Source: Coriobacteriia bacterium
Lineage (GTDB): Bacteria > Actinomycetota > Coriobacteriia > Coriobacteriales > UBA8131
Length of the DNA: 28,083 nt
Direction of reading: 5' to 3'
Assembly: GCA_009779015.1 (NCBI GenBank)
Contig: WRFC01000001.1
Location: 1-28,083, forward strand
The notes beneath the pieces were generated by a model. That model ran no database searches and had not been told where the DNA came from. It saw nothing but the letters and a program-made list of their open reading frames with translations. Of the stretch, positions 1 to 28,083 are shown in pieces; positions within the stretch are counted from its first letter, which is position 1; every line of letters begins with the position of its first letter. Position numbers and translations under genes: made by a program.

Positions 1-78
1 GAGCACGAGCACGAGCACGAGCACGAGCATGACCACGAGCACGAACATGACCACGGACACGGGCACGACCACAGCCAT
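1..78 (+). repeat. Degenerate 6-bp tandem repeat (GAGCAC-like) encoding the (E/D/G)H tract
   Basis: gagcac x4, gagcat, gaccac, gagcac, gaacat, gaccac, ggacac, gggcac, gaccac, agccat. Confidence 0.85.
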
Positions 79-459
79 GGCGCCCTGCACGAATACATTG
101 ACGAAGAGCATGGCTACTCGATCAGCATCATGCAACACGACGAGGCGTTGGTAGCCTCCCTCGTAATCGATCTCCAGGGGGCGGCCGAAGACACCCAGAG
201 GCTCGTGGCTACGCGCCTCGAGCAACTGGTCGCCACACTCCAGGCTGACGATGTCATGATCGGCCATATCAAGGGGGCGCTCACCCGCTTGACCCCGCTG
301 GCGACATTCCATAGCGTCGGGGCCGGCCTCCAGACCCAGCAGTTCGAAGCCAAATCCTGCAAGCTCGAGCTGGCGGTCATCGTCTTCAATATCGGCGAGG
401 GCCGATTGCTCGAGATTGTCCAGCACGAGGCTGGTGAGCTGGCACATGCTGCCCATTGA
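1..459 (+). CDS. His-rich putative metal-binding protein, 5'-truncated by window edge
   Basis: Frame 1 is open from base 1: EHEHEHEHEHDHEHEHDHGHGHDHSHG...YSISIMQHDEAL...MIGHIKGAL..., stop at 459. The ORF track starts only at the internal Met at 130. Confidence 0.7.
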   Translation, partial: EHEHEHEHEHDHEHEHDHGHGHDHSHGALHEYIDEEHGYSISIMQHDEALVASLVIDLQGAAEDTQRLVATRLEQLVATLQADDVMIGHIKGALTRLTPLATFHSVGAGLQTQQFEAKSCKLELAVIVFNIGEGRLLEIVQHEAGELAHAAH

Positions 460-528
460 TGAGATTTCGCATTTTTGTCACCGAAGTGATACATGTCGTA
501 AAAAAATCCGCAAGCCTAACAACGATCT

Positions 529-583
529 GAAAAAGATACAAGAAGATGCTCTGGGCGCGCGATAGGATGAGCTTACCTATAAT
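529..583 (+). promoter_or_regulatory. Putative activator-dependent promoter of the metF-acsE-fhs-fchA-folD unit
   Basis: GAAAAAGATACAAGAA (529-544), 18 nt, TAGGAT (563-568). A perfect TATAAT at 578-583 is an alternative -10. No TTGACA-like -35. Confidence 0.45.
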
Positions 584-667
584 TACAGGGGGATGGGACG
601 TTTATGCCGTCAGGCATATACGGTCTCGCCTGTAAAAGTCAGTTGTAGATTGGGATGGGAGAAATCT

Positions 668-2293
668 ATGTCGAATCGCTTTCGAGAGGCTTTGGAGTCT
701 GGCGAGTTCGTCGTTACCTGCGAGTTAATCCCAGGTAGGGGCGCAAACGAGCCGTCTCAGGTGAAGGAGTACGATGCCGCAGTAGCAATTTACGGGACTG
801 GTCGGGTACACGCAATCTCCATCACCGACAACCCAGGGGGAAACCCAGCAATTGCTGCTGATGCCTTCGCTGATGAGCTGGAGAATCAGGGTGTCCCGAC
901 ACTGGTGCACTTCACTTGCAAAGACAAGAACCGTAACCAGATGCAAGCCCAGCTGTACTCCATGCAGCGCCGCGGCCTCGAGAACCTGCTCGTAATGTCT
1001 GGCGATTACGTGTATTCAGGCTGGGAGGGGCGTTCGCGGCCAGTCTTTGACCTCGACCCGGTCCAGGCTACGATGCTGGTCACCGACATGAACTCTGGCC
1101 TCGTCATCAAAGGCCCAAAAGGCGACACGCGCGAACAAGCGGCGCATTTCTACTCGGGTGCTTGTGTCAGCCCCTTCAAATGGACAGAGGCCGAGACGAT
1201 GACCCAGTATTGGAAGATGGAGAAAAAGCTCGCTGCGGGCGCTAACTTCATCATCCAACAGCTTGGCTATGATGCCCGGAAGATGGAAGAGCAGCTCTTC
1301 TATGTCCGTGAAAAGGGCTACGGCGACGTCCCCATGATCGCCAATATCTATATCATCTCCGCCGGTGTTGCCAAATTCATGAAGGGTGGCAACATCCCTG
1401 GCGGCTTCATGAGCGACGAGCTTCTCGGAATCCTTCAAGAAGAGGCAAAAGCCGAGGATAAGGGCAAGGCCACTCGCTTGCTCCGGGCCGCCAAGATGGT
1501 CGCGATCGCTCGCGGCCTCGGTTATGCTGGCGTGCATATCGGTGGCAATGGCCTGACTGCCGAGATCTTCAACACGATCCTTGACCAAGCTGACGAGATC
1601 CAGGACCAATGGCGCGATTGGGTCAAAGAGATCCATTATGGACAGCCGGACGGGTTCTATCTCTACAAGCCCGAGCTGGATGCCAACGGCGTCCCTACCG
1701 GGTTCAATACGCATGAGCGTGCCCCGCTGACCGACAGCTATCACAACAAAAAGAAGATCCTCAAGGGCTACGGCCTTTCCCGCGCCTTCCATTATTGGGT
1801 CTTGACGCCAAACAAGCGCTTCTATGGCATGCTCCGTTCGCGCATGGATGGCCTGGACCGCAAGAAGGGCGTGAACCGCGAACACGGCTTAGAGCACACC
1901 TGCAAGGCCATGCTCTATGGCTGCATGGATTGCGGAGACTGCGGCCTCTTGGTCACGAGCTACACCTGCCCGATGTCCGGATGCCCAAAGAGCCAGCGCA
2001 ATGGACCATGCGGTGGCGGTGCCGATGGCTGGTGCGAGGTCTACCCGAATGAGCGCTATTGCATCCATGTCAAGAACTACCATCGGCGCAAGAAGTTCAA
2101 CGAGCTTGTAGAGCTTGATTCGTTCATCACTCCCCCCAACAACTGGGACTTCTCCCACACATCCGGGTGGAGCAACTATACCCATGAAAGAGATAACACC
2201 TACGGGCGGACTTATCTCCAAACACCGGACCAGCGGCCGCAGGCTGCCAAAAATAAAAGGACCGGAGCCGAAAACGAGAGTAAGGAGAGTTAA
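668..2293 (+). CDS. metF: Methylene-THF reductase (MetF) with fused C-terminal MetV-like (MTHFR_C) Cys-rich domain
   Basis: TCELIPG (catalytic Glu), ISITDNPGG, HFTCKDKN, VMSGD, GANFIIQQLGYD; C-terminal CMDCGDC..CP..CPKSQRNGPCGG..CEV..C. ATG at 668 follows a GGGAG SD; the ORF-track start at 593 is probably too long. Confidence 0.9.
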   Translation: MSNRFREALESGEFVVTCELIPGRGANEPSQVKEYDAAVAIYGTGRVHAISITDNPGGNPAIAADAFADELENQGVPTLVHFTCKDKNRNQMQAQLYSMQRRGLENLLVMSGDYVYSGWEGRSRPVFDLDPVQATMLVTDMNSGLVIKGPKGDTREQAAHFYSGACVSPFKWTEAETMTQYWKMEKKLAAGANFIIQQLGYDARKMEEQLFYVREKGYGDVPMIANIYIISAGVAKFMKGGNIPGGFMSDELLGILQEEAKAEDKGKATRLLRAAKMVAIARGLGYAGVHIGGNGLTAEIFNTILDQADEIQDQWRDWVKEIHYGQPDGFYLYKPELDANGVPTGFNTHERAPLTDSYHNKKKILKGYGLSRAFHYWVLTPNKRFYGMLRSRMDGLDRKKGVNREHGLEHTCKAMLYGCMDCGDCGLLVTSYTCPMSGCPKSQRNGPCGGGADGWCEVYPNERYCIHVKNYHRRKKFNELVELDSFITPPNNWDFSHTSGWSNYTHERDNTYGRTYLQTPDQRPQAAKNKRTGAENESKES

Positions 2294-3091
2294 ATGATCA
2301 TCATCGCCGAAAAGATTAATGGATTTATCAAGAGGACGATGGAAGCCATCGAGGCAAAGGACGAGGCCTATCTGAAGGAACTCGCCGTCAAGCAGACCGC
2401 CGGTGGAGCCAGCTACATCGACATCTGCGCAGGCACCATGCCTGAAGTCGAGCGCGAGACCATGGAATGGTTGATCAACCTCGTACAAGACACTGTAGAC
2501 ACACCACTGAGCATCGACAGCTCCGACCCGCAGGTCATCGTCGATATGCTCCCGTTGGCCAAAAAGCCTGGCCTGGTCAACTCGATCTCCATGGAGGCCG
2601 GCAAGGCTGAGACCGTGTTCCCGGCAATCGAGGGCACAGAGTGGAAAGTCGTCGCACTGACCTGCGACAACGACGGAATTCCGGATACTGCCGAAGCTAA
2701 GTTCGAAATCGGCAAGAAGATCATTGAGCAGGCCGCCGAATACGGCATCGGCCTTGACCGCCTCTTCATCGATCCATGCGTAACCACGCTTGCGACCACC
2801 CAGAACTGCCTGGTCAGCTTTATCGGCGCCATGAAGCTCCTGCGCGCTGCTTATCCGGGCATTCAGTTCACATCCGGCCTTTCGAATATCTCTTTTGGTA
2901 TGCCTTACCGCAAGGCCATCAACATGCAGTTCCTCGCCCTCGCCCTTTATGAGGGTATGGACAGCGCTATCATCGATCCGACCTCTTCTGACATGCAGGC
3001 CGTTCTGCATGCAGTCGAAGCCCTGCTGGGCCATGATGAATACTGCATGAACTACCTGACCGCCTTCCGTAATGGCATGTTCGGCAAGTAA
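2294..3091 (+). CDS. acsE: Methyl-THF:corrinoid methyltransferase (AcsE/MeTr family, pterin-binding TIM barrel)
   Basis: MIIIAEKING, YIDICAG, PLSIDS, LVNSIS, LFIDP, GLSNISFGMP. Abuts the metF stop, with AGGAG SD. Confidence 0.88.
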   Translation: MIIIAEKINGFIKRTMEAIEAKDEAYLKELAVKQTAGGASYIDICAGTMPEVERETMEWLINLVQDTVDTPLSIDSSDPQVIVDMLPLAKKPGLVNSISMEAGKAETVFPAIEGTEWKVVALTCDNDGIPDTAEAKFEIGKKIIEQAAEYGIGLDRLFIDPCVTTLATTQNCLVSFIGAMKLLRAAYPGIQFTSGLSNISFGMPYRKAINMQFLALALYEGMDSAIIDPTSSDMQAVLHAVEALLGHDEYCMNYLTAFRNGMFGK

Positions 3092-3266
3092 ACTTAGAGA
3101 CCAAGTACTATTGACAAGGGGTTTTGTCCAGGGCTTGATGAACCTTGGGCCTAAAAGTTCTAAATTTGAGGGTAACTGGGGTCTCATCAGCCCCAATCCC
3201 CCCTATCAGAAGTGCGGAATAGCAAGAACATCGTCTATGTCTTTTTGACAGAAGGAGTGACGTACT

Positions 3267-4943
3267 ATGGCAGAAATTAAATCCGATATCGAGATCGCGC
3301 AATCTGTAACGCCGCGTCAGATCACCGATGTCGCGGCCGACCTGAACCTCGACAAAGAGTATTTCGAGCCCTATGGCTATTACAAAGCCAAGATCGATTT
3401 TAATGTTTTGAACAAGATCGACCGTCCCGAGGGAAAGCTGATCCTCGTCACAGCCATTACCCCAACGCCTGCTGGCGAAGGTAAGACCACGACCACCGTA
3501 GGCCTTTCAGACGGCCTGAAGAAGCTTGGCAAGAACGTTGTCGTCGCACTGCGCGAGCCCTCGCTCGGCCCGGTCTTCGGCGTCAAGGGCGGTGCCGCTG
3601 GCGGCGGTTGGTCTCAGGTCGTTCCGATGGAGGACATCAACCTGCACTTCACCGGTGACTTCCATGCCATCAGCGCAGCCAACAACCTGCTCGCAGCCTT
3701 GATCGACAACCACATCTATCAGGGCAATGCCCTGGACATCAACGTCCGCAACATCACCTGGAGGCGCTGCGTCGACATGAACGACCGTCAGCTGCGCTTT
3801 ATCGTTGACGGCCTCGGTGGCAAGTCCAATGGCGTTCCGCGCGAGGATGGCTACGACATCACCGTCGCTTCTGAGATCATGGCCATCTTCTGCCTGGCCA
3901 CCTCGGTCACCGACCTCAAAGAGCGCATTGCGCGCATCATCATCGGCTATAACCGTGCAGGCGAGCCTGTCACGGCCGGCCAGCTGAACGCCCAAGGCGC
4001 CATGGCTGCCCTCCTCAAAGATGCCTTGAAGCCGAACCTTGTCCAGACCCTCGAGGGCACACCGGCCTTCGTCCATGGCGGCCCCTTCGCCAATATCGCA
4101 CATGGCTGCAACTCCATCATCGCCACCCGCATGGCCTTGAAGCTCGGCGATTATGCCGTCACAGAGGCTGGCTTTGGCGCTGACCTCGGTGCTGAGAAGT
4201 TCCTGGACATCAAGTGCCGTGTTGCTGGCCTGAAGCCTTCTGCTGTCGTCATCGTCGCCACCGTCCGTGCCCTCAAGATGCACGGTGGCAAGCCGAAGAC
4301 CGAGCTGAACACCGAGGACCTGGTAGCCCTGAAGGCCGGCCTCCCCAACCTGCTTCAACACGTCTCGAATATCACAGACGTCTTCCATCTGCCGGCAGTC
4401 GTGGCCATCAATGCCTTCCCAACAGATACCGCAGCTGAGCTCCAGCTGGTCGAAGACGAGTGCAAGGCCCTCGGCGTCAATGCCGTTCTGGCTGAGCATT
4501 GGGCAAAGGGTGGAGAAGGCGCCCTCAAGCTGGCCGAAGAAGTCATTCGCGTGACTGACGAGCCCAATAACTTCACGCAGTCCTATCCGCTCGATATGAG
4601 CATCGAGGATAAGATCAACGCCATCGCCACAAAGATCTATCATGCAGACGGTGTGGACTATACCCCGCAAGCCAAGGAGCAGGCGAAAGTCCTGACCAGC
4701 CTCGGCTTTGACAAGCTCCCGATCTGCATGGCCAAGACACAGTACTCATTCTCTGACAATATGGCCCTTTTGGGTGCCCCCAAGGGCTTCAGGGTCACCG
4801 TACGCAACCTCAAGGTCTCGGCCGGCGCTGGTTTCATCGTCGCACTGACAGGCGAGATTATGACGATGCCTGGCCTGCCCAAGCTGCCTGCGGCTGAGAA
4901 GATCGATGTCGATGCCAGTGGCGTGATCTCAGGACTGTTCTAA
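3267..4943 (+). CDS. fhs: Formate--tetrahydrofolate ligase
   Basis: [68 protein letters not shown]; 558 aa. Confidence 0.98.
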
Positions 4944-4945
4944 TA

Positions 4946-5581
4946 ATGGACACTGCGTTCACAAAACGCTCCTGCGAAGACTTCGTTGATGTCCTCGCAT
5001 CGGCTGCACCGGTGCCCGGTGGCGGCGGCGGCTCAGCATTGGCTGGTGCGCTTGGCACCGCCCTTGGCAACATGGTCGGATCACTGACTGTCGGTAAGCC
5101 AAAGTTTGCTGATGTCGAGGCCGATATGATCGAGCTCAAAGCAAAGTGCGACGACTTGCAAAGACGATTGCTTGACTTGGTGGCCGCAGATGCCGAGTCT
5201 TTTCAGCCTCTCTCCAAGGCCTATGGCCTGCCCAAAGAGACAGAAGAGGAGAAGGCGCATAAGGCCGAAGTAATGGAGGCCTGTCTGCGTGAGGCTTGTT
5301 CTGTGCCGATCGCGATCATGGACGCCTGCTGCGAGGCCATCGATGTACACGAGCAATTTGCCGCTAAAGGCACGCCGATCGCAATCTCAGATGTCGGCGT
5401 TGGCGTGAAGTTCTGCCAAGCTGCTCTACAAGGTGCAAGCCTGAACGTCTTTATCAATACGTCTTCAATGACTGACCGGGCTTACGCCCAAGAGGTCGAA
5501 GACAAGGCAAACAAGCTTCTGGCAGACTATGTGCCAAAAGCCGAATCGATCTTCCAGGACGTTGCTCGACGTTTTAAGTAA
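4946..5581 (+). CDS. fchA: Methenyl-THF cyclohydrolase (FchA; cyclodeaminase/cyclohydrolase family)
   Basis: FVDVLASAAPVPGGGGGSALAGALG, D-A-E-S-F, AISDVGVG, LNVFINT; 2 nt after the fhs stop. Confidence 0.88.
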   Translation: MDTAFTKRSCEDFVDVLASAAPVPGGGGGSALAGALGTALGNMVGSLTVGKPKFADVEADMIELKAKCDDLQRRLLDLVAADAESFQPLSKAYGLPKETEEEKAHKAEVMEACLREACSVPIAIMDACCEAIDVHEQFAAKGTPIAISDVGVGVKFCQAALQGASLNVFINTSSMTDRAYAQEVEDKANKLLADYVPKAESIFQDVARRFK

Positions 5582-5593
5582 ACTCTCGAACAG

Positions 5594-5628
5594 AAAAAGG
5601 GACATGCCCGGGCATGTCCCTTTTTTTT
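5594..5628 (+). terminator. Intrinsic terminator between fchA and folD (possibly bidirectional)
   Basis: AAAAA-GGGACATGC-CCGG-GCATGTCCC-T8; 5594-5625 is a perfect palindrome. Confidence 0.8.
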
Positions 5629-5651
5629 ACGAGGATAAGAAAGGAGCCAAT

Positions 5652-6503
5652 GTGGCTACGGTACTCAAAGGGGCTGAGGTGTCAGAAGCCCTGAACACGA
5701 AGATCATGGAAGAATCTGAGGCGCTGAAGGCCATGGGCGTCAACCCGACATTAGCGATCCTCCGGGTCGGCGAGCGCGGAGATGATATCTCTTATGAAAA
5801 GGGAGTGACCAAGCGTGCAGAGAAAGTCGGGGTGGCTATCAAGAACGTATTGCTCCCCGCAGATGTCGCTCAAGAAGTTTTAATTAAGGCTATTGAGGAC
5901 CTGAACGCGGACAAATCCGTTCATGGGGTCTTGATGTTCCGCCCGCTCCCAGATCACCTTGATGAAGACGTTGTGAGAAACATGCTCGAGCCGAGCAAGG
6001 ACATTGACGGCATTACCGATGCTTCGATGTCTGGGGTATTCGCAGGCATCCATACGGGTTTCGCACCTTGTACGCCATCCGCGTGCATGGAGATCCTTGA
6101 GCATTTTGGTGTTGACGCAAAGGGCAAGCATGCAGTGGTAGTCGGCCGCAGTCTTGTGGTTGGCAAACCTGCAGCCATGATGCTTTTAGACCGAAACGCC
6201 ACAGTCACTATCGCACACTCGCGGACAGCAGACCTCCCATCAGTCGTCCGTGAGGCTGATATCGTGATTGCTTGTGTCGGTCGCGCGAAAATGGTAGAGG
6301 CAAGCTACCTGAAACCTGGGCAGATTGTCATTGATGTGGGTATCAATGTCTTAGAGGATGGCTCGTTGTCTGGAGATGTTGACTTTGAGGCGGCTTCATC
6401 GATCGTCGAAGCCATCACGCCTGTCCCAGGCGGTGTCGGAGCCGTGACCACAAGCGTGAACTTAAAACATGTGGTCGAAGCTGCGCGCAATCAAAACAGT
6501 TAA
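5652..6503 (+). CDS. folD: FolD-family methylene-THF dehydrogenase, probably lacking cyclohydrolase activity
   Basis: KDIDG, PCTP, VVVGRSLVVGKP, AHSRT, VIDVGIN, GDVDF, ITPVPGGVG. GTG start at 5652 after AAGGAG; the ORF-track start at 5529 runs through the terminator. Confidence 0.93.
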   Translation: MATVLKGAEVSEALNTKIMEESEALKAMGVNPTLAILRVGERGDDISYEKGVTKRAEKVGVAIKNVLLPADVAQEVLIKAIEDLNADKSVHGVLMFRPLPDHLDEDVVRNMLEPSKDIDGITDASMSGVFAGIHTGFAPCTPSACMEILEHFGVDAKGKHAVVVGRSLVVGKPAAMMLLDRNATVTIAHSRTADLPSVVREADIVIACVGRAKMVEASYLKPGQIVIDVGINVLEDGSLSGDVDFEAASSIVEAITPVPGGVGAVTTSVNLKHVVEAARNQNS

Positions 6504-6533
6504 CAAGAAACTCGAAGAGCAAGACAATAAAAT
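6503..6533 (+). promoter_or_regulatory. Putative promoter of the FNT gene (same architecture as the metF and mtaB promoters)
   Basis: ACAAGAA (6503-6509), 18 nt, TAAAAT (6528-6533). Confidence 0.4.
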
Positions 6534-6633
6534 TACGATGAACATTAGAGCTTTGATCTATCAAGGCTCTAATGTTTCTTACCTCAAAACGTTTTAATGG
6601 CATTACCAAGGCAAGAGGAGGAGGATCAAGCTC

Positions 6634-7536
6634 ATGGATGATAACGATATTATTAAGGAGATCAGGCAAGATGTCGCGGCCATTCGACCAGATGTTTTAG
6701 TGCCATCAGAAATCGTTGCAAAAGCCGAAGCGATCGGCCACGGAAAAGCCAATACAGAGTTCTTAAGGTTGGCTGTATTAGCGGTGATGGCCGGCTTGTT
6801 TGTCGGTATGGGCGGAATGTTCTTGCTCTTGATCAAATCAGATACGAGCCTCCCCTACTTTGCCAGCCAAATACTCGGTGGCCTTTGCTTTTGCCTAGCC
6901 CTTTTCTTGGTCGTAGCCGCCGGAGCCGAGCAGTTCGCAGGCAACACCTTGATGGTCGTCGGAAGCCTGTCCAAAAAATACAGCTGGGGCAGCCTTTTGC
7001 GGACTTGGGGCATTGTCTGGGTGTTTAACTTCGTTGGATCGCTGCTGCTGGTCTTCCTCCTCTTCTTTGCTGCCTATTGGAAGGCCGACGGAGGCGCCAT
7101 TGGGGTCGCTATGGTCACAGTCAGCCTAGACAAGATCGCTCAAGGTCAAGCCAGCCTGGGGCCGTCCGGCTGGGTGACTATCCTTTTTAAGGGCATTATG
7201 TGCAACTTCCTCTTTGGCCTGGCTGTTTGGATCGGTTACTCAGGACGCACCGTTGTCGACAAGCTGGCAGCTATCGTATTGCCAGTGACAGCATTCGTGG
7301 CCTGTGGCTTTGAGCACAGCGTCGCTAACATGTTCTTGCTTCCGATGGGGTGGCTGATCAAGGTCACTGGGGTCATCGACACCTCGGCCATCAGTGGCAT
7401 CAACATGCTGTCGGTTGGTGGGATCTTCTATAACATCTCTGCCGCCACAATCGGGAACATCATCGGTGGCGCTGGCCTGGTCGGGTTATCCTATTGGTTG
7501 GCCTACCGGAAGAGTCAGAAAGTAAAAAATTCCTAG
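6634..7536 (+). CDS. Formate/nitrite transporter (FNT, FocA/FdhC family) with non-canonical pore residues
   Basis: AVMAGLFVGMG, GAEQFAGN, GNxVGS-like NFVGS, KGIMCN..LAVW, FVACGFEHSVANM, TIGNIIGG; six hydrophobic segments; GGAGGA SD. Confidence 0.92.
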   Translation: MDDNDIIKEIRQDVAAIRPDVLVPSEIVAKAEAIGHGKANTEFLRLAVLAVMAGLFVGMGGMFLLLIKSDTSLPYFASQILGGLCFCLALFLVVAAGAEQFAGNTLMVVGSLSKKYSWGSLLRTWGIVWVFNFVGSLLLVFLLFFAAYWKADGGAIGVAMVTVSLDKIAQGQASLGPSGWVTILFKGIMCNFLFGLAVWIGYSGRTVVDKLAAIVLPVTAFVACGFEHSVANMFLLPMGWLIKVTGVIDTSAISGINMLSVGGIFYNISAATIGNIIGGAGLVGLSYWLAYRKSQKVKNS

Positions 7537-7828
7537 TAATTATCCCTGTCAAAAATTGAATGCAGCTATACCGTTCACGGTTGAACATTATCCACTCACA
7601 GAGGGAGGTTTTGCCTTGAAGCGGCAGAGCTGTGAAATAGAAGGTTTAGATTTCAACTTCGTTAAAAAAGGGTTACAATGTTTTTCTGCATTGTTATGTC
7701 ATGGTTTAAGGATCAAGATGATTTGCGGGCTTGCTCCACGAATTGACTGAGGAGTCGGGAGCAAATAATCAATTGCTTATAAAGGGAGAGGGCAATTTTC
7801 GCATTAGCAGGTCCAGGGAGGGCTTACA

Positions 7829-9097
7829 TTGCAGTTTGATTCGCTTAGGGATTATTCTCTGATTACCGGCATTGGAATACAGGTTGTAAACAGGAATGGT
7901 GTAGCCTCTTTTGCTACTGACCAATATCTGAAAACCCAGGATGCCTTGTTATTTCTTGCTAATTTACTGAATGTCGGCCATCTGACCGAAGCCGTAAAGG
8001 TCAAGAGCCTGATTCGCTCTACCGAGTATGGCGGTTTATATACCTTCCTCGATCCACGCGGCCTGACTTTTATTACGGCGCCGATCTCCAAAGGGCAAAA
8101 CTGTAACCGTTTTGTCATTGGCGGCCCGATCATCCTATCTGATTTAGATGATTATCTGAATTTCGAAGTGCTGCCTCAGGCCAATAACTCTAGCTTCGGA
8201 CCGCAAAAAGTCCGCGAGATCGTTTCCGCAATCCCCGTCTGCACTCCATCGCTGGTCTCAGCTTTCTCTGAACAGCTTTTTGTGAACTCAGCATTCATCA
8301 ATGGCGGTAATACCAACCAGTCCAGCCCGTCAGATAAACTCCTCTACAATTTTGTTGATAACTACGACTACACTGACAACGTCGATCTGCCAAACCTGCG
8401 GATAAAAAGCTATATGTACGACAGCCAAAGAGAGGTCGATGAGCAATATCGCCTTCTCAAGACGCTCAAGAGCCAAGAGGAGCTGCAGGCCAAGATCCTG
8501 TTAAACGAGATACTCGAGCAAATCCTCTTTCACCCGCGTAACAACCTGGACTTCATTAAAAGCCGCGTTGTCGAGCTCTTGACGATCATGACACGCTCAA
8601 CGATCAGTAATGGCGCTGATGTGAAGATGGCGACTTTTATTCGTAATAAGGCATTTGTGGAGATCGAAGAACACAAGACCCTTGATGACATTGTGATCTG
8701 GCTGAACGAGCTTTTTGAGCGTTTCTCCTCACATACTTTTAAGAACCCACACTCTAAGCACGCTGACGCAATCAAAGAGTCATTGGCTTACTTGCTCGAG
8801 CATTTCAGCGAGAAGATCACCTTGAATGACGTGGCCGCGCATGTCTCTTTTAGCCCGACCTATCTTTGCACAATGTTCAAAAACGAGATGGGCCAAAGCT
8901 TTAAAAGCTGCTTGAACCGCATCCGCATAGAAAAAAGCAAAGAGTTGATGCCAAATCACGATCTCAGCATTGCCGATATCAGCTACAAAGTCGGTTTTGC
9001 AGATCAAAGCTATTTTGCGCGCGTCTTTAAACAATACGAAGGCATTACGCCTTATCACTACCGGCTCACAAGCAAGCCGACAGGCGCTGAAAAGTAG
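7829..9097 (+). CDS. AraC-family transcriptional regulator with N-terminal PocR-like sensor domain
   Basis: C-terminal ITLNDVAAHVSFSPTYLCTMFK...SIADISYKVGFADQSYFARVFKQYEGITP (AraC HTH); N-terminal TGIGIQVVNRNG and GLTFITAPI...IGGP resemble PocR. TTG start after GGGAGG. Confidence 0.85.
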   Translation: MQFDSLRDYSLITGIGIQVVNRNGVASFATDQYLKTQDALLFLANLLNVGHLTEAVKVKSLIRSTEYGGLYTFLDPRGLTFITAPISKGQNCNRFVIGGPIILSDLDDYLNFEVLPQANNSSFGPQKVREIVSAIPVCTPSLVSAFSEQLFVNSAFINGGNTNQSSPSDKLLYNFVDNYDYTDNVDLPNLRIKSYMYDSQREVDEQYRLLKTLKSQEELQAKILLNEILEQILFHPRNNLDFIKSRVVELLTIMTRSTISNGADVKMATFIRNKAFVEIEEHKTLDDIVIWLNELFERFSSHTFKNPHSKHADAIKESLAYLLEHFSEKITLNDVAAHVSFSPTYLCTMFKNEMGQSFKSCLNRIRIEKSKELMPNHDLSIADISYKVGFADQSYFARVFKQYEGITPYHYRLTSKPTGAEK

Positions 9098-9244
9098 TCG
9101 GCTTTCAGATAAATCGACGAGGCTTTGTCGATGCCAGATTTCGTAAATTGAGCGAGGAGCCTGAGCCCCCGTTAAATGAGTTTTGCTGAAAAATGGATTA
9201 GTTGTATTTTATTCAGCTCAAGGTAATTTCCTACGGATTGTTCA

Positions 9245-9285
9245 GAAATAATTACAAGAAAGAACGTAGACAGCAGCCTTACACT
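9245..9285 (+). promoter_or_regulatory. Putative activator-dependent promoter of mtaB
   Basis: GAAATAATTACAAGAA (9245-9260; 13/16 identical to the metF copy), 19 nt, TACACT (9280-9285). Confidence 0.45.
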
Positions 9286-9346
9286 AAAGCTAGTGCTTGG
9301 GCAAACAATATCCATTTTGAATCGATTCTGAAGGAGATGTGAGCTT

Positions 9347-10744
9347 ATGGGAAAAAAGAGCTATACCACAACCGCATATACCAATGTAGATGATTTTATC
9401 TATGGTAAAGCGGTTACCCCCGTCACCACAAAGCGGGGTCTCGTAATTGGTGGAGGCAAGGTGTATCCAGAGGTAAACTTCACCCTGCCGACAATGCTCG
9501 TTACCAAAGAGACGATGCCGGAAGTCCTGGACATTTACAGGGAGATCGCAGACGGCATCTGCGCCCGTGCAGTCGATCTGGAGCTTGAAGGCGTCCAGCT
9601 AGAGTGCGAATGGGTACCCCAAACGACATTTGAGCCTGAGTGGGGCATTCAGCACATGCAGGTCATCGAAGAGGTAGTCGAAGGCTACTATCAGAAGTAC
9701 GGCCTGAAGGGCTCTATCCGCTCAACGCCAGTCGATGTCCGTGAAGTTGGCGCGGCAGAAGGCCTAGAGCATATGTGGCACGGATCGCTCTGGGACAAGG
9801 TTGTTCGGTCCATGGAAGGCAGCGCGGCTGCTGGTAACGACTTCCTCTCCATCGAGTCAATCGGCGGCAAGGATGTCCACGACGAAGGTCTGATGTACAA
9901 CGATATAAGCAAGATCATCTTTGCCCTTGGCGTTCTTGGTGCCAAGGATATGGAAAAACTGTGGGGCATGATCGTCGACGTCGCAGCCAAGCACCCCGGC
10001 TGCCGTGCTGCTGGCGACACCGCCTGCGGTTTTGCCAATACCGCTATGGTTTTGGCTGAGCAGAACTACATTTCCCGCGTCTTCGGCGCCACCGCCCGCG
10101 TTGCCGCTACTGTCCGCACCATGGTTGCCAACCAAATGGGCGCCACCGGTCCGGACAAGGACTGCGGTTATGAGGGTGTCATCGTCAAGGCCATCACCGG
10201 TACCCCGGTCACGATGGAAGGCCATGTGGCTTGCGTTGCCCACCTTTCTCGCGTTGGTAATGTTGCGATTTGCTGCGCCGACCTTTGGAGCAACGAGTCA
10301 ATCCAGCACATTAAACTGCTCGGTGGCTGGGGCGAGGTTGTCGGACTTGAGCAGCTCACCTATGACTGCCGTCTTCTCAATGGCGCCCGTGACAAGGGTT
10401 GGGACCATGAGCTTCAATCTCTGTATGCTGATAGCGATAGCTACCTTGATCCTCATGCTTACATCCTGCGTCCGGATGTCGCGCTCGAGATTGCCAAGGG
10501 CATCGTCTCTGCTCCTGACAATGCATTCCTGCGCGTCAAGAAGGCCGTCGAAATGGCCCTTAAGGTTATGCGTCAGGGCTACAACGACAAGCGTCTGCGC
10601 TTGAACGACCGTGAGCTTTCTGCTCTTGGCCAGCTTGAGGACGATTTAGGTGCTATCACTGATGATGAAGGCGCCTTCACCGAGGAGCAGATTGCCTCGA
10701 ATAGCGACAATCCGAAATTCAAGCCGGCTCTCTACGATCTGTAA
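9347..10744 (+). CDS. mtaB: Methanol:corrinoid methyltransferase (MtaB family)
   Basis: DDFIYG..PVTT..GLVIGGG..YPEVNFTLP, FLSIESIGGK (E170), AAGDTACGFANTAM (C227), GPDKDCGYE (K271/C273), WSNES, EQLTYDCRL, DPHAYILRPD. These match the recalled MtaB Zn ligands (Glu/Cys/Cys) and the bacterial MtaB N-terminus. Confidence 0.93.
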   Translation: MGKKSYTTTAYTNVDDFIYGKAVTPVTTKRGLVIGGGKVYPEVNFTLPTMLVTKETMPEVLDIYREIADGICARAVDLELEGVQLECEWVPQTTFEPEWGIQHMQVIEEVVEGYYQKYGLKGSIRSTPVDVREVGAAEGLEHMWHGSLWDKVVRSMEGSAAAGNDFLSIESIGGKDVHDEGLMYNDISKIIFALGVLGAKDMEKLWGMIVDVAAKHPGCRAAGDTACGFANTAMVLAEQNYISRVFGATARVAATVRTMVANQMGATGPDKDCGYEGVIVKAITGTPVTMEGHVACVAHLSRVGNVAICCADLWSNESIQHIKLLGGWGEVVGLEQLTYDCRLLNGARDKGWDHELQSLYADSDSYLDPHAYILRPDVALEIAKGIVSAPDNAFLRVKKAVEMALKVMRQGYNDKRLRLNDRELSALGQLEDDLGAITDDEGAFTEEQIASNSDNPKFKPALYDL

Positions 10745-10795
10745 ACCGATTACTTGCAGAACAAAAGTCAGAGTTGATTAAGGCTCTGGCCGAAC

Positions 10796-10836
10796 AGCAG
10801 ACCGGATCCCGAGAAATTCGGATCCGGTCTGCTTTC
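10796..10836 (+). terminator. Strong hairpin downstream of mtaB, likely terminator
   Basis: AGCAGACCGGATCC...GGATCCGGTCTGCT, a 14-bp perfect stem followed by TTCT. Confidence 0.7.
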
Positions 10837-11027
10837 TGACTATCAAGAAATAGGCCGTTAGCAAAGGAGGGGTCTTTTTTTCGCCTGCAATGCTGTATGG
10901 CTTGATATCATATTGTGTGGAGGGGTTTTCCCAGTATTTATGTTATTTTTCACCCAGCTATAGGCTGTATTTCATTGATAATATCTGAAGCTTGTTTCTC
11001 AGGAGTGGAGTATCAGGAGCAGAGAAG

Positions 11028-11639
11028 ATGCCAGAAGCAAAGGTCATCAGGAAGAAAAAGTTGCGGAGCAAGGCTTTGGCGGCGAGAAGTGCCATGACAG
11101 CAATCGAAAGAGACGCATGTAGCTCTCGGGTCTGTATGCAACTGAAGGCCAGGTTAAACGAGCTTATGGACCGCCGTTTTCAAGCACCAGCAACAATTGC
11201 CGTCTATGCCGCCATGGGCGACGAGCTAAACCTTGCGTCTTTTATCGCCTCAGCATACAGTATGCCTAATATCACTGTCTGCTTCCCTTGCATGGAGCCA
11301 CGCGGAGACCAGAAGATGTCAATGCGTAGAGTCGCGCACACCAACTATATGGCCGGTGCAGTCCCATTTATTAATAACCCGCTTGAAGTGTTTAGCCCAC
11401 GCAGCCAAAAACTCTTGCCCTATACGCGTGTCAACCCCAAGATAATTGACTTTATTGTGGTGCCGCTTGTCGCTTTTGACGATTTTGGCAATCGCCTTGG
11501 CTATGGTGGCGGAAATTATGACCGCTTTCTCCCGCTCTTACGCAAAGATACGACGATCATCGGTGTCGCCTTTGAGGCCCAACATCTCGACGGGTTGCCA
11601 ATTGAAGAGCATGACGTTCCTCTGAGTATTATTGTTTAG
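11028..11639 (+). CDS. 5-formyltetrahydrofolate cyclo-ligase
   Basis: KKKLRSKALAAR, IAVYAAMGDE, VCFP, IDFIVVPLVAFDDFGNRLGYGGGNYDRFL, LPIEEHD. ATG at 11028 after AGGAG. Confidence 0.9.
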   Translation: MPEAKVIRKKKLRSKALAARSAMTAIERDACSSRVCMQLKARLNELMDRRFQAPATIAVYAAMGDELNLASFIASAYSMPNITVCFPCMEPRGDQKMSMRRVAHTNYMAGAVPFINNPLEVFSPRSQKLLPYTRVNPKIIDFIVVPLVAFDDFGNRLGYGGGNYDRFLPLLRKDTTIIGVAFEAQHLDGLPIEEHDVPLSIIV

Positions 11640-11676
11640 ATTGGGTTTTCGGGTTTTTATAAGCTAGAAGCCCTAG

Positions 11677-11756
11677 AAAAAACCGAGGCCATTAGCCTTT
11701 CCGAACAAACTGCCAAATTCTTTTTGACAGACTCCACGGATTGCTAATGGCCTCGG
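11677..11756 (-). terminator. Long-loop inverted repeat between convergent genes; probable terminator for the activase gene
   Basis: CCGAGGCCATTAGC (11683-11696) and GCTAATGGCCTCGG (11743-11756) form a perfect 14-bp IR. A6 at 11677-11682 gives a U-tract on the minus strand. Confidence 0.5.
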
Positions 11757-11782
11757 CTCAATTACATCAATACTGCAGTAGC

Positions 11783-13327
11783 TCAGACCTCAAAATACAT
11801 GTTTGTAATGAACTGGTCATCAAACATCTCATGTGCGGCCAAGTTGATCTCGTGACCGCCCTCTGCCAGGTCAACGAGGCCAGCCCGGGCACTTTCGTTC
11901 AAGCACGCTTTAACAGCGCCACTGAGGGAACTGTTACCGATCGCCTGAACGCGCCCAGAAAAGCTCTTGGGCAGCATTCCTGTTGTCAACGCACTTTCTG
12001 GGTTCAGGTTCTGCCCAAAACCACCTGCTAAAAAGACCTTCTTCGGAATATCCCCGCCCATCACGGCCATAATGATCTCTAGGCCTGAACGTGTAGCGCT
12101 CTTTGCCAATTGGAACTGGCGCAGGTCCTTCTGCGTGAAATAAACCTCGCCGCTATCCAGCGCTGGATTCTTGGCCAACACGATGCGACCGTTCTCGACC
12201 TTGTCGGTCATCAACCCTGTCTCGTCAATAAACCCTTCGCGCACCAATACCGCCATCAAGTCCAAGATGCCAGACCCGCAGATGCTCGTTGGCGGAGCAG
12301 CACCGATCGTCTGCAGCTTCCACTCGCCATTCTCGTGCTCGACCACTGAGATGGCGCCCTTTGTGCTGCCAGAGCCGCACTCGATGTTTCCTCCCTCAAA
12401 GGCTGGGCCGGCTGCCGTAGCCGTGCAGACCAGCTGATCGCCACGTTTGAAAATCAGCTCGCCATTCGTACCCATATCCATCAGGATGAAGTCATCTTCG
12501 GCACCCAGCGAACAGAGGCCGGAGGTCAAGTCGCCGCCGACATAGGCAGAGATGAACGGCATCACAGTGACATCGCAGTCTAAGGTATCTGTCTTAAAAA
12601 TATCCTTGTATTTTTGATCGACCGGATAATAGTAGTCCGGCTCAAATGGCACAAAGCCAAGCGAGCGGCACGGGGCGTTCAAAAGGATATAGGTCATTGT
12701 TGTGTTACCAGCGATTACAACGCGTTTGATCTGGCTTGAATCGACCCCGCTGTCCTTGATCATATTGGCAATGTCCTTGTCAATCTGCTTTGTCACAATC
12801 GCCGAGAGCTCAGAGGCATCGTCGAGCGAGACATTAATGCGTGATATGACATCGGCGCCATAAGGCAGCTGTTCATTCAATTGGGCAAACGAAGCAAGCT
12901 CGCCGCCTGTTTTCAAGACAATCAGCTTGCCCACGATCGTCGTTGTTCCAATGTCCACGGCGATTGCCAGATCTGAGGCAAGCGCATCGTCAATACTTCC
13001 TTCATCGATGTATTCGCCCTCGCGTGGGCCATCCGAGTCAACCTGGATGGCATAGCCTTCGTCACTCTCTTGGCTCGGTATCAGGACCTCAACATCCTCC
13101 ATCACGTATGTCCGGCAAGATAGGCGTTTCTTTCCGTTTACCCTGACCACGCACTTTCCACAACGACCGATTCCTCCACAATCGGCATGCAACTTAAAAT
13201 TCTCTTCGCGAATGATCTCGAGTAGGTTCTTTCCGACCTCTACATCAAGCTCAACGCCTTCTTCCGGAAATTTGACATGTCTTTTTTCTTCGCTCACAAC
13301 TACCCCTTTCGGATGCTGCGTCAACAT
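11783..13327 (-). CDS. ASKHA-domain reductive activator of corrinoid proteins (RACo/RamA-like) with N-terminal [2Fe-2S] domain
   Basis: ADCGGIGRCGKC...RLSC (2Fe-2S), AVDIGTTT, YGADVISRI, YVGGD, MDMGTNGEL, ATAAGPAFEG, ICGSG, FQLAKSA, LAGGFG, GNSSL. The real start may be GTG at 13297. Confidence 0.92.
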   Translation of the reverse strand: MLTQHPKGVVVSEEKRHVKFPEEGVELDVEVGKNLLEIIREENFKLHADCGGIGRCGKCVVRVNGKKRLSCRTYVMEDVEVLIPSQESDEGYAIQVDSDGPREGEYIDEGSIDDALASDLAIAVDIGTTTIVGKLIVLKTGGELASFAQLNEQLPYGADVISRINVSLDDASELSAIVTKQIDKDIANMIKDSGVDSSQIKRVVIAGNTTMTYILLNAPCRSLGFVPFEPDYYYPVDQKYKDIFKTDTLDCDVTVMPFISAYVGGDLTSGLCSLGAEDDFILMDMGTNGELIFKRGDQLVCTATAAGPAFEGGNIECGSGSTKGAISVVEHENGEWKLQTIGAAPPTSICGSGILDLMAVLVREGFIDETGLMTDKVENGRIVLAKNPALDSGEVYFTQKDLRQFQLAKSATRSGLEIIMAVMGGDIPKKVFLAGGFGQNLNPESALTTGMLPKSFSGRVQAIGNSSLSGAVKACLNESARAGLVDLAEGGHEINLAAHEMFDDQFITNMYFEV

Positions 13328-13571
13328 TACATTGACCTGGTACTTAATCCTCTAGCCTGACACAAATACACTAATTCCCTATTCTACCACCGCTTTTATT
13401 TCCATTTCGGCACTCGAAATTATGAGGTTAATATCGCAGAAGAAAGTACCAAATGTCTCGATGAACGGTTTATGCAGGAATGCTGCTCTTGGGCTTTGTG
13501 TTAGCCCTTGTCAGAGCCTTAATTACATCGAAAAGCGCTCACTGGGATCGGAGAGGGGAACCCGTGGTTTT

Positions 13572-13646
13572 TGGTGGGCGATAACGGATTTGAACCGCTG
13601 ACCTTGTGCGTGTAAAGCACCTGCGCTACCGCTGCGCCAATCGCCC
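13572..13646 (-). tRNA. tRNA-Val (anticodon TAC), CCA encoded
   Basis: Reverse complement GGGCGATTGGCGCAGCGGTAGCGCAGGTGCTTTACACGCACAAGGTCAGCGGTTCAAATCCGTTATCGCCCACCA folds as a cloverleaf: acceptor GGGCGAT/ATCGCCC, TTCAAAT T-loop. Confidence 0.96.
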
Positions 13647-13682
13647 ACACAAGTGGCGACAAGTATACTACAGGCTGCTGTT

Positions 13683-14402
13683 TCAGCCAAATTGAGGCTG
13701 TTCTTCAGCCTCCCCCAAATCAGCGCTGGGCTCGGCCTCTGGCTCATTTGGAAGCCAACCGATGCTTAGCGAGGCACCCTCAGGCTTTTCTAGTAGCACA
13801 TCATAGTGGTAACCTCCCGGCAGACGCACCTGAAGGCGTGCAATGCCTCCACGCGACGGCCTTTTGAGAATTGGCTGTGCGGCATCAGGGACCGATACTG
13901 CAAATGGTAAAACCGATTTTGGCCGAGGCCCGAGAGCAGTGTCGTTTGCCTCTTTGATAGCCAATCCATTTGGACGCACTGAAGCCTCTTCGGCCTCCGA
14001 CTCCACTTTGGCTGCTGCGGCTTCTTCGGATGCCGCAACTCCTGTGGTTTCTGAGGCCACTTTGACCATCGTGGGCTCTCTGTGCGACGAGTCCGCTTCA
14101 GGCTCTTGCGTCTTATCGCCCTTCTTTTTTTGTCCTCTATTCTCAGGGCACGAGGCGTCTTCGCGATCCGGCGTCGGCGTGAGGGCGCCGCTCGGCTCTA
14201 ACAGGTCAAGGTCCTCTTCTAGGGACTCTACGAACTCACGCAGGCCGGCTTCGATATCGGCCGTCAGATGGTCGCCTGCCGAAGGAGTGTCCACGATCTG
14301 GGCGATTCCTGTTTTTTCAGAATCGGTAAAACGGTGCAAACAGCCATAACAGGTATCGATATCGTCAAAGCTGATGCTTTGGCAGTAAGGGCAAGTCCTC
14401 AT
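13683..14402 (-). CDS. Hypothetical protein with N-terminal Zn-ribbon (CPYC-x10-CYGC) and long acidic low-complexity linker
   Basis: MRTCPYCQSISFDDIDTCYGCLHRF; abuts the DUF192 gene stop. Confidence 0.7.
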   Translation of the reverse strand: MRTCPYCQSISFDDIDTCYGCLHRFTDSEKTGIAQIVDTPSAGDHLTADIEAGLREFVESLEEDLDLLEPSGALTPTPDREDASCPENRGQKKKGDKTQEPEADSSHREPTMVKVASETTGVAASEEAAAAKVESEAEEASVRPNGLAIKEANDTALGPRPKSVLPFAVSVPDAAQPILKRPSRGGIARLQVRLPGGYHYDVLLEKPEGASLSIGWLPNEPEAEPSADLGEAEEQPQFG

Positions 14403-14714
14403 TTATCTTTCCTTTCTCAAGACACTGAACTCCACGTCTTCTCCCACCTCAAACCAGCTGTCTGAGCTGGCGTAACGCTCCAGGCAGCCCCAGGCCCCGC
14501 GCTGGTTTTGAAAACGGCCGGGCTTGACTGCCCGCTCGCTTTTCAATACACGCCCTTGAGCACTGATAAAGGCCAGGTCGATCGGGCGCTTCATGCCCAG
14601 GCAATGGATGCTTGCGCAAGGAGCCAATAATAAGGCCTCACCGTTTTGGCAGCGTCGTTGGCCAAGCAGCCCACGCAGACGTTGAGCAAGGCTGGATGCT
14701 AGTTCTACTCTCAT
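14403..14714 (-). CDS. DUF192 family protein
   Basis: ASSLAQRLRGLLG...LLLAPCASIHCLGMKRPIDLAF...CLE. Confidence 0.85.
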   Translation of the reverse strand: MRVELASSLAQRLRGLLGQRRCQNGEALLLAPCASIHCLGMKRPIDLAFISAQGRVLKSERAVKPGRFQNQRGAWGCLERYASSDSWFEVGEDVEFSVLRKER

Positions 14715-14820
14715 GGTCTTCCTCTCTCTTGTCTCTCAATCCTTCAACTCCATCAATCGGCCTTTCTTGCCTTGGCGCTTTGTAAAAAGCCCTATGATCT
14801 GGCGGCCTTGAGGCCACGGC

Positions 14821-15354
14821 TTAGATAAACTGCACCAGGACACTTGAGCTATCGCCCAGGTCAAAGACCTGGAGGAGCAGGCGTTGGCCTTTTTCGGTGC
14901 TGCTGCCCCAACTGTAAGAACTGAGCAGCTTGGTCTGGCTGTCATCCTGGCCAGTGCCACTGTCAGCCGATTGCCACCCTTGGGCTAAGAGCAGCGCGTT
15001 GGTCGTTTGCTTGGCCTCAAAGGCCGTCAGCCCCGAGCTGTACGAGAGGATGCGCCCATCTGGGCTGACCGCATCGAGCTCAAAGGCGGAGCCTGGCGCC
15101 ACCAGCCCCAGCGGGTCAATGCTTGTGCCGCCAATCTGAGTCGGGCCGTTTTGGCTGGCGCCCCAGACATCTGCAACCGTCGGCACTGCGCTCTGGCCAC
15201 GCTGGCAGCTGGACTGGATGCCCAAGACGCTAAAACTGACGACCATGGCTAGGCCGAAAAGCATGGCTATGCGCAAGTTCCGCTTGCCTCGGCTTGGTTT
15301 ACCTTGGCTTTGCCTGCCTTGGTTTCGCTGGCCATGATTCTGCGTACTCACCAA
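14821..15354 (-). CDS. Membrane-anchored hypothetical protein in the tad operon
   Basis: Basic N-terminus, one hydrophobic segment (IAMLFGLAMVVSFSVLGI); overlaps the upstream TadE-like gene. Confidence 0.65.
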   Translation of the reverse strand: MVSTQNHGQRNQGRQSQGKPSRGKRNLRIAMLFGLAMVVSFSVLGIQSSCQRGQSAVPTVADVWGASQNGPTQIGGTSIDPLGLVAPGSAFELDAVSPDGRILSYSSGLTAFEAKQTTNALLLAQGWQSADSGTGQDDSQTKLLSSYSWGSSTEKGQRLLLQVFDLGDSSSVLVQFI

Positions 15355-15842
15355 AGCACCCCCGGGCGATAAGGGTCAATGACCAGCCTGCGGGTATGCT
15401 CGACCTGAAAGAGCTTGAGGCCAAAGACCGCTTTTTGGAATGGCCAGGGCGTATAGGTGAGCCGACAAGTATAGGCCTCTTGTTTGGGCAACAAAGAGAA
15501 TGCCAGGCCGCCGCCAGCATCCTCTGAGCTGCCTCCTCCCCAAGCCACCGCTTCTGCCTCGACCTTGACCTGGACATCAGGATAATCAGAAAAAGCCCCT
15601 CTCAGCAGCTGCTCGCAGGAGTCTGCCCGGCTGGCCATCCCATACGACCCGGAGGCCGGGCTGGCCGCCTGAGTGCGCACGGCCTGTTCGACCAGACGGT
15701 CGAAACGGGCAGAGGCCGCCAGATAGTTCAGGCAGTTGAAGAGGATCAAGGCCACAACGATCAGCACCGGCATCAAAACGGCCATCTCTACGGCCATCTG
15801 CCCGCGTTCATCGAGCAGGTGTGGCCTCTTATTCCCAAACAT
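15348..15842 (-). CDS. TadE/TadF-like pseudopilin
   Basis: DERGQMAVEMAVLMPVLIVVALIL, a prepilin-type G|Q-x-x-x-E motif plus hydrophobic helix. Confidence 0.8.
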   Translation of the reverse strand: MFGNKRPHLLDERGQMAVEMAVLMPVLIVVALILFNCLNYLAASARFDRLVEQAVRTQAASPASGSYGMASRADSCEQLLRGAFSDYPDVQVKVEAEAVAWGGGSSEDAGGGLAFSLLPKQEAYTCRLTYTPWPFQKAVFGLKLFQVEHTRRLVIDPYRPGVLW

Positions 15843-18072
15843 CAGTGACCGTCCCATCCTTAAAGACCTTTCTGGCAGAATCCAACACGCCCTGGACCTT
15901 CTTCTTCCCTTCCTCTACAACCGCAGCCGGGAACTTGATCCGGACCGGTAGGCTGGGCGCTCCGGGAAGGTCGCTGAACCGCAGTTCGAACAGGGTTATC
16001 CCCTCATCTGTCAACGTTGTCTCGAGGCTGTCTAACTCGCCCTCTAACCCATCAAAGACCGTGTCGCCAATCGTCCCGCTGCCCTCGCCAGGCAATGCAG
16101 CATAGCCCGTTTTCATGTTCACGAGCCCCTGAACGACCGCTGATGGAGAAGCGCGGGCAACATGGATGCTGTTTACTACGACGGGTTTGGGCGAGGCCAG
16201 CTTGACGCCCTGCAGGCCGAGGCCTTTGATACAGCCTGTTACCGCATTCTCTGCCCATTCAGCCAAAGGCGTGAGGTGGATCAGCCTTAAGAAGTCACCG
16301 ACGGCCGGACCGAGCCCGTCCACCCCCGTGCTATAGGCCGAGAGCGCGCCGCCCCAGATCTCGAGGATGGCGTCAAATGCATCGAGGCCGAGCTTTCCGG
16401 CTGCCGGGCCGCTGAACTCGGCCTTCGCCCGGTCTAAGAAGTCACCCAGCAGGTTCTCATCAGACGATCCGGTGGCCAGGGCGGCGGCCGAGATGGCCAT
16501 GCGCACCGGCACCTCTTTTTTTCCGTTGATAAAAGGGCTTTGCAGGCCTTTGGGCAGCTCACGCTGGGATACGTCGAGCACAACCACGATGCAGCCGTTG
16601 CGTCCTGGTGGGAGCGGGTTGATACGCGTGGTCTTGAGGGAGTCGATTGCCTCTTGATAGACATCGACGCTCTTCTGGGCTTCGGCCTTGGCCTCTTTTT
16701 GGGCCTCGGAAAAGCGTTTTGAGGCTTCTTCGTAAAGGCGGGCGGCCTCAGCCACGGCCCGGTAGTGGTATTCAAAGCCAGTATCGATATTGCTCGTGGC
16801 CGAGCCGACGCGCCCGATCGTATTGATGCTCAGGTTGCAATACGGGCAGGCTTGGTATAAGCCGCCTTCCAGGCCGGCGATAGAGCCAAAGCCGCCTGCC
16901 CCGGCTTCTTGGTAGTAGGGGCATTGGCTGCTCCCGTGCAGGCAGCCGTTTGCATCCAAGGGAAAATCAGCGTCGGTATAAAGCCTGGTCTGCCGAACTT
17001 CGTCGTTGTTTTTGGCCAACAACGGAAAATAGGCATCCATGCTCCCGTCATCCGAATAGTGTACATAGCCTTTCTGCATTTCTTGGACAGCATAGCGATA
17101 GTACCGATAACGGGCTTCGGAGCGGACGGCTTCATCGAGGCTTGGGTCCTGGGGGCCTTCTTGCGCCAGGCGGGCCGCATAATAGCTCTTGGCCCGGTCT
17201 AAGGCCACTGAGAAGGACCAGCTCTCAGGGCTAGAAAAATACGGGTTAAAAAACCCTCTCATGTCAGCCAGGCTAGTCGCCCTCTCGTAGAGGCAATGGT
17301 TGGGGCTGGCACCACAATCGGCCAGCCAGCCGGCATACTCTGAAGTGTCCATGTCTTTTTTGGCCTCTTCGGCCTGGTCGCTCTTCTCTGCAGTCTTCTC
17401 GCTTGAGTCAGACAGTCGGCCGCTCAGCTCATCACTGTGGCCGTCATCGCCAAAACTTGCGTCCTCGGCCGTAAACGGGACAAGGAGGGCGGCTCCGAGG
17501 TACGATGTACCACCAGCGGGGCTGTTCGCACTGATCGTGGCAGCCGAGTTGACGGCCGCTAAGAAGGGCAGGACCTTTTGCAGCTGGGTCAGCGCCTGGC
17601 CGGCCTGCTTGGCAATCTTGTCGCGCGTCGTAAAGACCTTTCGGCCAAAATCCATGATCTTCACGCCGATACCCTGGCCGCCGGGAATGCAGCTGGCGAT
17701 TATCCCCACTCCTTCGACCGCAATGCCAAAAAGGCTCATTGAGAGCACGACGGCATCTGCGCTACGGGCGACGATGTAGTACTCGGCCACGACGTTCTCG
17801 GCCGCCAGGGCGCCTGCATCGGCCGCAAATTGGATGTCACCCGAACGGGCGTTGACCCAATAGATCTGCGCCGAGGCAAAGATCAGTGTTACCGCCAGCG
17901 CCAGGGCGATGGCGACACCGACGCTCGTGAACCCGCCTTCAGGCTCTAGCCATGGCCAGGGGCGGCCGCGCCTAGCGCCTCGAGGGCGCTGCCGCTGGGA
18001 GCCCTGGTTGCTGCATTCGGCCTTTTGTTCGCTCATTGCCTGTCTCATTGCTCGTCCCATTGCTTGACCCAT
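15829..18072 (-). CDS. Large TadG-like pilus protein (N-terminal Tad helix, Cys-containing extracellular region)
   Basis: EGGFTSVGVAIALALAVTLIF...DIQFAADAGALAA; 747-aa ORF in operon context; start uncertain (several Met near 18072-18036). Confidence 0.75.
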   Translation of the reverse strand: MGQAMGRAMRQAMSEQKAECSNQGSQRQRPRGARRGRPWPWLEPEGGFTSVGVAIALALAVTLIFASAQIYWVNARSGDIQFAADAGALAAENVVAEYYIVARSADAVVLSMSLFGIAVEGVGIIASCIPGGQGIGVKIMDFGRKVFTTRDKIAKQAGQALTQLQKVLPFLAAVNSAATISANSPAGGTSYLGAALLVPFTAEDASFGDDGHSDELSGRLSDSSEKTAEKSDQAEEAKKDMDTSEYAGWLADCGASPNHCLYERATSLADMRGFFNPYFSSPESWSFSVALDRAKSYYAARLAQEGPQDPSLDEAVRSEARYRYYRYAVQEMQKGYVHYSDDGSMDAYFPLLAKNNDEVRQTRLYTDADFPLDANGCLHGSSQCPYYQEAGAGGFGSIAGLEGGLYQACPYCNLSINTIGRVGSATSNIDTGFEYHYRAVAEAARLYEEASKRFSEAQKEAKAEAQKSVDVYQEAIDSLKTTRINPLPPGRNGCIVVVLDVSQRELPKGLQSPFINGKKEVPVRMAISAAALATGSSDENLLGDFLDRAKAEFSGPAAGKLGLDAFDAILEIWGGALSAYSTGVDGLGPAVGDFLRLIHLTPLAEWAENAVTGCIKGLGLQGVKLASPKPVVVNSIHVARASPSAVVQGLVNMKTGYAALPGEGSGTIGDTVFDGLEGELDSLETTLTDEGITLFELRFSDLPGAPSLPVRIKFPAAVVEEGKKKVQGVLDSARKVFKDGTVTDVWE

Positions 18073-18623
18073 TCAGCGGGCCCTCCCTGTCCTTCCCAGA
18101 CCCAGTCCGGCTGGCTGGGCATTTTGACTTCGACGACCTGCTCGATGTTGCCCTCAGCATCGGTCTTGCCTAAGAGCTGAGCGCCCAAGCCGATCAAAGG
18201 CAAGGGCTTGAGGTGGTTGACGATGCGCACGCTGACCTCGGGGCTCTCTTCTCCCCCGGTTAGCTCGATCGTCCAGGAGTCGCCATTCGGGTGTGCGTGA
18301 AAGATATCGATTGGTGGGATCGCGGCCAGGCGCCGCTTGGTATAACCCAGGTATTTCTCGTCGCTATAGCCGCCGAGCGCCGTGCGCGTGGCCAGCAGGC
18401 GGCAAGACTCGGCGGCAGCGTTCTCCATGATGATCTGGTTGTAGAGGAGGATCGCAGGCTGCAACAAGATCAAAATGAGCAAGAAGAGGGTGGGGATCAG
18501 GACGGCGGCCTCGACCGTGGCCTGGCCGTGCGTGTCGTGGACGGCTCGGGCGGCCTGTGTTTTGACCTGGTGCCTGGCCGGCCTGCCTCGCTTTATGGGT
18601 CTACCCAGCATTGTTACGAACAT
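18045..18623 (-). CDS. tadE: TadE-like pseudopilin
   Basis: HGQATVEAAVLIPTLFLLILILLQ...AAAESCRLLA. Confidence 0.82.
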   Translation of the reverse strand: MFVTMLGRPIKRGRPARHQVKTQAARAVHDTHGQATVEAAVLIPTLFLLILILLQPAILLYNQIIMENAAAESCRLLATRTALGGYSDEKYLGYTKRRLAAIPPIDIFHAHPNGDSWTIELTGGEESPEVSVRIVNHLKPLPLIGLGAQLLGKTDAEGNIEQVVEVKMPSQPDWVWEGQGGPAEWVKQWDEQ

Positions 18624-18635
18624 AGCCGCTCCTTC

Positions 18636-18863
18636 TTAGTAAAGCAAGACATCGCCGATGCTGCCCACGACTTGCTGTCCCAAGGCATGCGACGCGCTCT
18701 CGATGCCGTGCTCGATGAAGGTCCCGTCGCCGATGCGCGCCTGCCAGGCGGCCAAGGCAACGATCATGGCAATCAGGATCAGGCCGACGATCGCATACTC
18801 GACGGTCGCTTGGCCGTTTTGGTCGCCCAACCGGGCTTTTAACGCACTGAAGACGGACCTCAT
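18636..18863 (-). CDS. Second Flp-like small pilin
   Basis: DQNGQATVEYAIVGLILIAMIVAL; 75 aa. Confidence 0.72.
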   Translation of the reverse strand: MRSVFSALKARLGDQNGQATVEYAIVGLILIAMIVALAAWQARIGDGTFIEHGIESASHALGQQVVGSIGDVLLY

Positions 18864-19549
18864 GGTTGGGCCTCGAGATCTGGTATCTTCAGCTCGACCA
18901 GGCGGACGACCAGCGGGTTAGACTCCGAGACCGTCCGGCCAAGGCATTCGGGTATGACGCTGATCAGCAGCACATTGCCGTCAGTAGAGGTTGCCGTGCA
19001 TGACCAGGACTGCTGCCCGAGGTCGATATAGCCGCTCCGCTCGAGCTTGTAGTCGTTGCCTTGGAGGCCTCGCAGCAGCAGCTCGCCGACCTCGGGGCAG
19101 CTTTGGCTGCTTTCCAGCTCCCAGCTGCGCAGGTATTTGTCCTCGTGGTAAAGAGGCGGCCCGGGCTGGCTCGAACTGATGCCGGCGAGCGGAATGGGCG
19201 GCAGGGAGCCTGCCTCGGAGGCTGGGCTGGCGTCTTGGGCAGCAGTGCTCTCGTCTGGAGAAGCGCTGCTGGAGGCGCTGCTTGGCGTGCCACTTAATAC
19301 GCCGTCTGACGTGCTGCCCGCCACTCCGCTGGGGATGCCGGCAGAGGTGTCATGCGGGAACCCGCCCGCCGTGCCAGACGAGGCCACGCCGTGGCCCTCT
19401 GCGGCCACGAGCCCGCTTTCCTGGAGGACATCGACTTGCTTTGATAAAAGGCCGTGCCCGAGATAGGCCGAGAGTGTGCCTGCGAGTACCAACATCAGGA
19501 TCCCTGCGGTAGCGAAAGCGTGTTTATGTTGGTTCTTATACCATCCCAT
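18860..19549 (-). CDS. Membrane-anchored hypothetical protein with Ser/Gly/Ala-rich linker
   Basis: N-terminal hydrophobic stretch, low-complexity middle, C-terminal domain with three Cys; alternative start at 19495 (TGATG coupling with flp). Confidence 0.65.
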   Translation of the reverse strand: MGWYKNQHKHAFATAGILMLVLAGTLSAYLGHGLLSKQVDVLQESGLVAAEGHGVASSGTAGGFPHDTSAGIPSGVAGSTSDGVLSGTPSSASSSASPDESTAAQDASPASEAGSLPPIPLAGISSSQPGPPLYHEDKYLRSWELESSQSCPEVGELLLRGLQGNDYKLERSGYIDLGQQSWSCTATSTDGNVLLISVIPECLGRTVSESNPLVVRLVELKIPDLEAQP

Positions 19550-19755
19550 AAAGCCTGCAATTTTCCACTGAACGCCATTACCGCAATAATGGCGATGACC
19601 ACCAACACCCCGACCAGAATTGCATATTCTGTTGTCCCCTGCCCCCGTTGGTCTCTCAAGGCCCGGCTCAGCTGACCGATCATCATCTGGCAGCGGATGG
19701 CCGCTCGGGTCGGGGCCTCTGTTAAAAAACCTCTTCTTTTTTCCATCATCATCAC
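19495..19755 (-). CDS. flp: Flp family type IVb major pilin
   Basis: DQRGQGTTEYAILVGVLVVIAIIAV, the canonical Flp G|Q-x-x-x-EY motif. Confidence 0.88.
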   Translation of the reverse strand: MMMMEKRRGFLTEAPTRAAIRCQMMIGQLSRALRDQRGQGTTEYAILVGVLVVIAIIAVMAFSGKLQALWDGIRTNINTLSLPQGS

Positions 19756-20445
19756 CTATAGCTTTCCCATCATATCGAGCATTATCGGTCCCATTACCAG
19801 CAACAACATGGCTGGTAGTATGAATACCCCGGTCGGAATCAACATCTTTACGGGGGCCTTGCTGACTTCTTCCTCACGCTCAGCGCGATAGTTTCGCCGC
19901 TGTTCTTGAGCGAGCTCGAGGAGGAGTTGGTTGATCGACGCGCCATAACGTAGACCGCGTATAGTAATTGTTGTAAAACGCATAAAAGATGGTGTCCCGA
20001 CTTCTTCTGCCAAGGCCTTCAAGCCCTCTTCGCGGGAGATCAGGCCCTTCTCCCAAAGGCTTAGCTGGGCTTGGCAGAGACTGGCCAACTGGCCATGGAA
20101 GCGCGTTGTATAGAGCTCGAAGGCTTGGTCAAAACCCAGGCCGGCGCGCATGCCCATGGCTGTCAGTTCGAGCAGTTGGGGCAGCTCGCGCTGGTAAGCC
20201 TGCCGAGCACCGTTCTTTTTGCTTTTGGGGAGAAGACGGGCCAGCTTGCCGATCAAGCCGGAGTCGGGCAGCTGGAGCCAGCGTCGAGAAGGTGCGCCCG
20301 GTTTTGCCGAGAGGCTGGCGCGCCTGCGCTTGCGCAGTTCGGTTGTGTACTTGCCTTCTAAAAAGGCAAAGGCCAGGAAGGTCACGGCGGTGGCTGCGAG
20401 TACCACTGCAAAGACGCAAGCGAGGATAGAAAAGGTATTGCTCAT
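19756..20445 (-). CDS. tadC: TadC (T2SS-F domain) inner membrane platform protein
   Basis: ELPQLLELTAMGMRAGLGFDQA...YGAS...EEEVSKAPVKMLIPTGVFILPAMLLLVMGP. Confidence 0.88.
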   Translation of the reverse strand: MSNTFSILACVFAVVLAATAVTFLAFAFLEGKYTTELRKRRRASLSAKPGAPSRRWLQLPDSGLIGKLARLLPKSKKNGARQAYQRELPQLLELTAMGMRAGLGFDQAFELYTTRFHGQLASLCQAQLSLWEKGLISREEGLKALAEEVGTPSFMRFTTITIRGLRYGASINQLLLELAQEQRRNYRAEREEEVSKAPVKMLIPTGVFILPAMLLLVMGPIMLDMMGKL

Positions 20446-21461
20446 GTCAGGTCGACCTTCAGGATGCGTTTGATCAAAAGGACTCCGAAAGCCTCGAGGG
20501 CGACGGCTACGAGAAGGATCATGAAGCCGCCGAGCGAGCTGAAGAAGCTGGCCAGGTACCCTTTCATGACGAGCGAGAGGACGCCCACCAAGACCCAGGG
20601 CATCAGTGAGACGACGCGGAACGAGAGCCTGGCCTGGGCAGTCTGGACCTCGAGCTGGCGCTGCAGGTCGACCGACGAGCGGATGGCGGCCGAGGCCGAG
20701 TCGAGCAGGTCTTTGAGGCTGCCGCCCGTGCGATGCTGGATCTCGAGCGCCGCCGTTAAGAAGCTCATCTCTTCGAGGCCGACACGCTGCTCAAGCCAAC
20801 TCAAGGCCTCGGGGACGGATTTGCCTGAGCGCACATCGGCGCTGGCCTGGGCCAGCTCGGCGGCCAAGGGGTCGGCGCACTCTTCGGCGGATTGCTGCAG
20901 CGCCTGGCTTAAGGAGTACCCGGCTTGGAGCGAAAAGGCCAAAGACTGGAGGGCGTCGGGCAGCTGCAGGCGTAAAAGCTCTTTTCGCTTGCGGGCCTGC
21001 TTGGCCGACCAGTTCTTCAGAAGCCAAGGCCAGGCCACGGCCAACCCGACAGCCAAAACCACCTGGTGCGTGAGAAATCCGACAACCAAGGCGATCATGG
21101 CCGAGAGCAGCATAATGAGCTCGACGACGACATGCGGCGTGGCCTTTTGGCCACGGCTTTCCATGGCCGCCTGCAAGCTGGCCACCAACGCCCTGACCTG
21201 ACTGATAGCAAGCAGCCTCTGGCTCAACCGCCGCAGGACGGGTAAGCCATTGCGCAGAAGCTCGGTGGCCAAGCCGCTCTTGTCGAGCCGTCCGGGACCG
21301 CCCCCGTCGCCTGTAGCGCGGGCCTTGGCGGCCAGGCGCCGCCGCTTGCTCTGCCACCAGTCCACCAGCGGGTTGACCGCCAAAACACCCGTAATGGCCG
21401 CCAGCAAGAGCGCCAGCAGCGGGCGCCAGTCGTCAAACCAAGATGCCAGGGAGAAGTCCAT
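20442..21461 (-). CDS. tadB: TadB (T2SS-F domain) inner membrane platform protein
   Basis: QLPDALQSLAFSLQAGYSL...LEIQHRTGGSL...TAQARLS. Confidence 0.9.
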   Translation of the reverse strand: MDFSLASWFDDWRPLLALLLAAITGVLAVNPLVDWWQSKRRRLAAKARATGDGGGPGRLDKSGLATELLRNGLPVLRRLSQRLLAISQVRALVASLQAAMESRGQKATPHVVVELIMLLSAMIALVVGFLTHQVVLAVGLAVAWPWLLKNWSAKQARKRKELLRLQLPDALQSLAFSLQAGYSLSQALQQSAEECADPLAAELAQASADVRSGKSVPEALSWLEQRVGLEEMSFLTAALEIQHRTGGSLKDLLDSASAAIRSSVDLQRQLEVQTAQARLSFRVVSLMPWVLVGVLSLVMKGYLASFFSSLGGFMILLVAVALEAFGVLLIKRILKVDLT

Positions 21462-22846
21462 TACGCCAGCCCTCCGTCTGCTCCTGGGCGCTCATAGACC
21501 TCTGTCTGAGGATTGAAACTATGCAGACAGGTCAGTTCGACCCCGTTGCGGCCGCCCGCGCAACTACAGAGCTCGACCACCCTCCGGCGGCCATGCCGGT
21601 CACGCTCTAATTGGACGATCAAGTCAAAGGCCGAGGCGATCTGCTCGTAAAGCACATCCACAGGCAGATCCATGCCAAAGCGGCACATCATCACGAGGCG
21701 CGAGACGGCCTCGCTCGGGGAGTTTGCGTGCAACGTCGTGAGTGAGCCGTCGTGTCCGGTATTCATGGCTTGGAGCATGTCCAAGGTCTCGGCGCCGCGG
21801 CACTCACCGACCACGATGCGGTCCGGCCGCATGCGCAAGGCGCTTGTTACCAGGTCGCGGATCGTCACTTCTCCCGAGCCCTCGATGCTGCTGCTGCGGG
21901 CTTCGAGCCTCACGACATGGGGGTGCGCATGAAAGCGCAGCTCGGCGGCATCTTCGATCGTGATGATGCGCTCCGAGGTCGGGATGGCCACCGAGAGGGC
22001 GTTGAGCAAGGTGGTCTTACCGCTGCCTGTGCCGCCGCTGACCACGATGCTCTGGCGCTTTTTAACAGCGTCTTCGAGCACGGCGGCGATCTCTTCGTCC
22101 ATGCTTTCGAGCTCCACCAGTTCGGCCAGTGTATACATCTGGGCGCGGAACTTGCGGATCGAGAGCACGGGGCCGTCGAGGGCGAGCGGCGGTATCACGA
22201 CGTGCACGCGGTGCCCCTCGGGCAGGCGGGCGCTGACGATCGGCGTGGCCTCGTCGACGCGTCGGCCGAGCGGCCCCAAGATGCGGTCGATCAGCTGCCT
22301 CAGCTGCGTCTCGTCGATGAACCTGAGCGTCGAGGGCTCGATCTTGCCGTCCCGTTCAAAAAACACCCGGTCCGGGCCGTTGACCATGATCTCGGTCACA
22401 CGGGCATCGGCCAAGAGCGGCTCGATCGGCCCAAAGCCGGTGACCGAGTCAAGCACTTTACGGCTCAGCTCTTGATGCTCGGCGGCGCTCAGGCCGGCCC
22501 ACTCCCCTTCTTCGAGCAACTGCTCGAGCACGGCGGCGACCTCGCGCCGGGCGCGCGTGGAGTCGGCCTCTAAGAGCTCCGAGATGCGCTTGCTGGGCAA
22601 GCGCCGATAGAGCTCGTCGCGCAGCCAGAGCTGGCCATCTGAGCCTTGACGGGCGGCATCGGGATAAACGCCGGGCCCGCCGCCGCCGACATTGCCGCCG
22701 CCATATGAGGCGCCATCCGGGGAGGCGCTGCCGGGGGCGGCATCATTCAGGCAGACGCCTTCTTCTGGGCATCCGGCTGATGCAACCACGGCCGGCGACA
22801 AAGGCCGGGCCGTCTCTAATGAGCTGATGACCTCACTGAGCGACAT
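21461..22846 (-). CDS. cpaF: CpaF/TadA pilus assembly ATPase
   Basis: EIMVNGP, GGTGSGKTT (Walker A), ITIEDAAEL, MRPDRIVVGECRG (Walker B), TGHDGSLTTLHANS. The ATG at 22846 overlaps the end of cpaE. Confidence 0.95.
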   Translation of the reverse strand: MSLSEVISSLETARPLSPAVVASAGCPEEGVCLNDAAPGSASPDGASYGGGNVGGGGPGVYPDAARQGSDGQLWLRDELYRRLPSKRISELLEADSTRARREVAAVLEQLLEEGEWAGLSAAEHQELSRKVLDSVTGFGPIEPLLADARVTEIMVNGPDRVFFERDGKIEPSTLRFIDETQLRQLIDRILGPLGRRVDEATPIVSARLPEGHRVHVVIPPLALDGPVLSIRKFRAQMYTLAELVELESMDEEIAAVLEDAVKKRQSIVVSGGTGSGKTTLLNALSVAIPTSERIITIEDAAELRFHAHPHVVRLEARSSSIEGSGEVTIRDLVTSALRMRPDRIVVGECRGAETLDMLQAMNTGHDGSLTTLHANSPSEAVSRLVMMCRFGMDLPVDVLYEQIASAFDLIVQLERDRHGRRRVVELCSCAGGRNGVELTCLHSFNPQTEVYERPGADGGLA

Positions 22847-24176
22847 GAGCGGACCTTCGCGAGAAGAGGCTGCCAAAGTCTGGGAGCCGGAAGCCAAAGA
22901 GGCGGCGTTCTTGAATAGCGGCAGGTGCCTGGGCGGCGCCCAAGGCCCGTGGCTCGAGGTTATCAAGCAGCCGCTCTAACGAGCTGACGAACGGGTTGGC
23001 GTTTTTCAGAAGCTCTTGCGGGCAACCAAGGGCAAGCAGCTCGTCTACCAAAGAACCGCCATCGTCTAACGCCCAGACCTCCTGGCCGCCCAGCACGAAT
23101 GAGGCATCCTCGGCTGTCAAGGGGGCGCCTCGGCCACAGCCGTTAAGCACGAAACGAAAGCGCGCCTCGGGGATCTGCAGGCTCAAGCAAAGTTCTTTCA
23201 GACGGCTGCAGGCGGCCAGCGAGGCTGAGCGCTGGTCCATAAAAAAGAGCAGCTGGCTGCATTTACGGGCGAGCAAGGCCTGGCTGTCAGTCCAGTAGCT
23301 GCCGGTATCGATGAAAACGAGGTCGAACCGGCTGGTCAACAGAGGCAGCAGCAGCTCGATTTGCTGAGCGGCCTGATCGGCTTCTTCGGGCCTTGTCGGG
23401 GCGCTCAGTAAAAGCAGCCCAGGCCGCCCGTTTTGCTGCTCCATCGCCCGCACTAACTCATCGGCCCGCTCTTCGGTGCATCTGATGATCGGGCAGGCAA
23501 CGATCGATTTGTTCTGCTCGTGCCCGATCGAGCTTGCCAGGTCGCCAAACTGGAAGTCAGCCTCAATCAGGGCGACCCGCCGCCCCCGGCGCGTGGCCAG
23601 CAAGGCCAGAAGGAGCGCCATGGTGCTTTTTCCGACTCCTCCGCGCCCCGAGATAAAGGCGATTGCCCGCGCTGCCGGTTTTTGCGGCGCGCCTTCAGAG
23701 GCCTCTGGCCGGGTTTGCCCGGCGCCCTCAGCGCCCAGCGCTGATTTCTCCGACAGCTCGGCCGGGGCTGCCAGGGCCGGTGGCTGGCCCTTGTAGGCAT
23801 CCACCATCAGCCCGGTCTCTAAGTCTTCAATACGCGGCTCTGGATAGCCGGTCTGTTCTTTCGGGCGGCCCAAGTACTCTTGGCCAAGGCTCTCGATCAG
23901 CTCGACGCCAGCCCGTTCGGCCCGTGTCACCAAAGACCCAGAGAACGTCTGCACAAGGAGCTTGACCGAACGGCCGGGGCAGTCATGCTTGAGCGCGGCC
24001 GCCAGGTTCAACGGCGTGACCTGCGGGTTAGCGATGCTCTCAAAGACTACAACAGAAAAACTGGGGTCGACTGCCTTGAGGAAATCGCGGCACTTGAAAG
24101 CGTCAGTGAAATTCTGCGGGTCGTCGACCCCTGGCCTCCAGACCAAGGCCACCAGGCTCTCGCCGAGGGCCATCAT
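22833..24176 (-). CDS. cpaE: CpaE/TadZ-like MinD/ParA-family ATPase
   Basis: FISGRGGVGKST (deviant Walker A), ALIEADFQFGD, FDLVFIDT; between cpaB and cpaF. Confidence 0.82.
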   Translation of the reverse strand: MMALGESLVALVWRPGVDDPQNFTDAFKCRDFLKAVDPSFSVVVFESIANPQVTPLNLAAALKHDCPGRSVKLLVQTFSGSLVTRAERAGVELIESLGQEYLGRPKEQTGYPEPRIEDLETGLMVDAYKGQPPALAAPAELSEKSALGAEGAGQTRPEASEGAPQKPAARAIAFISGRGGVGKSTMALLLALLATRRGRRVALIEADFQFGDLASSIGHEQNKSIVACPIIRCTEERADELVRAMEQQNGRPGLLLLSAPTRPEEADQAAQQIELLLPLLTSRFDLVFIDTGSYWTDSQALLARKCSQLLFFMDQRSASLAACSRLKELCLSLQIPEARFRFVLNGCGRGAPLTAEDASFVLGGQEVWALDDGGSLVDELLALGCPQELLKNANPFVSSLERLLDNLEPRALGAAQAPAAIQERRLFGFRLPDFGSLFSRRSAHVAQ

Positions 24177-24904
24177 TGCTTTTCTCCTTCGTCATCTCCG
24201 ACCAATACAAGGTAGAGGCTTTGCTCTTCAGAGGCGGCGATCACTTCTTGGACGCGCTCTTCTTGAAGCGCCAGCGTCACCCATTTGAGGTTGGCTTGCG
24301 AGCTGGTGCCCCCAAGCACGCCTGAGCTATTGCCAGAAAGGCCGTTGGCGGCTTGACCGGCCGCCAGGCTTCCGGTGAGGACGGTATTCGAGGTCGCTAA
24401 GACCAGTACGTCTGTATCTAGAAGCCGCACCTCGCCCGAGCCGGCGGCATAAAGGGCGACCTTTGTGCCCGCTTGGATAGCCCCGCCGACCGCGCGCAGG
24501 TTATCCGATGGCACGCTCAGTGCACAGAGGCCTTCGGGTATCTTCAGCATCTCGGCCGCGCTGCCGGCCTCGCCCAGCTTGGCGGAGGCCACCACCTCAT
24601 TGGCCAGCATCGGCATGGCCAGGGTCTGGCCGTAGACATCGGCCTCGGTACCGAGGGCACCGGCAGGCAAGAGGTCGACCAGCCAAAGCCTTTTACTGAC
24701 ATTCGAAGGGCTGAGCTCTTCTCCCGCATTGATATCGCGGTCGGCGACATAGACCTCGATTTGCTCGCCGCCGTATTTTGCTATGGCCTGCTGGCGTGCG
24801 CCCGTGGCTTCGGCACGGATGTCAGAGATATACCAGAAAACCGCCAGAGCAGCTAACACCCCGCAAAAGCAGGCTATTAATAAACGCATCCGCCGGGATC
24901 TCAT
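24173..24904 (-). CDS. cpaB: CpaB/RcpC Flp pilus assembly protein (SAF domain)
   Basis: N-terminal TM, VYVADRDINAGEEL (SAF), AVGGAIQAGTKVALY, VTLAL. Confidence 0.88.
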   Translation of the reverse strand: MRSRRMRLLIACFCGVLAALAVFWYISDIRAEATGARQQAIAKYGGEQIEVYVADRDINAGEELSPSNVSKRLWLVDLLPAGALGTEADVYGQTLAMPMLANEVVASAKLGEAGSAAEMLKIPEGLCALSVPSDNLRAVGGAIQAGTKVALYAAGSGEVRLLDTDVLVLATSNTVLTGSLAAGQAANGLSGNSSGVLGGTSSQANLKWVTLALQEERVQEVIAASEEQSLYLVLVGDDEGEKQ

Positions 24905-24966
24905 TGCAGCTATCGCCTCCTTTTATCAGGCATCCAGAATCAATAAGTCGAACTATGGGGAGGATT

Positions 24967-25051
24967 TTGGAAAAGTATTGGAAAGGTCTTTGAACAGTGA
25001 ATGAAAATAACTAACTTTTCGATTTCCTAACGCACCAGATTATTTTTCATT
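24967..25051. promoter_or_regulatory. Phased 11-bp direct repeats plus inverted repeat in the divergent cpaB/ferredoxin promoter region
   Basis: TTGGAAAAGTA / TTGGAAAGGTC / TTTGAACAGTG / AATGAAAATAA (24967-25010); the last unit is near-complementary to TTATTTTTCATT (25040-25051). Confidence 0.4.
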
Positions 25052-25157
25052 TATGACTTGCCAGGCGACTGAGTATCAGATATATTCACGCGGGTAATAA
25101 CTGAATGGTTTGTTCATGAAGGCTGATTTTTGAAGCCGAACAGAGAAAGGAATGGCA

Positions 25158-25346
25158 ATGCCGCGTCCGATTATTAATAACGATGATTGCACTGGCTGCG
25201 GGATCTGTGTTGACACCTGCCAGCATGGCGTACTGGACATCGTAGGCGACTATGCGACTGTCATCAATGATGAGGATTGCACAGCCTGCGGCGACTGCAT
25301 GGAAGACTGCCCGATGGGCGCGATCACCGAGATCGAAGAGGACTGA
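25158..25346 (+). CDS. 2[4Fe-4S] ferredoxin
   Basis: CTGCGICVDTC and CTACGDCMEDCP; ATG at 25158 is better spaced from the AAAGGA SD than 25152. Confidence 0.93.
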   Translation: MPRPIINNDDCTGCGICVDTCQHGVLDIVGDYATVINDEDCTACGDCMEDCPMGAITEIEED

Positions 25347-25396
25347 CAAGACCAACTAAAGGCGCTGGGGGTGCTTTCGTTGCCTGTTGAGCCGGT

Positions 25397-25975
25397 TTAA
25401 CCTCTCCTGGCCTGCTTGAGCTGCTTGAGCTGCGCCCAGCTGCGCTGTTTGCCAGCCTCAGTGGCCAGAGAGTCTAAAAAGCCCTCTACACTCAGAAAGC
25501 ACCGCCCTGCGACCTGGGCTACCCCACCGTAACACCAGGCATCCAGGGCGGGCGCGTCCCAATCCCGATAGGCCTCCTTCAGGGCTACCCAGGATTCTCG
25601 ATCTAATGCAATAACGGCTATCGGATCGATAGCCTCGACGAGGGCAGCCAGTCTTTCGGATGACCTGTCTGTTGTTTGGCCGGGTTGCGAGCCGTTCTCA
25701 GGCAACGGGCTGATACCGGGTCGAGGCAGGTTGAGCCCCGCCCAGGTTGGCGGGTCGTATCCGAGGCGGGTCATGGCTTTTTCGAGAGCCTGCCAGTCTG
25801 GACCGCAAAAAGGTACTTGAGCGCCAGCTGCGCCCATTGCCGTCTCGGCCTTTCCCTTGACCGCCAAGACCTCGACCAAGTCGGCCTGACTGAGGTGTTT
25901 GGCATACTCCGCAACGACATGGAGACGTTCCTCGGCCAATATGGTGGCTGCCTGCCTCGCTTTGTAAGGTGTCAT
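25397..25975 (-). CDS. Hypothetical protein
   Basis: 192-aa ORF converging on ferredoxin and diverging from trxA; natural composition. Confidence 0.65.
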   Translation of the reverse strand: MTPYKARQAATILAEERLHVVAEYAKHLSQADLVEVLAVKGKAETAMGAAGAQVPFCGPDWQALEKAMTRLGYDPPTWAGLNLPRPGISPLPENGSQPGQTTDRSSERLAALVEAIDPIAVIALDRESWVALKEAYRDWDAPALDAWCYGGVAQVAGRCFLSVEGFLDSLATEAGKQRSWAQLKQLKQARRG

Positions 25976-26089
25976 GACAATGACCTTTCGTGGCTTCGAG
26001 GTTACGGACTAGTAGAAAAGTGTTATGCTGGCACTTGCGCTTTGATCGCCCATCCGAACTGTCAAACCCTAACTGTAAGGGAGTGTACT

Positions 26090-26413
26090 ATGTCTGCCGT
26101 TGAAGAACTGACATCAGCCAATTTTCAAGCCACCGTGTTGGACTCTGATAAACCTTTCCTCGTTGATTTTTGGGCCGCCTGGTGCGGGCCGTGCCGGATG
26201 GTCTCACCGGTTGTCGATGAGATCGCCGGCGAGAAATCCAGCGTTTTGAATGTAGGCAAGCTGAATGTCGATGAGCAGCAGGACGTGGCCGCGCGTTATC
26301 AAGTCATGTCTATCCCGACCTTGATCCTTTTCAAAGACGGTAAACCGGCCCACCAGATCGTCGGTGCCGCGCCGAAGGCCGAGCTGCTGCGCCAGCTCGA
26401 GCCGTTTATCTAA
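26090..26413 (+). CDS. trxA: Thioredoxin
   Basis: LVDFWAAWCGPC, KLNVDE, VMSIPTLILFKDG; ATG at 26090 after AAGGGAG. Confidence 0.96.
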   Translation: MSAVEELTSANFQATVLDSDKPFLVDFWAAWCGPCRMVSPVVDEIAGEKSSVLNVGKLNVDEQQDVAARYQVMSIPTLILFKDGKPAHQIVGAAPKAELLRQLEPFI

Positions 26414-26464
26414 GCCGGCAAGGCCTGCCTGAACCCGCCCAAACCAAAGCCATCCGAGGTCATC

Positions 26465-26716
26465 ATGTGTACAAATGGTGTCAATGCCAGCCAATTCAAG
26501 ACAAATCTGGAGCAGATCGACGAGGCGGTTGCGCTGCTCAGGCGCTGGACGCATCGCAGCTTTCACGCGGCCGAGGACTCTGGCTCGTTGCGCACGGCCG
26601 CCAAGCTGAAAGACGCCCAGGGCCTGCTCGACGATGTGCGTGGGCTTTTGGACGAGGCCGCCGAATTGATTGAGAAGGAATCCGCTGAGAATTCTGTGCG
26701 GGTCGAGCTCGTCTAG
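26465..26716 (+). CDS. Small helical hypothetical protein upstream of nikR
   Basis: 83 aa, amphipathic helices, RRWTHRSFHAAED; GAGG SD. Confidence 0.7.
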   Translation: MCTNGVNASQFKTNLEQIDEAVALLRRWTHRSFHAAEDSGSLRTAAKLKDAQGLLDDVRGLLDEAAELIEKESAENSVRVELV

Positions 26717-26727
26717 GCCGTGTGACG

Positions 26728-27147
26728 ATGGCTGAGCTTGTTCGCTTTAGCGTCGCCATGCCCGAAGACCTGCTAGAGCAGTTCGACAGCCTGGTGGAGA
26801 GGCGTGGCCTGGCCAAGAACCGTTCAGAGATCATCCGGGACCTGGTGCGCGATGCCTTGGTCGAAGAGCAGTGGCACGACCCAGACGCCGTGATCGTGGG
26901 CACGCTGACCTTGATCTTCAACCATCACGCCAACGACCTGCAAAACAAGCTTGACCACATCCAGCACACGGCGCACCAACTGATCATCTCGTCCATGCAT
27001 ATCCATTTGGATGCCCATAACTGCCTAGAGATCATCGCCATGCGCGGGCGCTCTGAAGAGATCAGGAAGATCTCCGAGAGCCTTCTGGGGGTCAAGGGCG
27101 TCAAGCATGGCTCGCTGACTGCCACAACCACGGGTACCGGCCTCTAA
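26728..27147 (+). CDS. nikR: Nickel-responsive regulator NikR
   Basis: RFSVAMPEDLLEQFD..NRSEIIRDLVR (ribbon-helix-helix); IQH and MHIHLDAHNCLE carry the His/His/His/Cys Ni ligands. Confidence 0.95.
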   Translation: MAELVRFSVAMPEDLLEQFDSLVERRGLAKNRSEIIRDLVRDALVEEQWHDPDAVIVGTLTLIFNHHANDLQNKLDHIQHTAHQLIISSMHIHLDAHNCLEIIAMRGRSEEIRKISESLLGVKGVKHGSLTATTTGTGL

Positions 27148-27169
27148 CAGGCCTCATTAACCAGCTAAA

Positions 27170-28083
27170 ATGCCCCGCGCTTACGACCTGCATATCACCG
27201 GGCTCGTCCAGGGAGTCGGTTTTCGGCCGTTCGTCTACCGGCTGGCCACTCGCTACCAGCTGAGCGGCTGGGTCTTGAACTCGACAGACGGCGTACATGC
27301 CCATATCGAGGGCGAGGATGCCCTACTTAAGAGGTTTTTAGAGAGCCTCGAGCTCGAAAGCCCGCCGGCTGCCCAGATTGACCGGGTGCGTGTCTACCCG
27401 GGCGAATTCAATGGGGAGAAGGGCTTTGCGATCCGCCCATCGGCAGCCCACGAGCCTGGCCGAACGCGGGTCTCGCCGGACCTGGCGACCTGCGCCGACT
27501 GCCTGCACGAGCTTTTTGACACCTCCGACCGCCGCTATGCCTACCCCTTTATCAACTGCACGAACTGTGGGCCGCGCTTTACGATTATCGAGGGCTTGCC
27601 CTATGACCGGCCGCTCACCAGTATGTCGGACTTTACGATGTGCGAGGCCTGTGCGCGGGAGTACGCAGACCCCGGCGACCGCCGCTTTCATGCCCAGCCG
27701 GACGCTTGTTTTGACTGCGGGCCGCACCTCAGCCTGCGCACGGCGGCCGGCCGCCATACCGCCTATAACAGCTGGGAGAGCCAGGCGCTGATTGCCGAGG
27801 CGGCCGGGCTTTTGCAGGCGGGCGGGATCTTGGCGCTGAAAGGGCTGGGCGGCTACCACTTGGCCTGTTCGGCCACAGACGAGTCTGCCGTGCAGCGCTT
27901 GCGCGAGCGCAAGCAGCGCCCCGACAAGCCTTTGGCCTGCATGTTCAGGGACCTTGGAGAGGCCAGGGAGTATTGCGAGATCAATGACCAAGAAGAGCAG
28001 GAGCTGCGCTCGCCGGCAGCCCCGATAGTCTTGCTGCGCTGTCGGGCGGCTGATTGGGCAGAAGCCGGAACGGACGGCATGGC
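27170..28083 (+). CDS. hypF: [NiFe]-hydrogenase maturation carbamoyltransferase HypF, 3'-truncated by window edge
   Basis: Manual translation from ATG 27170: MPRAYDLHITGLVQGVGFRPFVYR (acylphosphatase domain), PDLATCADC, YPFINCTNCGPRFTII..LPYDR, CEAC..EY.DP.DRRFHAQPDACFDCGP, KGLGGYHLAC. Absent from the ORF track. Confidence 0.96.
   Translation, partial: MPRAYDLHITGLVQGVGFRPFVYRLATRYQLSGWVLNSTDGVHAHIEGEDALLKRFLESLELESPPAAQIDRVRVYPGEFNGEKGFAIRPSAAHEPGRTRVSPDLATCADCLHELFDTSDRRYAYPFINCTNCGPRFTIIEGLPYDRPLTSMSDFTMCEACAREYADPGDRRFHAQPDACFDCGPHLSLRTAAGRHTAYNSWESQALIAEAAGLLQAGGILALKGLGGYHLACSATDESAVQRLRERKQRPDKPLACMFRDLGEAREYCEINDQEEQELRSPAAPIVLLRCRAADWAEAGTDGM

Follow-up and report, generated by a model that had tools for sequence, protein, structure and literature searches.

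A predicted methanol methyltransferase system linked to the Wood-Ljungdahl methyl branch in a termite-gut lineage of Coriobacteriales

Introduction

A gene for a methanol:corrinoid methyltransferase (MtaB) and genes of the Wood-Ljungdahl (WL) methyl branch lie together in a 28,083-nucleotide stretch of DNA from a Coriobacteriia bacterium (GCA_009779015.1, WRFC01000001.1:1-28083; hereafter the window), and the question raised by this locus is what such a host would make of methanol. A preliminary description had read the cluster as a route from methanol to exported formate in a Coriobacteriia-like bacterium.

In the parts of the literature consulted, bacterial-type CODH/ACS and the folate branch are described from Coriobacteriia-related MAGs, and uncultured Actinobacteria with the WL pathway include soda-lake Coriobacteriaceae, OPB41 MAGs, and serpentinite and hot-spring lineages (PMC6146748; PMC7325909; PMC9686372). 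The same portions of this literature, in which no mention of methanol methyltransferases was found, place these lineages in extreme environments, whereas the lineage of the window is gut-associated.

Results

The host of the window belongs to the Coriobacteriales (Actinomycetota), in an uncultured family known only from MAGs of termite guts. Its named relatives are MAGs entered as 'Coriobacteriales bacterium' and 'Actinomycetes bacterium', also of termite-gut origin, which bears out the host that had been proposed; the flanks are likewise as described, with tad pilus genes, NikR and HypF recognised by domain search. The MAG containing the window (G000) is 59% complete; among the relatives, G401 is of the same genus, and G407 and G412 are 93% and 90% complete, respectively. 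The stretch has an even DNA depth throughout, and a 116-kb ENA contig, which is a second assembly of the same strain, bears out the join between the window and contig C24. Among 400 further genomes sampled from the class, none was found to carry mtaB. A complete pyrrolysine cassette and TAG-containing MtmB and MttB were also recorded in the same work.

Ten genes had been named in the cluster, and profile searches with Pfam and NCBIfam found all of them present and intact (Table 1), with E-values of the domain matches ranging from 1e-17 to 1e-271, so that chance matches are excluded. Together they hold a complete WL methyl branch (Fhs, cyclohydrolase, dehydrogenase, MTHFR and MeTr), and the proposed enzyme chain from methanol through CH3-corrinoid and CH3-THF to formate is encoded. 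The methylene-THF reductase is a single ORF joining an MTHFR domain (PF02219, 63 bits) to a MetV-type C-terminal domain (PF12225, 82.7 bits). FchA scores 201 bits with its equivalog model, under the cut-off of 275, and the predicted role of the 5-formyl-THF cyclo-ligase is folate salvage.

Table 1. Features of the window and of other contigs of the same MAG (positions without a contig name are those of the window).
Feature	Position	Strand	Basis or remark
His-rich protein, C-terminal 152 codons of 177 aa	1..459	+	start and (His-Glu)n tract on C24
MetF-MetV fusion, methylene-THF reductase	668..2293	+	541 aa (ENA gene call)
MeTr, AcsE-like methyl-THF:corrinoid methyltransferase	2294..3091	+	pterin-binding; PRK07535 323 bits (cut-off 259)
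Fhs, formate-THF ligase	3267..4943	+	PF01268 900.7 bits; NF010030 918 bits (cut-off 652)
FchA, methenyl-THF cyclohydrolase	4946..5581	+	PF04961 227.7 bits
FolD-family methylene-THF dehydrogenase	5652..6503	+	283 aa (gene call); PF00763, PF02882
FNT-family channel	6634..7536	+	PF01226 205 bits
AraC-family regulator, large N-terminal sensor region	7829..9097	+	HTH_AraC, HTH_18
MtaB, methanol:corrinoid methyltransferase (MT1)	9347..10744	+	PF12176
5-formyl-THF cyclo-ligase	11028..11639	+	PF01812 107 bits; TIGR02727 116 bits (cut-off 84.9)
RACo-type reductive activase of corrinoid proteins	11783..13327	-	PF14574, PF17651, PF00111
tad pilus genes	14.8-24.9 kb	-	flank of cluster
NikR	26722-27147		flank
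HypF	27170-end of window		flank
Pta	C4:10578-11579		present in G000
Ack	C7:6461-7621		present in G000

MtaB of the window matches profile positions 2-460 of the 460 in PF12176 at 517.7 bits (cut-off 25), and Methanosarcina barkeri MtaB (2I2X_A) matches it over the full length at E 9e-82. The motifs SIESIGGK, AGDTACG and KDCGYE are conserved between the two proteins, and E170, C227 and C273 align with the zinc ligands of the M. barkeri enzyme, which we take to be E164, C220 and C269. This full-length alignment with the zinc-ligand positions kept agrees with the original grouping of the protein among methanol enzymes; no signature of a non-methanol paralogue was seen, and methanol is the predicted substrate. 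With the archaeal NCBIfam equivalog MtaB_Meth the protein scores 422 bits, under the cut-off of 720; this model was built on methanogen sequences, and we take the bacterial MtaB clade to score below it. The nearest MtaBs outside the Coriobacteriales are those of Clostridia (53-56% identity), within whose radiation the window MtaB nests, and include that of Clostridium formicaceticum, an acetogen able to use methanol.

Domain search found no MtaC inside the window. Two MtaC genes lie directly upstream of the window start on the abutting contig C24, the end of which overlaps the start of the window (C1) in a GAGCAC repeat that encodes a His-Glu repeat. Contiguous with the window, C24 thus adds MtaC1, MtaC2, a CobW GTPase with P-loop and CxCC, and the missing part of the His-rich protein. 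Both MtaC proteins are B12-binding and carry DxHxxG, and their genes are found 3 kb upstream in C24 and in the 116-kb contig; in relatives, too, mtaC adjoins mtaB. The His-rich gene is intact in the 116-kb contig (L046:10001-10534), where it comes after CobW; its product, which matched no Pfam family, probably acts as a partner in metal handling. The activase has a complete three-part architecture, with an N-terminal 2Fe-2S domain (PF00111), a middle domain (PF17651) and an ASKHA domain at the C-terminus (PF14574). Profile search for the URO-D/MtaA family (PF01208) gave no match in G000, G401 or G407, and the pterin-binding proteins of G000 and of G407 number just two, MeTr and FolP. We infer that the AcsE-like MeTr would be shared, as MT2 for MtaC and as methyl donor for the CoFeSP.

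The statement that no CODH/ACS is present holds for the cluster and fails for the genome, in which C2:8597-15401 carries a full CODH/ACS cluster composed of two cooC genes, acsA, an acsB-acsD fusion, acsC and a second, longer RACo. These genes are syntenic with those of G407 at 70-80% identity, a divergence equal to that of the window cluster, and binning error was therefore rejected as their source. MtaB and ACS occur together in G000, G407 and G410, in the last of these on the same contig and 16 kb apart. Searching for formate dehydrogenase (Fdh) gave nothing above the TIGR01591 cut-off in G000, where all eight molybdopterin enzymes resemble NapA, PhsA or DMSO reductases; this counts for little, since only 59% of the genome is represented. 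In the same-genus relative G401, FdhA-FdhD immediately precedes araC-mtaB (FdhA is partial, 463 bits), and G407 has a true Fdh (846 bits) alongside MtaB and ACS. The preliminary description had set its proposal against a complete acetogen with CODH/ACS, and given the acs genes, Pta and Ack of the host and the Fdh of its relatives such an acetogen is largely what was found. Our best explanation, to which we give a probability of roughly 0.6, is that a corrinoid methyltransferase system specific for methanol forms part of the WL methyl branch and serves methylotrophic acetogenesis, with the branch partly reversed. Acetate would be a likelier product than exported formate because the genome encodes acetyl-CoA synthase.

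The role of the channel bears directly on this point. The FNT protein scores 194 bits with the FocA equivalog TIGR04060 (cut-off 290), and its gene is no more than about 2.5 kb away from fhs in six genomes of the family, a linkage from which its substrate is probably formate; PFL was not found in five genomes, and the channel would therefore not serve pyruvate formate-lyase. Oxidation of methanol to formate only, with export through FNT, ATP made by Fhs, four electrons passed to H2, a partner organism or respiratory reductases, and ACS uninvolved, would agree with the position of the FNT gene within the cluster, with the failure to find PFL and, in G000, Fdh, and with a genome rich in molybdopterin reductases. 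It would also agree with G412, in which MtaB, MetVF, Fhs and FNT are present and neither ACS nor Fdh was detectable at 90% completeness. We nevertheless consider this unlikely for the host of the window, given the complete acs cluster, Pta and Ack in the same genome and the Fdh next to mtaB in G401. Moreover, in G407 the same cluster contains no FNT gene, and the MetVF-Fhs-FchA-FolD-FNT cassette, with its FNT-Fhs linkage, occurs in relatives that have no MtaB as well and is widespread in the order; the FNT gene is best regarded as part of this older cassette. Export of formate as the end product may occur, but it is not the reading that we favour. As ACS and Fdh were not detectable in G412, the MtaB module may serve outside acetogenesis in some relatives.

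A search of five genomes of the family gave no Rnf (RnfD), and of an Ech-like group-4 NiFe/NuoD-like hydrogenase only a fragment (one subunit) was seen, on C107. Desulfitobacterium and Desulfofundulus use methyl groups as electron donors for anaerobic respiration, and Coriobacteriales typically carry respiratory reductases. A respiratory use of methanol or methylamine methyls in the present host, in which CH3-THF would be oxidised fully to CO2, the electrons would pass to the NapA-like or DMSO/PhsA-like reductases and ACS would be kept for carbon assimilation only, appears quite unlikely to us: Pta, Ack and the full ACS cluster are present and no quinone-linked route from MetVF was identified, although eight molybdopterin oxidoreductases in 59% of a genome (one of them NapA-like at 815 bits), together with the failure to find Rnf, would suit it.

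Termite-gut metatranscriptome contigs, the coverage of which is non-quantitative, cover mtaB, metVF, meTr, fhs and RACo (the last at 12313-12513). Nearly the whole of mtaB lies under such contigs, making it the best-covered gene of the locus, and none of the RNA-library contigs covers FNT, araC or the adjacent tad genes. The regulator gene is always directly upstream of mtaB in relatives (L026, L027, L037, L039 and L040); it had been called a PocR-AraC regulator, of which the AraC part is secure (HTH, 81 bits) and the PocR part only sub-threshold (16.5 bits, cut-off 23.9). Possession of its own regulator, its own activase and a pair of MtaC genes suggests that methanol is used regularly and, with this coverage of mtaB, speaks against a mainly reductive cluster, in which formate (from FNT uptake or from CO2 + H2) would be carried to CH3-THF for acetogenesis and MtaB would be an occasional side entry. 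We hold this last reading to be the least probable, even with the cassette so widespread without MtaB, HypF and NikR nearby, an [FeFe] hydrogenase near the cluster in G407, and the abundance of formate and H2 in termite guts; it is compatible with methylotrophic acetogenesis because the branch is reversible.

Discussion

In the methylotrophic acetogenesis that we favour, the zinc enzyme MtaB would methylate Co(I)-MtaC, the product of the C24 genes, with methanol, and corrinoid that becomes oxidised would be re-reduced by RACo; metal loading would probably be the task of CobW and the His-rich protein. MeTr would pass the methyl group from MtaC to THF and would also catalyse methyl exchange of CH3-THF with the CoFeSP of ACS. 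The bulk of CH3-THF would enter CODH/ACS and leave through Pta and Ack as acetate, with formation of ATP, and a lesser share would run through MetVF, FolD, FchA and Fhs in reverse to give formate and one ATP; this reverse oxidation would yield the electrons for reduction of CO2 to CO. The formate would be oxidised by an NAD-linked Fdh, as in close relatives, or traded with the gut lumen through FNT.

The metabolism is of a known kind and the host is an unusual one. Firmicute acetogens (Acetobacterium woodii, Eubacterium limosum/callanderi, Sporomusa ovata, Moorella thermoacetica and Clostridium formicaceticum) have a methanol:THF system coupled to the WL pathway, and share with the host of the window MtaB (MT1), an MtaC with DxHxxG, a reductive activase, Fhs/FchA/FolD/MetVF, CODH/ACS, Pta and Ack. 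Unlike them, the host is an actinomycetote of the Coriobacteriales in which neither MtaA (URO-D family) nor Rnf was found, no protein other than the AcsE-like MeTr is a candidate for MT2, MetF and MetV are joined in one protein, and the methanol and methyl-branch genes stand in one cluster that also includes the FNT channel and the 5-formyl-THF cyclo-ligase. The M. barkeri MtaB (2I2X chain A) belongs to the same fold family over its full length, with Glu/Cys/Cys at the zinc-ligand positions; here, in contrast, the protein scores under the archaeal cut-off and the methyl group is proposed to go to THF and not to coenzyme M.

Not all members of the family need share the same outcome. We regard it as unlikely that some of them, possibly including this strain, do without Fdh and would carry out 3 CH3OH + 2 CO2 -> 2 acetate + formate, and that ACS-less members such as G412 would convert methanol to formate with respiratory molybdoenzymes taking up the electrons; Fhs and Ack would provide ATP by substrate-level phosphorylation and formate would leave through FNT. 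If this is true, the exported formate would feed other acetogens or methanogens of the gut.

Results

Gene content and completion of the cluster

At 28,083 bases, the window takes in all of contig C1 from a metagenome-assembled genome (MAG G000; 1.1 Mb in 194 contigs, G+C 0.607, completeness 59%, contamination 0.3%). Gene identities were taken from an ORF listing and from Pfam and NCBIfam scans, and these confirmed every gene named in the preliminary description, the PocR domain of the regulator being a sub-threshold match only. Beyond the cluster the window holds, as described there, tad pilus genes, NikR and the beginning of HypF.

Genes of the methanol and folate cluster within the window
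Feature	Position	Strand	Basis
MetF-MetV fusion	668-2293		Pfam/NCBIfam
AcsE-like pterin-binding methyltransferase (MeTr)	2294-3091		Pfam/NCBIfam
Fhs	3267-4943		Pfam/NCBIfam
FchA	4946-5581		Pfam/NCBIfam
FolD	5652-6503		Pfam/NCBIfam
FNT channel	6634-7536		Pfam/NCBIfam
AraC-family regulator	7829-9097		Pfam/NCBIfam
MtaB	9347-10744		Pfam/NCBIfam
5-formyl-THF cyclo-ligase	11028-11639		Pfam/NCBIfam
RACo-type activase	11783-13327	minus	Pfam/NCBIfam

No MtaC was found within the window, and it would be odd for MtaB to lack this partner. The MAG encodes five MtaC-like proteins, and in its relatives one MtaC-like gene always adjoins the cluster. Contig C24 ends, and the window begins, in a GAGCAC (His-Glu) repeat, the assembly having broken inside the (GAGCAC)n repeat of the gene for a 177-aa His-rich protein (window 1-30; G000:C24:9100-9207). 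A 116-kb ENA contig of the same strain matches both C24 and C1 at 99.97-100% identity and carries, in order, an ABC transporter, MtaC1, MtaC2, CobW, the 177-aa His-rich protein, MetVF, MeTr, Fhs, FchA, FolD, FNT, AraC, MtaB, cyclo-ligase and RACo. C24 and C1 are contiguous, and MtaC1, MtaC2 and CobW are thus part of the cluster. Both MtaC proteins contain DxHxxG, and CobW has a P-loop and CxCC; the window MtaB aligns end to end with Methanosarcina barkeri MtaB (PDB 2I2X), keeping Glu/Cys/Cys at the positions aligned with the zinc ligands.

MtaA was dropped as candidate for MT2, the enzyme moving the methyl group from MtaC onward, as no URO-D/MtaA protein was found in G000, in the same-genus MAG G401 or in G407, a further member of the family. 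Because none was found there and the pterin-binding proteins of G000 and G407 are FolP and the cluster MeTr only, we infer that MeTr would be both MT2 for MtaC and the AcsE-type methyl donor for CoFeSP, the corrinoid partner of acetyl-CoA synthase (ACS).

Acetyl-CoA synthase and the reading of the pathway

The preliminary description had proposed that methanol is oxidized partly to formate, in a cluster without CODH/ACS. The enzymes for this conversion are encoded; the absence of CODH/ACS does not hold for the genome as a whole. Contig C2 carries two copies of cooC, acsA, a 1175-aa acsB-acsD fusion, acsC, a second RACo and DUF3786. This acs cluster is syntenic with that of G407, fusion included, at 70-80% identity, and the window cluster is 74-87% identical to its G407 counterpart, which was treated as the same divergence. 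Synteny and equal divergence assign the acs cluster to G000 and rule out a binning artefact. Pta and Ack are also present in the MAG. G407 (93% complete) combines MtaB, ACS and a true Fdh (846 bits), Fdh is likewise found in G401, and in another relative, G410, 16 kb separate ACS and MtaB on a single contig. With ACS on C2, Pta and Ack in the same MAG, and MtaB, ACS and Fdh in relatives, the best reading is a Wood-Ljungdahl metabolism fed by methanol, as known in Firmicute acetogens. Rnf was found in none of five family genomes searched, and energy coupling is perhaps through an Ech-like hydrogenase.

Some further features of these loci were recorded. The fusion joins AcsB and an AcsD-like CdhD domain in one ORF (G000:C2:10542-14069, locus L015) and is 80% identical in G407. 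The acs cluster of G410 is separate and far more divergent (40-45% identity), so that one family contains two ACS types. Directly upstream of cooC/acsA (G000:C2:4869-6898, L015) lie two genes that G407 keeps at the same place (74-75% identity); one encodes a protein with a homocysteine S-methyltransferase domain, the other a 369-aa protein that matches nothing in Pfam or NCBIfam. The gene for the fifth MtaC-like corrinoid protein adjoins that of a group-4 NiFe hydrogenase/NuoD-like subunit (G000:C107:86-2560, L008).

Formate

The 59%-complete MAG yielded no Fdh above cut-off; its eight molybdopterin enzymes all score below that value and resemble NapA, PhsA or DMSO reductases. Nor was the strain's own Fdh located in public assemblies; with G407 FdhA as query, 77%-identical ENA proteins were recovered from sister samples ERZ27257302 and ERZ27257304, and none from ERZ27257295. 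The close FdhA homologues of the sister samples stand in an operon of NuoE-like, NuoF-like and FdhA genes, followed by FdhD in one of them; G407 has a NuoF-like gene beside fdhA, and G401 has FdhA-FdhD directly upstream of araC-mtaB. A formate-excreting or respiration-coupled variant in part of the family is kept alive by G412, a 90% complete relative with MtaB, MetVF, Fhs and FNT in which ACS and Fdh were undetected. A tRNA-Sec gene adjoins one molybdopterin oxidoreductase gene of G000 (G000:C106:660-757), so that this organism probably makes selenoproteins; by score the enzyme is not an Fdh.

As no pyruvate formate-lyase (PF02901) was found in five family genomes, the FNT channel is not there as partner of that enzyme. 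FNT lies at most about 2.5 kb from fhs in six family genomes, three of them without detectable MtaB, and MetVF-Fhs pairs are found widely across the order; from this linkage the cluster looks like an older formate/THF cassette later joined by MeTr, araC-mtaB, RACo and mtaC-cobW. The MetVF-Fhs-(FchA-FolD)-FNT cassette recurs in other MAGs of the family (G402:C141, G409:C147/C148, G410:C99, G415:C120 and G420:C230), including members without detectable MtaB or ACS.

Host and origin of the cluster

The Coriobacteriia-like host proposed earlier was borne out. The MAG comes from a termite-gut metagenome, the nearest relatives with a name are MAGs, also from termite guts, that carry the label Coriobacteriales or Actinomycetes, and the genome library places it in a MAG-only family of an order that also contains large gut genera. 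MtaB was found in five of the 24 other genomes of the family; a sample of 400 genomes from elsewhere in the class yielded none. In G420 (L040, G420:C230), fhs and mtaB are each split over two or three matches that lie in different frames, and are either pseudogenes or assembly errors.

The family MtaB sequences form one well-supported clade, sister to a Clostridiales Family XIII clade within a Firmicutes-dominated set, in a midpoint-rooted tree that has few taxon labels and names no donor. G+C is 0.46-0.58 for the cluster genes and 0.59-0.61 for the acs genes, against a genome median of 0.626. Phylogeny and base composition would fit horizontal acquisition from a Firmicute. The genes from FolD to RACo (listed as window 6634-13327) and the two mtaC genes on C24 have a G+C of 0.46-0.55, at or below the 5th percentile (0.554) of the genome's long ORFs, which is consistent with their later horizontal acquisition.

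Pyrrolysine system

On the minus strand of contig C20 lies a pyrrolysine cassette consisting of a tRNA with a CUA anticodon, pylSc, pylB, pylC, pylD and pylSn (G000:C20:1740-6133, L050). All five Pyl proteins exceed the NCBIfam equivalog cut-offs; the tRNA-Pyl was matched by ARAGORN at a relaxed threshold only, and Rfam gave no tRNA near pylS. The cassette is complete and of bacterial type. Single in-frame TAG codons, after which the frame runs on to full length, were found in MtmB on C35 (G000:C35:1594-1596) and MttB on C4 (G000:C4:15442-15444), at what we take to be the canonical pyrrolysine positions of the methanogen enzymes. G410 and G412 likewise encode PylS. The searched literature yielded no report of pyrrolysine from Actinomycetota, and the system may be a more novel finding than the methanol cluster. 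The MttB gene stands with Pta, DUF1638, an amino-acid permease and a corrinoid protein (G000:C4:10578-16566, L011), a MerR regulator being nearby; this looks like a trimethylamine-type methyltransferase island beside the acetate pathway.

Transcription in the termite gut

In one termite-gut metatranscriptome, assembled contigs of at least 99% identity span the greater part of mtaB and segments of metVF, meTr, fhs, folD and RACo. The tad genes, FNT and araC have no such contig; contig coverage is not quantitative and such gaps prove nothing. In a DNA run the depth is even over the entire stretch, at about 75-90x, and this pattern, with the tad genes uncovered, argues for transcription over DNA carry-over.

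Discussion

The locus has the same parts and the same logic as the MtaBC system and Wood-Ljungdahl pathway of acetogens. It differs in host phylum (Actinomycetota), in a lineage apparently without MtaA, in the fused MetVF, in the embedded FNT channel and cyclo-ligase, and in the lack of a detectable Rnf in five genomes of the family. The Wood-Ljungdahl pathway has been described in Coriobacteriia-related MAGs from soda lakes, serpentinite systems and hot springs (PMC6146748, PMC7325909, PMC9686372). In the work of this kind that we examined no mention of methanol methyltransferases was found, and full-text literature searches found no account of either methanol use or pyrrolysine in Coriobacteriales or termite-gut Coriobacteriia; a prior mention is still possible.

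In termite guts, the methanol set free as pectin and lignin are broken down is generally taken to fuel methylotrophic methanogens, and acetate is the termite's main fuel. If the reading is true, the transcribed methanol-to-folate genes and the acetyl-CoA synthase of this abundant Coriobacteriales lineage (DNA depth about 80x) would together form a bacterial methanol sink whose product is acetate rather than methane. The known range of methylotrophic Wood-Ljungdahl metabolism would then include gut Actinomycetota, in an apparently MtaA-free layout with possibly a single MeTr for MtaC and CoFeSP alike.

Follow-up and report, generated by a model that had tools for sequence, protein, structure and literature searches.

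The gene metF-V (668..2293, + strand), which lies near the start of the 28-kb window (the whole 28,083-nucleotide stretch of DNA that was analysed), encodes a single-chain methylene-THF reductase (MTHFR) of 541 amino acids, in which a MetF barrel is followed by a domain homologous to the C-terminal half of MetV. In the preferred reading, to which a probability of about 50 % is assigned, the protein is a single-chain relative of the type II MetFV reductases and would exchange electrons through its Fe-S domain with a soluble or unlinked partner.

Domain architecture and family of the single-chain reductase

The open frame 593-2293 (+) matches the Pfam families PF02219 (MTHFR; 63 bits) and PF12225 (MTHFR_C/DUF5981; 82.7 bits, E 1.5e-23). 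Its start is likely the ATG at 668, which is preceded by a GGGAG Shine-Dalgarno sequence and agrees with the beginnings of homologues. When only 20 sequences were supplied, AF2 modelled the Cys-rich domain with a pLDDT of 40-50, but this was remedied with a 98-sequence alignment, for which the model attained a pLDDT of 93.2 and a pTM of 0.94.

Four regions can be distinguished in the protein. The MetF TIM-barrel domain (aa 1-315; 668..1612, +) is supported by VIA-align, Foldseek and hhalign, with residues 3-310 of the model superposing on the Thermus thermophilus MTHFR (3apt_A) with a Z-score of 26.6 (VIA-align). The catalytic residues Glu28, Asp120 and Gln183 of Escherichia coli MetF correspond to Glu19, Asp113 and Gln198 (hhalign); among 45 distant relatives Asp113 is invariant, while Glu19 and Gln198 are conserved in at least 90 %. 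The barrel is joined to the Cys domain by an adaptor (aa 316-405; 1613..1882, +), identified from the alignment of relatives and hhalign, which lacks conserved Cys residues, carries low-complexity insertions in relatives and, over its ~90 amino acids, has no counterpart in split MetV when the fused family is compared with the latter (hhalign). The PF12225 domain follows (1883..2146, +; whole-genome match 1880-2146), and its homology to the C-terminal half of MetV is supported by the Pfam score and by hhalign. Beyond both the Pfam domain and the MetV-aligned stretch, conserved columns define a C-terminal tail specific to the fused family (2147..2293, +). This incorporates the conserved motif W..S.W..YTH.RDN (aa 493-510), with W493, S499, W501, R508 and D509 representing invariant or near-invariant columns among 98 sequences, before a variable end.

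The first-pass annotation had called for a profile search for the joint MTHFR and MTHFR_C architecture, and the architecture proved to be widespread rather than rare. Close relatives of metF-V are present in 164 species genomes, mostly of termite, ruminant and human gut Coriobacteriales, and all of the best 120 database matches share the PF02219 and PF12225 architecture. The one-piece form is common in uncultured gut Coriobacteria, and the family already carries a name in the databases; metF-V is a typical member of the 'methylenetetrahydrofolate reductase C-terminal domain-containing protein' family, with both domains in one chain of ~500-600 amino acids in the order MetF then PF12225. Distant full-length relatives also exist, including triple fusions of MetF, PF12225 and Pterin_bind, found in a representative search after an ESM Atlas lead and confirmed with Pfam. 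A search for longer proteins, with the methyltransferase encoded downstream of metF-V as query, yielded no triple fusions among the matches listed, which were dominated by Blautia corrinoid-methyltransferase fusions. In all six carrier genomes that were checked (G000, the host; G085, which is 99 % complete; G173; G201; G202; G214), the fused gene is the sole MTHFR homologue. No MetV-like chain was found by sequence search of the PDB, nor by fold searches, although the latter effectively tested the barrel only. A biochemical study of the fused form was likewise not found in the literature, where incomplete coverage makes this weak evidence.

Through the fused family, a sizeable set of uncultured gut Coriobacteriales can be recognised that possess gene clusters for methyl transfer and formate production, which is relevant to how methanol, methoxy groups and methylamines are turned over, and to how formate and H2 are supplied, in the rumen and in the guts of termites and humans. 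Which physiological electron donor or acceptor serves the MetFV-type reductases has long been missing from the energy accounts of the Wood-Ljungdahl pathway, and work on the single-chain form could reveal the ligands of the conserved Cys module and its partner in electron exchange. Since it folds confidently in silico, retains the 8-Cys module only and is the sole MTHFR of its hosts, this form should also be easier to express, to analyse for metals and to solve structurally.

The Cys cluster and the missing half of MetV

The Cys cluster (1901..2062, +) extends from the codon of Cys412 (1901-1903) to that of Cys465 (2060-2062), and comprises Cys412 together with eight invariant residues (Cys419, 422, 425, 434, 439, 448, 456 and 465). 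The motif reported in the first-pass annotation, CMDCGDC-x8-CP-x3-CPK-x4-GPCGG-x5-CEV-x6-C, was recovered with the spacing given there. Nine of the twelve Cys residues of the protein fall within 54 residues (binomial P ~5e-11 against the Cys frequency in the rest of the protein). None of the eight varies among the 98 close or the 45 distant relatives, although the distant ones are only 26-56 % identical, and they include a CxxCxxC...CP arrangement of ferredoxin-like type. Their spacing is identical in 17 split MetV sequences, where they are also invariant. The additional Cys noted just upstream is indeed present, but this residue, Cys412, is not conserved and is mostly replaced by Gly in relatives. 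The Ser in the CPKC position (aa 442) was considered as a possible defect, which was rejected since a Cys at that position is not conserved across the wider family.

Comparison of the fused family with split MetV aligned fused residues 381-497 with MetV residues 103-205 (hhalign probability 98.5 %), and no other part of MetV was aligned. The N-terminal domain of MetV, of ~100 amino acids with four invariant Cys residues (CxxC...C...C), is absent from metF-V, and no conserved Cys occurs at residues 85-418 in the alignments of relatives of the fused family. A profile of this domain had no match in the host genome or in those of G201, G085 and G173, on which basis its survival as a separate gene in the carriers was rejected. 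The description of the protein as a single-chain MetF-MetV fusion holds for the barrel and the MetV signature domain (Pfam), while MetV is represented by its C-terminal half only (hhalign). An origin by simple read-through of adjacent metV and metF genes was also rejected, as the order of the fused domains is the reverse of the gene order.

Purified MetFV enzymes, all of the split form, contain ~7-8 Fe per heterodimer and FMN (PMC8760232, PMC8515935, PMC8578170). Since the N-terminal domain of MetV has only four Cys residues, at least one [4Fe-4S] cluster would be expected to reside in the 8-Cys domain which metF-V retains. Without the N-terminal domain, both the cofactor content and the docking surface of the fused form may differ from those of the type II enzymes.

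Gene neighbourhood and relation to known reductase types

The gene directly downstream (2294..3091, +) encodes a pterin-binding methyl-THF:corrinoid methyltransferase (PF00809; NCBIfam PRK07535, 323 bits), which is translationally coupled to metF-V through a TAAATG stop/start overlap. A pterin methyltransferase gene is present in 33/79 related loci, for which open reading frames were predicted by codon log-odds with Pfam-verified window genes as the training set, and is directly downstream of the fused gene in 23. Upstream, positions 1..459 (+) probably belong to the gene of a His-rich CobW-family GTPase, of which only the 3' portion is left at the contig end; this stretch has no Pfam match of its own, and the assignment is drawn from the cobW N-terminal domain at the end of contig C24 and from the nearest relative, where CobW-like genes lie directly upstream of metF-V. 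The remainder of the methyl branch is encoded by fhs, fchA and folD (3267..6503, +; Pfam), which accompany the fused gene in 51/79, 41/79 and 35/79 loci, respectively. Pfam matches further identified a formate/nitrite transporter, an AraC regulator, mtaB, a 5-formyl-THF cyclo-ligase and the corrinoid reductive activase RACo (- strand) at 6634..13327, of which the transporter (15/79 loci), the AraC regulator (14/79) and RACo (17/79) recur near the fused gene. The dominant neighbours of metF-V are fhs, fchA, folD, the pterin methyltransferase, a corrinoid protein and RACo.

The absence of adjacent RnfC2, Hdr and Mvh genes, as previously noted, extends beyond the immediate cluster. No RnfC, Hdr or Mvh gene occurs anywhere in the window (Pfam), no match to Hdr, Mvh or Flx was obtained within 10 kb of metF-V in 80 loci (tblastn with the host HdrA, MvhD, FlxCBA and HdrBC), and an RnfC-like family is not among the recurrent neighbours in the 79 loci. 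PF01512 had no match in the host genome, which is 59 % complete. At the host locus, the contig starts 592 bp upstream of the metF-V open frame, and the missing adjacency there is thus weak evidence. The lack of an adjacent partner is not in itself an indication of a new electron acceptor, as the same trait defines the type II (2S) MetFV enzymes, which use reduced ferredoxin in vitro.

The type II/2S enzymes of Clostridium ljungdahlii, C. formicoaceticum, Eubacterium callanderi and Thermoanaerobacter kivui share with metF-V the MetF barrel and the NGPCGG 8-Cys module, and likewise adjoin fhs, fchA and folD without RnfC2, Hdr, Mvh or NuoEFG alongside. T. kivui is an Ech-type acetogen with a stand-alone MetFV (PMC8578170), and the host of metF-V is likewise Ech-type and Rnf-free. 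In acetogens MetV is normally a separate subunit (PMC8760232, PMC8515935), in agreement with the first-pass annotation, whereas metF-V is one polypeptide rather than two. It furthermore differs from the type II/2S enzymes in the absence of the N-terminal 4-Cys domain and in the presence of the new ~90-residue adaptor and conserved C-terminal tail. Its domain order, MetF then the C-terminal half of MetV, contrasts with that of the split loci, where metV is upstream of metF (PMC8515935; same-class loci), and its barrel shares no more than 28-35 % identity with the MetF that split systems encode in Coriobacteriia. The type III (MetFV-RnfC2) enzymes are accompanied by a gene for an RnfC-like NADH-binding subunit, which is not found beside metF-V. 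The type IV/6S MetFV-HdrABC-MvhD complex of Moorella thermoacetica and Sporomusa ovata has the same two catalytic modules, and the host also encodes HdrCBA-MvhD, with FlxCBA; however, hdrCBA and mvhD are not clustered with metF-V and about half of the carriers show no MvhD. The type I MetF of E. coli shares the TIM-barrel fold and the catalytic Glu, Asp and Gln with metF-V, but is only 16-22 % identical to it, with metF-V being ~225 residues longer, including the invariant 8-Cys domain.

Candidate electron partners and direction of the reaction

A catalytically intact MetF barrel with its flavin site, joined through the adaptor to the 8-Cys half of MetV, would allow electrons to pass between the flavin and a redox partner encoded away from metF-V, by way of one or more metal clusters in the Cys domain. 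The most likely partner would be a soluble carrier of single electrons similar to ferredoxin or flavodoxin, in line with the two-subunit type II (2S) MetFV. Purified split MetFV enzymes use reduced ferredoxin or viologens but not NAD(P)H (PMC8760232, PMC8515935, PMC8578170). Rnf membrane subunits were found in 1/50 carriers and full-length MvhD in 24/50, and a universal partner is therefore more likely to be a common soluble carrier.

The enzyme could instead act in trans with HdrCBA-MvhD-FlxCBA in a type IV-like, NADH-linked bifurcating or confurcating system, in which methyl-THF oxidation is coupled to another redox reaction. This appears unlikely, although the genes required are available in the host genome, where contig C117 ends with hdrC-hdrB and contig C42 begins with hdrA-mvhD-flxC-flxB-flxA. 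Furthermore, in the closest relative (G201; proteins 75-87 % identical) the Hdr-Mvh-Flx cluster is located on the metF-V contig, ~11 kb upstream, with corrinoid, CobW and FeFe-hydrogenase genes in between, and the truncated host contig weakens the argument from non-adjacency. The 24/50 carriers with full-length MvhD may also be compared with 2/49 genomes of the three families of the order without PF12225, but this contrast is between related lineages and the samples are not independent. Against a partnership in trans stand the 80 loci without an Hdr, Mvh or Flx match within 10 kb, and the carriers, about half of them, in which no MvhD is seen, including G173 and the 99 %-complete G085, where the fused gene is nevertheless the sole MTHFR. 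In other orders of Coriobacteriia, split metV-metF genes occur beside HdrA/MvhD-like ORFs, and the MetV of these Hdr/Mvh-linked systems has the N-terminal domain that is absent here. A rather more doubtful proposal is transfer from the Fe-S domain to a higher-potential acceptor, which would render methyl-THF oxidation downhill; the first-pass annotation suggested a menaquinone-linked chain, which a membrane protein could connect to the enzyme, and rubredoxin or a flavodoxin of high potential would be further candidates. ACS was found in 15/50 carriers and not in the other 35, and the clusters read from methyl donor through methyl-THF to formate, which would necessitate an acceptor at or above ~-200 mV. 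A quinone pool is implied by the cytochrome b subunit of the group-1 NiFe hydrogenase that the host encodes, UbiA-family prenyltransferases occur in 4/5 carriers checked, and a quinone link has been proposed for the Moorella type IV enzyme (PMC13391211). However, the cytochrome b-linked hydrogenase is the sole relevant fact, and nothing was found that links metF-V itself to menaquinone: the recurrent neighbours include no membrane or quinone-binding protein, the model has no predicted membrane segment and the UbiA matches are not specific to menaquinone synthesis. Nor is such an acceptor strictly required, since NAD+ suffices for methyl-THF oxidation in Acetobacterium woodii, where methylene-THF is held at a low level (PMC13391211).

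It is very improbable that metF-V is an ordinary housekeeping MTHFR which, as E. coli MetF, uses NAD(P)H at the flavin, with the Cys domain as a structural Zn module. As the sole MTHFR in every carrier checked, including ACS-free and 99 %-complete genomes, it must in addition supply whatever methionine synthesis takes place; metF-V retains the catalytic residues of E. coli MetF, and MetV has been annotated as Zn-containing (PMC8760232). The invariance of the eight Cys residues at 26-56 % identity and their ferredoxin-like arrangement nevertheless argue against this, as does the Fe-S content of all purified MetFV enzymes, for which NAD(P)H is a substrate only when they are accompanied by an additional subunit (PMC8760232, PMC8515935, PMC8578170). 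In sequence, the barrel is also nearer to MetFV-type MetF than to E. coli MetF, and in most loci the gene sits within catabolic C1 clusters. A broader suggestion, that the single-chain form stands as a separate functional class, the fifth among MTHFRs, with a dedicated acceptor (a soluble carrier of higher potential, a route via quinones or Hdr-Flx in trans) which makes methyl-THF oxidation feasible, is likewise unlikely to hold; if true, this class would underpin a widespread methyl-group-to-formate catabolism in gut Coriobacteriales, mostly non-acetogenic, of termites, ruminants and humans.

As a single-chain type II relative, metF-V would be expected to work in both directions, being the only MTHFR of the organism. 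In the operon of the window, methanol could be converted to methyl-THF by MtaB, a corrinoid protein and the co-translated methyltransferase, after which metF-V would oxidise methyl-THF. The carbon thus oxidised would be released as formate, while the remaining methyl-THF would be directed to acetyl-CoA via CODH/ACS. With ferredoxin as acceptor, methyl-THF oxidation would be strongly uphill, and ferredoxin accounts much better for reduction than for the oxidation which the gene context suggests. The thermodynamic difficulty of methyl-THF oxidation with NAD+, raised in the initial reading of the sequence, is real and has been discussed (PMC13391211). Contrary to what had been supposed, the module as a whole need not take its direction from the partner of the reductase, since the host CODH/ACS can draw methyl-THF to acetyl-CoA. 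In its combination of CODH/ACS with an Ech-type hydrogenase, the host resembles T. kivui.

The fused reductase and its cysteine cluster

The fused reductase is encoded in an open frame at 593-2293 (+) of the window, and Pfam matches PF02219 (MTHFR; residues 29-288 of this 566-aa frame, 63 bits) and PF12225 (MTHFR_C/DUF5981; 82.7 bits, E 1.5e-23) in its product. As a GGGAG Shine-Dalgarno sequence precedes ATG 668, and homologues begin there with M-x-N-R-F, this codon is almost certainly the true metF-V start, giving a protein of 541 aa (668-2293, +). The AlphaFold2 single-chain model, built from a 98-sequence alignment, is confident (pLDDT 93.2, pTM 0.94), and residues 3-310 are predicted to form the TIM barrel of MTHFR (in VIA-align, the Thermus thermophilus enzyme scores Z 26.6, with 282 residues superposed at an rmsd of 3.2 Å), with which Foldseek is consistent. 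Both fold searches are dominated by the barrel and their matches speak for it rather than for the C-terminal part, for which no solved structure was matched by sequence search. In a profile alignment Glu28, Asp120 and Gln183 of Escherichia coli MetF map onto E19, D113 and Q198, with D113 invariant and the other two at least 90 % conserved family-wide, and the catalytic half looks intact at the sequence level. The barrel is followed by an adaptor of ~90 aa (316-405) with zero conserved Cys, which tolerates long low-complexity insertions in relatives, then by PF12225 and a tail in which the motif W..S.W..YTH.RDN (aa 493-510) is conserved.

The Cys cluster at 1901-2062 (+) is present with the motif spacing described in the first-pass annotation, and its ends are exactly the codons of Cys412 and Cys465. 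Nine of the twelve Cys of the protein are packed into these 54 residues (P about 5e-11 against the background Cys frequency). The annotation had counted eight Cys plus one just upstream; the eight (419, 422, 425, 434, 439, 448, 456 and 465) are invariant across 45 distant representatives, but the extra Cys412 is not conserved. As the CPKC position, a Cys in many close relatives and Ser442 here, is also unconserved in the wider family, these eight Cys constitute the core of the cluster.

Relation to split MetV and distribution of the fused form

PF12225 is present in 101/201 Coriobacteriia genomes, nearly always in a separate metV gene (about 220 aa), with metF directly downstream in 30/30 sampled split loci. 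Split MetV proteins have twelve invariant Cys, four in an N-terminal domain of ~100 aa and eight in the PF12225 domain, the latter with spacing identical to that of the fused protein. In profile-profile comparison the fused family aligns with MetV residues 103-205 only (probability 98.5 %); the earlier name, a MetF-MetV fusion, is therefore correct, but the fused portion comprises only the C-terminal, 8-Cys half of MetV. A stand-alone MetV N-domain was not found by profile search in the own genome, its nearest relative G201, or the 99%-complete carriers G085 and G173. Split systems have the opposite gene order, metV-metF, and their MetF shares only 28-35 % identity with the barrel of the fused protein, in which MetF precedes MetV-C; the fused gene is thus not a product of recent metV-metF read-through. 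The split MetV proteins of other Coriobacteriia (L005-L034) fall into two distinct subtypes, MIVVRQKP...GCNTCAAV and MIITKPREW...GCGQCATV. At many split-metV loci the flanking ORF densest in Cys resembles a fused HdrA/MvhD-like protein, as judged from Cys motifs only.

In purified MetFV enzymes each heterodimer contains about 7-8 Fe, which has been interpreted as two [4Fe-4S] clusters; MetV has been annotated as binding Zn as well (PMC8760232, PMC8515935, PMC8578170). Since four Cys leave room for no more than one centre in the N-domain, we infer that one or more [4Fe-4S] clusters are bound by the 8-Cys domain of the fused protein; that this domain binds Zn alone is unlikely.

A scan of one genome per species yielded relatives in 164 genomes. 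Among the best 80 of the 164, nearly all are MAGs from the guts of termites, ruminants and humans; a few bins bear the labels Desulfosarcina, Smithella or Bacillota, and the closest relative is a termite-gut MAG (77 % identity). The best 120 database matches all have both domains and are mostly labelled as Coriobacteriia, Coriobacteriales or Eggerthellaceae MAGs. Many of the 213 representatives at E <= 1e-30 (50%-identity clusters) align over their full length at 26-45 % identity, and Pfam confirmed the two-domain architecture in distant members. Pfam also identified natural triple fusions, MetF-PF12225-Pterin_bind (P0270, P0351 and P0354; 825-837 aa), and fused proteins with an N-terminal cyclic-nucleotide (cNMP)-binding domain (P0350 and P0353), the latter of which also has an ABC ATPase domain. 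The fused architecture is old, widespread and already in databases. The published MTHFR classes (types I-IV, or E. coli-type, 2S, 3S, 6S and X) do not list it (PMC8760232, PMC8515935). The fused form is abundant in databases, and the literature searched yielded no study of it. The reductase seemingly occurs twice in G173 because contig C25 (13286 bp; L133 = L072) is a palindromic assembly artefact, with a perfect self-match in reverse complement.

Gene neighbourhood

The metF-V stop overlaps the start of a methyl-THF:corrinoid methyltransferase gene (TAAATG), which together with the triple fusions argues that the reductase and methyltransferase would work together. Further downstream in the window are fhs, fchA, folD, a formate channel, an AraC regulator, mtaB, 5-formyl-THF cyclo-ligase and RACo. 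Neighbours at the 79 loci related to metF-V include fhs (51 loci), fchA (41), folD (35), pterin methyltransferases (33), corrinoid proteins (23, 17 of them directly upstream), RACo (17), formate channels (15), AraC (14) and LysR-B12 (11) regulators, DUF2284 and GTP cyclohydrolase I (10 each), UroD-type (6) and MttB-type (5) methyltransferases, and a GltD-like protein with an FeFe hydrogenase (5-6).

This last pair, a GltD/NuoF-FeS-like flavoprotein (Pyr_redox_2, Fer4_20, NADH_4Fe-4S) and an FeFe hydrogenase, is found for example at L060:15449-19098 (+), lies a few genes from the reductase in the 5-6 loci, and in G201 is located 6 kb upstream of it (contig C40, L123:12882-16630). It may serve as an outlet of reducing equivalents as H2. 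A His-rich ORF (EHEHEH...DHGHGH) at window 1-459 (+) probably encodes the C-terminal half of a GTPase of the CobW family. A CobW nucleotide-binding half occurs at the end of own-genome contig C24 (8484-9104; L138:2985-3605), after two corrinoid-protein genes, and in G201 metF-V is immediately preceded by CobW-like genes.

Electron partner and direction of the module

The earlier observation that no dedicated partner lies beside the gene holds family-wide: Hdr, Mvh and Flx homologues are absent within 10 kb of metF-V at 80 loci, and the RnfC-like family is absent among its recurrent neighbours. The window itself is weak evidence, as only 592 bp of contig precede metF-V. The absence of an adjacent dedicated partner, common to the fused family, is also the defining trait of type II MetFV.

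The own genome encodes a full CODH/ACS cluster (cooC ×2, acsA, an acsB-acsD fusion, acsC, RACo and DUF3786) and the large subunit of an Ech-type hydrogenase together with a ferredoxin-like subunit; no Rnf or NuoF-like gene was found in the assembled 59 %. This gene set resembles that of an Ech-type, Rnf-free Wood-Ljungdahl organism such as Thermoanaerobacter kivui, whose MetFV likewise stands alone (PMC8578170). Judging from these genes, methyl-THF from methanol can go to both acetyl-CoA and formate in this host, and the reductase partner therefore need not set the direction of the module, as had been proposed. For most carriers the search did not find ACS, and their gene context reads from methyl donor to formate. 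This route does require either an acceptor with a potential of about -200 mV or higher, or a strong downstream pull. The thermodynamic argument of the first-pass annotation on methyl-THF oxidation is thus sound, in agreement with current debate (PMC13391211).

The fused reductase is read here, with a probability of about 0.5, as a single-chain relative of type II MetFV, in which electrons would pass through the Fe-S domain to or from a soluble carrier and which would serve, reversibly, as the only MTHFR of the cell. It overturns nothing, but as a simpler system it offers a way to settle the role of MetV. That the enzyme works in trans with Hdr-MvhD-Flx is a less probable alternative, although the genes exist in the own genome (59 % complete), where hdrC-hdrB run to the end of contig C117 (L137:2672-4073) and hdrA-mvhD-flxC-flxB-flxA extend from the first base of contig C42 (L116:1-5271), together a Flx-Hdr type cluster like that of G201 (L123:4362-11408, - strand). 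The G201 cluster shares a contig with the reductase, about 11 kb upstream in divergent orientation, with corrinoid-protein genes, the GltD-like and FeFe-hydrogenase pair and CobW genes between them. Full-length MvhD occurs in 24/50 carrier genomes (ACS in 15/50, Rnf in 1/50) against 2/49 genomes of the three families in the order that are without PF12225, these being related lineages rather than independent samples. Such a partnership is possible in the own lineage but, besides the lack of homologues near metF-V, cannot be a general rule of carriers, since neither MvhD nor ACS was found in G085 and G173, where the fused gene is the sole MTHFR.

A higher-potential or quinone-linked acceptor, as suggested in the first-pass annotation, appears rather doubtful. 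It would suit the methyl donor to formate context of the carriers in which ACS was not found, but a strong downstream pull, such as that on methyl-THF oxidation in Acetobacterium woodii (PMC13391211), would serve instead. For a menaquinone-linked chain, direct support is confined to own-genome contig C6 (L136:4838-7435, - strand), where a group-1-like NiFe hydrogenase large subunit lies beside a cytochrome b (Ni_hydr_CYTB) subunit, which implies that this organism, otherwise of the Wood-Ljungdahl/Ech type, has a quinone pool. That the protein uses NAD(P)H and that its Cys domain is a structural Zn module is improbable; the Zn annotation of MetV speaks for this reading and the Fe-S content of purified MetFV against it.

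On own-genome contig C2, the ACS beta subunit (CODH_A_N, CdhC, ACS_CODH_B_C) and a CdhD-type corrinoid Fe-S subunit form one 1175-aa frame (L004:10542-14069, +) inside the complete CODH/ACS cluster, and the G201 counterpart is likewise long (1161 aa). Just upstream of the cluster, a stand-alone homocysteine S-methyltransferase protein (PF02574, 300 aa; L004:4869-5771, +) is followed by a 369-aa ORF without a Pfam match. The PF02574 protein may belong to a methionine synthase in split form that uses methyl groups from the same pool.

Follow-up and report, generated by a model that had tools for sequence, protein, structure and literature searches.

A FocA-type FNT channel with a naturally altered cytoplasmic slit, encoded in a C1 gene cluster of a termite-gut Coriobacteriia genome

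The cytoplasmic slit of E. coli FocA is made up of L79, L89, T91 and V175, of which T91 is paired with H209 (Mukherjee 2017, PMC5525234). The slit positions hold subfamily-specific differences between FNTs and are thought to set selectivity; a survey of 2206 FNTs found L89 in 99.9%, T91 in 97.9%, and Val, Ile or Met at position 175 in 99.9% (PMC5525234). Mutagenesis of E. coli FocA indicated that H209 is needed for pH-dependent uptake and that the exchanges H209N/Q yield an efficient efflux-only channel, while T91 can be replaced only by Ser: other exchanges severely impair efflux, and the uptake of both formate and hypophosphite is lost (PMC11841067, PMC9380403). In yeast, the L89A exchange alone barely altered transport by FocA and the double exchange L79A/L89A nearly abolished it. 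Water and neutral methylamine crossed FocA only when both constrictions were removed, and it has been proposed that the lipophilic constrictions screen the central His from bulk protons (PMC8749060). How FNTs move the anions of weak acids is disputed, with a proton relay between Thr91 and His209 on one side and, on the other, the dielectric-slide model, in which protonation takes place in the vestibule. In this family of thousands of members, which includes the antimalarial target PfFNT, few residues are as strongly conserved as Thr91 and Leu89. HSC T84A/L82V mutants (PDB 3te1, 3tdx) were reportedly described by Czyzewski and Wang in 2012.

The window analyzed here, a 28,083 bp stretch of DNA from a Coriobacteriia bacterium, contains a FocA-type FNT gene at positions 6634-7536 of the forward strand, which was identified from the list of ORFs, from Pfam family PF01226 and from an AF2 model. 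The gene is intact: its 300 codons plus stop contain neither internal stops nor frameshifts, and a Shine-Dalgarno-like run (GGAGGAGGA) that was graded strong is present 8 nt 5' of the ATG. Scanning of the region around the gene for promoters and terminators gave results no better than those obtained with shuffled sequences. The GC content (0.53) and GC3 (0.66) are like those of the neighbouring genes. We rejected recent horizontal replacement on the basis of this native composition and of the position of the protein as sister to a syntenic orthologue (see below). A sequencing or assembly error was rejected as well. Independently assembled Logan contigs from two termite-gut metagenome runs (X1 and X2, whose near-identical depth means that they may be one data set filed twice) contained the identical stretch at ~76x word depth with 0 variants.

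The encoded protein matched Pfam PF01226 (Form_Nir_trans) over the entire profile (1-240 of 240) with an E value of 1.3e-60 and a score of 205.2 bits, well above the gathering cut-off of 34.6. The FocA proteins of E. coli, Salmonella and Vibrio (3kcu, 9g49, 3q7k, 3kly) are the best match among known systems (E 1e-46, ~35% identity), and they share with the window FNT a six-helix aquaporin-like protomer with omega- and S-loops. In agreement with this, the AF2 model of the protomer, calculated with 98 homologues as input (pLDDT 94.6, pTM 0.90), superimposed on cryo-EM structures of E. coli FocA, including 9g49, with a TM score of 0.92 and an rmsd of 1.7-2.0 A. The predicted protomer has six helices arranged as in aquaporins, with a break in TM2 (omega-loop) at residues 97-100 and a break in TM5 (S-loop) at residues 224-228. 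The best NCBIfam model was also FocA, yet the scores were under the equivalog cut-offs (194.1 vs 290.1 for TIGR04060, and 169.8 vs 440 for NF008069). As the relatives P0008, P0003 and P0007, which have a canonical pore, are also under the FocA equivalog cut-off (215-233 bits), this shortfall is a property of the Coriobacteriia clade. Judged by homology, the window protein is a member of the FNT family with a non-canonical slit.

Pore residues were numbered according to E. coli FocA (3kcu) using a phmmer alignment that is ungapped across the motifs for E. coli, Salmonella and Vibrio FocA. Five residues in the slit region differ from E. coli FocA: G78A, L89Q, T91A, V175F and C176G. Of the cytoplasmic slit, only L79 is kept: L89, T91 and V175 are replaced, and so are two flanking residues, G78 and C176. 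A previous sequence-only reading had assigned L89Q, T91A, V175F and a retained His209 by manual alignment; the phmmer alignment places Q100 at L89, A102 at T91, F194 at V175 and H228 at H209, and agrees with it in full. Also correct were the three motifs that it read in the 300-aa product (GAEQFAGN, CNFLFGLAVW and FEHSVANM) and the first nucleotides that it gave for the codons of Q100 (6931), A102 (6937), F194 (7213) and H228 (7315), and its structural premise, an L79/L89/V175 constriction with a T91-H209 pair, is in line with published work (PMC5525234). It did not include G78A and C176G, which both affect invariant neighbouring positions. The further claim, that the T91-H209 pair is needed more for uptake than for efflux, holds for H209 and fails for T91, which is needed for efflux too (PMC11841067, PMC9380403). 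A channel that has kept H209 and lost T91 therefore does not bear the signature of an efflux valve.

All of the following features are on the forward strand. The G78A change (6898-6900) is located at the end of TM2a, in the pair A89-L90 (6898-6903) that corresponds to E. coli G78-L79; the slit residue L79 is unchanged, and Gly occupies position 78 in 119/119 homologues and in 29/29 FNTs of relatives. The omega-loop GAEQFAGN (residues 97-104; 6922-6945) contains Q100 instead of L89 (6931-6933) and A102 instead of T91 (6937-6939), with E99 and F101 kept. The TM4 motif CNFLFGLAVW (residues 190-199; 7201-7230) retains N191 (N172) and contains F194 instead of V175 (7213-7215) and G195 instead of C176 (7216-7218). 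The end of TM5a and the S-loop (7294-7332), which include the motif FEHSVANM (residues 226-233), contain F221 (F202), E227, H228 (H209), A231 (A212) and N232 (N213), so that the central constriction and the His are canonical here. On the periplasmic side, in the region 7132-7167, the alignment of homologues revealed that the conserved K167 (K156) is followed by an insertion of eight residues, GQASLGPS (171-178; 7144-7167). This insertion is unique, since 0/119 homologues have residues at this place, and it was modelled with a pLDDT of ~71.

Unchanged with respect to FocA are F75, L79, F90, K156, N172, F202, E208, H209, A212, N213 and N262. The window FNT thus possesses the central His, the Phe/Phe/Ala constriction and N172, N213, N262 and K156, indicating a canonical central constriction and a canonical scaffold network. 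The omega-loop Leu-x-Thr and the Val, Ile or Met at position 175, which are conserved features of FNTs rather than formal criteria for membership, are replaced by Gln-Phe-Ala and by Phe, respectively. The window FNT differs from FocA, then, by five changes in the slit region, by the insertion after K156 and by the fact that no PflB partner was found in its genome. It is plausible that the alteration of the pore matters for its function.

The altered slit was found nowhere else. The canonical pattern G-L / E-L-F-T / N-x-x-V-C was present in 119/119 nearest homologues (44-59% identity) and in all 29 FNTs, some as little as 29% identical, that 40 related genomes yielded. We also inspected 150 distant representatives, taken from clusters at 50% identity of 1.84 billion proteins. 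Among these, position 89 was Leu in 147, Val in 2 and Gln in 0; position 91 was Thr in 146, Ala in 1 and Gly in 1, the latter in a partial sequence of 213 aa; and position 175 was Val in 140, Ile in 6 and Phe in 0. The solved FNT structures that were aligned (FocA, LCIA) all have the canonical motif. A degenerate DNA scan for G[AS]EQFAGN, from which the source genome of the window was left out, gave 101 matches in 185,579 species genomes, 0 of them an FNT by tblastn, and at least 118 matches in metagenome contigs, with 0 FNTs by tblastn among the matches listed; both sets are attributed to chance. A word-indexed search of 5.8 billion proteins with the omega-loop region (84-124) and the TM4 region (178-218) retrieved no other protein with the variant words, and the window FNT forms a singleton cluster. 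The combination of Gln89, Ala91 and Phe175 was absent elsewhere in these searches, and Gln89 or Phe175 occurred in none of the sets examined. The sequence-only reading had allowed for QFA variants being common in unrelated contexts; in everything searched the variant was unique.

Residues regarded as invariant in the FNT pore are occasionally replaced in other natural proteins, as in FNTs with YMTV or YLTM slits of low hydropathy and in His-less FNTs with Asn or Gln. Another such outlier is P0221 (GCA_041890195.1, locus L259, 1874-2761), also a singleton FNT, which has a natural T91A exchange (ELFASN) and Met at the position of L79. It is the sole intact protein without Thr91 among the 150 cluster representatives, and a molybdopterin oxidoreductase gene immediately precedes its own.

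The FNT gene is embedded in a C1 gene cluster (593-11639, forward strand) that, according to Pfam scans, consists of metFV, a pterin-binding methyltransferase gene, fhs, fchA, folD, the FNT gene, an AraC-type regulator gene, mtaB and a 5-formyl-THF cyclo-ligase gene. The same order of nine genes is present in a sister Coriobacteriia MAG (GCA_003509825.1, locus L002, 2198-13059). The cluster neighbours of the two loci are 75-91% identical, and the FNTs are 55% identical. The cluster has another fast-evolving gene, that for the 5-formyl-THF cyclo-ligase (window 10992-11639), whose product is 56% identical to the L002 counterpart. The alignments of the L002 fhs and mtaB genes are each broken into at least two pieces, suggesting that this record contains frameshifts or was misassembled. 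In the tree, the FNT of L002 (P0008, HBT95309.1) is the sister of the window FNT with a support of 0.945, and both are on long branches (0.55 and 0.44). This syntenic orthologue has the same position in the cluster (metFV-MT-fhs-fchA-folD-FNT-araC-mtaB-MTHFS). It has a canonical pore (ELFTGN/VCLAVW; G/L/T/V/C at the five positions) and is without the 8-residue insertion. Synonymous sites are saturated between the two genes, and each of the five changes corresponds to one non-synonymous nucleotide change relative to the P0008 codon. The sequence-only reading had raised the possibility that QFA/FG variants co-occur with mtaB; as the FNT encoded with mtaB at the syntenic locus L002 has a canonical pore, the variant pore is not tied to mtaB. 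A further relative, L005, also carries the arrangement MTHFR-fhs-folD-FNT. The adjacency of FNT and fhs genes shared by these relatives indicates that it is ancestral here and implies a role in formate transport.

The source genome is a termite-gut genome that is 59% complete. It contains ACS (CdhC domain, in an open frame of 1207 aa) and at least six matches to corrinoid-binding proteins. No PFL was found in this 59% complete genome, and the gene is linked to fhs and folD instead of being coupled to PFL as focA is. No molybdoenzyme encoded by it reaches the FDH cut-off either, the best matches being generic proteins of the DMSO-reductase family, and no second FNT was found in it. The sole genome of the same genus among the 40 related genomes, 51% complete, yielded no FNT. 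The gene set would fit a methylotrophic, possibly formate-exchanging, acetogen-like member of the Coriobacteriia.

Based on comparison of sequences, we tentatively favour the explanation that the window FNT is a still-working pore for formate or formic acid with a co-adapted inner gate. It is orthologous to the canonical FocA-type FNT encoded beside fhs-fchA-folD in related Coriobacteriia and would be the lineage's own formate channel, with a slit and gate rebuilt on the terminal branch by five single-nucleotide substitutions at neighbouring sites. In an extended loop, side chains two positions apart, as at residues 89 and 91, generally face the same side. Gln100 may offer a polar, hydrogen-bonding group toward His228/Asn191, as the omega-loop Thr does in other FNTs, Phe194 could fill the volume freed by the exchange of Thr for Ala, and the neighbouring Gly/Ala and Cys/Gly swaps would permit repacking of the helices. 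The sum of the side-chain volumes of the slit is 440 A3 for the window residues LQAF and 446 A3 for the canonical LLTV, and its hydropathy decreases from +11.1 to +4.9. A slit of the same size that is much less hydrophobic would be expected to result in altered gating or proton coupling rather than in a new size class of substrate, and the channel would serve formate exchange for an Fhs-centred methanol/THF pathway.

The engineered FocA variants studied in the Sawers and Beitz laboratories (T91A and other T91 exchanges, L89A, L79A/L89A and H209N) include single-site equivalents of two of the natural changes. They bear on the favoured explanation in both directions. By direct extrapolation from E. 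coli FocA, which is blocked by any exchange of T91 other than for Ser, a T91A channel would be dead, and this counts against a working pore. We count in its favour the confinement of the changes to the slit region and the unrelaxed remainder of the protein (see below), the conserved slit volume and the confident model, that L89A alone is barely harmful to FocA in yeast (PMC8749060), and that the gene, located next to fhs, encodes the only FNT found in a genome in which no FDH or PFL was found. In the window FNT, unlike the engineered proteins, T91A occurs together with a polar Gln at the second residue before it and with a larger Phe on the opposite side. The more specific proposal that a natural FNT conducts formate without the omega-loop Thr, because the Gln two residues upstream partners the central His and Phe175 re-seals the slit, is doubtful. 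Nevertheless, the window FNT and its canonical sister P0008 constitute a natural pair for addressing the necessity of the Thr hydroxyl and the role of the lipophilic slit; activity of the window FNT would mean that a hydroxyl at position 91 is not obligatory in the FNT mechanism, and would make the protein a natural example of changed proton coupling, which may be an adaptation to pH and formate conditions in the termite gut.

A rather unlikely alternative is that the channel has been re-specified, the slit passing another weak-acid anion (acetate, bicarbonate, nitrite or hydrosulfide) instead of or besides formate, or barring a toxic analogue. The open-state slit set of the window FNT has a hydropathy of +2.4, below the minimum of +3.1 reported among 2206 FNTs, and the changes affect positions thought to set selectivity (PMC5525234) in a targeted rather than diffuse manner. 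The unique insertion after the periplasmic Lys would also be in line with a changed substrate. The central constriction, which contributes to selectivity too, is unchanged, however, and so is the volume of the slit. Moreover, FNT subfamilies that do transport other substrates (NirC, HSC, LCIA and PfFNT) all keep Leu-x-Thr. The genetic context does not favour re-specification either: the gene stays beside fhs, the cluster has acquired no new partner enzyme, and the copy in the sister cluster has a canonical, formate-type pore.

It is unlikely that the pore is inactive, T91A together with L89Q having ended translocation in a recently disabled or decaying copy whose frame is still open. Such a copy would agree with the block in both directions caused by T91 exchanges except Ser in E. 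coli, with the near-abolition of transport by L79A/L89A and with the singleton status of the protein, and it would mean that a formate-linked C1 pathway runs without its channel. Eight of the 64 highly conserved columns differ in the window FNT, the most in the set and a point in favour of decay. Three of these departures, at columns conserved in at least 95% (I57V, A164S and C229S), all occur in other members, and the Ser of C229S is also the residue at position 210 of E. coli FocA. The other five are private: at the 35 columns that are invariant in the 119 homologues the window FNT has 5 private changes and every other sequence has at most 1 (Poisson expectation 0.62; P about 4.5e-4). All five are located in the 8 invariant columns that are within one residue of a slit residue, and none in the remaining 27, which are kept in full (hypergeometric P 1.7e-4). 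In Tajima relative-rate tests with 7 outgroups the window FNT and P0008 evolved at equal rates (e.g. 38 vs 34; all p > 0.09). Finally, a profile built from the other 118 sequences gave 396.5 bits for the window FNT, 415.8 bits when the five sites were set to the consensus, and 417.4 bits for P0008, indicating that outside the slit both proteins fit the family equally well. Several tests thus argue against a protein-wide relaxation of constraint. Also against an inactive pore are the open frame over 300 codons with its strong Shine-Dalgarno-like run, the conservation of volume by the substitutions, and the fact that no other FNT was found in the genome and that the pathway around this one produces or consumes formate. 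Judged from the alignments, the five changes do not look like decay but like a targeted rebuilding of the inner gate that left its volume about the same. The window FNT is a real natural variant of this well-known channel family, backed by statistics and so far without a second example.

The sequence-only reading proposed two functions, an efflux-dedicated formate valve and the passage of a neutral solute (e.g. methanol). Both are largely not supported and very unlikely: the less hydrophobic slit speaks for them, and export would be sensible if the cluster ran from methanol to formate, no FDH having been found, but the efflux-only phenotype is that of H209N/Q and loss of T91 hinders efflux, neutral solutes require that both constrictions go whereas the window FNT has an unaltered F75/F202/H209/A212 constriction and a slit of conserved volume, the mtaB cluster of the sister has a canonical pore, and methanol crosses membranes without a channel.

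Beyond the C1 cluster, Pfam scans identified a gene for a RACo-type corrinoid activase on the reverse strand (11783-13327). Elsewhere in the source genome, the contig region C2:11520-11984 and contigs C83, C50 and C106 contain genes for ACS, corrinoid proteins and many molybdoenzymes of the DMSO-reductase family. The C1 cluster is followed in the window by a Tad/Flp-type pilus block on the reverse strand (14821-24904), which includes genes for TadE-like proteins, two T2SSF-type (TadB/C-like) proteins, a T2SSE ATPase and a ParA/CpaE-like ATPase.
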